Positions 1-64,000 of a stretch of 64,000 bases of DNA are shown here, piece by piece. The DNA is from an uncultured Gammaproteobacteria bacterium (GTDB taxonomy: Bacteria > Patescibacteriota > Patescibacteriia > SBBC01 > CAIJZX01). The translations under genes and the position numbers were made by a program. Location of the stretch: positions 28,841 to 92,840 of the forward strand of contig CAYGGC010000002.1 of NCBI GenBank assembly GCA_964349465.1, written 5' to 3'. Every line of letters starts with the position of its first letter. Position 1 is the stretch's first letter. The notes under the pieces are model-generated. The model saw only the letters and a program-made list of their open reading frames with translations. It did no database searches and was not told the origin of the DNA.

Positions 1-313
1 GAAAAAACGAGCTTCAGGAATGTCGTCCAACTCGTCGCCCAGATGGTGGTCAGACCAGGAAAGATTCCGAGCACAGCCCACAGCAGCAGCGGAAAACTGA
101 TCAGCCGAAACGTATCCTTGCACGTTCCGCGAAGGTCGTCCGCGTTGAAGACCATCAGGAGGCAGCCGGTGCAAAGCAGAAGACCATACTGCCACACATT
201 CACCCAGCGGGGTCCGTTGAGGAATAGCTGAGTCCCGCTGAGAATCTCGACGGCACCAGCGATCGTAACCGCCAGTAGCGCCAACGTCAGTAAAACGTAC
301 AGTAGGAACTTCA
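1..313 (-). CDS. Membrane protein. The N-terminal ~104 aa are visible (start at 313) and the C-terminus lies beyond the left window edge.
   Basis: An ATG at 313..311 sits behind the AAAGGAGG motif 6 nt upstream. The frame translates to a hydrophobic multi-helix peptide (MKFLLYVLLTLALLAVTIAGAVEIL...) and stays open to position 1. This ORF is missing from the supplied track, probably because it runs off the edge. Confidence 0.45.
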
Positions 314-392
314 TAACGACCTCCTTTCGAGGGTCAGGGAAATGGAATGAGCAATCTCTCGGTAAGTAGAATTTTTTCTGCACACTGAGAGA

Positions 393-436
393 TGGTGGAG
401 CGAAGAGGTTGAATCCTCGCTCCACCTGGTTTTCAT
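393..436. terminator. GC-rich hairpin, with a T-run on the plus strand. Which strand it serves is unclear.
   Basis: GGTGGAGCGA...CGCTCCACC forms a 10-bp stem. On the plus strand it is followed by TGGTTTTC. Confidence 0.3.
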
Positions 437-451
437 CTTCGTCTCACCGAC

Positions 452-646
452 CTAGATCACCAAGTGATCGAGGTCCAGGCTGACCGCGTCGATGACACGG
501 TTGCCTAGCCAGACTCGCCGCCGAAAGTCAGTGATCGGTCGATCTGCGGGCGTGATAACGGCCTGTGTCACTTCGACCTCGGCCATTACCTCGAGATGAA
601 CTGCATCCGCCGCAAATAGCGGGACCAGAAACAGGGCACCAACCAT
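452..646 (-). CDS. Small hypothetical protein, 64 aa
   Basis: An ATG at 646 has AAGGAGGAGG immediately upstream. The track ORF 452..685 has an internal Met. No recognisable domain. Confidence 0.4.
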   Translation of the reverse strand: MVGALFLVPLFAADAVHLEVMAEVEVTQAVITPADRPITDFRRRVWLGNRVIDAVSLDLDHLVI

Positions 647-662
647 GACCTCCTCCTTGAGG

Positions 663-878
663 TTATGCAGCGACTTTACCACCACAGGGCGTCAGGATGA
701 CGCCAGGGTAACGACCGCGTCCCATCGAGCTGACCGAACGGCGGAGGCGCTTGACCTCCTCGACCTGAAGATCGAGGAATGCACAGGCATCCGTCAGATC
801 GGCGGCGGCCACCTTAGCACCATCCATGAACTTCTGGATGATTGCCTTGGCCCAGTTCTTCTGTTCGACTGCGCACAT
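663..878 (-). CDS. Small hypothetical protein, 71 aa
   Basis: The start at 878 (GTG then ATG) has GGGAGGG 5-8 nt upstream. It pairs with the next small ORF in an apparent two-gene unit. Confidence 0.4.
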   Translation of the reverse strand: MCAVEQKNWAKAIIQKFMDGAKVAAADLTDACAFLDLQVEEVKRLRRSVSSMGRGRYPGVILTPCGGKVAA

Positions 879-1399
879 CACTGAACCCTCCCTGGGTATC
901 CGGTCAACCCGACCGGTAGGTGTAACAACAGAAGATGAATGGCGAAGAACACATCAGGAGGCGAGCTGGCGAATAATTGATCGGACAAGCCAATCGAAAT
1001 TCGTAAATGCCCTACGCCTTTGACGCATCGAGTGAACCCAATGATGTCAAACGCTTCAGACGACCAGGTCATCATCACGTTACAAACGGTTGATGATACT
1101 GGCGCTCGTGCCAAGCACTCCTGCGCTGCAGTGGTGCTATGGCTCCCCTCCTTGTGTGTTCTTCGCCTGGTAAAAAGAACTTCGCTTGAGAATTCGATCG
1201 TGTTGGAGACTTGCGTCATTCCGCGATCAATCGAATACTCGAGTGAAACGGGGAACGACGATAGACGTGGTCTATGAATCGTTCCCCAAGGAATTCAGTT
1301 TCAGGCTTCCTTGGGCCTTTGGTTTGCAATGAGCGTTACGTCCAAGTCATGACGGCCTCATGGGCGGTGGCATGCTGGTGGTGCCCCTCTTGGCGGGGC

Positions 1400-1942
1400 T
1401 TAGGCGGCCTTACGACCGCGCTTCTCGTTCTTGGCCTTGGCGGCCTTCTCCTTCTTCGCCGGCTGCTGGGCGCCCGCGGACTTCTTCCGCTCGCCCTTCG
1501 CGACGTACCGCCGACTCGGCTTCTTCCCGGGACCCTTGCGATCCAGGTCCATCACGGTCTTCCCGTGGAAGCCAGCCGGCTGCTTGTCCGTCGGAGCCGA
1601 CGATACGGCGACGTACCGCCGACCGCTCGTCTCACCGATCTGCGTGCGGAGGTTCTTGATCTCCTGCTCGTGCTGGACGATCACGCCGAGCGTCTTCTCC
1701 TGACGCCCCAACGCGTACTCGACCTGCATCTGCATGCCAACCAGCCGATTTTCGGCCCAGGTCGTCCAGCGCGCGTTGTCGGTGCCGGCATCGACACGCT
1801 CGGCCATGGCGACCTCGTGCTCGGCGAGCTGGTCCCGGAGGATCCGCATGGAACGCTGCTCGCCCACGAGAAGCTCGTCGAGGCTCTTGATGAGCGCGAT
1901 GCGGTTGTTGATCTTCTCCTGCTGGGTCCAGTTGGACGACAT
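1400..1942 (-). CDS. Coiled-coil protein with a Lys/Ala-rich basic C-terminal tail, 180 aa. Possibly a nucleic-acid-binding or scaffold protein.
   Basis: An ATG at 1942 follows GGAGG (ggaggtacaccATG). The N-terminal two thirds are heptad-like (LIKSLDELLVGEQRSMRILRDQLAEHEV...). The tail is KKPSRRYVAKGERKKSAGAQQPAKKEKAAKAKNEKRGRKAA. Local GC is about 64%, against a window mean near 52%. Confidence 0.5.
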   Translation of the reverse strand: MSSNWTQQEKINNRIALIKSLDELLVGEQRSMRILRDQLAEHEVAMAERVDAGTDNARWTTWAENRLVGMQMQVEYALGRQEKTLGVIVQHEQEIKNLRTQIGETSGRRYVAVSSAPTDKQPAGFHGKTVMDLDRKGPGKKPSRRYVAKGERKKSAGAQQPAKKEKAAKAKNEKRGRKAA

Positions 1943-2303
1943 GGTGTACCTCCTTGCCCATCGTGGGCTCGGGTGTGCACTGCCTGTACAGCGTGTGAGT
2001 GATAGGGTTCCGAAGAACCGATCGGGAGGCAAGCGAACGGTCGGTGTGACGAGCAAGCTCATCGGACCGTCATATGCCTTCTCGAACTGGCGTTGGTAGT
2101 CGAAACCACCGTGGCTAGTTCTTGAATGCGGTTGGTGTCGTCCATGCTTGGCATTTCTCGACAACCAACGCTTTCCCCTCCCTGTCGGTTCTTTGGAACG
2201 TTGTAAGGTTCTGCTGTTTCGCTCTTTCGAGCTCATCAGGTGAGACACACATCTCACGACAGCGAGGGTTTTGTTAGACCAGTCCCACAACTGGTTGAAA
2301 CGG

Positions 2304-2654
2304 TTAGCGAGTTTCGCGTACCACCCGAGTTCCAGGGTAGTCGATTACCACCCTGCTCAGAGAGTCAGAAGCGATGATGAAGCGAGTGTAGTTGCTCAGT
2401 CGGTTGCTTTCGACGATGTGTCGAAACCTCGCCTGTGCATCCCGATACATCCGTTCCGACTCGATCGTCGGACCGCCCAGATGATCGGTATACTCGTGCC
2501 TCGCGACCATCACCATGATGGCAGCGTTCTGCAGCTGTTCGCCAGCGATGCCGACGCTGGCGTCGTACGTCACCGCGACCTTCGGGTCGATCTTCTGACC
2601 CGAACAACCAACGAGAGACATGAGCGCGAGCAGAACAATACCGAATCTGATCAT
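2304..2654 (-). CDS. Lipoprotein, 116 aa
   Basis: The start at 2654 has AAGGAGGAG upstream. The signal peptide is MIRFGIVLLALMSLVGC, with a LVGC lipobox. Confidence 0.55.
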   Translation of the reverse strand: MIRFGIVLLALMSLVGCSGQKIDPKVAVTYDASVGIAGEQLQNAAIMVMVARHEYTDHLGGPTIESERMYRDAQARFRHIVESNRLSNYTRFIIASDSLSRVVIDYPGTRVVRETR

Positions 2655-2964
2655 CTTCTCCTCCTTGCGCCTAAAGCGCTGTGAAGAACGACTGCCTTTC
2701 ATTTCACTGGTTCCTACAACCAGACACACGCGGCACCTGGCCGTAGAACCGGTAAAATGAAAAACGGATGAGGCGTATTGGAGACAACGTTGTCGACAAC
2801 ACACCTCACCCGTCTTGTCCCGTACGTACGACGGGAATGGATGATGGCTTGTTAGGTCGAACGCTCGCTCCTCAACGATTGTTCAGACGTGAATTGTATG
2901 GTGCGCTCGTCAGCCCTCCTTTTCGAGCGTGACTGAGTAGAATACTCCTCGACCTATAAAATGT

Positions 2965-2998
2965 CAAGAGCCCTCGGATGGACCAGGGCTCTTTTTGG
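2965..2998. terminator. Bidirectional intrinsic terminator
   Basis: AGAGCCCT-cggatggacc-AGGGCTCT is followed by TTTTT on the plus strand and has an A-run upstream. It lies immediately 3' of the minus-strand DUF4012 gene. Confidence 0.45.
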
Positions 2999-3028
2999 CT
3001 AACTTTAGGCTTTTTTTCTGTGGATATT

Positions 3029-5164
3029 TTACCTCGTCACGACGCCGAATACTCGAGTTTGGTCAGAGTTTGTCTGCCAAGTCGCCGCCCCGCGAACGCG
3101 CTCTCCCCCGCCAATCACCTCGCGAACTGATTCATTTCCACCCGGTTGATAGGTTACGGTCCAAGTTCGACGCGGCGCCCCAGGTTGTTTTTGCCACACC
3201 AGTGTCCAGGTATTGTTCGTCGGCAGTGGGGTGCTATAGGTATAGGTCAGCGTCTGTGTCTTTCCTGGTGGAAGAACGCTCCAGGCGCCAAACGTCTTTC
3301 GTCCTGTTTCCTCAGTCAAACGGACAGATCCAGCTTGTTCGAGTAACACGGTGCCTTCAGCGGCCAGAAGTTCCGCCGACAGCGCCGTATTGGCTGCAGG
3401 AGTTTTAAATATCCCGCTTGTTGGGCTCGCGCCATCAACGCTGATAAACTGAGCAGTTCGCGGTGCATAGACGCGGATAAATGATTGATTCTTCAGCCCA
3501 GCTAACGGATCGCTCGGCAAGCCGGAATGTCGCCGAGTAATCGCGACGGTATGGACGAGGCCCCGAGCTTCGGGGGTGACGGTCACGGCGACTGACTCAT
3601 CAATAACTCGGTCAGTCTTCCCGCCGCCAAGGTTACTTGTCACAACAGCCAAATAATCATCAGGAGCTTGTGCGAGTGCGCCGCTCCACCCTAAGTCACG
3701 AATCGATGTTTGCGTAACGGCATCATCACTATAGAACAGGAGATCGGCTTGATCAGCATGTTGCAGTGTCACGCCAGCCGCGAGCATCCCTTCCGTCGCA
3801 TCAAGCTTCGTCAACGCCGTCATTAAGGTTGGGACCATATCAAGCAGGAATTTTTTCGGATTATTTAAAGCTTTATTGTATTTAAACTCGACCTGCTCTT
3901 CCGTCGCGCGGACAAAATTATCGGCAGTAATATCCACCCCATAACCCTCCGGTCGAACCGGTCCGGTAATACGCAGTAATGATTCAATTAGGCCAGGCGT
4001 CAAATAGATAATCCCGTTCGGTTTAAAACCACGGGCTTGCTCATAAAAATCCAGGAGAAAGTTCGACGAGGTAGGTACATCAAGAAACCAGTTCGCGTCA
4101 TGAAACGTCCAATATGGCGCGACCGCTAAAATCGGTTGCGGCGGCATACTTGTTTGCGGAATTTGAACCGAGAGGTCGAACGGACCCGTGACCGGCGCAT
4201 CGAGGACTTTTAACACCCCTTTTTCAAATTTGACCATCATGAACGTACCAATAAATCCCCCGGTGGCACGGAGTTCATCATGGTTCTGAAAAACAATCAG
4301 CCATTCTTTTGTTTGATCGCCAGCCAACATACCGGTCAAAAAATCTGCCAGCTGTTCCCCGCGACCATCCGGCTCGGTGATGAATGGTTGCAGTTGTTGC
4401 CAGGTTCGCACAAACTCGGCGTAGGCCGGCGGAACCGCGTTGGGATCAACCGACCGTAACTCCTCTAAGGCCGTCATCAACGACGCTAGCCCCTGCCGGA
4501 AACTTTGCGGCTGTCGTAACATCGGCCCCAAAACTCCGACTGAACCTTGGACTACTCCACTCGTTTCAATCGTCACGCCCGACGTCACCGGCCGAACTCC
4601 GGTTAATGAAGTTGAGAGAATCGCCCCAGCTTTCGCAATGTGCCGAGCCGCTCGAATCGCCGCCAGACCGGTTTGGAATTTTTTTCCGACGACGGGCAAA
4701 CGACTGGCCATGCGGGTTTGCGACCAGACCGCGCCTTGTAATATTGTTTCTGCCTCTTGGAATGAGTTTTCGGCGTCTGAAAACGCAGTTGCAGCCGTAT
4801 CACTTTCGTACGCCACAATCGCGGCTCCCCCACGTTGCAGGGCAGTCGTACCAGTCGTCGCCAACGCCTCCGCTGTATTCGCCGCCCGAAGCATTCGTAG
4901 GCTGGCAAAAATACCAAGCACCGGAACACCCAAAATCGCCACCGCGACAATAAACTTCACCGCTTCGCGTCGTAGACGTGTCCACTCGACACGACGGGTC
5001 GGTGAGGCGTCGTGGAGGATTGGTGTTGCCGTTGGTTGCGACCGACGACGTAACCAGCTGGGGGCTCGTGGCGTCCGTCGGGCGGGAGTCGCCTCAGACG
5101 CTAAGAGTTCCCGCAGGTCGAGGATGTTTGAATCAGGAACGTTTTTTTGACGTGAGCTGGGCAT
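3029..5164 (-). CDS. Large cell-envelope protein, DUF4012-like. It has one N-terminal TM helix and a roughly 600-aa extracytoplasmic domain.
   Basis: 711-aa ORF. A TM helix (FIVAVAILGVPVLGIFASL) sits after a basic N-terminus. The ELRATGGFIGTFMMVKFEKG segment resembles the DUF4012 core as I recall it. It is co-oriented with the glycosyltransferase genes. The start may lie later than 5164. Confidence 0.55.
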   Translation of the reverse strand: MPSSRQKNVPDSNILDLRELLASEATPARRTPRAPSWLRRRSQPTATPILHDASPTRRVEWTRLRREAVKFIVAVAILGVPVLGIFASLRMLRAANTAEALATTGTTALQRGGAAIVAYESDTAATAFSDAENSFQEAETILQGAVWSQTRMASRLPVVGKKFQTGLAAIRAARHIAKAGAILSTSLTGVRPVTSGVTIETSGVVQGSVGVLGPMLRQPQSFRQGLASLMTALEELRSVDPNAVPPAYAEFVRTWQQLQPFITEPDGRGEQLADFLTGMLAGDQTKEWLIVFQNHDELRATGGFIGTFMMVKFEKGVLKVLDAPVTGPFDLSVQIPQTSMPPQPILAVAPYWTFHDANWFLDVPTSSNFLLDFYEQARGFKPNGIIYLTPGLIESLLRITGPVRPEGYGVDITADNFVRATEEQVEFKYNKALNNPKKFLLDMVPTLMTALTKLDATEGMLAAGVTLQHADQADLLFYSDDAVTQTSIRDLGWSGALAQAPDDYLAVVTSNLGGGKTDRVIDESVAVTVTPEARGLVHTVAITRRHSGLPSDPLAGLKNQSFIRVYAPRTAQFISVDGASPTSGIFKTPAANTALSAELLAAEGTVLLEQAGSVRLTEETGRKTFGAWSVLPPGKTQTLTYTYSTPLPTNNTWTLVWQKQPGAPRRTWTVTYQPGGNESVREVIGGGERVRGAATWQTNSDQTRVFGVVTR

Positions 5165-6272
5165 GCGTCGAGGTATAGAGGGCTAACGTTTCTTCGGCCA
5201 TCCGGCGCCAAGAAAATTCCTGAACGCGCGCGGCACCGGCGGCAATGAGTCGTTGTCGCTCTAGTGTATCATGAAGCGCTTGAGAAATCGATTGTGCAAT
5301 TGAGGTCGGATTCAGCGGATCAAAGTACGCCGCGGCCGGCCCAAACACCTCCGGCAAGCAACTCGCCCGGGCCGCAAAGACCGGCGTTCCCATTGACATC
5401 GCTTCAAGTCCCGGCAACCCAAAGCCCTCGGAGAGTGAAGGAAAAAAATACGCTTGCGCGTGTTGGTACAGCGCGGCTAGTTCCTGGTCCGAAGCGAATC
5501 CGTAAAAAAGAATATTCTTCATCCCCCGCTCATGCACTAACCGCTCGAGGCGACGGGAAAAATAATCTCGCTTACCAACTAACACGACCTGAAAATTCTC
5601 ACCTCGACGCTGGGCTAGTTCCACCCCGTCGAGAAAGCGCTCCAGGTTCTTATGCGGATACGAATTACCGACGTAGAGCAGATACGGGGTCTGAATTCCC
5701 CGTTCGCTCACACTCGACCATTCCGACGGATCTGGTAATGGATCAACCGATTCATACGTGACTGAGACGCGATCAGAGGAAACCGGAAATCGTTTCAAGA
5801 GTTCCTGTCGGCTATGTGAGGAAACAGTAATTACGTGCGCCGCTTGATTGATGGCGTGACGGATCGTCGCTTCGTAGGCTAGAAATTTTGCTCGAAAAAG
5901 AAACGGACCTAAGGTGCTGGCGCGCTCCGTCGGAAACTGGTTAAGAATGAGATCGTGAATCGTTACGACGAATGGACCGCTCCAAAACAGTGGTACATTA
6001 AAATGTGGAATGTGCCAAAGATCGACCCGGGCTGCGCGATACCGCGCGGGCATGCGGACTTGTTCGGCGAGGCTGTACCAACGCTCTGGAGCCAACCGTT
6101 TTGTCCAACGAGAGTTTTTTGGCTGCCACAAATCCCACGCTTTTGGCTGGAGCAAGAGCACGTACTCATTGTGCTGGTCAATCTGTTCGAGATGGGAAAT
6201 CAGCCGCTCAACATAGCGACCAATGCCGGTCTCTTGTGGTCCAAAAAATCGGGCATCAATCCCGAGGCGCAT
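5133..6272 (-). CDS. Glycosyltransferase, family 4 (GT-B fold)
   Basis: The N-terminus reads MRLGIDARFFGPQETGIGRYV. The C-terminal half carries the GT4 EGFGLP-type motif (SLSEGFGLPGLEAMSMGTPV). The start at 6272 is 4 nt after the stop of the upstream gene. Confidence 0.7.
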   Translation of the reverse strand: MRLGIDARFFGPQETGIGRYVERLISHLEQIDQHNEYVLLLQPKAWDLWQPKNSRWTKRLAPERWYSLAEQVRMPARYRAARVDLWHIPHFNVPLFWSGPFVVTIHDLILNQFPTERASTLGPFLFRAKFLAYEATIRHAINQAAHVITVSSHSRQELLKRFPVSSDRVSVTYESVDPLPDPSEWSSVSERGIQTPYLLYVGNSYPHKNLERFLDGVELAQRRGENFQVVLVGKRDYFSRRLERLVHERGMKNILFYGFASDQELAALYQHAQAYFFPSLSEGFGLPGLEAMSMGTPVFAARASCLPEVFGPAAAYFDPLNPTSIAQSISQALHDTLERQRLIAAGAARVQEFSWRRMAEETLALYTSTHAQLTSKKRS

Positions 6273-6276
6273 TGGA

Positions 6277-6885
6277 TTATTGGCGGAGATAATGCCGAGC
6301 GGCAGCGACGAGCAATGCCAAGCCAAAACTGAGGACCAGCACCGCACCCGCGTACAGCCAAGGATTTGGCTGGGCGGGGGCGATCACCGGCGTTGAGCCA
6401 ACGACCTCAAAAATTGATTTGTTATCGGCACTCCGGTTGAGTTGGGAGGTCCGCTCACCCATGACGCCGGCCATCCCGCGGACGAGAGCTTGAGCCCGAG
6501 CCTCATCTCGCTCAGTAAAGCGAACGACGATGTTTTGGGCCGAGTACTTTTTCACCCGAAAACGCGAGGGCAAACTGTCGACGGATTGAATTTCCGAATC
6601 AAGGTTGGCCCGTCCGTACATTTCCTGCAACACGGATGGCGTGCTGAACCAACTCACGACGGTTTGAGCAAACAAGTCGGTCGCCTGAAGAGCGTAGTAG
6701 CCGTCGTATTGATAATCCGGCGTCGCCTCTTTATTCACGCGGTTGACGGCGTAGGAAACTGACACACCGGTACGAACCGGCTGCGTCGCGGTCACAACAT
6801 ACGCGGCCACAGTTGCCACCAGGACGATACTACCAATCAGCCAACGCTGGGACCAGTACACTTTAAGATAATCGCGTAATTCCAT
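6277..6885 (-). CDS. Wzz/chain-length-determinant-like membrane protein (short form)
   Basis: An N-terminal TM helix (WLIGSIVLVATVAAYVV), a periplasmic region and a C-terminal TM helix (LYAGAVLVLSFGLALLVAAARHYLRQ). This topology is typical of Wzz/CapA-type co-polymerases. The start is uncertain (6885 or 6924). Confidence 0.45.
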   Translation of the reverse strand: MELRDYLKVYWSQRWLIGSIVLVATVAAYVVTATQPVRTGVSVSYAVNRVNKEATPDYQYDGYYALQATDLFAQTVVSWFSTPSVLQEMYGRANLDSEIQSVDSLPSRFRVKKYSAQNIVVRFTERDEARAQALVRGMAGVMGERTSQLNRSADNKSIFEVVGSTPVIAPAQPNPWLYAGAVLVLSFGLALLVAAARHYLRQ

Positions 6886-6893
6886 AGTCGTGG

Positions 6894-8012
6894 TTATTGT
6901 AACTGAGTTTGATGGTTTTTCCAAGCGGTATCGACCGCGGCACGAATCTGTTGTCGGAACTGTTCCGTACTAAATGTTTCGGCCCAGGCCCGAATTTTTT
7001 TGGGGTCAAACGCGTCGGGAGTGAAACGAATCACCGTGTCTGCCAGCGCTTCCCACTCTTGATCGTGGAACAACGTTCCGGTCACGCCTGGCTTGACTGT
7101 TTCGATTGCACCGCCAGCAGCATATGCGATGACCGGTCGGCCGGCCGCCATCGCCTCAATCACCGTAATACCAAAATCTTCTTCTTGTGGATTAATAAAC
7201 GCGATGGCTTGTCCGAAGAGCTTGCCCATTTCCGCGTCGTCTAACCGCCCGACAAATTCAATATTTGATTTCGCCATCGCCCGTAATTTTGGCTCAGCCG
7301 GACCAGAACCAAAAATCTTTAACGGTAAGCCTAGTCGGTTAAATGCTTCAATCACCAGGTCGAAATGTTTATACGGAACTAATCGACCACCGGTTAAATA
7401 ATAGGGACCAATTTTTTCCTGGATGGTAAACCGCTGAATATCAACCGGCGGATAAATCACCTGCCCGGACCGTCGGTAATACTTTTTCAAACGCTGACTG
7501 ACGAACTTGCTATTCACGATAAAGTGGTCAACCCGATCGGCCGCTAATCGATCCCATTGCCGCAAACGGGTCAGCGCAAACATCGCCACTACTTTCAGGA
7601 TTCGCGCGTAACGAAGATTATTGACATAGCTGATGGTGTCGTTCCAGAGATACCGCGTCGGCGAATGGAGATAGCACACATGGACAGTGTGCGGATCGGT
7701 AATCACGCCCTTAGCAAAACTCGCCGAACTAGATAAGACCACATCAAACCCGCGCAGGTCGTAGCGCTCAACGGCGGTCGGCATCAGCGGTAAATACCAT
7801 TGATAAAATCGTTGCGACCCTGGTAAGTGTTGAATGAATGAAGTCCGAATATCTTTCGTACGAAACCAAACATTCGCCTCATCGCGATTGTAGACAAGCG
7901 TGAAGACAGGCGCGTCTGGATACTCTTCCATAAACGCGCGGAGGACTCGCTCAGCCCCACCATCTTGGGCTAAGTGATCGTGGACCAGGGCGACGCGAAG
8001 ATTAGACGGCAT
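6894..8012 (-). CDS. Glycosyltransferase, family 4
   Basis: The N-terminus reads LRVALVHDHLAQDGGAERV. The EDFGITVIEAMAAGRPVIA motif is present. The start at 8012 overlaps the stop of the upstream gene by 11 nt. An alternative start is at 8048. Confidence 0.7.
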   Translation of the reverse strand: MPSNLRVALVHDHLAQDGGAERVLRAFMEEYPDAPVFTLVYNRDEANVWFRTKDIRTSFIQHLPGSQRFYQWYLPLMPTAVERYDLRGFDVVLSSSASFAKGVITDPHTVHVCYLHSPTRYLWNDTISYVNNLRYARILKVVAMFALTRLRQWDRLAADRVDHFIVNSKFVSQRLKKYYRRSGQVIYPPVDIQRFTIQEKIGPYYLTGGRLVPYKHFDLVIEAFNRLGLPLKIFGSGPAEPKLRAMAKSNIEFVGRLDDAEMGKLFGQAIAFINPQEEDFGITVIEAMAAGRPVIAYAAGGAIETVKPGVTGTLFHDQEWEALADTVIRFTPDAFDPKKIRAWAETFSTEQFRQQIRAAVDTAWKNHQTQLQ

Positions 8013-9387
8013 GTTTGGTGGAAAAAACGACCGTTGGAGTCTGGGCAATAATCCGTAGATCGAGGCTCAGTGACCAGTGCTCGATATACCACAAATCAAG
8101 TCGGACCTCATCTTCAAACGACAGCGTCGATCGACCCGAAACTTGCGCCATCCCGGTTAAGCCAGGTTTAATGGCTAGGAGTTTTTTATGTCGAGCTTCA
8201 TAGCGCGCAACTTCTTCTGGCTCATGCGGTCGCGGGCCAACTAAGCTCATTTCACCGCGCAAAACGTTATAGAGTTGCGGCAGCTCGTCGATACTCGTTT
8301 TCCGTAGCCAGCGCCCAATCCGCGTAATGCGCGGATCTCGAGAAATTTTAAACAGCGGCCCATCGGCGCGTTCATTTTTTTCGAGGAGCTGTGATTTCAA
8401 GGCATGTGCGTCACGAACCATCGATCGAAATTTATATAATGTGAACCTCCGCTGACGTTGGCCGACGCGGTCGAGTCGCACAAAAATTGGTCCAGCGGAA
8501 TCAATTTTAATCAGCACAGCGACGATCAGGCCGGGAATAAAAATGATGGCCAATCCAAGCGCCGAACCAAGAATGTCGACACCTCGTTTCAGAATCCTTC
8601 CCCAACCATCTAGGGGCGTGCGGCGAATGGTAATCATTGGTACACCGCCAATGTCACCAACATCGACATGGCCCGCTTGTGTGTCAAAAACATCAGCCGC
8701 ATAGCGGAAACTGATGCCATGCTCGTTGCAATGGTCAAGAATTTGCAAAGTTTGAGCTTTGCTGATAGCACTGTCCCCTTGCAAGACTTCATCGATGGTC
8801 CCTTGCTGCGCTAATTCATCCAATTGCGCTAAGGCGTCGAGCGCAACCTCCGGCCAATGCTTCACGACGCGGTATCCCAGCGTCGGCTGGGTATGAAACA
8901 TTTCGATCAAATCTTTGGTCGTTTGATCTTTACCAAAAACAACGAGCTGTCGAACGCCCAGGCCACGACGATAAAATTGCCGCTGAATTGAACGCACGAA
9001 TACATGGGTGCACCATAAAAAAATCAACGCGATGACCCAGCTCGCTAATATAATAAACCGCGAAGAAAAGAATTCACGCTGGAAAAAGATAGTAACAATA
9101 ATCAGCAAGACCGCCGTCGAGGTGCCGAAAAAAACTTTGCCAAGCTCGGCACTCAATCGAGTTTGCCGAATCGAAAAAACACCCGTGGCCGCGAGAACCG
9201 CCACCCAAAGCGCGGCCGCAATCAAGACTAACCGCATATAGCCGCCGAACGGGATCGTATCGACTGTCGGTAGCCACTGACTAAAACTACTAAACCGCAG
9301 GCTGTACGCTAACCACCCGGCCAAAACTAATGCCAGGTAATCAATCGGAACGAGAAGGCCAGCGAAAAATAAGTCAGAACGTTTCAT
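8002..9387 (-). CDS. Polyprenyl-phosphate sugar phosphotransferase (WbaP/WcaJ/EpsL family), the initiating transferase
   Basis: Four or five N-terminal TM helices are followed by a catalytic domain with SIDELPQLYNVLRGEMSLVGPRP and KPGLTGMAQVSGR. The start at 9387 (MKRSDLFF...) leaves the RNase P RNA clear of the coding sequence. Confidence 0.8.
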   Translation of the reverse strand: MKRSDLFFAGLLVPIDYLALVLAGWLAYSLRFSSFSQWLPTVDTIPFGGYMRLVLIAAALWVAVLAATGVFSIRQTRLSAELGKVFFGTSTAVLLIIVTIFFQREFFSSRFIILASWVIALIFLWCTHVFVRSIQRQFYRRGLGVRQLVVFGKDQTTKDLIEMFHTQPTLGYRVVKHWPEVALDALAQLDELAQQGTIDEVLQGDSAISKAQTLQILDHCNEHGISFRYAADVFDTQAGHVDVGDIGGVPMITIRRTPLDGWGRILKRGVDILGSALGLAIIFIPGLIVAVLIKIDSAGPIFVRLDRVGQRQRRFTLYKFRSMVRDAHALKSQLLEKNERADGPLFKISRDPRITRIGRWLRKTSIDELPQLYNVLRGEMSLVGPRPHEPEEVARYEARHKKLLAIKPGLTGMAQVSGRSTLSFEDEVRLDLWYIEHWSLSLDLRIIAQTPTVVFSTKHAV

Positions 9388-9451
9388 AGTATCGTATGCC
9401 CTGTCAGATCGCCTATAAGCCGAATTCTGTCCGCCTCCGCCCAAGAGTACA

Positions 9452-9890
9452 GCGGGCATCGCTCCGGTGAAGGAACTTGTCAGCTGGAATCTTGGACGAA
9501 AGTTGGATGATCATCTCTCTCGAACGGTCATTGCTGACCGCCTCTAGCGATCTACCCGTCTCGACGCTTGCGCGTGAGACCTATGCGATCTTGCACCGAA
9601 GAGGGTTTGCCCGCCGATTCAATCACTTGAACCAGCCGTGCGCTCTTACCGCACGATTTCGCCCTTACCGCATCTCGCGATGCGGCGGTATGTTTCTGTT
9701 GCACTCTTCGCCGCGTCAGACGCGGGCCCTAGGCTTGGCATGACATGGACGGTATACCCAGATCCACGTCACGTTACTCCCGGTTGCCGTTAGCAACTCT
9801 TCATATTCCCAACTGATTTCTCAGCTGAGCGGTGTTCGGACTTTCCTCCCCACCTTGCGATGGGGCGATCATCCAGCGATCTGTACAGAG
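9452..9890 (-). ncRNA. rnpB: RNase P RNA (bacterial)
   Basis: The minus strand reads GGAGGAAAGTCCGAACACC (CR-I). It also reads GTGCAACAGAAACATACCGCC (CR-II). GGTAAGGGCGAAATCGTGCGGTAAGAGCGCACGGCTGG matches CR-III. GGGTAGATCGCTAG and AGATGATCATCC resemble the CR-IV/P15-18 region. The 5' segment GATCGCTGG pairs with 3' CCGGAGCGATG to form P1. The ends are approximate. Confidence 0.8.
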
Positions 9891-9897
9891 CGCCAAG

Positions 9898-9926
9898 ACT
9901 ATACAACATTCTTCGATCCGAGTCAA
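9898..9926 (-). promoter_or_regulatory. Sigma70-type promoter for rnpB
   Basis: The minus strand reads TTGACT, a 17-nt spacer, then TATAGT. The predicted start lies about 7 nt downstream, at the modelled 5' end of the RNA. Confidence 0.55.
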
Positions 9927-9935
9927 GGTCGCCGC

Positions 9936-10337
9936 TTACCCGGCAGCATCAAGGGCGTGATTCACTAACGCATCCGCCGCGCTATTTTGTTCGCGAGGAA
10001 TGGCCGTGAACGTCACTCGGCCAATCTGGTTCACGAGTGACTGAATCCGAATAAACCACTGGGCTAAATCTTTATTTTTCATCTTGTATTCACCCCGGAG
10101 CTGCTTCACGACCAGTTCGCTATCGGCAAAGAGTTCCACCGACGTCGCACCTTGGGACTGGCACCACTGTAGCGCGGCATGAACCGCTTGATATTCGGCT
10201 TGGTTGTTCGTCGTTACACCAATCGTCTGATGAAGTTGATGAACCACGTTTCCGTCGGATTCAATTACCGCGCCAATCGCCGCTGGGCCTGGGTTACCGC
10301 GTGAACCGCCGTCAGTATGAACTTGAAACGTTTTCAT
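9936..10337 (-). CDS. rnhA: Ribonuclease HI
   Basis: MKTFQVHTDGGSRGNPGPAAIGAVI... followed by NNQAEYQAV...ELFADSELVVKQ, the RNase H type 1 core with its acidic residues. The ATG overlaps the recJ stop as ATGA. Confidence 0.75.
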   Translation of the reverse strand: MKTFQVHTDGGSRGNPGPAAIGAVIESDGNVVHQLHQTIGVTTNNQAEYQAVHAALQWCQSQGATSVELFADSELVVKQLRGEYKMKNKDLAQWFIRIQSLVNQIGRVTFTAIPREQNSAADALVNHALDAAG

Positions 10338-12058
10338 GATGTTGTTCGCCAATCGATAATCTTGAGCTGCCGCTCTTTTCGCCCGTTCCAAATATTCCAA
10401 GACACTTCGACGGCAAGATCCGCTTGAGACCCAGGCACCAATTCCGCAACACGATCCCCCAGACGAAACCCGATGCATTTTCCGAACTGATCCCCTTGCC
10501 CAACAATGATTTTCACATGCTGTCGTTTCGCCCCAACGACCTGCGCTTCGCGGATCGTCACGTTCGACAACAAAAATACTGGTCGCGGGTTTTGCTGACC
10601 GTACGGCGCGCAGACATCAATCATATCAATCGTGGTCGGGTCTAGTTCTTCCAACGTAGTCGATAAATCAAGCTGGACGGGTTTCAGCGTCCGATCGGCC
10701 GGCACAGTTTCGGCTGTATGCGCTTGGAACCAACGCTCAAACGTAGGTCGATGGTCAAGTGCAATAAGGGTAAACCCGCAGGCACCCGGATGTCCGCCAA
10801 ATCGTCGAAAATGTTCCGCCCCGGCATCAAGGGCAGACATAATGTCGTAGCCGGGTGTTGATCGGCCTGAACCAACAATCTCTTCGCCGTTCTGCGTCAT
10901 CACCAAGACCGGTCGCCAGACTCGCTCCACCAGTCGTCCAGCAATCAAGCCAATAATCCCGGGTGACCAATGGGGAGCAAACGCCGTGTAGGCGCTCTGT
11001 TCACCTTGTTGCTCAATTTGCTCCAAAGCTTCGTCAACCGCCATTTCGGTCAGATGCTGTCGTTCAGTGTTGATGGCTTGAAGCTGTTCGGCTAGTTGTC
11101 GACCTTGAGCAGCATCGCGGGTCAGTAATAATTCCAGTGCAATTGAGGCGTGTTGTAATCGACCCGCCGCATTAAGACGCGGAGCAATTTGAAAACCAAT
11201 CGTGGTTTCGTCGGCCGTTTCTATTTCAGAACCCATCACATCGAATAACGCTCGCAAGCCGGGTCGCCGTGTCTTTCGCAACACCACTAAACCATATTTT
11301 ACGAGTAGCCGATTCTCACCGACGAGTGGCATCATATCTGCCACGGTTGACAACGCCGTCAGGTCCAGTAACCATTTTTCCCAACCATCAGGAACACGGT
11401 GATTCAAGGTGGAACCATTATTCGTTGCTTGCAGTAACGCGCAAGCTACAGTAAAGGCCACGCCACCTGATGAATAATGCTGAAAGGACCGTGCTTCGCG
11501 TTCAAAGACCGGATTGATGATCGCTGCGGCCTCCGGAATCTCCGCTGGCTGATGGTGATGGTCGAGGACAACAACCGATATTCCCAGCTCGTTCGCCCGA
11601 GCGATTTCCGCCACGTTTGTTGATCCGCAATCGACGGTGATTAAAAACTGCGTTCCTTGAGCCGCCAATTCTTCGATGGCCCGGACATTTAGTCCGTAGC
11701 CTTCGGCTAACCGTTCCGGCAGGTACCAATTGACCTTCGCGCCGAGGGCTCGGAGCACCTCAACCATCGTCGCCGTGGCGGTTACGCCGTCGACATCGTA
11801 ATCACCATAGACCGTGATTTGTCGCTGGGCGGTAATAGCCGCGATGATGTGATCCACCGCTGTCTGCATCTGCGTAAACACAAACGGATCTTGCAAGTCT
11901 TGTTCGTATTCTGGTCGAAGAAATTGTTTGATCGCGGTCGCCGTTCGATACCCGCGTTGCCACAACAAGCGCACGACCACTGCCGGTAATTCCGGAAACT
12001 CGTCGACGCGTGAAATCGGCGGCTGGTCCGCCACTATCCAGGGCCGCTGATTCATCAT
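10334..12058 (-). CDS. recJ: Single-stranded-DNA-specific exonuclease RecJ
   Basis: DHH motifs are present (ITVDCGS, VVVLDHHHQP), with the DHHA1 motif GGHPGACGF. Length 574 aa. Confidence 0.85.
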   Translation of the reverse strand: MMNQRPWIVADQPPISRVDEFPELPAVVVRLLWQRGYRTATAIKQFLRPEYEQDLQDPFVFTQMQTAVDHIIAAITAQRQITVYGDYDVDGVTATATMVEVLRALGAKVNWYLPERLAEGYGLNVRAIEELAAQGTQFLITVDCGSTNVAEIARANELGISVVVLDHHHQPAEIPEAAAIINPVFEREARSFQHYSSGGVAFTVACALLQATNNGSTLNHRVPDGWEKWLLDLTALSTVADMMPLVGENRLLVKYGLVVLRKTRRPGLRALFDVMGSEIETADETTIGFQIAPRLNAAGRLQHASIALELLLTRDAAQGRQLAEQLQAINTERQHLTEMAVDEALEQIEQQGEQSAYTAFAPHWSPGIIGLIAGRLVERVWRPVLVMTQNGEEIVGSGRSTPGYDIMSALDAGAEHFRRFGGHPGACGFTLIALDHRPTFERWFQAHTAETVPADRTLKPVQLDLSTTLEELDPTTIDMIDVCAPYGQQNPRPVFLLSNVTIREAQVVGAKRQHVKIIVGQGDQFGKCIGFRLGDRVAELVPGSQADLAVEVSWNIWNGRKERQLKIIDWRTTS

Positions 12059-12924
12059 GCGAACGCAGCCAATAATGGACGAAGATCGACGGGTTCAAGA
12101 TGCTGATCCGCTAAGGCTCGATCTTTCAGCTGCGGCAATCCGTCTTGGTAGGTCGGGCGAGCGTGCTGGTAAAAAATCCCAATCGGAAATTTTTCACCCG
12201 TGCCGGTCGCTTGAAGCCAAGCCGCATTTTTATCATCCGTCGGATGACCTAGTTGATCAAGTTTAACGACGCGTTGATAAAACCAGGCGTACGTATTCAC
12301 ATGATTAAATGTCACGCAGGGTTGAAAAACATCGACCAGCGCAAAACCCGGATGAGCGATCGCCGCTGTCAGAATTTCCTGCAAATGTTTTAAATCGCCG
12401 GCAAATCCACGGGCCACGAAACTCGCGTCACCAGCCAAGGCTAAGGCAATCGGGTTCAGCGGCTCTTCAAGTGAGCCCGACGGCGTCGAATCCGAATGAA
12501 AACCTTGCATCGAGGTCGGCGAGGTCTGACCCTTCGTTAAACCATAGACCTGATTATCCTCGACTATATAGGTCACGTTCGGATTAGCGCGCATCGTGTG
12601 GAGAAAATGCGACAACCCTTCGCCATACCCAGCGCCGTCACCGCTAATCACAATTGTTTTTACTCGGTGGTTAGCGAGAGCCAGACCGGTCGCGAGGGGC
12701 AACGACCGCCCGTGGAGACCATGAAACGCATAGGTGTTAATAAAGTTGGAACCATTACCGGAGCAGCCAATATCAAAAACTACTACCACGTCATGCTGAG
12801 GAATAGTGCTATGTGCTAGAACATTCTTTACCGCAGTCCAAAGTGCTAAGTTTCCGCACCCCGGACACCAGGTTGGTGTTAGGCCAGTTTCGAAGTGTTG
12901 CGGCTGATGGGCTGGCGGCGTCAT
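12055..12924 (-). CDS. 2-oxoacid:ferredoxin oxidoreductase, beta (TPP-binding) subunit
   Basis: The N-terminal WCPGCGN motif, a GDG...E TPP motif (VISGDGAGYGEG) and a 289-aa size fit the two-subunit OFOR type. Confidence 0.8.
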   Translation of the reverse strand: MTPPAHQPQHFETGLTPTWCPGCGNLALWTAVKNVLAHSTIPQHDVVVVFDIGCSGNGSNFINTYAFHGLHGRSLPLATGLALANHRVKTIVISGDGAGYGEGLSHFLHTMRANPNVTYIVEDNQVYGLTKGQTSPTSMQGFHSDSTPSGSLEEPLNPIALALAGDASFVARGFAGDLKHLQEILTAAIAHPGFALVDVFQPCVTFNHVNTYAWFYQRVVKLDQLGHPTDDKNAAWLQATGTGEKFPIGIFYQHARPTYQDGLPQLKDRALADQHLEPVDLRPLLAAFA

Positions 12925-12925
12925 A

Positions 12926-14689
12926 TTACGTGCTCAGATGATGAATCTGCTCAGCAACTTCGTGGGCATCAAACGGACGACCGTCATACCGACGAAGGTC
13001 ATGGGTACAGCTCAATCCCGTGTGTTGTTTGATCAAGCCGCTCATCTGTCCACTTTGGTTCGCTTCCAGCATCACCGTCATTGGGGCTGACTGGAGAAGT
13101 CGTTGGACCGACGCCACCGGAAATGGATGAATCCATGTGAGTGGCAAGACATTTGTTGATCGATGGAAATAATTCGTCAAACGTTCAGCCGCCGCCAGTG
13201 CCGGACCAATACTCGATCCCCAACTGACAATCGTGATATCGGCTTTCGCTGGTCCAACCAATTTGGGTTCCGGAAGCTCGCGCTGCAGTGTTCGTTCTTT
13301 CCGGGCCCGTTTATTCATCTGCGCCAGTCGCTCCTCGCGCTCCTCCGTCGTAAAACCGGTCGGCTCGTGCTCATCGGAGTTTGCTAAAAACATTCCATCC
13401 GGCATACCCGGAAGTGTCCGAGGAGAAATGCCATCATCAACATCGGTTCGATAGCGAAGAAATCGCTGTTCGCCTGGAACGTCAGTAGGATGCACAATTT
13501 TTCCGCGATCAAGCGGGAGAGCCGCTGGTAACGCACTAATCGTCCAATGACCTTCAGCTAAGTATTTATCAGTCATAACAATCACCGGCGTTTGGTACCG
13601 TTCAGCAAGATTAAAGGCTTGTTGAATCATGGTAAAGCATTCCGTCGGATTTCCTGGCGCGAGAACAATCTTCAGGAAATCCCCTTGCGACGCGTGCAGC
13701 ACCTGACGAAGGTCGCCCTGTTCAGTCCAGGTTGGAAGACCAGTTGATGGGCCACCGCGCTGCGCTTCAATCACCACTATTCCTACCTCCGCCATACCGG
13801 CTAACCCGATCGCTTCGGTCATCAAGGCAAAACCGCCCCCTGCGGTGCCACACATCGCCCGAACTCCCGCCCAAGCCGCTCCAATCGTTTCGTTAATCAC
13901 GCCGATTTCGTCTTCCGCATGCCGGACCACCATTCCATACGCCGGTCCGTGAGCCGCCAAATACGATAGAACGCTCGAAGCTGGGGTCATCGGATAAGCC
14001 GCGTAAAAAAGACATCGCGCCTGAATCGCGCCAAGCGCCAGCGCTTCGTTCCCGGTCATCAGGAATCGCTGCGGGGCAGCAGATATCGGCTCGATCGACC
14101 ACGGAAAGGTTTCACGTTGCACTACCGGAATTGCGTCATACCCAGCCTGGAGTAAGCGAAGGTTCATCGCGACAACATCAGGACCTTTCGCCGTGAATGA
14201 CTCAGCGATAACAGCCGACGGAACAGTCGCATCAACCGACAAGAGCGCGAATGACGCCCCTAAGGCCACAGTATTTCGCATCAATTTTTGTCCCCCAGCA
14301 GCCCGGGCAATATCTTCAAAGGCTAATCCATGCCAACGCACATCCCGTCGAGTCATGGTTTCAGGCGCAAAGGATTTGAGGGTTGGATCGGACGAATCAA
14401 AAATTACAACTGCGCCCGGCGTCAATTCATCAAGATGTCGGTCAATCGTTTCACGATTCAGGGCTACCAACATATTGACCTCGGTGCGATGCGCGTGCAG
14501 CGGCCGGGAAGAAATAGCGACCTGATAGGTGTTGTGACCGCCCCGAATGAGCGAAGGATACTCTGAGTAATCGACGGCGAACAATCCGGCACGAACACAC
14601 GCCTTCGCGAACGCGGCACCGGTGGCCATGATGCCAAAGCCAGCTTCACCGCCGATTTTCCAACTCACGTCGTTAACGATATGCTGCAT
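12926..14689 (-). CDS. 2-oxoacid:ferredoxin oxidoreductase, fused alpha/gamma subunit
   Basis: 587 aa. The N-terminal gamma-like domain (KIGGEAGFGIMATGAAFAKA) is followed by an alpha-like domain. The gene sits immediately upstream of the beta subunit. Confidence 0.8.
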   Translation of the reverse strand: MQHIVNDVSWKIGGEAGFGIMATGAAFAKACVRAGLFAVDYSEYPSLIRGGHNTYQVAISSRPLHAHRTEVNMLVALNRETIDRHLDELTPGAVVIFDSSDPTLKSFAPETMTRRDVRWHGLAFEDIARAAGGQKLMRNTVALGASFALLSVDATVPSAVIAESFTAKGPDVVAMNLRLLQAGYDAIPVVQRETFPWSIEPISAAPQRFLMTGNEALALGAIQARCLFYAAYPMTPASSVLSYLAAHGPAYGMVVRHAEDEIGVINETIGAAWAGVRAMCGTAGGGFALMTEAIGLAGMAEVGIVVIEAQRGGPSTGLPTWTEQGDLRQVLHASQGDFLKIVLAPGNPTECFTMIQQAFNLAERYQTPVIVMTDKYLAEGHWTISALPAALPLDRGKIVHPTDVPGEQRFLRYRTDVDDGISPRTLPGMPDGMFLANSDEHEPTGFTTEEREERLAQMNKRARKERTLQRELPEPKLVGPAKADITIVSWGSSIGPALAAAERLTNYFHRSTNVLPLTWIHPFPVASVQRLLQSAPMTVMLEANQSGQMSGLIKQHTGLSCTHDLRRYDGRPFDAHEVAEQIHHLST

Positions 14690-14695
14690 GAGTAG

Positions 14696-15811
14696 TTAGT
14701 GTATCACGCGCTGAAGATCTTCAGCAATTGCCCGTTCTTCGTCGGTCGCAACAGTCAAGCACTTCACCCCACGCGGCACGTTCACGCCTCGCAAAATCAA
14801 TCGCTGAACAACGCGATTCTGCCCAACGGAACCAGTGAAAACTATCGCCCGTAAGTGTTGTGCTAATCCAACATAACTACTTAAATACCGTTGAATGTCA
14901 TAGCGAAAGATGTCGATCGCCAGCCGTGATTGCCGACGTTGCTGTGCGGACCACCGACGACGTGGCCAACCAGGCACCGCGTGCCCAGCCGCACCTAAGA
15001 CATCGCGAATATCATGTAGACCCGTCAATCCGTATAACCCCGATTGGTGATTGAGCATCTTCGTTACCTGCTGAACCGATAGCTTGGCTTGTGTTTGCAA
15101 AAAAAGCGGGATCATTGGATCAATATCGCCGGACCGGGTCGCCATTGTTAACCCCTCGAGCGGAGTAAAACCCATGGACGTATCAACGGGGTGTCCATGC
15201 TTCCACAGCGTCATACTATCCCCGGCCCCAAGATGAATAGTAATCATCGTCCTCGCCGACCGCGGAATCTTCAGTCGCTTCGCCGCTTGTTCAAGCGCCC
15301 AGGCGTGAGAAATTCCGTGAAATCCATATTTTCGGATGTTAAATTTTTTTGTGACCGCAATTGGTAAGGCGTAATTTCGAGCGGCCGCGGGTAGCTCGTG
15401 AAAGAGGCCTGTATCGAAAGCCGCCCACACCTCCGCCTGTGGCCACCGTTGTCGCCCCGCCCGCAGAACCTGAAGATTCCGTGGAACATGCAACGGCGCT
15501 AAAGGTGTGTAACTCGCGAGGGCTCGTTCCACGGCCGCCGTGACTCGAATCGGCTGAGAAAATTTTGGACCACCGTGAACCACGCGATGTGCGACAACCG
15601 ATGGAACAAATTTTTGTCGCTCAAGTTCACTAGCGATAACGCGAAGGGCAACGGTACTCGTCGGAGCTTTGATCTTTTGAACACGGCGATTGATATGGAG
15701 ACGCGACGCGCCGCCAATCTGTTCAACCTGACCACGGCAAACAAGGCGTCCGCCGATCCAGGCGGCAAACTTGAGTGACGATGAACCGGCGTTAAGGACG
15801 AGGAGATTCAT
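14696..15811 (-). CDS. ackA: Acetate kinase
   Basis: MNLLVLNAGSSSLKF is the N-terminal signature and HRVVHGG the second motif. 371 aa. Confidence 0.75.
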   Translation of the reverse strand: MNLLVLNAGSSSLKFAAWIGGRLVCRGQVEQIGGASRLHINRRVQKIKAPTSTVALRVIASELERQKFVPSVVAHRVVHGGPKFSQPIRVTAAVERALASYTPLAPLHVPRNLQVLRAGRQRWPQAEVWAAFDTGLFHELPAAARNYALPIAVTKKFNIRKYGFHGISHAWALEQAAKRLKIPRSARTMITIHLGAGDSMTLWKHGHPVDTSMGFTPLEGLTMATRSGDIDPMIPLFLQTQAKLSVQQVTKMLNHQSGLYGLTGLHDIRDVLGAAGHAVPGWPRRRWSAQQRRQSRLAIDIFRYDIQRYLSSYVGLAQHLRAIVFTGSVGQNRVVQRLILRGVNVPRGVKCLTVATDEERAIAEDLQRVIH

Positions 15812-16383
15812 GATTGGAGCACTTCTCCAGTTGTCGTTGCGCTGACGCCCAGCGCGTTTGCTTCATCCGTATCAAGATGTAATCGCCAAGAAAAATCAGG
15901 ATGGACGCGGACTAGTACATATTCAAGAACGCCGCCCCGTGGCCCATCAATGCGGACCGAAACTTCTTGACCTTCGTGAAGTCCAAAGGATTCACAATCT
16001 TTTGGGTGGGCGTGAATATGGCGACGCTGGAGAATCGCGGCCGGGACTTCGATCGAACCTTGTGGTCCGATGATAGTGACGGGCGCCGCGCCTTCAAGCT
16101 TTCCCGATTCAGACAAAGGTGGCGTTAAGCCAAGCTTGCGCGCATCGGTGGCTGCTAGCTCAACCTGGGTATACGTCCGGACCGGTCCAACGATTCCAAC
16201 GCGCCCCAACTCCCCTTTCGGTCCACGCAAGGTAACGCGTTCAGCAGCGAGGAATTGCGGGGGTTGAGAAATCGTCGCTCCAACCGTCATCGGTTGTTCT
16301 CCAAAAATTTTTTGCCAAGCGTCAGCCGACAGATGCACGTGACGAGCGGAAATTTCGATGGGTATATTAGACATAGTTTTCAA
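15808..16383 (-). CDS. pduL: Phosphate acyltransferase of the PduL type (PTA analogue)
   Basis: The duplicated PduL motifs are present: ISARHVHLS, then RRHIHAHP. The gene overlaps ackA by ATGA. Together the two form an acetyl-CoA to acetate ATP-yielding branch. Confidence 0.7.
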   Translation of the reverse strand: MKTMSNIPIEISARHVHLSADAWQKIFGEQPMTVGATISQPPQFLAAERVTLRGPKGELGRVGIVGPVRTYTQVELAATDARKLGLTPPLSESGKLEGAAPVTIIGPQGSIEVPAAILQRRHIHAHPKDCESFGLHEGQEVSVRIDGPRGGVLEYVLVRVHPDFSWRLHLDTDEANALGVSATTTGEVLQS

Positions 16384-17962
16384 AAATATTATGACCAGTC
16401 ATTTCGGGAGGAATCGGCAAACCGGCTAAGCCGAGTAACGTGGGCGCGACGTCGGCCAATACTCCAACCGGCGTTAACGATGAAAGATCGCGCATGGGCG
16501 CGCGAAAGCGTTCAACCAAAGATGCGGGCAGGTCGTCCGCGATAACAAATAATGGCACCGGGTTTGCGGAGTGTTCTTTTCCAACCGCGCCGGTCTGGCC
16601 ATCAATTTTATCTTCAGCGTTCCCGTGATCAGCCGTAATCATCACAAAACCATTCACCTCTAACGTTGCCTCAACAATTTGACCAATCAATGTGTCCACT
16701 GTTTCCACAGCTTTAATCGTCGCCGGAATGTTTCCAGTATGACCAATCATATCAGGGTTGGCAAAATTGACGACCATAAAGCTATAGGTACCGGTATTCA
16801 GTGCCGTGATCACTCGATCCGCCACCGCCCGCGCGCTCATCTCAGGTTTTTGATCATAGGATGCCAACGAAGGTGACGGCACCAAAATTCGTTCTTCACC
16901 AGGCCAGGCGCTTTCGACGCCACCGTTGAAAAAAAATGTGACGTGCGCATACTTCTCGGTTTCGGCGGCGTGCACCTGTTTTAAGCCAGCATCGCTAAAA
17001 ACTTTTGCTAATGGGGTAATGACTTTTTCAGGTGGAAAAGCGATCGTCACGGGTAAATCTTTTTCATATTCGGTCATCGTCACAAAAACCAAATTTTTCA
17101 GATACGCGCCCCGATCAAATTTCTCAAAACCAGGCAAGGTAAATGCTTTCGTTAATTCTCGGGCGCGATCGGAGCGATAATTAAAAAAGATGATGCTATC
17201 GCCGTCACCAACCGTACCAACTGGCTGCCCATCATGGACGATCACGGTCGGCACCATTTGTTCATCATACACACTCTTCGCGTAACTCGCCTCAATCGCC
17301 GCGATTGGGTCGGTCGCGGTTGGGCCGTCACCTTGAACCATCGCCGCATACACGGGAGCGATCCGATCCCAGTGATTATCACGATCCATAGCATAATATC
17401 GACCGCTAATCGTCGCGATCTCGCCGATACCAATCGTCACAATTTTTTTCTGTAATTTTGCGACCAGCGTCGCGCCGCTGTTGTACGGGCTATCGCGTCC
17501 ATCAAGAATAACGTGAATCACAACGCGCTTCACTTTAGACTTTTTACACAGTTCCAAAAGCGCGAATGCGTGTTCATCAAAACTATGTACCCCAGCCGCG
17601 CTAAACATACCGACGATGTGCAACGTGCTGGACGCGGTTTTCACATTCTCCAGCGCTTGCCCAAAGGCCGGATTCGTAAAAAACGACTTATCCATAATCG
17701 ACCGCGTAATCCGCGGCAAATCCTGGTAAATAACCTTACCCGCCCCAATCGTTAGGTGGCCAACTTCTGAGTTCCCCATTTCGCCCCATGGCAAACCAAC
17801 CGCATCCCCGGCCGCTTGCAACGTCATGGCCGGATATTGCTCAATGAGTCGATCGAGGACCGGCGTTTTCGCAAGAGCGATACAATTCCCCCGCGAGGGT
17901 GGTGCGACACCAAACCCATCGAGGATCAGTAATACCGCGGGATGACGTTTCGGCGTGGTCAT
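16367..17962 (-). CDS. gpmI: 2,3-bisphosphoglycerate-independent phosphoglycerate mutase (copy 1)
   Basis: LLILDGFG, MGNSEVGHLTIGAG and the C-terminal ITADHGN are all iPGM motifs. 531 aa. Confidence 0.85.
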   Translation of the reverse strand: MTTPKRHPAVLLILDGFGVAPPSRGNCIALAKTPVLDRLIEQYPAMTLQAAGDAVGLPWGEMGNSEVGHLTIGAGKVIYQDLPRITRSIMDKSFFTNPAFGQALENVKTASSTLHIVGMFSAAGVHSFDEHAFALLELCKKSKVKRVVIHVILDGRDSPYNSGATLVAKLQKKIVTIGIGEIATISGRYYAMDRDNHWDRIAPVYAAMVQGDGPTATDPIAAIEASYAKSVYDEQMVPTVIVHDGQPVGTVGDGDSIIFFNYRSDRARELTKAFTLPGFEKFDRGAYLKNLVFVTMTEYEKDLPVTIAFPPEKVITPLAKVFSDAGLKQVHAAETEKYAHVTFFFNGGVESAWPGEERILVPSPSLASYDQKPEMSARAVADRVITALNTGTYSFMVVNFANPDMIGHTGNIPATIKAVETVDTLIGQIVEATLEVNGFVMITADHGNAEDKIDGQTGAVGKEHSANPVPLFVIADDLPASLVERFRAPMRDLSSLTPVGVLADVAPTLLGLAGLPIPPEMTGHNIFENYV

Positions 17963-19503
17963 GCGAGCAAACTTTTTCCCGTCATATCAGCCGGTTGCGG
18001 CTGCCCCAGGATTGCCAAAACGGTCGGCGCGACATCGGCTAATCGACCGCCAGATCGGAGAGTCCGGGCCTTCACTGCTGGTCCCACGAGCCACAGCGGC
18101 ACCGGATTGGCCGAATGCTCAGTATCAACCTCACCGGTTTTGAGATTTTTCATCTCTTCCAAATTCCCATGATCACCAGTGACAACAAGCACGCCGTTGA
18201 CTGCCGTGACCGCCGCAGCGATACGCCCAAGCGCGGCATCGGTTGCCTCCATCGCCTGAATTCCAGCGGCTAAGTTGCCAGTATGAGCCACCATATCGGT
18301 ATTCGCAAAATTCATGACGATGACATCAAATTCTTTTTTTTCGATGGCGCCACACACCCGGTCGGTCAAGGCCACCGTACTCATGGCCGGAAGTTGGTCA
18401 TAGTATTTGACTGGCGGGGATGGAATCATTTCACGGTGTTCTCCGCCAACCGGATCCGGGTACCCACCGTTGAAGAAATACGTCACATGGGCGTACTTTT
18501 CGCTTTCGGCGATGTAGAGCTGTCGATGATTCCGTAACACCATCGGCAACGTATCGTTGATAGTCAAGGCTGGGAAGGCGCTCAGGAGGTCCCCTAAATC
18601 TGGACCAAAATCAGTCATCGTCACGAACAGCAGATCACGAATAACCCGAGATCGATGAAAAGCTTTCGTGGCCGCATTGGCCGTCTCAAAGTCCGGTTGA
18701 ACAAAGGCTTTCGAAATTTGACGGGCTCGGTCCGACCGAAGATTGAAAAAAATAATCGCGTCACCGTCATGCATCCCATCGTACCCATCAACAATTGTGG
18801 GCTTAATAAATTCATCGCTTTCGCCTCGGTTATACGCTTGCCCTACTGCGGCTAACGCATCATCGGCTTGGTGCTCCCCGCGACCTTGGGTAATGGCGTC
18901 GTACGCAAGCTGGGTTCGCTCCCATGTTTTATTCCGATCCATTCCGTAAAAACGACCCATCAATGTCGCGACGTGCGCATCACCAAAAAACGGAACCATC
19001 TTCGTTAACATTTCCCGCGCAAAAAATCGCGGTGAGTCGCGTCCATCGGTGAATAAATGCAGTTTCACGTCTTGGATTTTGTGATTTTGGACAAACATCA
19101 ATAGCGCCAATAAGTGATCTGGATCAGCATGAGCGCTTTCGTTGCTCCCAAGCATCCCCATAATATGCAGCCGCGACTGATGTTTACGAACGTGACGCAG
19201 CACCGCGAGAAAAGCTGGGTTCCGAAAAAAGGTACCGTTATTGATGGCGTTAGAAATTCGGACGCTTTCTTGCGGCACAACTCGACCGGCACCCAAGTTC
19301 ATGTGGCCAGCTTCCGAGTTTCCATCTTGCCCCGGATTTAATCCAACCTCAACACCGCTGGCGTAAAGCTCGGTCATCGGCCATTGGCCACGCCAGCTAT
19401 CGAGGACAGGCGTCTTCGCTTGAGTAATGGCGTTAGCGGGACTCGGCGGGGCAATTCCCCAGCCATCAAGCACCGCCAATACAACCGGACCAGGCTGGCT
19501 CAT
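17959..19503 (-). CDS. gpmI: 2,3-bisphosphoglycerate-independent phosphoglycerate mutase (copy 2, paralogue)
   Basis: VLAVLDGWG, GNSEAGHMNLGAG and VTGDHGN. 514 aa. The two copies have diverged but both look full-length. Confidence 0.85.
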   Translation of the reverse strand: MSQPGPVVLAVLDGWGIAPPSPANAITQAKTPVLDSWRGQWPMTELYASGVEVGLNPGQDGNSEAGHMNLGAGRVVPQESVRISNAINNGTFFRNPAFLAVLRHVRKHQSRLHIMGMLGSNESAHADPDHLLALLMFVQNHKIQDVKLHLFTDGRDSPRFFAREMLTKMVPFFGDAHVATLMGRFYGMDRNKTWERTQLAYDAITQGRGEHQADDALAAVGQAYNRGESDEFIKPTIVDGYDGMHDGDAIIFFNLRSDRARQISKAFVQPDFETANAATKAFHRSRVIRDLLFVTMTDFGPDLGDLLSAFPALTINDTLPMVLRNHRQLYIAESEKYAHVTYFFNGGYPDPVGGEHREMIPSPPVKYYDQLPAMSTVALTDRVCGAIEKKEFDVIVMNFANTDMVAHTGNLAAGIQAMEATDAALGRIAAAVTAVNGVLVVTGDHGNLEEMKNLKTGEVDTEHSANPVPLWLVGPAVKARTLRSGGRLADVAPTVLAILGQPQPADMTGKSLLA

Positions 19504-20759
19504 GAGGCGAGCTCCTCTTCAATTTCAAGTAGGCGGTTGTACTTCGCAACGCGCTCACCGCGGGCCGGCGCCCCGGCCTTCAAGAACGGCGCGCTCGACG
19601 CGACTGCGAGGTCGACGATAAACGCATCGGATGTTTCCCCGGAGCGATGTGAAATAACCACGGTGTACCCAGCTTCTTGGGCGCGGAGAATTGTATCGGC
19701 TGTTTCACTCACCGTTCCTATTTGATTGAGTTTGATTAATATCGCGTTGCCCGCCTTCGCTTCAATACCACGATTCAACCGACTGGCGTTCGTGACAAAT
19801 AAGTCGTCACCCACAACCATCGTTGCCTTCGGCACGGCCCCGGTTAGCTCGGTCCAAGCACTCCAATCATCCTCCGCCAATGGGTCTTCAATCGAGATCA
19901 GCGGGTAGGCTTTGAGCCACTCCAATAATGTCCCAATCATGCCCACACTCGCTAAGCCACCGGTCGTCTCTCCGAAGGCATACCGGGCCGTCGCGGGATC
20001 GTAGAATTCAGAAGCGGCCAGATCAAGCCCGAGAGCAACCTGCTTCGGCAACGTGTATCCAGCCGTCTGGACGGCCGTCATAACCAAATCAAGCGCCGCT
20101 CGATCGTTTGGTAAGGTTGGCGCGAAGCCACCCTCATCGCCCAGTAACGTTGAAAGTTTTTTTTCGCGCAAGACACGACCGAGGGTTTGATAAACATCAA
20201 CCCCACGGGCTACCCGAATCGCCGCGCTTGGGCCGTCAGGAATAACCATAAACTCCTGGATTTTTAGTCCATTATCCGCGTGTCGCCCGCCATTCAAAAC
20301 ATTCATCATTGGGCGAGGAAGTTTTTTACGCTGAATCTCCGGCCATCCAAACGTTTTTTGTAAACTCGCGTACAGTGGTTGCTTTTCGAGCGCCGCATGA
20401 GCCCGAGCGGCGGCCATCGATACAGACAAAATTGCATTCGCGCCCAGTTTCGATTTATTGACCGTGCCATCAAGCTCGAGCATGCACTGGTCGATCGCTC
20501 GTTGGTCCCGGATATCAAATCCATGGAGAGCTTTCGCAATCGGCCCGACGACATTGCTGATCGCATTGCGGACACTCTGACCGTTGTAGTCCTTCGGGTT
20601 ATCGTCGCGCAATTCTAGCGCTTCGTGACTGCCGGTTGAGGCGCCAGATGGAACAGCGGCCACACCACTCACTCCAATATCAAGATGAACCGCTGTTTCG
20701 AGCGTCGGCTTCCCCCGTGAATCAAGAATCTGTCGACTAGTAATTGAAGAGATGCGCAT
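19500..20759 (-). CDS. eno: Enolase
   Basis: ITSRQILDSRGKPTLETAV at the N-terminus, and SHRSGETSDAFIVDLAV. The internal start MRISS at 20759 lies 4 nt after the pgk stop. Confidence 0.9.
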   Translation of the reverse strand: MRISSITSRQILDSRGKPTLETAVHLDIGVSGVAAVPSGASTGSHEALELRDDNPKDYNGQSVRNAISNVVGPIAKALHGFDIRDQRAIDQCMLELDGTVNKSKLGANAILSVSMAAARAHAALEKQPLYASLQKTFGWPEIQRKKLPRPMMNVLNGGRHADNGLKIQEFMVIPDGPSAAIRVARGVDVYQTLGRVLREKKLSTLLGDEGGFAPTLPNDRAALDLVMTAVQTAGYTLPKQVALGLDLAASEFYDPATARYAFGETTGGLASVGMIGTLLEWLKAYPLISIEDPLAEDDWSAWTELTGAVPKATMVVGDDLFVTNASRLNRGIEAKAGNAILIKLNQIGTVSETADTILRAQEAGYTVVISHRSGETSDAFIVDLAVASSAPFLKAGAPARGERVAKYNRLLEIEEELAS

Positions 20760-20763
20760 AACG

Positions 20764-21933
20764 TTATTCAGCCACTGCCAATAAACCTGGTAAATGTTTT
20801 CCTTCGAGAAACTCCAACATCGCCCCACCGCCCGTTGAACACCATGTCACCCGGCGATCTTGTTTGGTCTTTTTTAGCGCATCAATCGTCTCCCCGCCGC
20901 CGACATAGCTTTTGGCAGTACTCGCGCCAACAGCTTGCGCCACCCGTCGCGTGCCGTGATCGAACGGCGGGACCTCGTAGAGCCCCATTGGGCCATTCCA
21001 AACGATGGTTTTCGCGGTGCGGAGGATGCGGCGATACATCGTCACGGTATCAGGGCCAATATCATAAATGCGTTCGCCCGCCCGAACCGCGCCAACCGCT
21101 CGGACCGTCCGCCGTGCTTTCGCCTGCAGCGAGGTCGCCACCACGACATCACAAGGAATCGTCAGGTGTTTATTTCGAACGGTTAGGCCACGCGCGGCAC
21201 GCAGCATGGTTGGCTCTGATAAGGATTTACCGATCGCCAGCCCTTCCGCTTGTAGAACGGTATTTGCTAAAGCACCACCTAATAACACCTTATCCGCGCG
21301 ACGCAAGAGCGTCTGGACGAGTTGCAGCTTTGTCGAAATTTTTGCGCCACCGAGAATCGCAACATATGGTCGGGCTGGATTTTTCTGCAACCTCGATAGC
21401 GCCGCCACTTCTTGCTGAACCAACAGGCCAGCGTAGGCTGGTCGGTACCGCGCCACCCCGACAATCGAAGCATGAGCACGATGGGAATCGGCAAACGCGT
21501 CATTCACAACAACGTCCGCGAACTGGGCCAATCGTTTCGACAAGCGCACGGTATTCGCCGCCTCGCCTGGTTCAAAACGAATATTTTCCAAGAGCGCGAC
21601 CTGGCCTCGCTGAAGAGTCAAAAGTTTTTTTGTCACCGACTCGGACCAGATAGCGTCTGGCACAAACATCACAGGGCGCTTCAGCAATCGACGTAACGGG
21701 GTAATAAAGGGTTGTAAACTCAAAGCCGCCGATCGCCGGTCCGGCCGTCCCCGATGACTAACGAGAATGACTATCGCCTGATGTTTCACTAGCCAAGCAA
21801 TTGTCGGGACAGTTTGAACAATCCGCGTCAAGTCGCGTGGCCGACCACGGCCATCCAGCGCAATATTGTAATCAACGCGAACTAGAACGCTTTTTCCTCG
21901 AACATTGATTTTTCGGATATCTCGAAGTCGCAT
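20764..21933 (-). CDS. pgk: Phosphoglycerate kinase
   Basis: KSVLVRVDYNIAL, with GGGDS/GGGAM-type motifs near the C-terminus. An alternative start at 21984 would add 17 aa and overlap the ndh stop by ATGA. Confidence 0.85.
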   Translation of the reverse strand: MRLRDIRKINVRGKSVLVRVDYNIALDGRGRPRDLTRIVQTVPTIAWLVKHQAIVILVSHRGRPDRRSAALSLQPFITPLRRLLKRPVMFVPDAIWSESVTKKLLTLQRGQVALLENIRFEPGEAANTVRLSKRLAQFADVVVNDAFADSHRAHASIVGVARYRPAYAGLLVQQEVAALSRLQKNPARPYVAILGGAKISTKLQLVQTLLRRADKVLLGGALANTVLQAEGLAIGKSLSEPTMLRAARGLTVRNKHLTIPCDVVVATSLQAKARRTVRAVGAVRAGERIYDIGPDTVTMYRRILRTAKTIVWNGPMGLYEVPPFDHGTRRVAQAVGASTAKSYVGGGETIDALKKTKQDRRVTWCSTGGGAMLEFLEGKHLPGLLAVAE

Positions 21934-21980
21934 ACGATGAAAGTATACCACGCCATTTTTTTCGACGCTACGCAACCGAA

Positions 21981-23237
21981 TCAATCATTCCGAAGATAGG
22001 CGCGGCCGCCGCGATACCAGACTCGAAACGCGTTACGAAAGCTGACGATCGAAAAAAAATACCGTAGGTCAACAAACTTCCGCATCATCCAACCGACAAA
22101 CCCACTGGCGCGGAAACCAATGGTACTGACCGCCCATCGCCCCCCGATCGGAAAAACATACCCGCTTTGGACCGGAATGTAGGGTTGCAGTGGGCGCCCA
22201 TCCATCCGCGCCACAATATTACGCGCCACGAGTCGCCCTTGCGCAACCGCGGCTGGCGCGACCTGTGGCACCGGCCGCTCCGTCGCGTGATCGAGAAAAA
22301 ACATGCTATCTCCGACGACCGACACGTGATCATGCCCAGGAACAGTCAAGGCATCGGACACGCCGATTTGGCGCTTCCCAATCAATGGTAGTCCCATGGT
22401 CGCCAACACCGCGTGGCCCTGAATACCGCCGCTCCAGACCAAGAGATCAAAACCCTGTGTCGTTCCATCTTTGAGAATCACCTGGCGAGGACCAACGCCA
22501 ATGATCGGGCGACCGGTCGTCACGACAACACCGAGCGACTGTAAACGACGTAGCGCCTGCGCTTGGGCCCAGGCGGACAGCCCAGGCAGAATTGTCGGTC
22601 CCGCTTCGAGCAGGTGCACCTCAAATTGCTGAGGCACAAGCCGCCCCTCTCGACCGAGTCGGAGAATATAATGACGTAACTCACCGGCCACCTCCACGCC
22701 GGAGACTCCAGCACCGCCGATCAGAATTTTTTTTACCTCGCCGGGGCGCACCGTTCGCAATAGCTGATCGATCCGCAAGTGAATTGCCAACGCGTCAGGT
22801 AACTCTTTCAAACTGACACTATGTTCAGCCAGCCCCGGAATATGAAAATCATTCGACTGGCTACCAAGCGCCACAACGAGTTCATCATACCGAACTTCAC
22901 CACCCTGCGCGACCTTAACGCGATTTTTTGTCACATCAATGCTGGTAACGGCGTCTTGCAAGACATAAATATTTTTTTTGAGAAAAATATCTTGCAGCGC
23001 TTTTATGCGAATACAAACACCGCTTTGTAACGCGAGAAGATCTTGCTCGGTAATATCAACCGCCGCGGTGGCAATCTCGTACAACAGCGCATGATACAAA
23101 TGATAGCAATTTTTATCGATGAGCGTGACATTAAAGGCTCGACTGGCCCGTCGCCGCTCAAGCTCCAAGGCAGCCGCCAACCCTGCAAACCCGCCGCCCA
23201 AAATGACAATAGAAGTTCGTTGATGTGTTTTTTTCAT
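21981..23237 (-). CDS. Type II NADH dehydrogenase (NDH-2) or related FAD-dependent pyridine nucleotide-disulfide oxidoreductase
   Basis: An N-terminal GxGxxG motif (IVILGGGFAGLAAA) and a second dinucleotide motif (KILIGGAGVSGVEVA). About 420 aa with a C-terminal amphipathic region. Confidence 0.65.
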   Translation of the reverse strand: MKKTHQRTSIVILGGGFAGLAAALELERRRASRAFNVTLIDKNCYHLYHALLYEIATAAVDITEQDLLALQSGVCIRIKALQDIFLKKNIYVLQDAVTSIDVTKNRVKVAQGGEVRYDELVVALGSQSNDFHIPGLAEHSVSLKELPDALAIHLRIDQLLRTVRPGEVKKILIGGAGVSGVEVAGELRHYILRLGREGRLVPQQFEVHLLEAGPTILPGLSAWAQAQALRRLQSLGVVVTTGRPIIGVGPRQVILKDGTTQGFDLLVWSGGIQGHAVLATMGLPLIGKRQIGVSDALTVPGHDHVSVVGDSMFFLDHATERPVPQVAPAAVAQGRLVARNIVARMDGRPLQPYIPVQSGYVFPIGGRWAVSTIGFRASGFVGWMMRKFVDLRYFFSIVSFRNAFRVWYRGGRAYLRND

Positions 23238-23272
23238 TTGCTCAAAGTATACCATATTCAAACCCACGCGAG

Positions 23273-23301
23273 TTGCTGGACGTACGAGCCTGTGCTATGC
23301 T
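23273..23301 (+). promoter_or_regulatory. Candidate promoter for the T-box leader and aspS
   Basis: TTGCTG, a 17-nt spacer, then TATGCT. This is a weak match. Confidence 0.3.
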
Positions 23302-23326
23302 CAACACACAAATTGAAAGGCGATGA

Positions 23327-23540
23327 CGCTGTTGACCCAGCCGAGCCGAGAGCAGAGTTCCTGGTCATTCAGGAAGGTAGATCTCTCCGGGATACGCCCG
23401 TAATCGCGTTGAGCCGCTGTAAGACGGTCATAAGGCCGAGCCAAGCTCGGCAAAGTAAGGTGGTACCGCGCGCCCTGCGCCCTTACGAAAGCCTCAATCA
23501 TCCGATTGATTCTTTCGTCAGGGCGCTGCTTTATTAACCA
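23327..23540 (+). promoter_or_regulatory. T-box riboswitch leader, probably Asp-specific
   Basis: The conserved T-box sequence AAGGTGGTACCGCGCG lies at 23456-23471. A GA-rich Stem I base (CGAGAGCAGAG) is present. A terminator helix GCGCCCTG...CAGGGCGC is followed by TGCTTTATT just 10 nt before the aspS ATG. A candidate specifier GAU-A is seen in GGGAUACG. Confidence 0.65.
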
Positions 23541-23550
23541 CCTATCGTCT

Positions 23551-24867
23551 ATGGAAACATACCTCCCGATCAACGAAGTCGGCGCCCACCTCGGCGAACC
23601 AATCATCATCCGCGGCTTTGCCCAAGTCATCCGCGATCAAGGCAGTATTAAATTCTTATTGATCCGCGATATCACCGGCCTGATTCAAGCGGTCGTGTTT
23701 AAAGATAAAGCCGAAGCTCTCAAAGTTGTCAGTGAGCTCAGCGTTGAATCAGTTGTCGCGATCCACGGTTCGGCTAAGGCAGAAAAACAAGCACCGGGCG
23801 GTTTTGAAATTGCCGTCGATACGGTCACGCTGCTCTCCCACGCCGATCCAGAACTCCCAATTCCAGTGATTGAAAAGGGGCAGGAGGAAACGAACATCAA
23901 CTCCCGTCTTGATTGGCGGTGGATCGATTTACGGAAACCAAAAAATACCCTGACCTTCAAGGTATGGACCCTCATGGAATCGGCCTTCCGCGAGTACTGG
24001 GTCAATAATAAGTATTTGGAAATCCATTCGCCAAAACTCATCGCGACCGCCAGTGAGTCTGGCTCCGAAGTCTTTGAGGTCAAATACTTCGAACGCAAAG
24101 CCTATCTCGCCCAATCGCCGCAATTCTACAAGCAAATGGCTATGGCGGCTGGGTTTGAGCGCGTCTTTGAAGTTGGACCTGTTTTCCGAGCCGAACCATC
24201 CTTCACCTCCCGGCATGCGACGGAATTCACCGGGTACGACGCGGAAATTTCCTATGTCACCTCACATTATGACGTGATGGCCGAAGAAGAGCGAGTCATC
24301 GCCTACGCTTTGCAAAAGGTGAAAGATGTCTACGGCGCGCAGATCAAGGAACTGTTCGGCCGCGATCTCGTTGTCCCAACCGTTCCGTTTCCAAAACTGA
24401 CGATGATTGAAGTCAAAAAAATTCTGGCCGACCTCGGCATTCCGGACGAACGGGACGGCGACCTTGCGCCGGAAGAAGAAAAGGCGATCTGCCAATATAT
24501 TCTTGAGAAAGAAGGTCATGAATTTGTGTTCATTACGGATTACCCCAGCAAAGTTCGTCCGTTCTATCATATGCGCGATGAAAAAGATCCGAACACCACC
24601 AAGAGTTTTGATTTACTCTGGGGTGGACTCGAGATTACGACCGGGGCCCAGCGGGAACATCGTTATGACGTGTTGATGGCCCAGGCCAAGGAAAAAGGGA
24701 TGGAAATTGAAAAAATCCAGTTCTATCTCAACTTCTTTAAATTCGGATGTCCCCCGCACGGCGGCTATGGGATGGGCCCGAACCGGATGATTATGAAATT
24801 GCTCGGTATTGATAATGTCCGTGAGGCAATGTTCCTGTTCCGCGGCGTCAAACGATTAGAGCCATAA
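23551..24867 (+). CDS. aspS: Aspartyl-tRNA synthetase, archaeal/type-2 form (possibly non-discriminating)
   Basis: Motifs IHSPKLIATASESGSEVF, KAYLAQSPQFYKQ, FRAEPSFTSRHATEF, QREHRYDVL and PPHGGYGMGPNRMIM match Pyrococcus-type AspRS almost block for block. Start at METYL. Confidence 0.85.
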   Translation: METYLPINEVGAHLGEPIIIRGFAQVIRDQGSIKFLLIRDITGLIQAVVFKDKAEALKVVSELSVESVVAIHGSAKAEKQAPGGFEIAVDTVTLLSHADPELPIPVIEKGQEETNINSRLDWRWIDLRKPKNTLTFKVWTLMESAFREYWVNNKYLEIHSPKLIATASESGSEVFEVKYFERKAYLAQSPQFYKQMAMAAGFERVFEVGPVFRAEPSFTSRHATEFTGYDAEISYVTSHYDVMAEEERVIAYALQKVKDVYGAQIKELFGRDLVVPTVPFPKLTMIEVKKILADLGIPDERDGDLAPEEEKAICQYILEKEGHEFVFITDYPSKVRPFYHMRDEKDPNTTKSFDLLWGGLEITTGAQREHRYDVLMAQAKEKGMEIEKIQFYLNFFKFGCPPHGGYGMGPNRMIMKLLGIDNVREAMFLFRGVKRLEP

Positions 24868-24875
24868 ATAAACGT

Positions 24876-24915
24876 AAAACACCACGGGGCCATGCTTGGG
24901 CTCGTGGTGTTTTAG
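24876..24915. terminator. Bidirectional intrinsic terminator between aspS and the response-regulator gene
   Basis: AACACCACG-(GGGCCATGCTTGGGCT)-CGTGGTGTT, with A-rich sequence before and TTTT after. Confidence 0.55.
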
Positions 24916-24930
24916 GGCCTCGTAAAATGC

Positions 24931-25356
24931 TTACTCCGAAAACGTGCTTTGATGTAAGACCTCTTCAACCTGCTGCTGCAAGTCGTGTGGGTCGAGGTTT
25001 GACTTCACCAAATACCGATCGGCCCCGAGTTTTTTCGCGGTCCGAACATGCTCATCCGAATCAAGGTTAGAAAGAATAATGACTCGCGTCATTGATAACG
25101 ACGGCGTATTTTTTACCAGCCGAAGAATCTCAAAACCCGTGGGCTCGTGATAATTCTCGCCATGGGTGTCACCCTTCGGATGCTTTGGGATCAGGAGGTC
25201 CAAGAGGACCACGTGCGGGCGGTTAACAATGATTTGCTCCTCCCCTGTTTGCGCATCAAGCGCGGCGTTCACTTCGTAACCTGACTTTGTTAACATCAGG
25301 GTATAGAGCGAGGAAATAATTGGTTCGTCTTCGATCAGCAAGATGCGAGTGGCCAT
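24931..25356 (-). CDS. Single-domain response regulator (CheY-like receiver only)
   Basis: MATRILLIEDEPIIS...VLLDLLIP... with the conserved Asp pocket and a lysine (LVKSNLD). There is no output domain. The start is 13 nt after the stop of the kinase gene. Confidence 0.7.
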   Translation of the reverse strand: MATRILLIEDEPIISSLYTLMLTKSGYEVNAALDAQTGEEQIIVNRPHVVLLDLLIPKHPKGDTHGENYHEPTGFEILRLVKNTPSLSMTRVIILSNLDSDEHVRTAKKLGADRYLVKSNLDPHDLQQQVEEVLHQSTFSE

Positions 25357-25369
25357 AGACGTAGGGTAA

Positions 25370-28192
25370 TTATGAACGAGGGCTAACCACGTGCGCAGCC
25401 GCTTGATGCGGATGTGCCTCGGGCGCGTCAGCATGCGGGACCAAGGGTAGAATAAATTGGAAGGTACTCCCCTTTCCTTCACCATCCGACTCGGCCCAAA
25501 TCCGCCCGCCGTGGGCGTCGATAATGGATTTCGCAATAAATAAACCAAGTCCCGATCCATCAGGATGGATTTGGGCGATCCCGCTCCCGCGCACAAACTT
25601 GTTAAACAACTCCGTCGCGTCCTGCGGCTTAATACCAATACCGGTGTCTTTCGCGCGGAAATGAATACGCTCGTCTTCCAGTTCGGCCGTGAGGGTGATT
25701 GAACCTTTATCGGTATATTTGATGGCGTTATCGATCAAATTAAGAATGACATCTTGAATTTTATCGGCGTCAACCATAACTTTCGGCAAGGGTGTTTTTG
25801 GAAGCTTATTGAGAATTTTCAAACCCTTATCGTTCGCCGCTTTCGTTACTTCCTTAATTTCACGCACCACTAAATCTTCAAACTGGACTGGCACTTTTGT
25901 ATATGTGAACTTGCCCGCCTCGATTTTTGAGACGTTTAAGAACTGGTTAATTAAGCGAATCATCCGCTGTGATTCAGCTAATAAATCGGTCAGAATTTTC
26001 AGGTGATCGGGTTTCATCTTCCCGAAATCTCCCTGGGTCATCATCGACAGATAGCCCATAATCCCGGTCATTGGCGTTCGGAGTTGATGGGACGCGATCG
26101 ACACAAATTCTGACTTCGCACGGTCGAGTTCTTGAAGATGCTTGTTCGCAACTTCGAGCTGTCCGTTCGTTTCCTTCAATTGCGAGAAAAGCGTTAAGTT
26201 CCGCGACACAATCCCGAGTTCGTCGGCCATCGATTGCATCGTCGCGATTTCTTGTGGGGTGATGTCGTGGATAGATTTTTGCAAACCGATCTCAATCACC
26301 CCGATGGTCCTTGATTCCGAAATGATCGGTACTAAAACCATCGATTTCAGGCCCATCAGTTTTTGGATACTCGCACATATAATTTTCGGCAGCGGCGGCG
26401 AGAGAACGTCGCTCATCGAGTCCGTGATTTTTATTTCTCCAGTGCGAATAACCTGATGCCCTAAAGAGTTAGAGGCCGGATCCATGATATCGCTGTGGTA
26501 CGTATCAAACCGCAACGGCAATAATCGCATCGCCTTCTTAGTCAGCGGTGTTTCGGTAATTGCGCGCGCCCGAACCGTCCGACCATCTTGGTCGAGGAAG
26601 ACTAGAATCGCGCCCAGATAGCCAAGCTCAGTTGCGACGCTATTGGCGATATTTTGGACGGCTTGGGAGAAATCGAGTGTTCGCGTGACTTCTTTGGTAA
26701 TATTTTGCAGGGTTTGCAACGAGACATTCCGATCTTCGAGCTTCTCGGTCGCTTCCTTTACTTTCACTTTCAAATTTTCACCAAACTCCCGAACTTCTTC
26801 GAAGAGGTTCGCCTTTTGAATCGCTGATCCAATTTGTGGCGACAGCACTTCAATCAAGTTCACGTCATCGTTGGAGAACGTATCCCCAGAGAGTTTAGAC
26901 CCGAGGACAAGTACGGCAATCAAGTGATCTTGCGCGTAGACCGGCGCAATTAAGGCCGCTCCAAGCTTTTCAAATTCTTCTTTCGACGCAAGCAACGGTC
27001 CGCGTAGCTCTTCTTTCGTATCGTCAATTTTCCGCTCAAGCGATTCATAAATGGCCGGATGACGGTGCTCGCGGAGATAATGCACGAGCTGACTCTCGTT
27101 TTGGAGCACCATGTTTGGGTATTTGCCCAAAAGTTCCGGCAAGGCCTCAAACCGATCCGTGCCGCCATGCGAAGTTCGGCGCAGGAGCGTCGCCGCAAAC
27201 TTGATTTTGAGCTCTTGGGTTAGGGTCGTCCGCAGATCGGTAATCAGTTTTGTCTGATCAAGTTCGAAACTGAGGGTTTCGGAAAGTTTGCGGAGAATCG
27301 CTTGATAATCAATCTTTGCCTTGAAAAAGACTTTGTCGGTTGCTCGTGAAAGAAGCCGCTTGAGTGGATCAAGGCCGAAGACGATGAGAGCGGCGACGAG
27401 GAAGGCTATTGAATTTTGACTAACTTGGCTCTTTTCAAAGAAACGCGCGGAGGTAAACGTAATAAAAACGAAAGAGAGTGTGACGAGGGTCAACAGCAAA
27501 CCATAGATTAATGAACGTGTGGCGACTAGACGGATATCTAGTAGCCTATGCCTTACAATTGCGTAACTAACTAATACAACGAGAAAAAGTGTGCCGAGCG
27601 GTCCAAGGGCAACCAGACTACCGATCCCGATTACCGGCAGTAAAATATTAGTAATAATGCCAAAAAGAGCGGTAATTGCGACTCCAGCAAAAACGTACCT
27701 TATCTGTTGCTTAACTAACCCCGAGGAGCTTAAATATTTTCTAATAAAACTGTAAATCGAAAAAATTATTCCTCCAAAGAAATATAGTAAGAAAAAATAG
27801 TACCCTGGCGCATAAGTTAACTTTGCAGGAAAGATTGTGTTATCTACAGATTCAACAAGGTATCCAAAAAAAATAGTTGGCAACAAAACAATAAATCCCA
27901 CTAAAAAAAATACCAATACTGGTTTTCTTGGGTTAACACCAAACGGGAAGAGATAGCTAAAAAAAAGTATAGATGGAATCATTAGTACCGGTCCAAGAAA
28001 AGTCATTTTTGCCCAAAAAAGCGACCTATTCGGATCAAAGTCAACCAAATAGTTAGCAATTGCCCAAATTGCCAAGGATATCGCGAGGGAGAAAAAAGAA
28101 ATATTTATTTTGGATTTGTGATTTCTGTTTAGAATTAAGAATCCTAAAAAAATAATTGAAGCCGAGACAAAAAGAACTGACAATAGGTACAT
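25370..28192 (-). CDS. Sensor histidine kinase with 7TM, GAF, GAF, HisKA and HATPase domains
   Basis: About 220 aa of multi-pass membrane domain, then two GAF-like regions, an H-box (FVSIASHQLRTPMTGIMGY), an N-box (LNLIDNAIKYT) and G-boxes (DTGIGI, GSGLGL). 940 aa. The 5' roughly 500 nt are strongly AT-rich. Confidence 0.8.
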   Translation of the reverse strand: MYLLSVLFVSASIIFLGFLILNRNHKSKINISFFSLAISLAIWAIANYLVDFDPNRSLFWAKMTFLGPVLMIPSILFFSYLFPFGVNPRKPVLVFFLVGFIVLLPTIFFGYLVESVDNTIFPAKLTYAPGYYFFLLYFFGGIIFSIYSFIRKYLSSSGLVKQQIRYVFAGVAITALFGIITNILLPVIGIGSLVALGPLGTLFLVVLVSYAIVRHRLLDIRLVATRSLIYGLLLTLVTLSFVFITFTSARFFEKSQVSQNSIAFLVAALIVFGLDPLKRLLSRATDKVFFKAKIDYQAILRKLSETLSFELDQTKLITDLRTTLTQELKIKFAATLLRRTSHGGTDRFEALPELLGKYPNMVLQNESQLVHYLREHRHPAIYESLERKIDDTKEELRGPLLASKEEFEKLGAALIAPVYAQDHLIAVLVLGSKLSGDTFSNDDVNLIEVLSPQIGSAIQKANLFEEVREFGENLKVKVKEATEKLEDRNVSLQTLQNITKEVTRTLDFSQAVQNIANSVATELGYLGAILVFLDQDGRTVRARAITETPLTKKAMRLLPLRFDTYHSDIMDPASNSLGHQVIRTGEIKITDSMSDVLSPPLPKIICASIQKLMGLKSMVLVPIISESRTIGVIEIGLQKSIHDITPQEIATMQSMADELGIVSRNLTLFSQLKETNGQLEVANKHLQELDRAKSEFVSIASHQLRTPMTGIMGYLSMMTQGDFGKMKPDHLKILTDLLAESQRMIRLINQFLNVSKIEAGKFTYTKVPVQFEDLVVREIKEVTKAANDKGLKILNKLPKTPLPKVMVDADKIQDVILNLIDNAIKYTDKGSITLTAELEDERIHFRAKDTGIGIKPQDATELFNKFVRGSGIAQIHPDGSGLGLFIAKSIIDAHGGRIWAESDGEGKGSTFQFILPLVPHADAPEAHPHQAAAHVVSPRS

Positions 28193-28197
28193 GTAAA

Positions 28198-28503
28198 TTA
28201 TAGTCTGTTAAAAATACGAAAGATGCCAATTATAACGAGTACCAAAAAAATTAAATATACATATGACGGCAGTTTTTTTGCAAAAAAGAAAACATAGATA
28301 TACGGCACTAGGAATACTATGAGAGTTAATCCAGCTCGTACAATAATCTCAAAAGTCGAGACCTTCAGTGCTACCCCCACAACTAGCCAAGCCATTAGAG
28401 CATAGAAAACGGGCCAGGTTCCAAAGTATAGAATTCCAAAAATTCTGCCATCTAGACCATATTTATTGATTTGCTGATTTTTTTTTCGCAAAAAGTCTAA
28501 CAT
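28198..28503 (-). CDS. Small membrane protein, 101 aa, 3 TM helices
   Basis: Hydrophobic ORF lying 2 nt downstream of the acyltransferase stop and 6 nt upstream of the kinase start. About 33% GC. Confidence 0.5.
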   Translation of the reverse strand: MLDFLRKKNQQINKYGLDGRIFGILYFGTWPVFYALMAWLVVGVALKVSTFEIIVRAGLTLIVFLVPYIYVFFFAKKLPSYVYLIFLVLVIIGIFRIFNRL

Positions 28504-28505
28504 GA

Positions 28506-29213
28506 TTAATGCAAAGAATACCTATAATCTTTCCCATGAGGAGAAAGGGAGCCATTAGATAAAAATTTTAATAGTGATCTATTTTTTTCGTACATCTTTT
28601 CTTCAAACTCATTAACATGGATTACATAAGGAGCTGTAATGCCTTGAAATATTTTGGATTTCCCAATGCGTGTAATTGGGATATTAAACTCTTCGAGGTT
28701 CGGTGTTAGCTTATCATCTAAGACGCAGAAAATATTGTTTAAGTGTCTTTCTTTTACCAGCAAATAAATGCCCTTAATTAATACTAGAAGTAGGTGTTTT
28801 CTTCGATAATTTCTTGCGACTATTAATCTAGAAATTTCTGCGACCTGATTTACATCAACTGGTTGAAGACGATAATCAATTTCGAAATTTCTGAGTATGG
28901 GCAATCCATCATCTGAACCGAGAATAAGCCTAGCTGTTGCAGCGAGATCTCCTGAATTATGTCTTACTACAAGATGAATGGAGTGACGATCAAAAATATC
29001 TTGTTCTCTTTTATTTGGGTAATCTCTGTAGTCTAAGTATCTATATTCTTCACAGTAAACTTTGTAACGAATTCTATAAATTTCTTCTAACTCGTCATGC
29101 TCTGAAGTTGTGTAGAAAGTAAAATTTTTATAGACACTTCTTTCTGCTAATCTTAAATTTATCCCCCCAAAGAAAGGACTCTTTACCAATGCTTTCAAAA
29201 AAATGGAGGGCAT
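28506..29213 (-). CDS. GNAT-fold N-acyltransferase of the autoinducer-synthase/N-acyl-amino-acid-synthase/OlsB superfamily
   Basis: RIRYKVYCEEYRYLDYRDYPNKREQDIFDRHSIHLVV matches the LuxI/FeeM block R..VF..E..W.....E.D.FD..S.HLVV. ATARLILGSDDGLPI...AEISRLIV matches the E.SRL.V block. The start at 29213 overlaps the upstream stop as TAATG. Confidence 0.6.
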   Translation of the reverse strand: MPSIFLKALVKSPFFGGINLRLAERSVYKNFTFYTTSEHDELEEIYRIRYKVYCEEYRYLDYRDYPNKREQDIFDRHSIHLVVRHNSGDLAATARLILGSDDGLPILRNFEIDYRLQPVDVNQVAEISRLIVARNYRRKHLLLVLIKGIYLLVKERHLNNIFCVLDDKLTPNLEEFNIPITRIGKSKIFQGITAPYVIHVNEFEEKMYEKNRSLLKFLSNGSLSPHGKDYRYSLH

Positions 29214-29890
29214 TATTTTTTCAAAACAATATAAGTTGTAGTGGCAAACCAAATCACTGAACTAAGAACGCCATAAAGGAAATTTGGAACAAAGTCGGGG
29301 GAAAAAATAGGCCAAATCAGATCGATAAATACCGCGGGCAATCCACCGATGATCACAGACAAAAGGACTAAAAAAACATTTTTGCCGTTTAACCCATCGT
29401 TTCTTTTTGATTGCTTGAATAGCAGTCCTACTGCTAATAAGTAGAGAGAGAGTAAAAGCACATTGTAAAAAGGGAGTAGAGGTCCTGCGACTACCCTCCC
29501 TACGTTTGTTGTAGAGGCAACATAATCCAACTCTATAGTTCGTGTTGTAAGAGCGATTATTGAAAATAGTGCTGCGGGCAAATACATCAATGTTCTATGA
29601 AGTCTATCCAAATGAACTAGCGGAAGTGGAAATACAATGGCCAAATGGACTAGTGACGTAAGTAAAAAAATTCCAAAAACATACACAAAGGAATTGATTA
29701 TGAGAGATGCTTCTAGGCTGTAGGCCAACAAGCCGCTGAAAATCACCCACAACCCCGTACTCAAAGCCAACAACGCCATCACCTTCCGAATTTCACTCTT
29801 CGAGTGCGTCACCCAAAAGAAAATTGCGAGGATTAACTCCCCAATCCCAACAAGGTAGGTGGCTGTAAGTAAAAAGGTTTTCATTTCCAT
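29213..29890 (-). CDS. Stand-alone 7TM membrane protein, paralogue P1 of the kinase sensor domain
   Basis: 225 aa with seven predicted TM helices. It shares MK...ATYLxGxGE..L..FFW.T, FPLP, GGLP and a terminal YIVLKK with P2 and P3. Confidence 0.6.
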   Translation of the reverse strand: MEMKTFLLTATYLVGIGELILAIFFWVTHSKSEIRKVMALLALSTGLWVIFSGLLAYSLEASLIINSFVYVFGIFLLTSLVHLAIVFPLPLVHLDRLHRTLMYLPAALFSIIALTTRTIELDYVASTTNVGRVVAGPLLPFYNVLLLSLYLLAVGLLFKQSKRNDGLNGKNVFLVLLSVIIGGLPAVFIDLIWPIFSPDFVPNFLYGVLSSVIWFATTTYIVLKK

Positions 29891-29891
29891 A

Positions 29892-30566
29892 TTATTTCTT
29901 CAACACAATATAGGAAGTTACGCCAAGCCATACAAGTGTCGCTGAGGTGCCGTACAGAGGATCTTTAGCATACCCCGTAAACAAAGGAATGATCAGGTCA
30001 TTAATGACTCCCGGAAGACCCCCTAGGACAAAGGACAAAGCCACTGGCAGAAGGGTGTGACGATATGTGACATCAGCTTTTCTCAATCGGTATAACAATA
30101 TTCCAATAGCCAGTGTATACAGTGCGATAAGGTATATATTGTAATACTGGAAGAGCGGACCGCCGTGCCAGGCGCCCTGAAATGTTGAGGAGGAAACGTA
30201 ATAATTGAGGACAGTATTCGTTCCAAAAATCTCGAAAGAAAAAATAATGGCCGGGATAAAGAGCAGAAAAATATGAAAGCGATCTATACGAATTATTGGT
30301 AATGGAAAAAGGAGAGAAAAAAGCAAAACGGCGGTTACCATGAAAACTCCAAAGGCGTATGTCAGTCGAGGTAATAGGTTTTGCGCCGTAGCATTTTCAG
30401 TATACGCAGCGCCAACGGTTGAGAGTACCCATGCGCCTGTTACGATCGCAAGGAAACCAAGTATCTTTCGAATAATTTGGTTTCCATTCGTTTTCCAAAA
30501 AAACAATCCGAGGAGAACTTCTCCTAGTCCAATCAGATACGTTGCAATGATTGCGAGTTCTTTCAT
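29892..30566 (-). CDS. Stand-alone 7TM membrane protein, paralogue P2
   Basis: Start MKELAIIATYLIGLGE. It ends SYIVLKK. Its ATG overlaps the P3 stop as ATGA. Confidence 0.6.
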   Translation of the reverse strand: MKELAIIATYLIGLGEVLLGLFFWKTNGNQIIRKILGFLAIVTGAWVLSTVGAAYTENATAQNLLPRLTYAFGVFMVTAVLLFSLLFPLPIIRIDRFHIFLLFIPAIIFSFEIFGTNTVLNYYVSSSTFQGAWHGGPLFQYYNIYLIALYTLAIGILLYRLRKADVTYRHTLLPVALSFVLGGLPGVINDLIIPLFTGYAKDPLYGTSATLVWLGVTSYIVLKK

Positions 30567-31222
30567 TTCTTCACCAAAATATATCCGGTCAAGCACAGCC
30601 AAACCGAGGTAAACAACGATCCAATAAAACCGTATTTCGTGGCCGCATTCAACGGCAAGGCGATATCAAACACCGCCGAAACCACAAGCGAGACCACGAT
30701 ACCGATCGTCACCAGCTGGGTATTTCGACGATGCAACCCGTCGGCCCGCCGCCAGGCGCGCACCAAGTTCACCAACGACCACAGCCAATACAGCCCGAAA
30801 ACGACGATCAGGAGCCAGAACAACTCGCCGGTTGCTGTCGCGTACCCAGGGCCGAAGGCAACAATACTTGAACGAGCGACAAAAATATCGGTCAGCAGGA
30901 GCCCTGGAATGAAGATCGCCGCTGGCCACAGTACCCAGGGAACGAGCTCATGATTTCCCCTCGTCGGTAGAGGGAAGGAAAAGCTAAAGGGTAAGAACAG
31001 CACCGCAGTCATCAATCCCCCGGTCCAAGCCAAGTGCTCGGCGGTGTCGCCACTGATCCACTGTCCAAGATACCCAAGCCCGTTCGCCCCCACATATAGG
31101 GCAACCGCGAAGCAAAACAAGCCATACCACATGGTCGCCTGGTTTTTCTGGTATTTCGTTAGGAACCAAAAGCCCAGCCAAACTTCAGCCAGGGCGATCA
31201 CGATTAACAGCCAGCCAATCAT
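30563..31222 (-). CDS. Stand-alone 7TM membrane protein, paralogue P3 (GC-normal copy)
   Basis: 219 aa. Contains FSFPLP and ends GYILVKK. Its GC is about 55%, unlike P1, P2 and the acyltransferase. Confidence 0.6.
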   Translation of the reverse strand: MIGWLLIVIALAEVWLGFWFLTKYQKNQATMWYGLFCFAVALYVGANGLGYLGQWISGDTAEHLAWTGGLMTAVLFLPFSFSFPLPTRGNHELVPWVLWPAAIFIPGLLLTDIFVARSSIVAFGPGYATATGELFWLLIVVFGLYWLWSLVNLVRAWRRADGLHRRNTQLVTIGIVVSLVVSAVFDIALPLNAATKYGFIGSLFTSVWLCLTGYILVKK

Positions 31223-31422
31223 AGGCTCTGACAGAAAACAAACCCACGGCCAGTGGATTGGGTTTTTTTGCTACCCTGATAAATTGTCGATTTCCCGCGA
31301 GAAAATTCCGTCACGGTGGATGTATAAAAAGTCCACCGCTACTATAGCAGATTTGGTCTAAATGCGCAACTTGATAGCCCTTGTGCTATCAGCCTCGAAA
31401 ATTGCTCCAAGAATTTCCTCTG

Positions 31423-32085
31423 CTACTGAGAAAAGCTAGTGAGGGCTTTCTGCATGTCCGCATCAGAAATATCGGCGGATCCGAAGGAAATGAGATATTT
31501 CGGGGTAATAAAGAGATAGTAATAGCCATACGGCCAAGCATCTGTGTCTCGTTGTACGGTACGAAAAACCTGTTGACCGTTCAGTGTCAGTACATCAGAC
31601 GTGAGCACTCCCCGATCCCACATATACTGATCGAGAATTGTTGCCTGAGATTGGCTATCAAGATTCGTGAGGTTATTATTGTTTGGGTATACCTCAAGTA
31701 CAATTTCATCACTTGGGTTAGGATTAAATCCTACCAATGTATCTCGATTGCGTTCAATCCCCGTATTCAAATTCTGCCGACTAAATCTAGCCGCATACGC
31801 AGCCTTTTCTCCGCCGGGAAAATGCGTCATCGAAAAACTCTTATCAAGTTCCAACGAAAAACCATATTTCTCGCTAACATATTTTGTATACCCCGGTAAA
31901 CTTTCAACTGTTGACGTTTTAAGATCTTTTTCGGAACCCCATACTTTTTGTGTAGTCGTATTACTCGTAGTGTTACTATGTAACGATTTGTCTGTGGTTT
32001 TTGCCGTTTGCCGCGTAAACACAAAAACGAACAGAGCAATACAAAGAGTAGCTCCAATGGTTGCAAGGTAAATTATTTTTTTCAT
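31423..32085 (-). CDS. Membrane-anchored secreted protein, Ser/Thr/Asn-rich linker
   Basis: N-terminal TM/signal anchor (IIYLATIGATLCIALFVFVF). No recognised domain. Translationally coupled to the gene upstream. Confidence 0.5.
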   Translation of the reverse strand: MKKIIYLATIGATLCIALFVFVFTRQTAKTTDKSLHSNTTSNTTTQKVWGSEKDLKTSTVESLPGYTKYVSEKYGFSLELDKSFSMTHFPGGEKAAYAARFSRQNLNTGIERNRDTLVGFNPNPSDEIVLEVYPNNNNLTNLDSQSQATILDQYMWDRGVLTSDVLTLNGQQVFRTVQRDTDAWPYGYYYLFITPKYLISFGSADISDADMQKALTSFSQ

Positions 32086-32777
32086 TGTCCGTCCCCCATC
32101 ATTAATCGAACGATCGCGTCGAATGTATTTCTGTACATTGAAACCCGTAGCTCAACACCATCGGACTGATTATACCAGCTCCCAAGTAAAGAATATGCCG
32201 ACCCGTCAGATAGAGTTACCTTACAGACTCGGTCGAATTTAGTGTTAAAGCAGCTAATCGTTCGATTATTCTTGCTACCATAGATTTCGTCAGAAGTCAC
32301 TTGATCTTGTATAAAGGACAGGGGTAAAAAAATTGTAGTGTATGCAGGTGGTGTAGGCACAGTCTCGCCATCTGCTGGTATCTTTTGAACTACAAACACT
32401 GGCGCGTCATTGAGGCCTTCGCATTGCGTAACGCCTTCCATAAGGTAGACAGTGTCCTCATCCAGAGACGAGGGGCAGGCAAAGAAGGAGGTCGAGTATT
32501 TAAAACAAATTGAATCATTCACGCAGTATTTCCGGAAGCCTTTTGTGTCAGGAGTGGAAAAAGAGTTTTCATAAGGGATTTGCTTACCCGACGCTATGAC
32601 GGCTGGACCACGTTCGCGCTGATCAGTTGTGTTGATATTATTGAACGACTCGACATTTTTGTCAGACGATACATTATTAGTTAAATGTGTCTCTTCTTTT
32701 TGGGATAACAAAATTCCACCGGTGATGGTTATCAATAATAGAAGTAATCCGATAGGGATATAAGTGTTTGCTTTCAT
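32082..32777 (-). CDS. Membrane-anchored, Cys-rich secreted protein
   Basis: N-terminal anchor (IPIGLLLLLITITGGILL). Ten Cys in the extracytoplasmic part. No recognised domain. Confidence 0.5.
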   Translation of the reverse strand: MKANTYIPIGLLLLLITITGGILLSQKEETHLTNNVSSDKNVESFNNINTTDQRERGPAVIASGKQIPYENSFSTPDTKGFRKYCVNDSICFKYSTSFFACPSSLDEDTVYLMEGVTQCEGLNDAPVFVVQKIPADGETVPTPPAYTTIFLPLSFIQDQVTSDEIYGSKNNRTISCFNTKFDRVCKVTLSDGSAYSLLGSWYNQSDGVELRVSMYRNTFDAIVRLMMGDGQ

Positions 32778-32802
32778 ACCGAATGAATGAGAATAGAGTT
32801 GT

Positions 32803-32849
32803 TATTGAAAAAATTACCGGGTACAAGAGTATAGTACCCTTGTACCCGG
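32803..32849 (-). terminator. Intrinsic terminator 3' of the CHAP lipoprotein gene
   Basis: On the minus strand, CCGGGTACAAG-ggtactatact-CTTGTACCCGG is an 11-bp stem followed by TAATTTTTTC. Confidence 0.55.
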
Positions 32850-32863
32850 CGACTGTGAAGGCG

Positions 32864-33649
32864 TCAGTATCCGAGGTTCAAAGCCCTGTAATTCGCCAGG
32901 TTGCCCACTCCGGACCCGGACGTCACGGCGATGACATGCATCCCGATTTCCTCGTCGCCGATGAAGTTCGAGTCGACGACAACCACCTTCCGAACCGAGG
33001 ACCCGGCGGCACCTTCCACGATACCGACTACGATGGCCGTGTGGCCGTTGACCGTATTCGTTTCGATGACGTCACCGACACGAATCTGGTAGTACGGTCT
33101 GGCCGAGCCGCCGTAGGCCGGAAGCTTACTATTCCGAACACCCGCGCGGTACAGGATCAGTGCCGCAAAACTCCGGCACTGCCCGCCGTGGGAACGAACC
33201 GTGCCGGTGTTCTGTCCGGAGCGATTCAAGCTCGTCCATGAGTAGACGTCCATGTTCGAGTAATAGCTCGGCCACCCGGTCCAGAGGGAAGCGTTAACCC
33301 CGTACCAGTCATTGCCCTTGATGACATTGTGAGCATTCGGGTCGCTCAGTAGATACGCCCAGTTACTGCGCTGGACCGTTCCATCCGCCGACAACTGCCA
33401 GTACATATAGCCCCAGTTCTGACGGAGCGCGTAGTAGCACTCGTACTGAATGGCGATACGGTTGTCGGGATGCAGTCGACTCGGCTCCACGCCCGGCTTC
33501 CCGATCCGGCCCGACATCGTGTCGGCCGGCGAAATGGTCTGCTCAGTCGTGATCGACGGCTGCACGGGGTTATCCTTCCCGCAGCTCGTCAGCGTCATCG
33601 GCACCAGTGCCAGCGCAAGCGCCAGCCCCACCACCAGAAACTTCTTCAT
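32864..33649 (-). CDS. Lipoprotein with a C-terminal CHAP-like (Cys/His amidase/peptidase) domain, CHAP-1
   Basis: The start at 33649 (MKKFLVVGLALALALVPMTLTSC, lipobox LTSC) has AGGAAG 8 nt upstream. The catalytic-looking region is GGQCRSFAALILYRAG...GDVIE...GHTAIVVG. Confidence 0.6.
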   Translation of the reverse strand: MKKFLVVGLALALALVPMTLTSCGKDNPVQPSITTEQTISPADTMSGRIGKPGVEPSRLHPDNRIAIQYECYYALRQNWGYMYWQLSADGTVQRSNWAYLLSDPNAHNVIKGNDWYGVNASLWTGWPSYYSNMDVYSWTSLNRSGQNTGTVRSHGGQCRSFAALILYRAGVRNSKLPAYGGSARPYYQIRVGDVIETNTVNGHTAIVVGIVEGAAGSSVRKVVVVDSNFIGDEEIGMHVIAVTSGSGVGNLANYRALNLGY

Positions 33650-34068
33650 TGCACACTTCCTGTTCTGCTCCATGACGGAGCTAGAGGGTTTGGTCGCTGA
33701 GGATCACCTCCTCAGGTGTTCTTGATGAGCTACCGTGAAACGGGCGACGAACTGCCGTTCTGGATCACCTCCCTTCCCTCGCACCAGTTGTTGAATTTGA
33801 GTGCTGAGGTTTTTGAATTGTAATGTGCGTCACGAACCATGATGGTCTTTTTTTGGCGTACACAAAGCACGACTATCAACGCCCACTTTCTGCGTTGAGC
33901 CGTCAGTCCTCACCAAGCATGGTGATATGCCACAGCACCAACTACTCACGAGTGGTGCTGGGCAAGCAAAAACCAGCGGCCCAACTCTCGACACTTTGTC
34001 AGGTTAACAACGTATGAACGTTGTCAGCCCGAGCGAAGTCGAGGGCCAAGCCACTGGTTCGTATGTTC

Positions 34069-34096
34069 ATTGTACTTGACGGAATAGCTGCGTCAA
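34069..34096 (-). promoter_or_regulatory. Promoter plus conserved leader, copy A (drives the long 5'UTR of CHAP-1)
   Basis: On the minus strand, TTGACG, a 16-nt spacer, then TACAAT. The transcript begins with GAACATACGAACCAGTGGCTTGG, which is conserved with copies B and C. Confidence 0.5.
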
Positions 34097-34109
34097 GTGG
34101 AAAACTTGT

Positions 34110-34730
34110 TTATTGTACTACTGCTGATTTGACCACCTTATCTAAAATAGCCATCACATCGCCTCTTCCCTGATTGTATTCAATTTCTACCGTTGGGCGA
34201 TGATCAGAATACCAATAGGTCATCGAGTAACCCACATTGGTCGTCACTTCGATATAGCGCCACTGCTGTTCATGGATTTGCTCGCTACCTTCACGAACAA
34301 TACGTTGACCTGCGGGAAGAGTGGCTTTTATCGACTGAACGAGTTCGACCGCTGAATCAAATTCGTGCTGCATGAACAGTAAACTCGGACTGTCTGGGTA
34401 GCTCACCGGAAATGACCAAGACACCGCGCCTGCCCCTTCGGACTTCGTCATATTTTTTGGGATGGCAAAAGTAAATCCACTATACGGGAAATCTTGCGTG
34501 TCGACCGCCTGAGCAACGACTGTATCCCACGCTCGACTTACATCTGTAGATACATTACCGTTTGCATTGCTGTTTTTTTGTTTCGTGTTCGTCACTGGAG
34601 TATAAAAATTTTTCAATCCAAACCAAACGCCACCTCCGATGACAATAAGCGCGACGATGACCATGAAATTTTTCATACGTAATTGACCAATGATACAAAT
34701 AAAAAAGAAAATAGGGAACAGAGAAATCAT
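34110..34730 (-). CDS. Membrane-anchored secreted protein
   Basis: The start at 34730 has GAGGGGAG 7 nt upstream. An internal MKNFMVIVALIVIGGG start is also possible. No recognised domain. Confidence 0.5.
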   Translation of the reverse strand: MISLFPIFFFICIIGQLRMKNFMVIVALIVIGGGVWFGLKNFYTPVTNTKQKNSNANGNVSTDVSRAWDTVVAQAVDTQDFPYSGFTFAIPKNMTKSEGAGAVSWSFPVSYPDSPSLLFMQHEFDSAVELVQSIKATLPAGQRIVREGSEQIHEQQWRYIEVTTNVGYSMTYWYSDHRPTVEIEYNQGRGDVMAILDKVVKSAVVQ

Positions 34731-34761
34731 ACTCTGCTCCCCTCTTTATGAGAAGGCGCCA

Positions 34762-35658
34762 TCAGTACCAGATACCCGCGCCAGAGACACAACGCCACTT
34801 CGTACCGTTGATCTGGGCGTTGGTCACATAGTGCCGGCCGATCGTCTCATACGCCAGGTAATTGGAATCGCCCACTGTCATCCCGCCACTATCCTTCGTG
34901 ACGCAGACACCAATATGCTGATTCCCGGTCCCGTTGTTGTAGTAGACTATGTCACCTACCTGAGCGCTCAGGGCTGACTGATCGCTGGTAGACGTGTGAG
35001 CCGCCCAGCTCCAGTTTAGTTTGTAACTGCCCCCGGTCGCTCGGTAGAGCAACATAGCCACAAACGCGACGCACTGCGTCCCGCGACCATAACCACCTCT
35101 CATCGCGTAACTATCGGCACTGAGATAGTTAACCCAGTACTCGACCGTGTTCTGCGGCGATGCCATCAGCCCCGGCTTGTCGATACGGCAACAGTTGCAG
35201 ACCGGCGGAATGTCATCCGAGACGCAGGTCTGGAAGGTGTTGAGCGCATAGCGGAGGCCGTTTGCATTCGCATCCGCCGCCGTCGACAACCAGTTCCAGT
35301 TCGACTTCGGACCTGAAGGGCCGACGGTATCGTCCGGCTTAGTCAACCAGGAACGGTTCAGCGAGTACCAGAACTCGTTCCGCACAAAGTACCGTCTCGA
35401 GCCGATCGAGTACGGCTGCATCGACGACTTCCGCAGGGCAGCTGCGGTCGACTCCGCACGAGTGGTGGTGTACGTCAGCGGCGTGAGACCCCGGTAGATC
35501 GACTTGACCGCACCCCAGCTCGTCCGGAGAACTTCATGCTGCAGCGTGGCATTGGCAGCGTAGTCTGGAGTCTGGTCAGTTCCAGCAACGGCTGGTTTCA
35601 CCCACACTGACATAGTTGCCAGCACGATGAGCGACAGGACCATCATCAGCTTTTTCAT
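34762..35658 (-). CDS. Secreted CHAP-like domain protein, CHAP-2 (paralogue of CHAP-1)
   Basis: Signal peptide MKKLMMVLSLIVLATMSVWVKPAVAG. The Cys/His region is GTQCVAFVAMLLYRATG...GDIVYY...QHIGVCV. Confidence 0.6.
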   Translation of the reverse strand: MKKLMMVLSLIVLATMSVWVKPAVAGTDQTPDYAANATLQHEVLRTSWGAVKSIYRGLTPLTYTTTRAESTAAALRKSSMQPYSIGSRRYFVRNEFWYSLNRSWLTKPDDTVGPSGPKSNWNWLSTAADANANGLRYALNTFQTCVSDDIPPVCNCCRIDKPGLMASPQNTVEYWVNYLSADSYAMRGGYGRGTQCVAFVAMLLYRATGGSYKLNWSWAAHTSTSDQSALSAQVGDIVYYNNGTGNQHIGVCVTKDSGGMTVGDSNYLAYETIGRHYVTNAQINGTKWRCVSGAGIWY

Positions 35659-35950
35659 TGCCGATTTCCATTTCTGCTCGAAGAACGAGCAAAGAGTTTT
35701 TGAGATGAGACAATCTCATCTCGATGTGACCATCACGTCTATTCCCACGGTACTACAACCTCGAACGCCTCCTTTTTGGATTGGAATGAACAACCCGAAC
35801 CAGGTTTGTCGTAACTCAAGCACATAAAACAAGCGGTTCAAGCCGCGGTTTTCTCACCTGTGTGGTTTACGAAAAACCAGCAGCTCGACGCTGAACTGTT
35901 CTCCCCTGTTTCGGAGAGAGTTCAGAACCAAGCCACTGATTCGTACATGT

Positions 35951-35978
35951 ATTTTACTCCGGTAAAAAGTAATGTCAA
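35951..35978 (-). promoter_or_regulatory. Promoter plus conserved leader, copy B (about 285-nt 5'UTR of CHAP-2)
   Basis: On the minus strand, TTGACA, a 16-nt spacer, then TAAAAT. The transcript begins with ACATGTACGAATCAGTGGCTTGG. Confidence 0.5.
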
Positions 35979-36318
35979 GTGCATAAAATCGAGCTTGTCC
36001 CGAGATCCTGAGTTTGTCGAAGGGCGAGGGATCAAGTGGATAAGTACATACCTACCCTCTCCCCATCGCCCGATCCACTGATCCCGATAGACAAAGTATT
36101 GGTGGTTCCCGATACTTAGTAAAAAGTAGCGGATTCCTGGGACCAATGTGCTGGTACGACGGAGAGGGGGCAGCCCCGCACCGTCCGACCTCCCCTTTGA
36201 CCCTCCCCCTACGAGGAGGGATCGGAATGGTCGAGCCAATTTCTTGGCGGACGGTGCGGCGGACTATTCGTTACCGAGATGCTTCGCGCCTCTCTCCGGC
36301 GCTCAGCATGGAAAACGA

Positions 36319-36732
36319 CTAGTCGTTTTCCACCTCATCAACGTCAACATCCTCTTTCACGAGTTTCGTGTTCACTGAATCCCCGCCCTTCGCCTTGGTA
36401 GTTCGATGGCCAAGCATAATCATATTATCAGCGACAATTTCCTTGACACTCCGTTTTCCACCATCGCGGGTCACATACTTACGCGTCGCCAAACGACCCT
36501 CAACATAGATCTTGCTTCCCTTTTTGACGTACTGACGAACAATATCGCCAAGCTTGCCCCAAGCAATGACGTCATGGAAGTCGACGGCCTCTCGCTTCGC
36601 TTTCGTTTTCGCGTCTTGCCAGGCGTAATTCGTCGCCAAGCTAAACCGAGTAATCTGCTGACCTGATGGCAGCGTTTTCCCTTCTGGATCGCGAACCATG
36701 TTCCCGATCAACGTGACCTTGTTGAGGTCCAT
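36319..36732 (-). CDS. ssb: Single-stranded DNA-binding protein
   Basis: OB-fold N-terminus (MDLNKVTLIGNMVRDPE...TRFSLATN...HDVIAWGKL). The acidic tail ends EDVDVDEVEND rather than the canonical DDDIPF. The stop codon sits in the loop of a perfect 10-bp palindrome. Confidence 0.8.
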   Translation of the reverse strand: MDLNKVTLIGNMVRDPEGKTLPSGQQITRFSLATNYAWQDAKTKAKREAVDFHDVIAWGKLGDIVRQYVKKGSKIYVEGRLATRKYVTRDGGKRSVKEIVADNMIMLGHRTTKAKGGDSVNTKLVKEDVDVDEVEND

Positions 36733-36894
36733 ACAAAAATCCTTTCTTGCCCCGCGCCGATACGGCGCGGTGGCTTATCCAGCACTTCAATCCTGAGCTA
36801 GCCGAAGGATTGTGGTGCTGGGCGCCAAGCCCGCGATCTGTCTTCGTCCCCGCCCACCAATCGCGCGGAGATGAGGACGGATTTTTTGCCTCGC

Positions 36895-37374
36895 TCACTG
36901 ATGACTGCCGTGTTCGTACACTACCCACCGAAAAGAAAGATGCCCACCGAGAAGTCCGATCAAAGGTGCAACAAGAGAAATTATTCCCAGTTGAAAACTT
37001 TTTGCATGCTGTATATATTTTGCTGAGTTTCCAGTAGTCATCATGACGAGCGGCGGGTTGAAAATTAATATGGCACTTGAAGTAAGGGCGAATAGTATGG
37101 CAATTGTGTATATTTTCAACTTCATTTTTGGATGACCGCTTGAGAGAAGACCCGCGAGTATTGCAACGAGAATCATAGTTGCACACACTGACAGGTAGCG
37201 TAAATAGAATTCACCGTTGGCTGAAGAAAGTTTTGTATGTGCGCAAACACTTTCAATAGAAGGTGTTTTACTATCGCAATAGACAGCTCCTTGGCGAATA
37301 AATCCCGGGGAAAAGTATGTAATAAATCCCAGCAGGATCAGAAGGCCAAATAAATGTTTTCTTGGTGTGGTCAT
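36895..37374 (-). CDS. Multi-pass membrane protein (hypothetical)
   Basis: Hydrophobic ORF starting MTTPRKHLFGLLILLGFI in an AT-rich region. An overlapping ORF in another frame (36641..37186) was rejected. Confidence 0.4.
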   Translation of the reverse strand: MTTPRKHLFGLLILLGFITYFSPGFIRQGAVYCDSKTPSIESVCAHTKLSSANGEFYLRYLSVCATMILVAILAGLLSSGHPKMKLKIYTIAILFALTSSAILIFNPPLVMMTTGNSAKYIQHAKSFQLGIISLVAPLIGLLGGHLSFRWVVYEHGSHQ

Positions 37375-37445
37375 AGAGTATATTGACATACTATCAGACG
37401 TTCACGCTTGATCCTGTCAAACAAGTGCGTCTGAAATCGAAACGA

Positions 37446-37841
37446 CTACGCTACAAGATTGCAAATGATAAATGGGAAATCAGGTTCCCAAACTTGAACT
37501 ACTGTAAAGGAAATGCCTGCAACGATAATTACTATCAGAAGTATCAGTCGTAAATATTTTGGCAAAGGCTTTCGCAAGCCACTTGCCCAGACCAGGAGAG
37601 AAATAAGAATCAGTAAAAAAGTACTAGACACAAACACGCTCATAAAATTTGCCAGGCCTGGCGCAGTAATGGTTTTGCAGATCTTTTGAATAGCTACCGG
37701 ATCGCCATTTGTCACTGCAAGACTTTGTTGAATTTCTGGGTGTTGTTGTGCATACCCATCGTATGAAAATGCTGAAAGCAATAGCCCCAGCGTGCTCATT
37801 GTGAGTATTGGGAGAACAATAGCATGAAGTTTTTTTATCAT
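37446..37841 (-). CDS. Membrane protein (hypothetical), 131 aa
   Basis: An N-terminal signal/anchor and two further TM segments. AT-rich. Confidence 0.45.
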   Translation of the reverse strand: MIKKLHAIVLPILTMSTLGLLLSAFSYDGYAQQHPEIQQSLAVTNGDPVAIQKICKTITAPGLANFMSVFVSSTFLLILISLLVWASGLRKPLPKYLRLILLIVIIVAGISFTVVQVWEPDFPFIICNLVA

Positions 37842-37866
37842 ATGATTAACATGTAGTATAGCAGAA

Positions 37867-37897
37867 AAAGTCTGGAGGAAACGACTAGCATAGTCGT
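37867..37897 (-). terminator. Intrinsic terminator 3' of the secreted-protein gene
   Basis: On the minus strand, GGAGGAAACGACTA-TGC-TAGTCGTTTCCTCC is a 14-bp stem followed by AGACTTTTTCT. Confidence 0.55.
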
Positions 37898-37908
37898 TTC
37901 CTCCATTA

Positions 37909-38424
37909 CTAGTAGGAGTACGTCGTCCAGAGCCAGAAGTACCGTGAAAATTCCCAGTCCGTCAGATAGCCGTACTGAATGCGCAGAGTCTTCGGGATAA
38001 TCAACCGGCAGTCATCCCACCCGTTACCAAGATTCGTGCGGGCCAGAATCCAGTTGTTCAGACCGCCTTCGCAACAGGACGTCGGGATGCCTGCGGACCG
38101 AGTAATCCCGTAGGTGGAATGGGGGATCCGGAACACGATCGTGAAATGCGGCCCCTTCCAGTCCCACTGCCAGTCAGTCCGATAGGCCTGGTAGCCCGTG
38201 TTCTGAACCGCACTCATCTCCGCTCCCGGCCGTACGATCGCGCGACCAGTCTCACTCGAGATGGTCTGAGTCGGAACCGTCTCCGCGGGGGTAGGCACCG
38301 GCTGTGCAAACCTCGTCTTGAGCGCGCCCCAGGTCGTCTTCGTGACGGTCGGTTCCTGCGCGAACGACGGGAACGTGAACAACGTGGCGACAAGCAAAAC
38401 AAGCAACGTGACCAGCCGCTTCAT
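37909..38424 (-). CDS. Secreted protein, 171 aa
   Basis: Signal peptide MKRLVTLLVLLVATLFTFPSFAQE. AAAGGAG lies 5 nt upstream of the ATG. The N-terminal block TTWGALKTRFAQP resembles one in CHAP-2. Confidence 0.5.
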   Translation of the reverse strand: MKRLVTLLVLLVATLFTFPSFAQEPTVTKTTWGALKTRFAQPVPTPAETVPTQTISSETGRAIVRPGAEMSAVQNTGYQAYRTDWQWDWKGPHFTIVFRIPHSTYGITRSAGIPTSCCEGGLNNWILARTNLGNGWDDCRLIIPKTLRIQYGYLTDWEFSRYFWLWTTYSY

Positions 38425-38603
38425 GGCGCTACTCCTTTTGGTAACCCTGAATCAGGTTCAGGGTCTGTAAGGTGCAACAAGCACACGTCGATGTGACGTC
38501 GCTTGCTTCGACATACGCGATCTGCGCATGTCAAAAAATCGGCGACTCGACGGCCAACGGGTTTTCCACCGTCAGCGACCAAGCCACCGATTTCTATGTC
38601 TCT

Positions 38604-38631
38604 AGTTTACTCTTCTGAAACCAACTGTCAA
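38604..38631 (-). promoter_or_regulatory. Promoter plus conserved leader, copy C (upstream of the 37909..38424 gene)
   Basis: On the minus strand, TTGACA, a 16-nt spacer, then TAAACT. The transcript begins with ACATAGAAATCGGTGGCTTGG. Confidence 0.5.
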
Positions 38632-39057
38632 GATCTTCATTTGCGCTTTGACCTAAAGAGCTTATCGTTTACGAAAACTATGTTCAAGATACTCCTTGGG
38701 CTATGTCCAAGTTATATCCAAACCATGAAAACCATCCAAAAAAACCAAAAAGCAAAGATGCTAGCTTGAATGAATTTTCCCGCTTCTCTTTTTACCAATG
38801 TACTACGCACGATGATAGCGACGGTTATGAGGCTCACCATGATCAACAAAAGATCTGTCAAAAGCCCTAAGGAATTTCGTTAATATGAGGACCGTCCGAT
38901 CAAGATAAAAATATTCTCGGCCAAAATCGTTCCGCCAATCGAAATACTTAATACTAATGAAACGAGACGGCCGACTAGTGTCAACATATTATTAACACGG
39001 ATGTTTTTAAAAATTTTCACATTATTCGACCATTGTTGATTACTCATAGTTTATTTC

Positions 39058-39402
39058 TTACTTGATCTCTTCAATATTCAATAATTGGATGACAATTCCC
39101 CAATCGCCCCCAATAACATCTTGGATTTGATACTCAATCACAACGCGCTGACCATCATGCTGCCGAGCGCTTGGGAGATCGGCAAAACGAAATTTTTGCT
39201 TCAATGGATGTGCTAGGCTACGATCGGTTTGAAACCCCCATGCTGGGACAGAGTTGACCGTAATAACCTGGATGCGACCAATAGCCTTGTGGGTCACGGC
39301 GCCTGATTGTAGCGACTGGGTGTAGGCAACGATTGCAAAAACGCCGTAGAGTATTATTAGGCCAACCGTGGTAACAAGAATATATAGGTATCGTTTTGTC
39401 AT
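39058..39402 (-). CDS. Small membrane-anchored protein, 114 aa
   Basis: N-terminal TM helix (YLYILVTTVGLIILYGVFAIVAY). No recognised domain. Confidence 0.45.
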   Translation of the reverse strand: MTKRYLYILVTTVGLIILYGVFAIVAYTQSLQSGAVTHKAIGRIQVITVNSVPAWGFQTDRSLAHPLKQKFRFADLPSARQHDGQRVVIEYQIQDVIGGDWGIVIQLLNIEEIK

Positions 39403-39412
39403 GGGTAGATTT

Positions 39413-39718
39413 TTACATCAGGTTTCCCGAAAACCCCAGGAGTAAGATCCAAACAATTGGAAACAGCACAAATAACGCCCATCCCAGGATCATTCCTAGC
39501 CCAAAGTTTCGGTTTTTCTTCCGTAACCAAATCGCAACTGCGAGTAGCGTGATACAAAAAATCCATTGCAAAAGAAAACTTGTAGCTGGTGAAGGCTCAA
39601 CAGTTACCATCAATATAAACCCGATCGCGCCGAGCAATGGAATAAGCAAGACACCGCGGTAAAAGTTTCGTTCTTTTAGGATGTGAGCTGGCTGGTGTGT
39701 CGGTACGCCATTGATCAT
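39413..39718 (-). CDS. Small membrane protein (2-3 TM helices)
   Basis: Hydrophobic. The start is uncertain (39718 or 39757). Confidence 0.4.
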   Translation of the reverse strand: MINGVPTHQPAHILKERNFYRGVLLIPLLGAIGFILMVTVEPSPATSFLLQWIFCITLLAVAIWLRKKNRNFGLGMILGWALFVLFPIVWILLLGFSGNLM

Positions 39719-39734
39719 TGGTTCGGAACCAAAA

Positions 39735-40262
39735 TTAATTATTACTTTTTTGTGCAATACAGTTCGTGATAAAAAATGTTCGGGGAATGCCTTTCATGTC
39801 AGGAGCATTCTCGTTGAATTGCCGGAGATGGGTAATTTTTAAGGAAGACAGATTCTCTTGCAATGCTTCAGCTGTATATCGTGAAATCAACGGACGCTCG
39901 AATGACGGTTCTGGGTCTTGAAAAAAAGTTTGAAGAGCGAATATTCCGTGTGGATCAAGGTGTTGAAGAGCAGTGGGAAAGAAACTCTTTTTCACCCATT
40001 CGCCAGAAAGAAATTGGATGAGATTTCGAGAAAAAATAATGTCGTAGCTTTCCTGCGTCGGCCAATTTGCAACGAACGAAACTACATCTTGCTTGATCCA
40101 TCGTAGACCGGAAAGTTCCTGCGGCGCATCTTTCAGATCAACAGCTGTCACGACCGCGCCACGTTCCACCGCTTGGCGCGCAAACCAACCATTTCCAGCC
40201 CCAAGATCGAGGACGCGGCTACCTGGTTGGACGTAGTGCAATGTTGTTTCAGCGAAGGTCAT
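39735..40262 (-). CDS. Class I SAM-dependent methyltransferase, small-molecule/RNA type
   Basis: Motif I is VLDLGAGNGWFARQAV. Length 175 aa. There are no DNA-MTase motifs. Confidence 0.6.
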   Translation of the reverse strand: MTFAETTLHYVQPGSRVLDLGAGNGWFARQAVERGAVVTAVDLKDAPQELSGLRWIKQDVVSFVANWPTQESYDIIFSRNLIQFLSGEWVKKSFFPTALQHLDPHGIFALQTFFQDPEPSFERPLISRYTAEALQENLSSLKITHLRQFNENAPDMKGIPRTFFITNCIAQKSNN

Positions 40263-40328
40263 AGTGAAAAAATATTGGGAGGGTCTGTAGAGTCTACCAT
40301 ACCCCTCCCAAGGTATTCCGGACGGAGG

Positions 40329-40781
40329 CTAATCCCACTCGGAACAGCCGGTACAGTTGCAGGGATCAGCCTGACAGTCGGCGTTCTCCGGCATTGCCCA
40401 GGCGACGAGGTCGAACACGATACCGTGTTCTTCCATGAACCGCCTGGTCCGGAGCGCCCCGCCCTTCGGAGGCAGAACATCCAGTTCGTCGACCGGGACG
40501 TGGTGGATGTACGGCCGGTTGAGCAACCGGCAATACGCTGCGTAGGGCCGGGTGAAGAGGATGAACTCGTGCCAGGCGAGGTCGACTTCCTGGGACGGGA
40601 CAAACTCGTGCCCCGGAAACTGGGCCGCCAGCGTCATGAAGTGACAGGCGGCGTCGAGCATGCGTTCGGCTTCGGTCATCGCGACGTTGTGTTCGCGGCT
40701 GATTCGCGCCGCCACAATGCGCCGGACCTTTTCCGGCAACGGTGGCACGGCCAGCGTCTGGGTACGAACGTTCGTTTCCAT
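40329..40781 (-). CDS. Hypothetical protein with a C-terminal Cys cluster (CNCTGC), possibly DUF1399/GRDP-like
   Basis: The start at 40781 has AGGAGA 7 nt upstream. The VDLAWHEFILFTRPYAAYC block resembles the GRDP-like DLxWHxHxL motif as I recall it. Local GC is about 62%. Confidence 0.45.
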   Translation of the reverse strand: METNVRTQTLAVPPLPEKVRRIVAARISREHNVAMTEAERMLDAACHFMTLAAQFPGHEFVPSQEVDLAWHEFILFTRPYAAYCRLLNRPYIHHVPVDELDVLPPKGGALRTRRFMEEHGIVFDLVAWAMPENADCQADPCNCTGCSEWD

Positions 40782-41452
40782 GATGGTCTCCTGTTGCGAA
40801 GGGACTGCAGTGAACAGCGCGGCCGAAACGTTGGTTCTTCCTTTCCTGTAAAGGGCAATCTTCTGGAGCGGAATCATTCGTTCATCCTCTCCCATCTCCC
40901 CACCGGCGCGGTATAGACAAATTTTGGTGGCTTGGCAATTGGTGATGGAAGGTTCGCCGCGCCGATGGAGAGGTGGGAAAGAACGTTGTTCTACGGAATC
41001 ATCACCTCCCAGCGCCCAGGCGCCACCCCGAGTAGACGACGACCTCGCGGAGGTGAAGCGAGGTCGACAACGGGACGATGAAAATGAGTGGTGAGCTTGG
41101 CCCAGAATCGCGGCCAGCCGGAAAAGCGAAAGATACTCGCCGGACGGCGCTTTTTCTTGATGACGAATTGGTCAATCGATCGATTCATAGACACGATAGT
41201 GAAGTTATCCACGTTGATGGCGACGGCGCTCGAGTGCGACGGCGCAACCTGTCGGGCGTCGATTCGTTGCGTAATACTGGAGTGAACGATGAGATTCATA
41301 CCTGGGCGATGTGTGTTTTAGCGCCGTCGCTATTTTTTGAGACGGCTCATTTATAAATAAATTTTAGCGCGATGATTTTTTTTCGTCAAGATTTTGTACA
41401 TAAAAAAATCAGGGAATGTGTTCCCTGATAACTATCCTACCCAACAATGCTC

Positions 41453-41710
41453 TTAGTCCCCCGCCCGCAGAATGTGTTCACCACTGGTAGCACATCTGAT
41501 GACCGCACAGTGGCAGTCGTCGCATTCCCATCTCGCAGCCAGCTGACCCTCAAACACCTCGTTTGCCTTGAAGAACAGTGCGCCCGGGCAACCCTCCTCA
41601 GGACACGCATCGGCAAACAAGCGGCGACGCCAGCGACGAAGCCTTTGTGAAAGAAGTGCACAGCCAGTAATCGCAATCGTAACAACGCTGAGTAGAAAGG
41701 ACAATTCCAT
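41453..41710 (-). CDS. Small membrane-anchored Cys-rich protein, 85 aa
   Basis: An ATG at 41710 has GGGAGGTG 6 nt upstream. A TM helix is followed by CPEEGCPG...CDDCHC...C, a zinc-ribbon-like arrangement. Confidence 0.45.
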   Translation of the reverse strand: MELSFLLSVVTIAITGCALLSQRLRRWRRRLFADACPEEGCPGALFFKANEVFEGQLAARWECDDCHCAVIRCATSGEHILRAGD

Positions 41711-41789
41711 GTCGCACCTCCCATACAATATCGCGGACCGAACCACGCTGCGAACCAACAGAACCTACGCCCAGAATCGGATTTCGTCA

Positions 41790-41822
41790 AGACACAAAGA
41801 CCGGCCGAGGTATCTCGGCCGG
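41790..41822 (-). terminator. Intrinsic terminator 3' of typA
   Basis: On the minus strand, CCGGCCGAG-atac-CTCGGCCGG is followed by TCTTTGTGTCTTG. Confidence 0.5.
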
Positions 41823-41842
41823 TGAAGGCTCGAAAACGTCGC

Positions 41843-43660
41843 TTAATTCTTCCCGGCGCGTTTCCGCTCGTTCGAATCAAGAATACGTTTACGAATCCGA
41901 ATCACGTTTGGCGTGACTTCGACGAATTCATCTGGTCCGATATATTCCAACGCTAATTCCAGCCCCATCTCGCGCGGTGGTGCAAGCAGAATCGCTGCAT
42001 CGGACGCTTTCGAACGCATGTTGGAAAGCTTCTTTTCCTTACAGACATTAATTTCCATGTCTTCATCGCGGGAGTTTTGCCCAACCACCATCCCAGCATA
42101 GACTTCATTCCCCGGACCGATAAACAGCGTGCCGCGTTCTTGCGCGGTGTCGAGGGCATAGCCAGTACTTTGGCCGTTTTCAAAAGCGATCAGCGAACCA
42201 TGATTATTCGCGTTGATCAAGTCGGCCTGGAACGGTTCATATTTGTTGAACAAATGGTTGACCATCGCTTGACCCCGGCACTTGGTCATCAAGGCGGATT
42301 TCAAACCGATAACGCCGCGGGTCGGCATGTCGTATTCAATATGGAGTTCACCGGTTGGGGTTGTTTCCATGGTCAACAGATTCCCCTTTCGTTGGCCACA
42401 TTCTTCAATAATGATTCCCTGGAATTCCGACGGGACATCAATCGACACCAATTCGTATGGTTCCATTTTCTGCCCATCTTTTTCATGCATGATCACTTGC
42501 GGTTGCGAAACTTGCAGTTCAAATCCTTCGCGACGCATTTGCTCGATTAACACCGCTAAGTGCAATTCGCCTCGACCGGAAACGAGGAACGCATTGTCGT
42601 TTTCGGTATCTTCAACGCGCAAGGCCACGTTCGTTTCCAATTCCTTCATGAGCCGGGCGTGAATCTGTCGCGAGGTCACGAGTTTTCCGTCTTGCCCAGC
42701 AAACGGCGAGGTGTTAACCCCGAAGGTCATCTGGACCGTCGGTTGATCAACTTCAACGGTTGGAAGCTGGATCGGGTTTTCCGGATCAGCGATCGTTTCA
42801 CCAATCGCGATGTTTTCAATTCCCGCGACAGCGATGATTTCTCCAGCCGCGGCTTCGTCGACCGCGACTTGCTTCAAGCCTTCGTAGATCATGATGTCGG
42901 TCACTTTACTTTTCACGATCGTGCCGTCGATTTTGATTTCGGCGATCGGCTGGCCCTTCATAATCTTTCCCGCCGCAATTTTGCCGATTCCCATCTTGCC
43001 TTTGTAGTTGTCGTACATTAAGGCTAAGACCAATAACTGTAATGGGTCGTTGGCTTTTACTTCTGGAGCTGGAACCTTTTCAAGAATCATCTCGAACAAC
43101 GGTTTCAGGTCCGTACCGGGCTGGTTGAAATCAAGCGTCGCCGTTCCGGCTACAGCGGAGGTATAGATAATCGGAAAATCGAGCTGTTCGTGCGTCGCGT
43201 TTAAATGAGAAAAGAGATCGAAGGTTTTGTTGACCGCTTCGTCCGGATCGGCGTCGGGCTTATCAATTTTATTAACGACAACAATGGCGTTCAGACCAAG
43301 CTCAAGCGCTTTCCGTAACACAAATTTCGTTTGTGGCATCGGCCCTTCTTTCGCGTCGACGAGCAGCAACACGCCGTCGGCCATGCGCAGGGTTCGCTCA
43401 ACTTCTCCGCCAAAATCAGCGTGGCCAGGCGTATCAACAATATTGATTTTCACACCGTTATAGACGATTGAAGCGTTCTTCGCTTTAATCGTAATCCCCC
43501 GTTCTCGCTCTTGATCCATCGAGTCCATAATCAAAGCACCCATCGCGTCCAAATTGCGAGCAGCTTGAGTCTGTTTCAGCATCGCATCAACCAAGGTCGT
43601 CTTTCCGTGGTCGACGTGAGCAATAATAGCGATATTTCGAATGTCGGTGCGGCGGTCCAT
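41843..43660 (-). CDS. typA: Translational GTPase TypA/BipA
   Basis: Start [25 protein letters not shown] (G1). [12 protein letters not shown] and NKIDK motifs are present. About 605 aa with EF-G-like domains. The track ORF extends 73 aa further upstream with a non-conserved peptide. Confidence 0.9.
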
Positions 43661-43700
43661 AAATGTTGTTGATGACAAAAAGCGCCAAAGGCGCCTGATG

Positions 43701-43729
43701 ACTATACTATAACCCTTCAAGAACGTCAA
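43701..43729 (-). promoter_or_regulatory. Candidate typA promoter
   Basis: On the minus strand, TTGACG, a 17-nt spacer, then TATAGT. The leader contains GGCGCC-TTT-GGCGC followed by TTTTT about 20 nt before the ATG. Confidence 0.45.
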
Positions 43730-43958
43730 TGGAGCCGGGCTGCTCTCGACTTGACGGGACACTGCTTTCGCTATAGTGTTCGCGGCGCTGCGGAGATAAT
43801 GGTTTGGTAGCTCAGGCAGACATGCGTCCTTTCCCTGGGCACTCTCGAACCAGATGTCGGCTGAGGGCCTGCCTTTCACTCTTTCTAGTCGAACAGGTCG
43901 GCCTCAAACTCGCTGAGCCCAGGGGCACGGCTCGGCTTATCAGCTCGATTCTTCTGCA

Positions 43959-43992
43959 CACCCGTTCGACTCTGAACGGGTTTCTTTTTTAT
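43959..43992 (+). terminator. Plus-strand intrinsic terminator with no annotated plus-strand gene upstream
   Basis: CACCCGTTC-gactctg-GAACGGGT is followed by TTCTTTTTTAT. Confidence 0.5.
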
Positions 43993-44020
43993 CTTCGGCC
44001 AGTCAACATTGATACCGATT

Positions 44021-44812
44021 TTAACTCGCCTCTTCAGACAAAAGAACTTCCGGCTTCTGAGGGAGTGGTAGGGTCGTAAGCACAAGCGACTCATCAGATT
44101 CAGTACGAGCTGACAGCGCGGCATGGAGTTGCGGGTCAACCTCACCAACGATGATATATCGTAACGGCTGGTCGCTAGAAAATCGCTCACCAAAACCATG
44201 ATCGCTCCGAGCTATCCCATCGACAAACGCAACTGTTTTAGTTACTTCGTCGACAGAAATTCCAGCCGTGCTAACCACAAAGCCCGGCGGTAAACGCTCA
44301 ACTGTCCGTTGTTTAAAGGTCTGAGTGCCAACATCGCCGACGATATAGACTACCCCGGCCTCATGATACTCAACTGGGCGTTGCAATTCATCCGCTGATT
44401 GGTGGGAGGCGCGAATCCCCGCTTTCGCTGCGACCTCCTCGGCCCAGGCCCGAGCAAAGGCATTAATGTCCGTTTGTGAAACCGTCGCGTCTACCGGCAA
44501 ACCATGTTCACGATAGTAGGCACTCTTAGCCGCTCCACAATGATCATGGCTACTCACCTCGGTAACGCCTTGCTCGCGCAACAATGCAGCGACAGCTTCG
44601 GCGCCGCCAGGATGCGAAATGCCCGCGCCCGCTAAACGGACTTTCCCGTCTTTCGCGCCTTCATCAACGCACGAACAAACATTCGTCGGCTCAGTCTCAA
44701 AAGCGGCAGCAAGCGTTTCCGGTTCAAGCTCATGAACGTGAGCCGCCTTATCTTGGACTTCAGCAAACTGAAGATCGAGTTCAAGTTGTGGTCCGAGGTC
44801 AGGGCTTGTCAT
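44021..44812 (-). CDS. Hypothetical protein, 263 aa
   Basis: Long ORF without a recognised domain. Cys/His-containing blocks are present (SHDHCGAAKSAYY). Confidence 0.45.
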   Translation of the reverse strand: MTSPDLGPQLELDLQFAEVQDKAAHVHELEPETLAAAFETEPTNVCSCVDEGAKDGKVRLAGAGISHPGGAEAVAALLREQGVTEVSSHDHCGAAKSAYYREHGLPVDATVSQTDINAFARAWAEEVAAKAGIRASHQSADELQRPVEYHEAGVVYIVGDVGTQTFKQRTVERLPPGFVVSTAGISVDEVTKTVAFVDGIARSDHGFGERFSSDQPLRYIIVGEVDPQLHAALSARTESDESLVLTTLPLPQKPEVLLSEEAS

Positions 44813-44819
44813 GGAGTTA

Positions 44820-45242
44820 TTATGCGGGTCGGTGAAAGTCTGCCGCCCGATGGAGCAATCGTCGAAATCTCGGATTCATCGCAAAGTCGTCAATGCGCGT
44901 GGACGACACCCAGACATATTCCTCAAAGCCCTCGCTGCTATCGGTCGCAATCCACTGAAAATTTGGCTTGGCTGGTAGATCTAACAGGTAGCCAACCGTA
45001 ATGCGGTGCGTCCCCTCATCATCATTCACATGCGTCCAGGCCCCTAAGGCGATTGGTTCGGCTGGTAACGTATACCCCATCTCTTCCAGTAACTCACGCT
45101 GAAGCGCGGCTAACGGCTGCTCACCGTATTCCAAATGTCCGCCCGGAAGATAATGATGACCATCATGGGCGCGGAACATTAACAACTCCGAACCGACGCG
45201 AAAAACAATTTTAGCATTAACGTAGGTGTGGAGTTTGTGCAT
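44820..45242 (-). CDS. NUDIX hydrolase
   Basis: Nudix box GGHLEYGEQPLAALQRELLEEMGY. The start at 45242 (MHKLHTY...) is chosen, but earlier in-frame starts exist. Confidence 0.6.
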   Translation of the reverse strand: MHKLHTYVNAKIVFRVGSELLMFRAHDGHHYLPGGHLEYGEQPLAALQRELLEEMGYTLPAEPIALGAWTHVNDDEGTHRITVGYLLDLPAKPNFQWIATDSSEGFEEYVWVSSTRIDDFAMNPRFRRLLHRAADFHRPA

Positions 45243-45332
45243 ACGACGACGAAGAAAATATTCCTGGCCACGCCGATGTGGCCCGTCTAGAAATTTATGG
45301 TAGCAAACGTGGTAAAAAAAGGCCAGTCGGGG

Positions 45333-45361
45333 AAAACTGGTCTTGACAATATTCATTTTTT
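45333..45361 (+). promoter_or_regulatory. Near-consensus sigma70 promoter with no assigned plus-strand product
   Basis: TTGACA, a 17-nt spacer (atattcattttttcctg), then TATTAT. The first roughly 330 nt downstream, as far as the minus-strand tRNA-Gln, hold no convincing ORF. Confidence 0.55.
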
Positions 45362-45714
45362 CCTGTATTATGAACATTCTAAAAAAATATTCTTCGTCGC
45401 GAGTTGTCCGGAAAACATTTTCCGAACGCGAACCCGCCTGGCTGGTTTTTCGTCTACTTCATGGAACTTGTTGTCATTATCCCTTGGTATTTCTTCGACG
45501 CAAATCGACCGGAATTGCCGCGCGTCCTCGTCGAACCCGGACGATATCCGGTCGAAACAATCGCCAATCCGCTCGGGCAATCCGCCCAACCATGAATCGT
45601 TCTCCGCGGCACAAAAATTGGATCGAATGCAGAATTTATCCGGACGATGAGCCGATCCGGCTGGGGTGACTTTGCATTGCGCCTAGATATTCGCCATAGC
45701 TAACAAGCGCAAAG

Positions 45715-45785
45715 CTCCGGGACCTGGATTCGAACCAAGATAGCCAGGTCCAGAACCTGGAGTCCTACCATTAGACGATCCCGGA
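45715..45785 (-). tRNA. tRNA-Gln (anticodon CUG)
   Basis: The minus strand reads UCCGGGA uc GUC-uaauggua-GAC u CCAGG-UUCUGGA-CCUGG cuauc CUUGG-UUCGAAU-CCAGG UCCCGGA g. This gives a 7-bp acceptor stem with a U1:A72 pair. The T-loop is UUCGAAU and the anticodon-loop is UUCUGGA. Confidence 0.75.
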
Positions 45786-45862
45786 GCTTTAAGCTCGTTG
45801 GCTTTCAAAAAACCTAGATTGATCTAAGAACGCGAAGAGTATACGAAAAAAAACTGCCGTGG

Positions 45863-47503
45863 TCAACTGAAACTCGCTACGACTTGATCCCAGAGTTCAT
45901 TTTTCGGCGCATCGTTCTTTAGTCCACTGGGCGCTGTCCCACCAGCCACTGGCTCGACCGGTGTCGGTTTCACTGGGGCAAGCTCTGGAACTTCTTCCGA
46001 TTGAATGACGACCAGTGTAATAGGCTGGCCAATCGCCTCGCTCAGCAATTCAGATAAGTGTGCTCGCTGGGTCGGCGTGTTCAACCGCTCGACATGGAGT
46101 TTAAATGGGGCAGCAATGGTAATTTGCTGCTGGTCAATTTCGTGAATATGCGCGAGTTTAATTGACAACGCTAAGCTCGGATGGTCAGCCGCCGCCTGTT
46201 GCTGTACCTTCGACCACGCTGCCTGAACCGCGGCGAGGTCAATATCACCTTTCGCTACTGCTTTTTTCGGGGTAGGCTTTTTTGGCGCAACGGGCGCAGC
46301 CTCCACGACAGGTTGATTCGTTGACGTGGCGATCGGGACCGAGGGCTCCGGGACGGTTGGGGTGGCTGAAGGCCGATCGGATTGGCGCTCGAGGCGTTCA
46401 GGACCAGTCGACCCGCCCAATGCGATAATAGCAATCTCGAGCGGAAACTCTGGGAGTAAACCGTGCTGAGTCAATCGTTCCGCTTCTAGAAATTTTTCGG
46501 CCATGAGCACGAAGAATTCAGTTGGCCGTAGCGCCGCGAGAGCGCCGATCGCTGTCATTGTCGGGGCGTCTTCAGTCTGCATCGCCTCTTCCATTAGCCG
46601 GTGGTCGATACTGGCCAACATCACCGCCCGACTCATGGTCACTAACTCGTGAATAAAAATGGGGACATCGCCGCCATCATCACTAAAGGTATGGAGGTGC
46701 GTAATTGCTTCGGCCGACTGTCCACGGATAACCGCTTCGGTCAACGCTAAGAGCGTCGCCCGATCAGTGCGCGGTAAAACCACATCTGCAACCTCTAAGG
46801 TGATGGTCTTGTCCGGAAAGGAAAATAGCTGCGTCAACATGCTTTCAGCATCGCGCAAACTTCCGTCTGAAGCCCGGGCGATTCGATCGGCCACGCCGGA
46901 CGCCAACTGTCGCTTTTCGGCGACCGTCAATTTTTCTAATCGGGTCACGATATCGGCTAACGGAATCTTTTTAAAATCAAAACGCTGGGTTCGTGAAATA
47001 ACCGTTTCCGGCACGCGATGAAGCTCGGTAGTCGCTAAAATAAACAACGCGTGGGCCGGCGGTTCCTCTAAGAGTTTAAGAAGGGCGTTAAAGGCTGAGG
47101 TCGACAACATGTGGACCTCATCAATAATGAACACTTTGTATTTCCCTTGCGCCGGAATGGAGCGAGCACTTTGAATAATATTTTCACGAACGTTATCAAC
47201 GCCCGTTTGCGAGGCGGCGTCGATTTCCACCACATCTAACGAGGCGCTCGTGAGTTGGGCAGTGCACGACGCGCAGGCGTTACAAGGTTCGGCTGATTTC
47301 GGTGACCGGGCCAGACAATTAACCGCGCGAGCAAATACACGCGCCACGGTTGTTTTACCAACCCCGCGCGGACCGGTAAAGATATAGGCGTGTGCTACAC
47401 GGTCTTGGACGAGGGCGTGTTCGAGGGTGATCCGAACATGTCGCTGATCGACCAGATCGGCGAAGGTGGTTGGGCGGTAACGTCGGTAGAGGGTATCGGC
47501 CAT
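45863..47503 (-). CDS. dnaX: DNA polymerase III subunit gamma/tau
   Basis: YRRYRPTTFADLVDQ...FTGPRGVGKTT, then the zinc module C..C..C, then a sensor/arginine region. 546 aa. Confidence 0.85.
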   Translation of the reverse strand: MADTLYRRYRPTTFADLVDQRHVRITLEHALVQDRVAHAYIFTGPRGVGKTTVARVFARAVNCLARSPKSAEPCNACASCTAQLTSASLDVVEIDAASQTGVDNVRENIIQSARSIPAQGKYKVFIIDEVHMLSTSAFNALLKLLEEPPAHALFILATTELHRVPETVISRTQRFDFKKIPLADIVTRLEKLTVAEKRQLASGVADRIARASDGSLRDAESMLTQLFSFPDKTITLEVADVVLPRTDRATLLALTEAVIRGQSAEAITHLHTFSDDGGDVPIFIHELVTMSRAVMLASIDHRLMEEAMQTEDAPTMTAIGALAALRPTEFFVLMAEKFLEAERLTQHGLLPEFPLEIAIIALGGSTGPERLERQSDRPSATPTVPEPSVPIATSTNQPVVEAAPVAPKKPTPKKAVAKGDIDLAAVQAAWSKVQQQAAADHPSLALSIKLAHIHEIDQQQITIAAPFKLHVERLNTPTQRAHLSELLSEAIGQPITLVVIQSEEVPELAPVKPTPVEPVAGGTAPSGLKNDAPKNELWDQVVASFS

Positions 47504-47600
47504 AAGAGGGACAATAAACCGCCAGATGTTCGAGGCCCTGGGCGGGTTACGGAACGTCGATAGTCTACCCTATCCGGGACCACCTCGGCAAGACGCTCGT

Positions 47601-48215
47601 TTAGACGAGGCTCGTATCAGCGTCAGTGACGCCGTGTTTAATGATGTTCTCAACCGCGGCCCAGCGCGCTTCGCCATCGGGCGGGACAAGAATCACCACT
47701 TCGTCACCAATCTCACCTTTAAAATACGTGATTGAAGCGAGTAATACTTTATACCCGCGGCCATCAACGATGACTTTAAATTCGCCGGTATTTTCGTCGC
47801 GGACTAATTCGCCAATCAAACGCTGACGCTGAATCGGACCAATCTGTTTATAGATGAAGGATCCATCACGCGTAATCGTTAACTTTAACACATCACCTTC
47901 AACGAGTTTAGATTTCGACGCATAGTTGGCCGGAACCGAATATTGCTTCCCATCGGGGCCAACCATATTCTGCCCATCGAACGCCCCTTCGATCACGCGC
48001 ATCCCATCTTCATCACCGGCCGCTGTTGCGCTCGGCGCCGACCGCGGACGACTCCGAACGGTCGCCAGAAGCTCCGGCTGATCACTGACCATATGACGAA
48101 TCCGCGCTAACTTTGCGTTGACGTCGTCAAGTAATTCTAAAAACTCACTGGCCGCATCAGGGGCGGTGTCAGTGACAAGTTCTTGATCGCTGGTAAGAAG
48201 TGTTTGGTCGTCCAT
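47601..48215 (-). CDS. Hypothetical protein
   Basis: Start MDDQTLL. A candidate minus-strand promoter (TTGACG, 17 nt, TAGACT) lies about 40 nt upstream. The N-terminus is acidic. No recognised domain. Confidence 0.4.
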   Translation of the reverse strand: MDDQTLLTSDQELVTDTAPDAASEFLELLDDVNAKLARIRHMVSDQPELLATVRSRPRSAPSATAAGDEDGMRVIEGAFDGQNMVGPDGKQYSVPANYASKSKLVEGDVLKLTITRDGSFIYKQIGPIQRQRLIGELVRDENTGEFKVIVDGRGYKVLLASITYFKGEIGDEVVILVPPDGEARWAAVENIIKHGVTDADTSLV

Positions 48216-48374
48216 ATGTTTGGATTTCGGTTCGATGTATTTTTTTCGCTCATCTAGCGATGCAGGCAGTCTAGCAAAAAGCCGATTTGGCGTCAATGCG
48301 TGCCGCCCATCGCACCGCGAGGGCTAAAATGGCCTGAACACTAAAAGTGTTCACACTGCATTCACGGTGAGGCC

Positions 48375-48899
48375 TCAGACGCGATAGACCCAAACAGTCA
48401 TACGTTTTGGATCTGGTTTATCTTTTCTGATCGGGGTCCAACCTGGGATAGAAAAGGCGTAGGACAGCACACGGGTGCCGGGGCGTAATTCTCGACGAAG
48501 CTTCGGAGCGAGTTTGGCCATCGCCCGTGGTGTTAAAAAACAAATAACCACATCGGCCTGCGAGAGGTCCTGATGAAAAAAGTCTCGATAGAGAATTTTT
48601 GCCCGCCCCTGTGTCCGCGTGAGACGGATCCGCATCCAAGCCGCGAGCCAAGCTAAGGCGGTAATTTCATACCCAACTGCGCGGGCGTCAAATCGGCGAA
48701 CAGCTTCAACGAGATAGCATCCGTCCCCTGCCCCAAGATCTAGCACCAGCTCATTCGGTTGAATCTCGGCTAACTCCAATACTCGCCGGACGTCACGTCG
48801 CCAGGTTGGAACATACGGAGCAGCCGAAATCGAGGCCCAGGCCGCTGTCCCAGCCGCCACAAGTACGACACCGAGAAGTGCAATCCAGAAAACGTCCAT
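48375..48899 (-). CDS. Class I SAM-dependent methyltransferase with an N-terminal TM anchor
   Basis: Motif I is LVLDLGAGDGCYLVEA, preceded by an N-terminal hydrophobic helix. 174 aa. Confidence 0.55.
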   Translation of the reverse strand: MDVFWIALLGVVLVAAGTAAWASISAAPYVPTWRRDVRRVLELAEIQPNELVLDLGAGDGCYLVEAVRRFDARAVGYEITALAWLAAWMRIRLTRTQGRAKILYRDFFHQDLSQADVVICFLTPRAMAKLAPKLRRELRPGTRVLSYAFSIPGWTPIRKDKPDPKRMTVWVYRV

Positions 48900-48904
48900 A
48901 CTGT

Positions 48905-51424
48905 TTATCGTGACGCTTCCGCTGTTGGCACTGACGCAACGGTCGCCGGTGAACCAAGTTGTGTTCGTTCAAGAATCTCGGCTTCAACAATGCGCCGTTC
49001 TTTGCCGTAGCGTAATCGTGAATATTGCTTGATCGCCTCGGCCATTGTTGAGCTCCCTTTGAGTGGTGGGTAGGTTTGCATATGGAACGGGGTCGCCGCC
49101 GTATTATTAATCAACAAGCGCACATAGGCAGTGTATTGTTCTTGATTGACGAGATCAAAAGCCGAGAAGGTTGGGGCAAACTGACGTTCCAGAATTTCCG
49201 CGTCTTCGACACCAATCCGGAACGCCGCGACGGTTCCGACGTTGCCGAGCACCGCATCGCGTACTTTTGTATCACCACCGGACGACAGTTGACCCATATA
49301 TTGATGGGCCATGGTTAAGTTTAATTTGTATTTACGCGCTTCGGAGAGAATGACCGCGATTGAGTCGGTAATGAAATTTTGGAATTCATCAATATACAGG
49401 AAGAAGTCACTCCGCTCGGCTTCCGGGATGTCCGCGCGTGATAACGCCGCCATCTGGAGTTTCGACACGATAATCAAGCCCAACAGTGCGGAGTTCACTT
49501 CACCAATTTTTCCTTTCGAAAGATTCACGAGGAGGATTTTTTTCTTATCCATGATGTCTCGCAGGTTGAATCCGGATTTCGGCTGGCCAATAATATTGCG
49601 CATCTGAGCATTCTCGACAAATCGTCCGACTTTCGAGATCAGGTAGCCCAGCATTTCCGATTTATGGAAGTCGCTGGTCTTCGCCATTTCTTTCTCCCAG
49701 AAGGCGCGGACCACTGGGTCGGTGACCTTGCTAACCTTATACTGCTGAAAGGCCTTGTCGGTAAACATCCGCGGAATATCAGCGATCGTCCCGGGGAATT
49801 CTTCATCGGCCATCAACGTCAGCATCGCATTACGCATGTTATGCTCGAACATCGGACCAATCATCTCCGGCGGGAACAGCTTCATAAAAATCGCGATCAT
49901 TTCCTGCACCGCCATATCGCGCTCATCCGGTGTTCGCGCCTCCAACATATTCAGTCCGAGTGGCCGCTCAAAATCTGATGGATCAAAAATTACCACGTCG
50001 TGCATTCGTTCTTGCGGCACTCCAGCCAAAACATCTTCCACTAGACCGCCGTGCGGATCAACGACGCACACGCCGTGGCCGGCCTGGATGTCTTGAATCG
50101 CCATGTTGCTCATCAACACCGATTTACCAGATCCGGTCGTCCCGACGATGTAGACATGGCGACGGCGATCAACGGTTTTGAGTCGCACTACGGTATCACT
50201 CCCACGATACTGGTTATGCCCGAGGATGACGCCTTCCGTCGGCATCTGCACCGGCGCCGAACTTTTTTTCGCGCTCAGCCATTGAATATTTGGCGTTTCA
50301 GTTTGGGCCAAGGGAAAATGATAAACCGAATTAATTTCCTCGCTATTGAGGATCATCGCGTGGGCGTTGTCGAAATGACGATAGATAAAATCATAGACAA
50401 GTTCACCACCACGAGCGACGTGGCCGCGCTTAAACTGGTTACCGGATTCGGGCGCTTGGAACTGACTGAAGGCGTTGACGATATTTTCTAAGTGGACACT
50501 AGCGTTCGCCTCGAGGGGTGATGAGGTGACGATCCGGATGTTTGTGTCGAAGCCCGGCTTGCCGGACTTTTCTTCGAGACCACGAATGAGCTCCTGCTCC
50601 ATCGGCGTGATGTTTGGCAAACCACGATATTGCCGCTCTTTCGCTTGCCCGGTTTTGAAAACACTCCCAATCGATAAACCAGTTCCCGAAATCGCCTGAT
50701 TAATTTTATCGCCCTCTTGCATTTTGTGGGCAATCTCGCGCCCACGTCGTTGCCACCCGTTCGCCTTCGGGCGGATCAGCACCTGGATCGCCGCGCCTTC
50801 GCCCGGCTGGACTTTACTGAGGACGTTCGTTAACGCGTTGAGCGGATCAGTGTCAAGCCGTTTATAGGAGCGAATCGGGAAAAAGAATTGTTTCGTCAAT
50901 TTCAACATCGTGCCGCGAATGTGCGATTGCGGCGTGAATAAATTGTAATCCTCAACCTCTTCGATTTGGGCTTGCGGATATTGCGCTTGAATTTGTAATT
51001 CAACAAGTTGCTGATTCGATCGCGGTACGGCAATGTAAAAATGGATCTGGCCGCTATGGGCGACGATCTCAAAAGCCAGGTGGTCATGATGTCCAAACCA
51101 AAACTTCTGCCAAGCCGCGCGGGCTCCGCCGGCGGAAAACTTGATTCCACCTAACGTCACAAACAACGTTTCAAACGCCGCCAAGGTTTCACGCCAATCT
51201 CGCTGACCCTGTGCAGCTGCCATCGATTCTTTCGGGAGCAACACCTGCAGGACCGTGTACATCAACGCGCGCGGAACTTTATTCTTCCGGTGAAACTGTC
51301 GGCGGAGGGCCCAAACGACGAGAGTCACTAGTCCGGCAAGAATAATCCCGATCAGCGCCCACCCAAGCGGACCATTCGTGAACAGGGCGGAATCATCCGC
51401 AGAAAAAATTGAGACTTGGAGCAT
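48905..51424 (-). CDS. Membrane-anchored P-loop ATPase of the VirD4/TraD/TraG (type IV coupling protein) family, with a roughly 400-aa N-terminal extension
   Basis: Walker A is GTTGSGKS, followed by VVDPHGG, which resembles the T4CP DPKG motif. Walker B is FLYIDEFQNF. The C-terminus has EARKYKLNLTMAHQYMGQL, typical of the TraG-D_C region. An N-terminal TM helix is present. Confidence 0.6.
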   Translation of the reverse strand: MLQVSIFSADDSALFTNGPLGWALIGIILAGLVTLVVWALRRQFHRKNKVPRALMYTVLQVLLPKESMAAAQGQRDWRETLAAFETLFVTLGGIKFSAGGARAAWQKFWFGHHDHLAFEIVAHSGQIHFYIAVPRSNQQLVELQIQAQYPQAQIEEVEDYNLFTPQSHIRGTMLKLTKQFFFPIRSYKRLDTDPLNALTNVLSKVQPGEGAAIQVLIRPKANGWQRRGREIAHKMQEGDKINQAISGTGLSIGSVFKTGQAKERQYRGLPNITPMEQELIRGLEEKSGKPGFDTNIRIVTSSPLEANASVHLENIVNAFSQFQAPESGNQFKRGHVARGGELVYDFIYRHFDNAHAMILNSEEINSVYHFPLAQTETPNIQWLSAKKSSAPVQMPTEGVILGHNQYRGSDTVVRLKTVDRRRHVYIVGTTGSGKSVLMSNMAIQDIQAGHGVCVVDPHGGLVEDVLAGVPQERMHDVVIFDPSDFERPLGLNMLEARTPDERDMAVQEMIAIFMKLFPPEMIGPMFEHNMRNAMLTLMADEEFPGTIADIPRMFTDKAFQQYKVSKVTDPVVRAFWEKEMAKTSDFHKSEMLGYLISKVGRFVENAQMRNIIGQPKSGFNLRDIMDKKKILLVNLSKGKIGEVNSALLGLIIVSKLQMAALSRADIPEAERSDFFLYIDEFQNFITDSIAVILSEARKYKLNLTMAHQYMGQLSSGGDTKVRDAVLGNVGTVAAFRIGVEDAEILERQFAPTFSAFDLVNQEQYTAYVRLLINNTAATPFHMQTYPPLKGSSTMAEAIKQYSRLRYGKERRIVEAEILERTQLGSPATVASVPTAEASR

Positions 51425-51429
51425 GGAGA

Positions 51430-51897
51430 CTATTGGCGCGTTTTGAGCGCGATGATTTTATCGGTTTTAATTTTGGCTTCCTGTTCGAAAAAAAACACGT
51501 TCATTCCAGGAATAATTCGTAACCACGCGACCAGGAGTTCAACGATTTTCTTGGCCTGACTTTTTCCGGACTGCAGGAGTTGAGAAATTTTTCCAGCCGT
51601 TATTTCACCACTGGTTTTAAACTTGGCTTGGGTTGCTGGATCCATCTGCGCATAGGCGTCAGCGAGCCCGTCAGACATCACATCCTCGACTTGGCGCTGA
51701 AGCGGTGTTCCGGTTGGTTGCAGTGGCACGGGGCCGTCAATCGGTGCTGGCAACGGTTGAATAACCGGCATCACCGTTTCCGGTCGTTCACCGCGATGAT
51801 CAATGGTCGTCTGTGGAGCGTGTTCCGGGGAAAGCGTTTCCGCTGTTTCGGGCAAGCTCCGCGATAAGTCAGGATTGAGTATCGGGAGTTCAGGCAT
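51430..51897 (-). CDS. Hypothetical protein, 155 aa. Probably a leaderless mRNA.
   Basis: The ATG at 51897 is 6 nt downstream of an extended -10 element (TGGTATAAT). The track ORF's N-terminal 24 aa fall inside the promoter. Confidence 0.4.
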   Translation of the reverse strand: MPELPILNPDLSRSLPETAETLSPEHAPQTTIDHRGERPETVMPVIQPLPAPIDGPVPLQPTGTPLQRQVEDVMSDGLADAYAQMDPATQAKFKTSGEITAGKISQLLQSGKSQAKKIVELLVAWLRIIPGMNVFFFEQEAKIKTDKIIALKTRQ

Positions 51898-51903
51898 AAA
51901 AAA

Positions 51904-51931
51904 ATTATACCATTTTACTCTGAACACGTCA
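51904..51931 (-). promoter_or_regulatory. Promoter with an extended -10 element for the 51430..51897 gene
   Basis: On the minus strand, TGACGT, a 16-nt spacer ending in TGG, then TATAAT. This is followed by TTTTTT and then the ATG. Confidence 0.5.
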
Positions 51932-51940
51932 CGGCGGCTC

Positions 51941-51969
51941 TTGACAAAATGGGAATTGTATGGTAGCAT
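51941..51969 (+). promoter_or_regulatory. Divergent promoter for the GC-rich lipoprotein pair
   Basis: TTGACA, a 17-nt spacer, then tgg-TAGCAT. It lies about 80 nt before the ATG at 52050, which has AGGAGG 7 nt upstream. Confidence 0.5.
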
Positions 51970-52049
51970 CTTCGGTCAACGATTCACCTGAATCCACGAC
52001 ATCAACCGTAGTCACGCTTCACCGTGACACCTACCATAGGAGGTAGCTG

Positions 52050-52493
52050 ATGAACCGGATTGTTCGTTTCACTTTCATGATGCTGATGTGCTTCGTCACC
52101 TCCGCGATCGTTGCTGGCTGCAAATGGCCAACCGGTCCGGAAATCGCCGATGCGATCAGTCCGCCCCCGGCTGAACGCTGGTACGACGGCGCCGTCTTCT
52201 ACGGCGGCTCGATCTCGTTCGAAGTCCGGATCCATCCGGACTACACCGACCCCAAACATCGGGACTACGCCAACTGGGTGTTGCTCGACGCGACGCCCAG
52301 CGGCCAGTTCAGTTCGGCCGCGTACTACCTGCACGCTCGGGCCTACAAGCTCGAGTTCCGTAACGCGAACACGAAGGCACTTGTTCGGACCGTGATCGTC
52401 ACGCCGAACAACGAAGAGAACGAGCGGGTGTACGAATACCTGTCTCAGCTCGACTGGCTGTACGACTACAACGCCAAACGCGTCGCGCCCTAA
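52050..52493 (+). CDS. Lipoprotein, 147 aa
   Basis: MNRIVRFTFMMLMCFVTSAIVAGC with an IVAGC lipobox. Strong SD. About 62% GC. Confidence 0.6.
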   Translation: MNRIVRFTFMMLMCFVTSAIVAGCKWPTGPEIADAISPPPAERWYDGAVFYGGSISFEVRIHPDYTDPKHRDYANWVLLDATPSGQFSSAAYYLHARAYKLEFRNANTKALVRTVIVTPNNEENERVYEYLSQLDWLYDYNAKRVAP

Positions 52494-52512
52494 GCGCGGA
52501 AAGGAGTGGTCC

Positions 52513-53016
52513 ATGCGTACCATGCTGAAGCTCTCGTTCGCGCTCATCGCGACCATCCTCATCACTGGTTGTGCCCCGGGACAGTTTCTCCGGATGCCGC
52601 CGCCGAACGTGACCGTCGATGCTAACGGGAATGTCCAGACGTACATCCCGAACGCGACGCACGCGATGGCCCGAGCGGTTCGTGGGATGAATGGTCCGAT
52701 TCTGTACGAACGGACCCGCGACGGTGGCAACGAGCTGTCGGACGGCTGGATCGAATTCCAGTCCGACCAGTCAACGGCCACGTTTGTGCTCGACCCGCAA
52801 GGCGACGTCGCCTCCGCGTACGTCAAGTACAAGAGCGGCGTCGTCGTCCGTCGCCTGCGTGCCCCGAACTGGACGTTCAAACTTCCGAACGCCTACAACT
52901 CGGGCACACGCGACTACGAACTGTACGTCCGTCGCGAGGACGAGTCGGAAGAGCTGCTCATGACCATCACGGTCGTCAGCAGCCCGCCGGCCTCGCTACG
53001 CAGTCGTCGACGCTAG
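52513..53016 (+). CDS. Lipoprotein, 167 aa
   Basis: MRTMLKLSFALIATILITGC with an ITGC lipobox. SD is AAAGGAG. About 62% GC. Confidence 0.6.
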   Translation: MRTMLKLSFALIATILITGCAPGQFLRMPPPNVTVDANGNVQTYIPNATHAMARAVRGMNGPILYERTRDGGNELSDGWIEFQSDQSTATFVLDPQGDVASAYVKYKSGVVVRRLRAPNWTFKLPNAYNSGTRDYELYVRREDESEELLMTITVVSSPPASLRSRRR

Positions 53017-53040
53017 CCCAAGACGCATCATGTTTCACCG

Positions 53041-53074
53041 GCGAGGTTCCCCCAAACCTCGCCGTTTCTTTTTA
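53041..53074 (+). terminator. Intrinsic terminator after the lipoprotein pair
   Basis: GCGAGGTT-cccccaa-ACCTCGC is followed by CGTTTCTTTTTA. Confidence 0.6.
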
Positions 53075-53085
53075 TCCAAGAAATG

Positions 53086-53114
53086 TTGACAAGAGACAAA
53101 AAATGTGCTAAAAT
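53086..53114 (+). promoter_or_regulatory. Near-consensus promoter
   Basis: TTGACA, a 17-nt spacer, then TAAAAT. The A-rich, SD-less leader (about 40 nt) runs to the ATG at 53157. Confidence 0.55.
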
Positions 53115-53156
53115 ACGCATAGACAAATACAAAACCAAAGAAAAAACACATAACAA

Positions 53157-53843
53157 ATGGCTTACACAGAACTCCACACGGCGGCTCTTCGGTTGGTGCA
53201 CGTCAATCGCCCATCCGACCGTGACATGGATTATCTCACCCGCGAATTTCATCTGACCCCGACGGATACCGAGGCAATTCTTGGCGTCGCCGAACAAAAT
53301 TCTATCTCGCAAACAGACGCCTATCGCCGCCTCACGATCCAATGGCCAATGCCCACGCGACGCGGCATCGTTCTGACGGACGTACATTGCCTGGTCGGAT
53401 CCGGCTGGGTCGCCGTGATTGACCACGGAAACTTCCCGGCCGCGCAGGAACTTATCCAAGAATTGCAAAACGTTCCGGCCGAACGACTTTGGCAAGACGG
53501 TCCGATGATGATGCTGTATGAACTCTGGCGTCGAGCGATTCGCGACTTACAAAACTTTGACCACGCCCTCGGATCCGCTCAACTGTTATCGTTTGTCCGA
53601 ACACGAACGGCCGTCGGCGAAACCCTAAAACATTTCGCTGAAAGCTCGCCTTCTACCTCTGATCACGACGATGTTGTACGTGGTTTTTCCTTTCTCGCGT
53701 TCACGTTGAGTCACGTTAATCCGGCTGGCGCACGCGCTCCGGTTATGGCCACCTCAAAATTACCAATCACGGTTCGCGGTTACGCGGCAGTTTCGACCGC
53801 CGTCGCTGTGCTCACGCTGATCGTTATCAGTCGAACACTGTAA
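53157..53843 (+). CDS. Hypothetical protein with a C-terminal TM helix, 228 aa
   Basis: ORF lying behind the consensus promoter. The C-terminus YAAVSTAVAVLTLIVISRTL is hydrophobic. No recognised domain. Confidence 0.5.
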   Translation: MAYTELHTAALRLVHVNRPSDRDMDYLTREFHLTPTDTEAILGVAEQNSISQTDAYRRLTIQWPMPTRRGIVLTDVHCLVGSGWVAVIDHGNFPAAQELIQELQNVPAERLWQDGPMMMLYELWRRAIRDLQNFDHALGSAQLLSFVRTRTAVGETLKHFAESSPSTSDHDDVVRGFSFLAFTLSHVNPAGARAPVMATSKLPITVRGYAAVSTAVAVLTLIVISRTL

Positions 53844-53850
53844 ATATTTT

Positions 53851-53991
53851 ATGAAGCGCCCGGTCGCTATCGCCACACAAACCACCACCAGTCGCGCCGT
53901 CCGGGTGTCGGTCGCCTTTGTGATTATTACCGCGGCGATCACCAGCCTGATTGGCGTCGTCGCTATCATCAGTCGCCTGCTCTCAAAATAA
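53851..53991 (+). CDS. Possible small membrane protein, 46 aa
   Basis: [49 protein letters not shown]. It fills the gap between two genes and its stop lies 4 nt before the next ATG. Confidence 0.3.
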
Positions 53992-53995
53992 TTCT

Positions 53996-55009
53996 ATGTT
54001 CGAGCTCATCGACAATCTCGCGACTCCCGGCGGCCTCATCGCTCTGCTCGCCTTCGGAGGATTGTTTATGTATTTTGGCATCGTCCTCCTCAAGGAAAAT
54101 ACGAAAGAAAAAATCCGCGGTTCGATTTTGTCCCTCTACTCACAAGACCTGACCCAACTTGCCCGGATGGGTAAACTCGATCCGGTCATCGGACGTGATC
54201 ACGAAATTGAACGCGTCATTCAAATTCTCTCTCGCCGCACAAAAAATAATGCGGTCCTCGTCGGCGATTCCGGCGTCGGTAAAACGGCGATCGTCGAAGG
54301 TCTGGCTGGAAAGATTGCGGCCGGCACCGTCCCCGATCCGATCAAGCACAAGCGAATTCTGTCGCTCGACTTATCAGGTCTCGTCGCCGGCACAAAGTAT
54401 CGCGGCGAATTTGAAAAGCGGTTGAAAACAATTCTGGATGAAGTCATCGCCTCGCAACGTCAAATTATTTTATTTATCGATGAGCTTCACACCCTCGCCC
54501 AAGCCGGCGAAGCCACCGGCGCCATCGACGCTGCCGATATTCTGAAACCCGCCCTCGCCCGTGGCCAGCTCCAAGCCATCGGCGCGACGACCAAGAAAGA
54601 GTATGAAGGGTACATCCTAAAAGACATCACGCTCGAACGTCGATTCCAACCAGTCCTCGTGAACGAGCCAACACCGGCCGAAACCTTAACCATCATCGAG
54701 GGCTTACGCACCAACTACGAACGTCATCACAAAGTTCGTATCAGCGATGAAGCACTCGCCGCCTCGGTAACGCTCGCCGGCCAACTCCTCCCCGACCGCC
54801 ACTTCCCGGATAAAGCCATTGACGCCATGGATGAAGCGGCCGCAAAAGTTCGCCTCGGATCGATTCGCCATCATGACGATAAAACCGATTTCCCGATTGT
54901 CACCGCAGATGATGTAAAAGTTGTACTGGAAGAATGGGCGAAAGATCTCGAGTGCTTTCGACAAGATCATACAACCAAAGGTCGACCTTCCTTGCCAGCC
55001 GACGCGTGA
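53996..55009 (+). CDS. Membrane-anchored AAA+ protein consisting only of a ClpB/ClpC-type D1 module. Truncated relative to canonical Clp/Hsp100.
   Basis: A TM helix ([21 protein letters not shown]) replaces the Clp N-domain. The canonical D1 blocks are all present: [84 protein letters not shown] and [17 protein letters not shown]. The ORF stops where D2 would begin. No D2 follows. Confidence 0.65.
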
Positions 55010-55171
55010 GCGACTGGACGGAAGCTTATTCACCCACTCACCACACCCTCCTCCTTCGAGGTCGGTCCCTCGGCTTCGAGGTTCCAAACCATTCAGGCCT
55101 GAGAATCTCCAAGCTCTGAGACTACGTCGAGACGAGATCGGGTGCCGAAAAAAATACAAAACAAAAAATCT

Positions 55172-55375
55172 ATGGAAAATAACGCCGTTATGCCATCCGT
55201 CCTCAAGATGGATGAGCCAACAACGACCCCAGCTCCTTCAGAACCAACTCCAGCCCTCAAAAAGAAAGACCATTGGCTGGTTGAAGTCGTCGGTGGCGTC
55301 ACTGTCGCCGGTACGATGTTGTCCGCTCTTTCGATGTGGTATTTGATGCTCACCTACGTCATCCTGCCGTCATAG
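55172..55375 (+). CDS. Possible small tail-anchored protein, 67 aa
   Basis: MENNAVMPSV...HWLVEVVGGVTVAGTMLSALSMWYLMLTYVILPS, with an A-rich leader. Weak support. Confidence 0.3.
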   Translation: MENNAVMPSVLKMDEPTTTPAPSEPTPALKKKDHWLVEVVGGVTVAGTMLSALSMWYLMLTYVILPS

Positions 55376-55461
55376 TCGACGAATCAATCATCACGTCCCT
55401 CCCCTATGGCCTCCAGTCATGGGGGTTTTCTTTTCCCGCAAAAACCGATAGACTGCTGAGT

Positions 55462-56895
55462 ATGGCTGACCTGAAACTCTATAATACAAGGAAGCGAAAA
55501 CTCGAGCCCTTCACCCCGATCCATAAGGATCAGGTCGGATTGTATACCTGTGGCCCAACCGTCTATGGCACGGCCCACCTAGGAAATTTACGGACGTATA
55601 TCTTTGAGGATATTCTCCATCGAACGCTGGTCCTGAACGGATACAACGTCAAGCATGTCATGAACATTACCGACGTTGGTCATCTGACCGGCGATGGCGA
55701 TATGGGCGAGGATAAGATGGAGCTGAGTGCGAAACAAGAGAAAAAAAGCGCCTACGATATCGCCGCTCAGCATGAACGGGAGTTTTTTGCTGATCTTCAG
55801 AAACTCAACATCCTGACCCCGGACGTTATTCTGCATGCAACAAAAACAATTGATCTTCAGATTGATCTCATCAAGCGCCTGGAAGACCGAGGGGTGACGT
55901 ATACAACCTCCAACGGTATCTATTTCGACACTTCAAAATTCCCTCGCTACGGCGAGTTAAGTGGCCAGAAATCCGCCGACAAGAAGGCCGGAGCGCGCGT
56001 TGAGGTAAACGACGAGAAAAAGCACCCGACCGACTTTGCCCTCTGGAAATTCTCGAACCCCGAGGACAAACGCCAGATGGAATGGCCGAGTCCGTGGGGC
56101 GTCGGTTTTCCTGGGTGGCACATCGAGTGTTCAGCCATGAGTATGCATGAGCTCGGCGAGCAGTTTGATATTCATACCGGCGGGGTTGATCACATTGCCG
56201 TGCACCACGAAAACGAAATCGCCCAAAGCGAAGCTGCAACCGGTAAGCATCCGTTTGTGAATGTTTGGATGCATGGTGAGTTTTTGGTATTGCCAGGGAA
56301 ACGGATGGGAAAATCTGAGGGAAATAGTATTACCCTCTCAGAGATTATTGATAAGGGAATTGATCCACTCGCTTTCCGCTATCTGTGCTTGCAGTCGCAC
56401 TACCGGAAGCCGTTATCGTTTACATGGGAGTCTTTAGAAGCTGCTCAAAGAGGTCTTACCAGTCTTTGGCAAGAAATCAACAAAATACATTCACAATCTA
56501 AGCTTTCACTAACAACCAATGTACCGGTTGATGAAAATAATAACGCTCGGTATGATGAAATTTTTTTTGAAGCAGTTGGTCAGGATATAAATACTGCCGC
56601 AGCTCTAGCAATCGTTCATGAGAGCCTTGATTCCGACATTTCTGCGAAAGCAAAAATAGAACTCCTTTCGTTTTTTGAACAAGTTCTTGGACTCGATCTC
56701 ACTCCTGAAGCAGCCGCCAAACATCTCATTCAATCTGAAGAAGTCATTGGCCACGAATCCGATCTCAAAGACTACGAAACGGCCCGTGCCGAAAAACGCT
56801 ACGCCGACTCCGATAAAATCCGTCAGCAATTCGCTGATATGGGTCTCACCGTTGAAGATCTTCCGGACGGCACCTCGCGGTTGCGAAAGAAATAA
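55462..56895 (+). CDS. cysS: Cysteinyl-tRNA synthetase
   Basis: YTCGPTVYGTAHLGN is the HIGH region and KMGKSEGN the KMSKS region. CysRS-type zinc residues (C, C/H) are present. The start position is within about 1 nt. Confidence 0.85.
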   Translation: MADLKLYNTRKRKLEPFTPIHKDQVGLYTCGPTVYGTAHLGNLRTYIFEDILHRTLVLNGYNVKHVMNITDVGHLTGDGDMGEDKMELSAKQEKKSAYDIAAQHEREFFADLQKLNILTPDVILHATKTIDLQIDLIKRLEDRGVTYTTSNGIYFDTSKFPRYGELSGQKSADKKAGARVEVNDEKKHPTDFALWKFSNPEDKRQMEWPSPWGVGFPGWHIECSAMSMHELGEQFDIHTGGVDHIAVHHENEIAQSEAATGKHPFVNVWMHGEFLVLPGKRMGKSEGNSITLSEIIDKGIDPLAFRYLCLQSHYRKPLSFTWESLEAAQRGLTSLWQEINKIHSQSKLSLTTNVPVDENNNARYDEIFFEAVGQDINTAAALAIVHESLDSDISAKAKIELLSFFEQVLGLDLTPEAAAKHLIQSEEVIGHESDLKDYETARAEKRYADSDKIRQQFADMGLTVEDLPDGTSRLRKK

Positions 56896-56919
56896 AAACA
56901 CGCTATAGTCGTCCCTCTC

Positions 56920-57900
56920 ATGCCTAGTAATTTTTGGTTACAACTCAAGAAACCCATTCTCGCTTTAGCGCCAATGGAAGGGGTCACCGACCGAGCCTAT
57001 CGCCTCCTCTGTAAAGAATATGGCGCTGATGTCGTCTATACCGAATTCATGCCCGCGGACGGTATTTTTCACCGCGCCCGTAAGGTTCTCGAGAAAATGA
57101 AGCGAGGTGATGATGAGCGACCGGTTATCTGCCAAATCTTCGGCAAGGACCCGGTCAAATTCGCTGACGCGGCGAAGTTTATTGAAGAGGCCGGTTTTGA
57201 CGGGGTCGATCTGAATTTTGGCTGTCCGGCAAAGAAAGTGATTGGAAGCGGCGGTGGTGTCGCGCTCTTACGAAACCCGGACCATGCGCGACGCCTGGTC
57301 GAAGCGGCACTCGAAAAGATTTCTATCCCCCTCTCGATTAAAGTCCGAACGAGTATCCGCAAAGAACGAAAAGAAATTTCCCCCGGTGAACCAGAACGAT
57401 ATACTGCCCTCGATCTCGTTGAATCAATAAAAGGACTTCCGGTCGCCGCCATCATGGTCCACGGTCGCTCATTCGAGCAAGGTCATGCTGGCAACGTTGA
57501 CACGGATATGATCCGCCAGGTCAAGGAAAAGTTTCCGGGCCTCGTGCTCGCAAATGGTGGAATTCAAACACCTCAGGACGCAGCAACCATGCTAGAAGCA
57601 ACCGGCGCTGATGGTGTCGGTATCGCCCGTGGAAGTTGGGGCAAGCCCTGGATCTTCCGCCAAACACGTGAACTACTCGAGACAGGCCATGTCACAGCCT
57701 TAACGACCGATGAACTGAAAGCCGCGATTCTCCGGCATGCCGGTCTGCTTCTAGAGCACAAAGGTCCGCACGGGCTGATTGAGTTTCGCAAACATTTCGC
57801 ACATTTCATCTCCGGTCGACCAGGCGCGGCGCAAATGCGAGCAGCGGCGGTGCGCGTTTCAACCCTGGATGATGTCCAAAAACTCGTACAGCAGTTATAA
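56920..57900 (+). CDS. tRNA-dihydrouridine synthase (Dus family)
   Basis: LAPMEGVTDRAYRLLCKEYGADVVYTEFM...GFDGVDLNFGCPAKKV, a TIM-barrel Dus signature with a catalytic Cys. Confidence 0.8.
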   Translation: MPSNFWLQLKKPILALAPMEGVTDRAYRLLCKEYGADVVYTEFMPADGIFHRARKVLEKMKRGDDERPVICQIFGKDPVKFADAAKFIEEAGFDGVDLNFGCPAKKVIGSGGGVALLRNPDHARRLVEAALEKISIPLSIKVRTSIRKERKEISPGEPERYTALDLVESIKGLPVAAIMVHGRSFEQGHAGNVDTDMIRQVKEKFPGLVLANGGIQTPQDAATMLEATGADGVGIARGSWGKPWIFRQTRELLETGHVTALTTDELKAAILRHAGLLLEHKGPHGLIEFRKHFAHFISGRPGAAQMRAAAVRVSTLDDVQKLVQQL

Positions 57901-57938
57901 AAAACAACAGCATCCTCGTTGAACGAGGATGCTGTTTA
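57901..57938. terminator. Bidirectional intrinsic terminator
   Basis: AACAGCATCCTCGTT-gaa-CGAGGATGCTGTT, preceded by AAAA and followed by TACGG. Confidence 0.55.
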
Positions 57939-57946
57939 CGGAATAC

Positions 57947-58654
57947 TTATTTAACCGAGATTGATCGCGCTTCGAGCGTGTTCGTGGTCGCATTCCAGCG
58001 GCCGATCACTTTTCCGTGATCGCCATTCATGACCACTCCGAGTGAAATAACCCCGACCTGCTTCTTGGTAATAACCGTCTGGGCATCAACCGTCACATTC
58101 GTCATTTTCCCTAAGCCGCTTGGTCGACGTGTTACGGTAAACGAGTTTGTTCCGGCATTCACATTCTGAAAGAATCCTTTCACTTCGACAAGACGAATGG
58201 CCTTATCTTCAATTTTTAACGCGACGCCGTTTGTGCGTGATGTCGCCCGGACCGTCACGCGGTCGCCGACCTGAATGTCGCTCACGCGAGCGCGGCGGCT
58301 GTGCTTCCCGATCACAATCGTCGACTCATTGATTGCAAGAGTTGTTACGACCGGCGTTACGACGCTGTTCGTATTTCCGTTACTATTTCCATTCGTATTG
58401 CTGTTGTCGTCGGAATTCGTATTGCCATTCTGATTACCATTGTGGTTATCTTCGACGCGTGGGGCGCCAGTAACCGTTATGGATGTGGCTGAGACTGCTG
58501 TAACGACCCCACGAACCCGAACCGTCTGGACTGCGACCGAACGATGCGATTCGCGTTCGAACTGACCTTGACCATCTTTAGCTAAACCAACCAGCGGCAT
58601 GGCAACTAAACTGGCAACGACGCCAGCTATTACTATCCCTTTGCTCATTTTCAT
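57947..58654 (-). CDS. Secreted protein with an Asn/Gly/Thr-rich low-complexity repeat
   Basis: Signal peptide MKMSKGIVIAGVVASLVAMPLVGLA. NGNQNGNTNSDDNSNTNGNSNGNTNS repeat. Shares the VTAVSATSITV block with the next gene. Confidence 0.5.
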   Translation of the reverse strand: MKMSKGIVIAGVVASLVAMPLVGLAKDGQGQFERESHRSVAVQTVRVRGVVTAVSATSITVTGAPRVEDNHNGNQNGNTNSDDNSNTNGNSNGNTNSVVTPVVTTLAINESTIVIGKHSRRARVSDIQVGDRVTVRATSRTNGVALKIEDKAIRLVEVKGFFQNVNAGTNSFTVTRRPSGLGKMTNVTVDAQTVITKKQVGVISLGVVMNGDHGKVIGRWNATTNTLEARSISVK

Positions 58655-58725
58655 ACATTCCTGATATTACCTAATAAGGACGTTGTACTACATGAACCGG
58701 CCCTTACAGAAAAGTGTTACAAAAG

Positions 58726-58753
58726 AAAAAACCGGCCAAAAAGGCCGGTTTTT
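58726..58753. terminator. Bidirectional intrinsic terminator between the two secreted paralogues
   Basis: AAAAAACCGGCC-aaaaa-GGCCGGTTTTT. Confidence 0.55.
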
Positions 58754-58765
58754 GTGAGCGGGAAT

Positions 58766-59527
58766 TTACTGTGTGATGGTAACTTTGCTAGCCAAGAAAT
58801 ACTTGCCAACGCTGTTCCAACTACCGCGCACCGTTACCTTCTTTTCGGCGTTCATGGCCGCGGTCAGGTCATCGAACGTGGCGGCGGTCACCGGCTCGGT
58901 CCCGAACCAGTAGGTCGTGCCTTCATGGGTTTTTACCAGGGCCGAAACGGTCTTGGTCAACCCGCTTTCCGTTTGCTTTTGTCGCAGGACCAGTTTAAAG
59001 GTCTTGGCGGTCGTGTTCACGTCGGTAATGGTGCCCTTGATTTGCCCCCACCAGATCGACTTGTCCCAGATGAGCTTGGCGATACCTCCTTCAAACTTCG
59101 TGCCCCAAACCTTCACGGTATCACCAACGGCAACTTCGGTAATCGAAGCAGTGCCCTTGAATTTTCGAAGAACCTTCGTCGTCGCGTCAACACCAAAGGT
59201 GTATGAAGTCGTGACGATCGCGTCGTCCGATGAGGTGTTCGTGTTTTCTGTTTGAGCGCTGACTTCAGCCTTTTTACTTCGAACGGCGACCGTAATCGAA
59301 GTCGCGCTGACGGCGGTCACTTTGCCGTTGGCGTAGACCATCGTCTTATTTTCTTCGAGTCGCTTGAACATTCCAATCCCATTGCGATCGCCTTTACCAT
59401 CCAAGGCAGATTCTTCGCCATGGAGGAATTTTGGCAAACCCTTCGACGAGGTTTTCGCTTCGGCCGACGGCCCGAGAAGCATGGTGACGATCGCGATCAG
59501 CGGGAGAACTAAGAATGCTTTTCTCAT
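58766..59527 (-). CDS. Secreted protein, paralogue of the 57947..58654 gene
   Basis: Signal peptide MRKAFLVLPLIAIVTMLLGPSAEA. Contains the shared VTAVSATSITV block. Confidence 0.5.
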   Translation of the reverse strand: MRKAFLVLPLIAIVTMLLGPSAEAKTSSKGLPKFLHGEESALDGKGDRNGIGMFKRLEENKTMVYANGKVTAVSATSITVAVRSKKAEVSAQTENTNTSSDDAIVTTSYTFGVDATTKVLRKFKGTASITEVAVGDTVKVWGTKFEGGIAKLIWDKSIWWGQIKGTITDVNTTAKTFKLVLRQKQTESGLTKTVSALVKTHEGTTYWFGTEPVTAATFDDLTAAMNAEKKVTVRGSWNSVGKYFLASKVTITQ

Positions 59528-59616
59528 AGTAGTATCTACTTTAATGATAAACCCCTTTATATAGTATTTCGAAAACGGGCGCGGCGTGTTACATCAGGCT
59601 CGTCAAGAACAGAGAG

Positions 59617-60198
59617 TTAGATTTCGTATTTGTACTTTTTATCACTACTGCCGCCACGGATCAGAATCATCGATACAATCGGCGCGACAATCCAGAAGAA
59701 ACGTGCGTTATCCTGAGCGAAAAGTCGCTGGGTAATTGGCGCCAAATTCGCCGTCGCGGAATCGGGTAAAAACGAGAGCGTGATCGAGACCAATAACCCA
59801 ACATGCAAAAAACTAAAGAGAAGAACTTGCCACCAGGAACCGGCGCTATCCGATTTTGCCACGGTCGCCAATAAAGCTGAGCGTGACATCAAGAAGAAGA
59901 GGGCGACAAAAACGACAACAAAGGTCGAAACCCGAACGACAAAAAACTGATTGACGCCCACGTCGGCCGTAAAGCTCCCGATATACGGCGCAAAGTTTAC
60001 GACCGCCAGCGCCATATAGACCGAAATCAGAATCGTAATAACTCGATCACGTCCTAGGCTAAGTCCATATAACAACGCGGCCACCACGAAAAATAGGATA
60101 ATAAACAAATCCCAGCTGGGCTGGGCCCAGTTGATGTTCGCCACGAAGCTTTTTGCTTCGGTCGTGGTTTGGGTCAGGTTGACCGCCAAAAGTGGCAT
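59617..60198 (-). CDS. Multi-pass membrane protein (hypothetical), 193 aa
   Basis: Five or six predicted TM helices. The ORF ends KKYKYEI. Confidence 0.5.
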   Translation of the reverse strand: MPLLAVNLTQTTTEAKSFVANINWAQPSWDLFIILFFVVAALLYGLSLGRDRVITILISVYMALAVVNFAPYIGSFTADVGVNQFFVVRVSTFVVVFVALFFLMSRSALLATVAKSDSAGSWWQVLLFSFLHVGLLVSITLSFLPDSATANLAPITQRLFAQDNARFFWIVAPIVSMILIRGGSSDKKYKYEI

Positions 60199-60270
60199 GA
60201 GAAATACTTATGTTTTACTTTGGTATTTGTAGTATAGCACAAAATTACCGAATTGGCAACTTCAGCTGTA

Positions 60271-61356
60271 CTAGACGCCTTCGTCGGCTAATTCTTTTAA
60301 AAGCTTTTTGGCCTTGCCGCTGAGCTGCTTCGGAATCGCGATGGTGACCGTCGCGAGATGATTGCCGCGCCCACGACCGCGTAACTGGGTAATCCCCTTG
60401 CCTTTCAGTGAAAAGGTTTTACCACTTGGGGTACCGGCTGGAATTTTCAAGGTCACTGGACCGTCTAACGTTTCCACGCTGACCGTGCCACCAAGGGCCG
60501 CGGTCGTTAACGGAATAACGACGTCACTCAACACATCATCTTCTTCGCGGGTGAACTGTGGATCGGGCGCGATAGAAATATCAAGATAGAGATCGCCGGT
60601 CGGCACACCGCGACGCCCCGCCTCGCCTTTGCCGGTTAGTTTGATCCGTTGACCAGCATCAATGCCGGCTGGAATTTTGACCGTAATAGATTCCGTTTCT
60701 TCGCGCCGACCGTCACCATGACAACGCTGACACGGATCGGACACGATTGTCCCCTCGCCATCGCAGGTCGGACAGACACCAACAGATTGGACGGCACCGA
60801 GAAAGGTTTGCTGAACACGTTGAACTTGCCCCCGCCCGTTGCAGGTTGAACATTGCTTCGCGCTTGTCCCCGATTTGGCACCACTGCCGGCACATTCGGT
60901 ACAACGAACATGATGGCGCACTTGAATCACTTCTTCTCCGCCAAACGCGGCGAGGCGGAATGGAACCCGAAGGTCGGCTCGGATATCCGCACCACGAGAC
61001 GGTCGAGCTGAGCCACGTCGGCCGCCGCCAAAACCAAATAAGTCGCCGAACATATCGCCCAGATCACCCATGTCGACGTTACCCGAAAATCCGCCACCAA
61101 ACGGGCCCGCGCCGCCGGCTGGTCCCCCGCCCTGTCGGCGGGCTTGATCAAACGTTTGCCCGTACTGGTCATACTGCTGGCGTTTTTCAGCGTCACTAAG
61201 GACCTGATAGGCTTCGTTGATTTTTTTGAATTGCTCAGCATCCCCGGTGGATTTATCCGGGTGAAACTGGTGAGCCTTGGTCCGAAAGGCTTTTTTAATC
61301 TCGTCCGCCGAGGCAGTCCGGCTTACGCCAAGTAAATTGTAGTAGTCGTCAGCCAT
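60271..61356 (-). CDS. dnaJ: Chaperone DnaJ
   Basis: J-domain MADDYYNLLGVSRTASADEIKKAFR...HPDK, a G/F region, and four CxxCxGxG zinc-finger repeats (CTECAGSG, CSTCNGRG, CPTCDGEG, CQRCHGDG). Confidence 0.85.
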   Translation of the reverse strand: MADDYYNLLGVSRTASADEIKKAFRTKAHQFHPDKSTGDAEQFKKINEAYQVLSDAEKRQQYDQYGQTFDQARRQGGGPAGGAGPFGGGFSGNVDMGDLGDMFGDLFGFGGGRRGSARPSRGADIRADLRVPFRLAAFGGEEVIQVRHHVRCTECAGSGAKSGTSAKQCSTCNGRGQVQRVQQTFLGAVQSVGVCPTCDGEGTIVSDPCQRCHGDGRREETESITVKIPAGIDAGQRIKLTGKGEAGRRGVPTGDLYLDISIAPDPQFTREEDDVLSDVVIPLTTAALGGTVSVETLDGPVTLKIPAGTPSGKTFSLKGKGITQLRGRGRGNHLATVTIAIPKQLSGKAKKLLKELADEGV

Positions 61357-61414
61357 AGTCGCGAATCACCATACCAAATTAGCACTCGCTTTGCAAGAGT
61401 GCTAAATCTGGAAA

Positions 61415-62683
61415 CTATCCTCGGCCACCCACGAGCCACTGTTCATCCCGACGCGGATCGGCCAACAGAATCTTGACGGCCCGTTCGAGGCGACTCGCAT
61501 ACCTTGACCCTTTAAAGAGCAACGCGTCGCCGGCCTGAATCAATGGTCGAATCGTTGTGGCCGCGGCCTCGGCCGTCGGCACATTAAAGATGCGGGCATT
61601 TGGAAAACGTTTGAGATGGGCCGCGTCACCAATCCGCTTCGCTAACGGACCAACCGTAATAATCGTTTCAATGACCTGTGGTGATAATAATGCGCCAATC
61701 TGATCATGCGCCTCGGCCGCGCTCGCGCCGAGTTCGGACATTTGCCCAAGGATAACGTGTTTCTTCCCAGGCACAGTCAGATCAATCAAGGTTGTCACGG
61801 CCGCCTGCATCGCTGCCGGCGAAGCGTTATAGGTATCATCAATAATAACCGTCCCTTCAACGCCGGGAAAAACGCGCATCCGACCGGGCGGGACACGGTA
61901 ATGACTTAGTCGTTGGACGCTTTCAAACACCTCGTCACCGCAAGCGACCGCTACCGTTAAGGCCGCGGCGATTGGATACGCCTGATGACGACCAATCACC
62001 CCCGGCAAGGCGACCGGGATAACACTCCCGGCCACCGCGACCTTGATGATTTGCCCGGTTGGCAAGCCATGCTGATCGGTGGTTAAACGCACTTGGTCAA
62101 TCCGAACGTCGGCCGTCATGTCCCATCCGTACGTCATGACTCGGCTACGCAACGAGGATCGAATTTTTTTGCTATGTGGGTCGTCGAGGTTCAGAATTGC
62201 CGTGCCGTCGGACTGAAGTAATCGCACCACGAGCGACTCTTCGGCGACGACCGCTTCAAGCGAATCAAAAAATTCCATGTGCTCGGGAGTGAGCGCGGTC
62301 AAAATCCCAATCTTCGGGCGGGCCAGTTCAACCAACGGACGCAAGTCACCTGGCTTATCCGCGCCAAGTTCTAAAACAACTGCCGCCGGGTATGGGCGCC
62401 GCGCGAGCAACTGCGTCAGCCCCGCGACTAGCACCATCCCCCATTGCCAGAGGCTGGTCGGTGCCGTACCACCGGTCATAATCGTCAACGGGACCCCAAT
62501 TTCGCCATTAAAATTTCCAACAGTTTGTCGTAACGTCCGCGTTGACGTTGCTAACGCGGCCGCGACCGCTTCTTTTGTTCCGGTCTTCCCGACCGACCCG
62601 GCCACCGCCACAACCAACGGGCGCTCACGTCGCAAAATCCCCCGAGCGATTGACCGAAATATAAAGCGAACAAAAAATTTCAT
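61415..62683 (-). CDS. murF: UDP-N-acetylmuramoyl-tripeptide--D-alanyl-D-alanine ligase
   Basis: The Mur ligase P-loop VAVAGSVGKTGTKE, the central GQMSELG-type motif and the C-terminal domain are present. The start at 62683 is 1 nt after the PBP stop. Confidence 0.7.
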   Translation of the reverse strand: MKFFVRFIFRSIARGILRRERPLVVAVAGSVGKTGTKEAVAAALATSTRTLRQTVGNFNGEIGVPLTIMTGGTAPTSLWQWGMVLVAGLTQLLARRPYPAAVVLELGADKPGDLRPLVELARPKIGILTALTPEHMEFFDSLEAVVAEESLVVRLLQSDGTAILNLDDPHSKKIRSSLRSRVMTYGWDMTADVRIDQVRLTTDQHGLPTGQIIKVAVAGSVIPVALPGVIGRHQAYPIAAALTVAVACGDEVFESVQRLSHYRVPPGRMRVFPGVEGTVIIDDTYNASPAAMQAAVTTLIDLTVPGKKHVILGQMSELGASAAEAHDQIGALLSPQVIETIITVGPLAKRIGDAAHLKRFPNARIFNVPTAEAAATTIRPLIQAGDALLFKGSRYASRLERAVKILLADPRRDEQWLVGGRG

Positions 62684-62684
62684 G

Positions 62685-64000
62685 TTATTGGTTGGCCGTA
62701 TCAGCCGGCGGGACGCCCATATAGAGCAAAAGGAATTTCGCAATATCACCGAACAGTGGCGCGGCTGATGATTCGGCGAATTGGACGTCGCGTGGGCGCA
62801 CGAGTTGAACCACCATCACAAAGCGTGGATTTTCGACCGGTGCAAAGCCTGCAAAGGTCCCAATCGTTTCGTTCTCATGGTAGGCACCGGTTTTCGGATC
62901 AGGAATCTGGGCCGTCCCGGTTTTTCCAGCCACAAAGTATCCAGGCACACCGGCCTTTTTCCCGTGTCCGTTTTGGACAACCCGAACCAGCATCGCGCCA
63001 ATCGTGGCCGATGTTTTCGCGCTCAACACTTGGCGGACAAGTTTAGGCTGTGTCGTGGTCGACGTCCCATCAGACTTTTTGACGGTATCAACCAGGTACG
63101 GTTGCATCAATTTACCACCATTGGCTAGCGCGCCGTATGCGGCCGCGAGTTGTAACGGCGTGACCGTTAGCCCCTGACCAAACGAACCGGTCATGGCATA
63201 AATATCTTTGCCCTTCGTTAAAGAGCTGATATTACCGGTCGACTCACTCAGCTCGACACCCGTCGGCGCGCCAAACCCATAAGCTTGAACATATCGCTCG
63301 AAGGTCGTTGGCCCTATTTGCTGCATCGCGTATATCGCGCCAGTGTTCAGAGATTTTTCAAGCACCTCGTACATCGTCTGGACACCATTCGATTTCTTGT
63401 CAGAGTTCCGAATCGTAAAGCTACCGACTTTTACCTCTCCGGTATCGGTATAGGTTGTGTCCGGGGTGAGCGCGTCTTCATTGAGGGCTGCCGCCATCGT
63501 AAAGGGCTTGAACACCGAACCAGGTTCATATGACTGGGTCGCTGGGTTCACGAACGTCTTAACGTCTTTAACATCAGCGTAGCTGTTTGGATCAAAGTCC
63601 GGCGCGCCACACATCGCCAGTACCGCGCCAGTTTGTGGGTCAAGAATAACGACACTGCCACCATCGGCGCCATGTTTTTTCACCGCCTCATTTAACGACC
63701 GGCACGCTTCAAATTGAATCGTCCGATCAATCGTAAGCACAAAATCCGACCCATCAATGGCCGGCTGCCACAGCTGTGCCGCCGTCGCGATCAACTGACC
63801 GGAGGCGTCTTTTTCCGCTTGTAAATATCCTTGGCGTCCGGCTAACTCAGTTTCATGCGCACCTTCAAGCCCGTAGCGACCAACTTTCTTTTTATCATCA
63901 AACCCAACGAACCCAAGAATATGTGATCCAATGCTTTTTTCCGGGTAATACCGAGTATTTTCATCGGCGAAATAGAGTCCCGGGATTTTTAGGGCCAGAA
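62685..64000 (-). CDS. Penicillin-binding protein, class B transpeptidase (FtsI/PBP2-like). 5' partial because the N-terminus lies beyond the right window edge.
   Basis: KTGTA motif (VAGKTGTAQIP) and an S-x-x-K region. The frame remains open to position 64000 and encodes ...GRYGLEGAHETELAGRQGYLQ. Confidence 0.75.
   Translation of the reverse strand, partial: LALKIPGLYFADENTRYYPEKSIGSHILGFVGFDDKKKVGRYGLEGAHETELAGRQGYLQAEKDASGQLIATAAQLWQPAIDGSDFVLTIDRTIQFEACRSLNEAVKKHGADGGSVVILDPQTGAVLAMCGAPDFDPNSYADVKDVKTFVNPATQSYEPGSVFKPFTMAAALNEDALTPDTTYTDTGEVKVGSFTIRNSDKKSNGVQTMYEVLEKSLNTGAIYAMQQIGPTTFERYVQAYGFGAPTGVELSESTGNISSLTKGKDIYAMTGSFGQGLTVTPLQLAAAYGALANGGKLMQPYLVDTVKKSDGTSTTTQPKLVRQVLSAKTSATIGAMLVRVVQNGHGKKAGVPGYFVAGKTGTAQIPDPKTGAYHENETIGTFAGFAPVENPRFVMVVQLVRPRDVQFAESSAAPLFGDIAKFLLLYMGVPPADTANQ

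Follow-up and report, generated by a model that had tools for sequence, protein, structure and literature searches.

Two ATPase rings, stacked on each other, are the defining feature of ClpA/B/C-type Clp/Hsp100 proteins. D1 drives hexamerization in ClpA and bacterial ClpB, and its N-terminal face is the substrate-entry face in ClpA, ClpB, and ClpC. D2 is usually the main motor of these two-ring machines, and the ClpP-docking loop of ClpA and ClpC is located there as well. The M-domain and N-domain of Hsp100s mediate known partner contacts (DnaK, MecA, ClpS). Each ring's contribution remains a matter of debate, and most work on it has relied on engineered truncations. FtsH has been described as the one protease family of the AAA+ class known to be membrane-anchored, and is the single bacterial example named there of quality control by a membrane-anchored AAA+ protein (PMC8943139), and Msp1 is a membrane-anchored AAA+ enzyme that pulls membrane proteins out of bilayers (PMC12793716). 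For Yme1 and AFG3L2, the transmembrane domains had to be swapped for a hexameric coiled coil to keep the hexamers (PMC7226402).

The 64-kb stretch of DNA analyzed here, referred to as the window, encodes a protein of 337 residues (ATG at 53996, TGA at 55007–55009) in which a transmembrane anchor stands where the Hsp100 N-domain would be and leads into a D1 module. We call this protein TM-D1. The identical protein is obtained from an independent gene call in another assembly. The ORF is a functional and strongly conserved gene of a large, so far uncharacterized family; the gene is genuine and evolves under selection. The architecture holds across the family, with a D1 fold and with invariant catalytic, pore, and Arg-finger residues. 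The full-text literature searched contained no account of a Clp protein that is membrane-anchored and limited to D1.

Domain organization of TM-D1

The features of the gene are the following.

53996–55009, + strand: TM-D1 gene (337 aa), encoding a free-standing D1 AAA+ module of the Hsp100 type with a membrane anchor
54029–54091, + strand: transmembrane helix, aa 12–32, from hydropathy
54122–54673, + strand: D1 large (α/β) subdomain, aa 43–226
54263–54286, + strand: Walker A, in the large subdomain
54395–54406, + strand: pore loop KYRG, in the large subdomain
54464–54484, + strand: Walker B, in the large subdomain
54638–54643, + strand: Arg fingers, in the large subdomain
54674–54943, + strand: D1 small (lid) subdomain, aa 227–316, PDKAID...DEAAAKVRL plus a closing element, from Pfam AAA_lid_9, TIGR02639, and alignment
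54944–55006, + strand: C-terminal tail, D-L-x-C-F ... K-G-R-[TP], aa 317–337, clade-specific, at the position where the D1–D2 linker starts

The earlier note had recognized every D1 landmark in this ORF, and phmmer, NCBIfam, and Pfam agree. Walker A (G90-DSGVGKT97), the pore loop (K134-Y-R-G137), Walker B (D162-E163), sensor-1 (T199), the Arg fingers (R215-R216), and the PDKAID element of the lid (271–276) are all read from the sequence. Phmmer aligns residues 43–288 with residues 151–395 of T. thermophilus ClpB (E 7.5e-90), and all 45 PDB matches at E ≤ 0.001 are ClpB, ClpC, ClpA, ClpE, or Hsp104/101. Over the same residues, identity to the D1 domains of ClpA, ClpC, and ClpB is ~60–65%, with E values of 1e-90 against ClpB and ClpC structures. 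The NCBIfam ClpA model (TIGR02639) matches residues 35–316 with its positions 158–434, an alignment that spans D1 in full, down to the final strand and helix of the small domain. Pfam assigns AAA (PF00004, 47.2 bits against a cutoff of 21.2) and AAA_lid_9 (PF17871, 77.9 bits against 22.8). The AlphaFold2 monomer model (pLDDT 84) fits the D1 protomers of ClpC, ClpC1, and ClpB, drawn from substrate-bound hexamers, at ~2–3 Å over ~270 residues. The fold and the Walker A/B, KYRGEFE pore loop, sensor-1, RR fingers, and PDKAID lid are common to TM-D1 and ClpA/ClpC/ClpB D1.

In contrast to ClpA, ClpC, and ClpB, TM-D1 has no D2, Clp_N, M-domain, or ClpP-binding loop. Pfam finds no Clp_N (PF02861), AAA_2, ClpB_D2-small, or Peptidase_M41 in the protein, which contains a single Walker A and ends 21 residues after the D1 lid. 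The scores for the NCBIfam equivalogs ClpB (TIGR03346, 381 against a cutoff of 1232 bits), ClpA (TIGR02639, 332 against 993), and ClpV/TssH (TIGR03345, 342 against 885) all stay far below their thresholds. The lid lacks an M-domain insertion; only ~12 residues separate DEAAAKVRL from the closing element, and the alignment to the ClpA model is contiguous through residue 316. This makes the arrangement ClpA-like, since ClpA also closes its lid in this way without an M-domain. The earlier claim that the ORF ends exactly where D2 should start needs a small correction: D2 is indeed missing and the end lies near the D1/D2 boundary, but 20 more residues follow ...EEWAKD. The C-terminal tail is kept in the Kerfeldbacteria-type clade and is missing from the Buchananbacteria-type subfamily. 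The [LIV]-G-[FL] ClpP-docking tripeptide does not occur in the TM-D1 of the window and is found by chance in 35 of 241 family members. Automatic annotation labels TM-D1 proteins as "ATP-dependent Clp protease ATP-binding subunit," which is misleading because the features for ClpP binding are missing.

The replacement of the N-domain by one transmembrane helix, as read earlier, is borne out. Residues 12–32 are hydrophobic, PF02861 is unmatched, and the AlphaFold2 model places a helix at 11–41. Residues 1–42 consist of this helix and a linker to D1, which spans 12 residues in the window protein; in the family, the linker preceding the D1 start (Y-S-x-D-L-T) has a median length of 16 residues and a range of 10–25. 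No Lys or Arg precedes the helix in the window protein and four lie in the 12 residues behind it. The same asymmetry is seen across 223 family sequences, which average 0.08 Lys plus Arg ahead of the helix and 2.82 in the next 12 residues. By the positive-inside rule, the N-terminus is predicted to lie outside and the ATPase in the cytoplasm. Ahead of D1 there is a hydrophobic 19-mer in 119 of 120 members of one set and 104 of 120 of another. Members apparently devoid of the helix proved to be start-codon miscalls; in one such locus (L093), an in-frame ATG 30 codons upstream restores it.

A distinct family in the Patescibacteria

The TM-D1 architecture is present in at least 240 distinct homologs of 272–367 residues. 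The best 120 show 59–88% identity and measure 301–367 residues, and a sister subfamily contributes ~116 further members of 272–352 residues. None of these orthologs is full-length. The free-standing membrane D1 noted earlier as atypical for Hsp100 proteins is a family-wide trait. Named carriers are Candidatus Kerfeldbacteria, Buchananbacteria, and unclassified Patescibacteria, and within the searches made the family was met only in the Patescibacteria (CPR). Large assemblies that bear a TM-D1 gene include GCA_016193315.1 (contig JACPSJ010000001.1, 857 kb), GCA_040960375.1, and GCA_964512625.1, as well as the contigs of P0456 (957,791 bp) and P0479 (802,080 bp). Candidate viral copies from IMG/VR were discarded, as they are two-ring Clp proteins with at most 57% identity.

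Across 241 of 241 sequences there is no variation in the Walker A Lys, the Walker B Asp-Glu, the KYRG pore loop, the sensor-1 Thr, or either Arg finger. The family dN/dS is ~0.10–0.21, with dS saturated, and selection is purifying. In the D1 tree, 144 of 200 bootstraps group all TM-D1 sequences in a single clade. The clade is split from CPR ClpB in 198 of 200 and lies on the ClpC/ClpA side. A search of representatives at 50% identity contained no separate TM-D1 representative and yielded more distant TM-D1 proteins (P0153, P0155, P0175, and P0247).

Predicted transcription unit and genomic neighborhood

TM-D1 is predicted to be the third gene of a four-gene unit that runs from promoter to terminator and also comprises a CorA-like gene and genes for micro-proteins of 46 and 67 residues. 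The elements around TM-D1 are listed here.

53039–53064, + strand: terminator-like hairpin, 10-bp stem then TTTCTTTTT, closing the preceding lipoprotein genes; upstream edge of the unit
53086–53114, + strand: sigma-70-like promoter TTGACA-17-TAAAAT with extended −10 TG, 11/12 consensus matches, 43 nt upstream of the CorA-like gene
53157–53843, + strand: CorA-like gene, 228 aa, first of the unit, one C-terminal transmembrane helix, without GMN motif
53851–53991, + strand: 46-aa micro-protein gene, single-pass membrane protein, conserved; stop 4 nt ahead of the TM-D1 start
55172–55375, + strand: 67-aa micro-protein gene, last of the unit, conserved, hydrophobic C-terminal segment
55401–55435, + strand: terminator-like hairpin, 10-bp stem plus T-run, between the 67-aa micro-protein gene and cysS
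55462: start of cysS

Promoters and terminators were called by consensus match only and do not recur in every relative. Comparable promoters are found at the equivalent position in L002 (TTGACT-17-TACAAT) and L006, and both loci have an equivalent terminator ahead of the CorA-like gene. At the 3′ end, L006 has a terminator with a 15-bp stem, and none was detected in L002 or L007. Between the TM-D1 stop codon and the ORF that follows, Rfam gives no significant match to a structured RNA. The earlier description of a promoter-less small ORF followed by cysS is correct as to cysS, but the ORF (55172–55375) is a conserved membrane micro-protein gene inside the predicted unit. Its homologs (54–71 residues) lie 3′ of TM-D1 in L001, L002, L003, L004, L006, and L007, with none called in L005, and share the motif DHW-[LF]-V-E-V-V-GG-x-T-[VL]-A. 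The 46-residue ORF is called in L001–L003 and L005–L007, with none at that position in L004; the anchor motif [KR]-[IV]-S-[VL]-[GA]-F is common to the loci.

Against Pfam CorA, the CorA-like protein matches the cytoplasmic domain weakly (E 1.5e-4, short of the curated cutoff). Its syntenic counterpart in L005 clearly belongs to the CorA family (E 1.8e-37), but there the GMN site reads "TFGLGARSTP." In the Kerfeldbacteria type, TM-D1 always lies 3′ of a CorA-like gene without the GMN ion-selectivity motif, and this neighbor is missing in the other subfamilies. A TraG-like ATPase gene is conserved beside the unit, divergently transcribed and within a long syntenic block, and L007 has a type IV secretion system (T4SS) pilin gene as well. 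Synteny around TM-D1 exceeds 20 kb in Kerfeldbacteria-type genomes; gene adjacency there is weak evidence of a functional link. A gene for a bitopic membrane protein adjoins TM-D1 in every subfamily examined (L039, L088, L093, and L092, plus the micro-proteins of the window), with start and stop overlapping or within 25 nt. In the sister subfamily, this partner protein has ~370 residues. No homology is detectable among these proteins from different subfamilies, and no universal TM-D1 partner emerges. Membership in a defense system was rejected, as PADLOC gives generic AAA matches only, and neither PADLOC nor Pfam yields anything specific.

Finally, TM-D1 appears to stand alone in its surroundings. 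With E. coli ClpB D2, ClpP, and the ClpB N-domain as queries, tblastn finds none of the three in the window or in L001–L007 (~10 kb either side in six relatives); the only matches are weak P-loop similarities to dnaX and to D1 itself. The earlier statement that no frameshifted D2 remnant follows the gene therefore holds throughout the 64 kb, and the suggested tblastn check for D2 or ClpP is likewise negative in the window. No D2 (AAA_2, ClpB_D2-small) or ClpP gene is called in 11 loci with gene tables, which represent four context types. The ORF list of L039 contains no AAA_2 or ClpB_D2-small near TM-D1, and TM-D1 has no AAA+ neighbors in three further context types. A contig search for canonical ClpB/ClpC gave, among the matches listed, mostly ClpB/ClpC of other phyla and one TM-D1 family member. 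D2 domains of the ClpB type are encoded in other CPR lineages. A profile of seven such domains matched mostly Parcubacteria fragments, none of them assignable to TM-D1-bearing contigs. Two CPR "D2-only" proteins were examined as possible partners and rejected as pieces of broken clpB genes (L089 and L090); in these, unlike in TM-D1, the D2 piece has immediately upstream either a D1 piece or an uncalled gap.

Proposed mode of action and alternatives

The earlier note offered three readings of the ORF: an unusual membrane-protein unfoldase, an adaptor, or a clean pseudogene remnant. The first is best supported by the sequence, given the invariant residues and the geometry of the anchor; an adaptor or tether role may apply, and the third is refuted. 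Neither a downstream D2 nor full-length orthologs, the two findings that the note had set against its observation, turned up. We lean toward the view that TM-D1 is a hexameric, membrane-tethered motor that threads polypeptides, with its entry face toward the membrane in the manner of FtsH or Msp1. The N-out/C-in signal-anchor helix would be followed by a linker of ~10–25 residues and the complete D1 module. Six copies would form a single ATP-driven ring at the cytoplasmic face of the membrane, with the six anchors helping to hold it. Because the anchor emerges at D1's N-terminal face, the entry face in ClpA/B/C, the pore entrance would point to the membrane. The KYRG loops could then catch hold of a membrane protein by a tail or loop on its cytoplasmic side and pull that segment through toward the cytoplasm. 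Clients or partners would likely be the small bitopic membrane proteins of the same transcription unit. We infer the hexamer and its orientation from the invariant Arg fingers together with Clp structures, and the topology, threading direction, and substrates proposed here are of the same standing. As D2 is usually the main motor in two-ring Hsp100s, a lone D1 ring may be a weak translocase.

Such a design would amount to an FtsH ATPase ring or Msp1/ATAD1 with a Clp D1 module as its building block and no built-in protease. Like FtsH, TM-D1 combines an N-terminal membrane anchor and a short linker with one AAA+ module, whose predicted ring would turn its entry pore to the membrane. Unlike FtsH, it has one transmembrane helix instead of two and lacks both the periplasmic domain and the M41 metalloprotease domain. 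Its ATPase is of the Clp D1 type, and no FtsH chain is among the PDB matches at E ≤ 0.001. With Msp1/ATAD1 it shares one N-terminal transmembrane helix, one AAA+ domain, and the lack of a protease, but the analogy is functional only: those proteins are eukaryotic, belong to a different AAA subfamily, and are absent from the same 45 matches. Nothing points to a common descent of the two architectures.

A role without threading is the alternative that survives best, though we consider it unlikely. TM-D1 might be a tether, adaptor, or regulator that co-assembles with a canonical Clp/Hsp100 ring, brings FtsH or a ring of this kind to the membrane, or acts as an ATP-dependent switch on the upstream CorA-like protein. 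The D1 rings of some two-ring AAA+ proteins serve mainly assembly and regulation, and at ~60% identity to ClpB/ClpC D1 mixed rings are conceivable. The constant position of the Kerfeldbacteria-type genes behind the GMN-less CorA-like gene also fits, but that neighbor does not extend to the other subfamilies. Furthermore, the invariance of the substrate-gripping KYRG loop (241/241) is hard to explain without threading, and the M- and N-domains, as contact sites for DnaK, MecA, and ClpS, are absent.

Somewhat less probable still is a dedicated assembly or export motor for specific envelope components instead of general quality control. TM-D1 would serve bitopic proteins that are encoded next to it and have large extracellular domains, or the neighboring TraG/VirD4-like system, and would handle their insertion, extraction, or recycling at the surface of the symbiont. 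The closely adjoining bitopic-protein genes, the conserved TraG-like neighbor, and the pilin gene of L007 are consistent with this. Against it stand the lack of homology among partners, the divergent transcription of the TraG-like gene within a long syntenic block, and the absence of any specific PADLOC or Pfam assignment. We know of no secretion system that uses a Clp D1-type ring.

A split Hsp100, in which a separately encoded D2 (or D2 plus ClpP loop) protein stacks under the membrane D1 ring and rebuilds a two-tier machine, is very unlikely. The tail begins exactly at the start of the D1–D2 linker and could be a docking element, ClpB-type D2 domains do exist in other CPR lineages, and the D2 searches were confined to locus neighborhoods. 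However, split genes normally remain adjacent, and neither the 11 loci nor L039 has an AAA_2 or ClpB_D2-small gene nearby. The tail is missing from the Buchananbacteria-type subfamily, the "D2-only" entries examined derive from broken full-length clpB of other lineages, and the family is an old, separate clade and not a recent fission product.

That TM-D1 is a decayed or truncated clpB/clpC, whether pseudogene remnant or sequencing or frameshift artifact, has next to no probability: the ORF does end near the D1/D2 boundary, and truncated Clp fragments (e.g., the frame-shifted P0159) are common in public databases, and broken clpB genes occur in L089 and L090, but at least 240 homologs have the same ends, an independent assembly gives the identical protein, dN/dS is 0.1–0.2 with every catalytic residue invariant, the transmembrane helix is a gain and not a loss, the downstream DNA holds no D2 remnant, and family members lie on contigs of 0.3–0.98 Mb from many samples.

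The membrane-tethered threading motor can be taken further, though more tentatively. The ring might be a bacterial membrane-protein extractase, a counterpart of Msp1 or the FtsH motor invented independently from Clp D1. Together with its operon-encoded bitopic partners, it might form a CPR-specific machine for envelope quality control or remodeling in these episymbiotic, ultra-small bacteria, and in some lineages it might replace canonical ClpB/ClpC. This extended picture, which we regard as possible but doubtful, would be the first proof from nature that a D1 ring of the Hsp100 type suffices by itself as a translocase.

The TM-D1 family offers hundreds of natural D1-ring sequences that have long been on their own and attached to the membrane and in which all motor residues are conserved. 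If TM-D1 is an active translocase, it would represent a minimal, naturally optimized D1 motor for mechanistic work and a second kind of bacterial membrane-anchored AAA+ machine besides FtsH. It would also point to an unexplored pathway of membrane-protein handling in the CPR, whose envelope biology underlies their episymbiotic life.

The TM-D1 protein

TM-D1 is encoded by an ORF of 337 codons (window 53996-55009, + strand), and the identical protein was called independently on a contig of another assembly. Residues 12-32 are strongly hydrophobic and are followed by a 12-residue stretch, with a Clp/Hsp100 first AAA+ module (D1) beginning at about residue 43. phmmer aligns residues 43-288 with residues 151-395 of T. 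thermophilus ClpB (E = 7.5e-90), and all 45 PDB matches found in this way are ClpB, ClpC, ClpA, ClpE or Hsp104/101. The D1 landmarks listed in the earlier note are all present; the ORF does not end at ...EEWAKD, as had been stated there, and 20 further residues precede the stop. Pfam identifies AAA and AAA_lid_9 in the protein and none of Clp_N, AAA_2 or ClpB_D2-small. Positions 158-434 of the NCBIfam ClpA model match residues 35-316, a span from D1 to the final small-domain element that leaves no room for an M-domain; the protein likewise contains no protease domain, ClpP loop or N-domain. The AlphaFold2 model (monomer, alignment of 35 homologues, mean pLDDT 84) predicts a single long helix at residues 11-41 and then the D1 fold. 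Foldseek superposes this model on the D1 protomers of ClpC, ClpC1 and ClpB at ~2-3 Å over ~270 residues.

The best 120 database matches share 59-88% identity with TM-D1 and have lengths of 301-367 aa, with none longer among them. Of these 120, 119 carry the N-terminal hydrophobic helix and end shortly past a shared W-containing motif. A profile of distant members retrieves ~116 more proteins of 272-352 aa. The few seemingly helix-less members are start-codon miscalls; at the Buchananbacteria-type locus L093, an in-frame ATG 30 codons upstream gives back MYQYIPLVVILLVLPLLWYFY.

A predicted motor at the membrane

The Walker A Lys and Thr, the Walker B Asp-Glu and the K-Y-R-G pore loop are invariant over 241 aligned members, as are the two trans-acting arginine fingers and the Thr of sensor-1. 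Judged from sequence, TM-D1 is very probably a family of active membrane-bound ATPases. We infer that TM-D1 assembles into an oligomeric ring, as no other arrangement would account for invariant arginine fingers. Family members have almost no Lys or Arg before the helix and ~3 in the next 12 residues; the predicted cytoplasmic location of the ATPase follows from this charge pattern, by the positive-inside rule, and from its requirement for ATP. The linker between helix and D1 is 10-25 residues long (median 16).

In ClpA, ClpB and ClpC, the chain enters D1 on the substrate-entry face, and six anchors would therefore hold that face to the membrane. The proposed six-copy ring, anchored with its entry face against the membrane, would pull polypeptide from or away from the membrane into the cytoplasm. 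As TM-D1 has no protease domain, ClpP loop, N-domain or M-domain, the membrane context or operon partners would have to determine substrate choice; clients may be released, refolded or degraded by another protease. For the FtsH-like proteases Yme1 and AFG3L2, keeping the hexamers required a hexameric coiled coil in place of the membrane segments (PMC7226402), suggesting that anchors can aid assembly. We lean towards a threading motor at the membrane. A tether or regulator that does not thread is rather unlikely, since the invariant pore loop is hard to square with it.

Gene neighborhoods and partner genes

TM-D1 occupies third place in a series of four genes, all on one strand and closely spaced.

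Gene unit around TM-D1 in the window (promoter and terminators assigned by pattern matching)
53039-53064: strong terminator ahead of the unit
53086-53114: near-consensus promoter ahead of the first gene
53157-53843, +: CorA-like protein, first of the unit, 228 aa, single TM
53851-53991, +: 46-aa single-pass micro-protein, with 4 nt between its end and TM-D1
53996-55009, +: TM-D1, 337 codons
55172-55375, +: 67-aa micro-protein with hydrophobic C-terminus, 162 nt past TM-D1
55401-55435: terminator after the last gene, just ahead of cysS

Among the Kerfeldbacteria-type loci, the upstream terminator and promoter recur in L002 and L006 and are absent in L007; the downstream terminator is present in L006 and absent in L007. 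The first gene is clearly CorA-family in L005 (8871-9800) and L006 (8775-9701). Its GMN signature is missing (TFGLGARSTP and IFAINAKDTP in full-length relatives), and the protein is cut to one TM in the window lineage, making an ordinary Mg2+ channel unlikely. Both micro-proteins are kept across loci with 59-74% TM-D1 identity, each with a recognisable motif: [KR]-[IV]-S-[VL]-[GA]-F in the 46-aa protein and DHW-x-V-E-V-V-GG-x-T-x-A in the 67-aa protein. The former resembles the R-N-I-S-F-T-F N-terminal anchor of the ~370-aa partner in the sister subfamily, both being very short segments. Synteny extends over more than 20 kb among these Kerfeldbacteria-type genomes (dnaX ... TraG-like ... TM-D1 unit ... 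cysS, dus ... dnaJ), so adjacency alone is weak evidence of a functional link there.

Other features of these surroundings were noted. Divergent from the TM-D1 region lie two genes. One (48905-51424, -) encodes an 839-aa TraG/VirD4-like coupling-type ATPase (DUF8128 in relatives), the other (51430-51969, -) a protein of 179 aa. Of the six relatives compared, all but L005, which lacks the 179-aa gene, keep the pair; L007 has a T4SS_pilin gene near the TraG-like gene. Two small proteins (52050-52493 and 52513-53016, +) begin with signal-peptide-like and lipobox-like sequences (...VAGC, ...ITGC) and matched no family; their genes end at the 53039-53064 terminator, and comparable pairs occur in L002 and L004. 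Adjoining DUF5666-containing proteins (57947-58654 and 58766-59527, -), one with Asn/Gly/Ser-rich repeats, occupy the same place downstream of dus in relatives. Farther away, in a low-GC stretch (28506-31222, -; GC 0.36 vs ~0.52 elsewhere), the gene of a FeeM/GNAT-like N-acyl amino acid synthase is followed by a tandem of three HisKA_7TM membrane modules (219-236 aa each) that stand alone without a kinase domain; beside this stretch is a 940-aa 7TM-GAF-GAF histidine kinase (25370-28192, -). Tandem paralogous cofactor-independent phosphoglycerate mutases (16367-17962 and 17959-19503, -) overlap stop to start.

At Buchananbacteria-type loci, the order is dnaE, TM-D1 and a ~370-aa partner. The short basic N-terminus of this partner is cytoplasmic, and a single TM connects it to a large external domain; no known domain was found in the protein.

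Genes of the ~370-aa partner
L039: 6966-8111
L088: 10949-12058
L093: 3836-4630

The partner start overlaps the TM-D1 stop or lies within ~20 nt of it, constantly in this subfamily, and the L088 and L039 proteins share 41% identity. Around the database protein P0247, the order is lgt, TM-D1 and a 610-aa bitopic protein. Homology is not detectable among partners of different subfamilies; what the contexts share is an adjoining bitopic membrane protein, probably co-translated with TM-D1. A motor dedicated to assembly or export of the adjoining envelope proteins would be a narrower form of the membrane motor; the sequence data do not separate the two, and we consider the narrower form unlikely.

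A split Hsp100 with D2 encoded elsewhere is quite improbable. No context has a neighboring D2, and a candidate docking tail is clade-specific. tblastn with ClpB D2, ClpP and the ClpB N-domain gave no match in the 64-kb window or within ~10 kb either side of TM-D1 in six relatives, bearing out the earlier reading that no D2 remnant lies downstream.

Integrity, origin and relation to known systems

The suggestion of a pseudogene remnant, or of an artefact, is refuted by the family-wide ends, the invariant motor residues and a dN/dS of ~0.1-0.2 among orthologues, whose synonymous sites are saturated. Genuinely broken clpB genes differ in layout. Two Parcubacteria proteins that look like D2 alone, P0341 and P0327, are pieces of such genes. 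At L090 and L091 (4368-7011), an N-domain-plus-D1 gene is called immediately upstream of the D2 piece, and at L089 the piece (6001-7008) is preceded by 1.8 kb without a called gene. Many other genes are also split in L090 and L091.

Where TM-D1 members carry a source name, it is Candidatus Kerfeldbacteria, Candidatus Buchananbacteria or 'Patescibacteria group bacterium'; in the NCBI taxonomy, both Candidatus groups fall within the Parcubacteria group of Patescibacteria (CPR). The contigs that carry several of the members measure 0.3-0.98 Mb, which makes these copies chromosomal. Relatives in IMG/VR are all two-ring, with no D1-only viral member. In a distance-based neighbour-joining tree (254 D1 columns, 200 bootstraps), all TM-D1 sequences, the most distant included, form one clade (144/200) among ClpC/ClpA-like sequences, and 198/200 bootstraps separate this clade from the full-length ClpB found in other CPR lineages. 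TM-D1 thus does not appear to be a recent truncation of CPR clpB; it may reflect ancient loss of D2 or a pre-fusion relic, and the simple distance tree fits both.

Sequence and fold both assign the ATPase to Clp/Hsp100 D1, but the D2, N-domain, M-domain and ClpP loop that define class I are all missing. TM-D1 scores far under the cutoffs of the NCBIfam Clp equivalogs, and neither NCBIfam nor Pfam has a curated model for the family above domain level. The label 'ATP-dependent Clp protease ATP-binding subunit' claims more than is supportable. Full-text literature searches turned up no description of a membrane-anchored D1-only Clp protein. The nearest parallels are FtsH (PMC8943139), whose motor TM-D1 would resemble in action without the protease, and Msp1 (PMC12793716), with which it would share design and logic, although TM-D1 belongs to neither family. 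A general extractase or quality-control role is less likely than the threading mechanism and may be proposed only tentatively.
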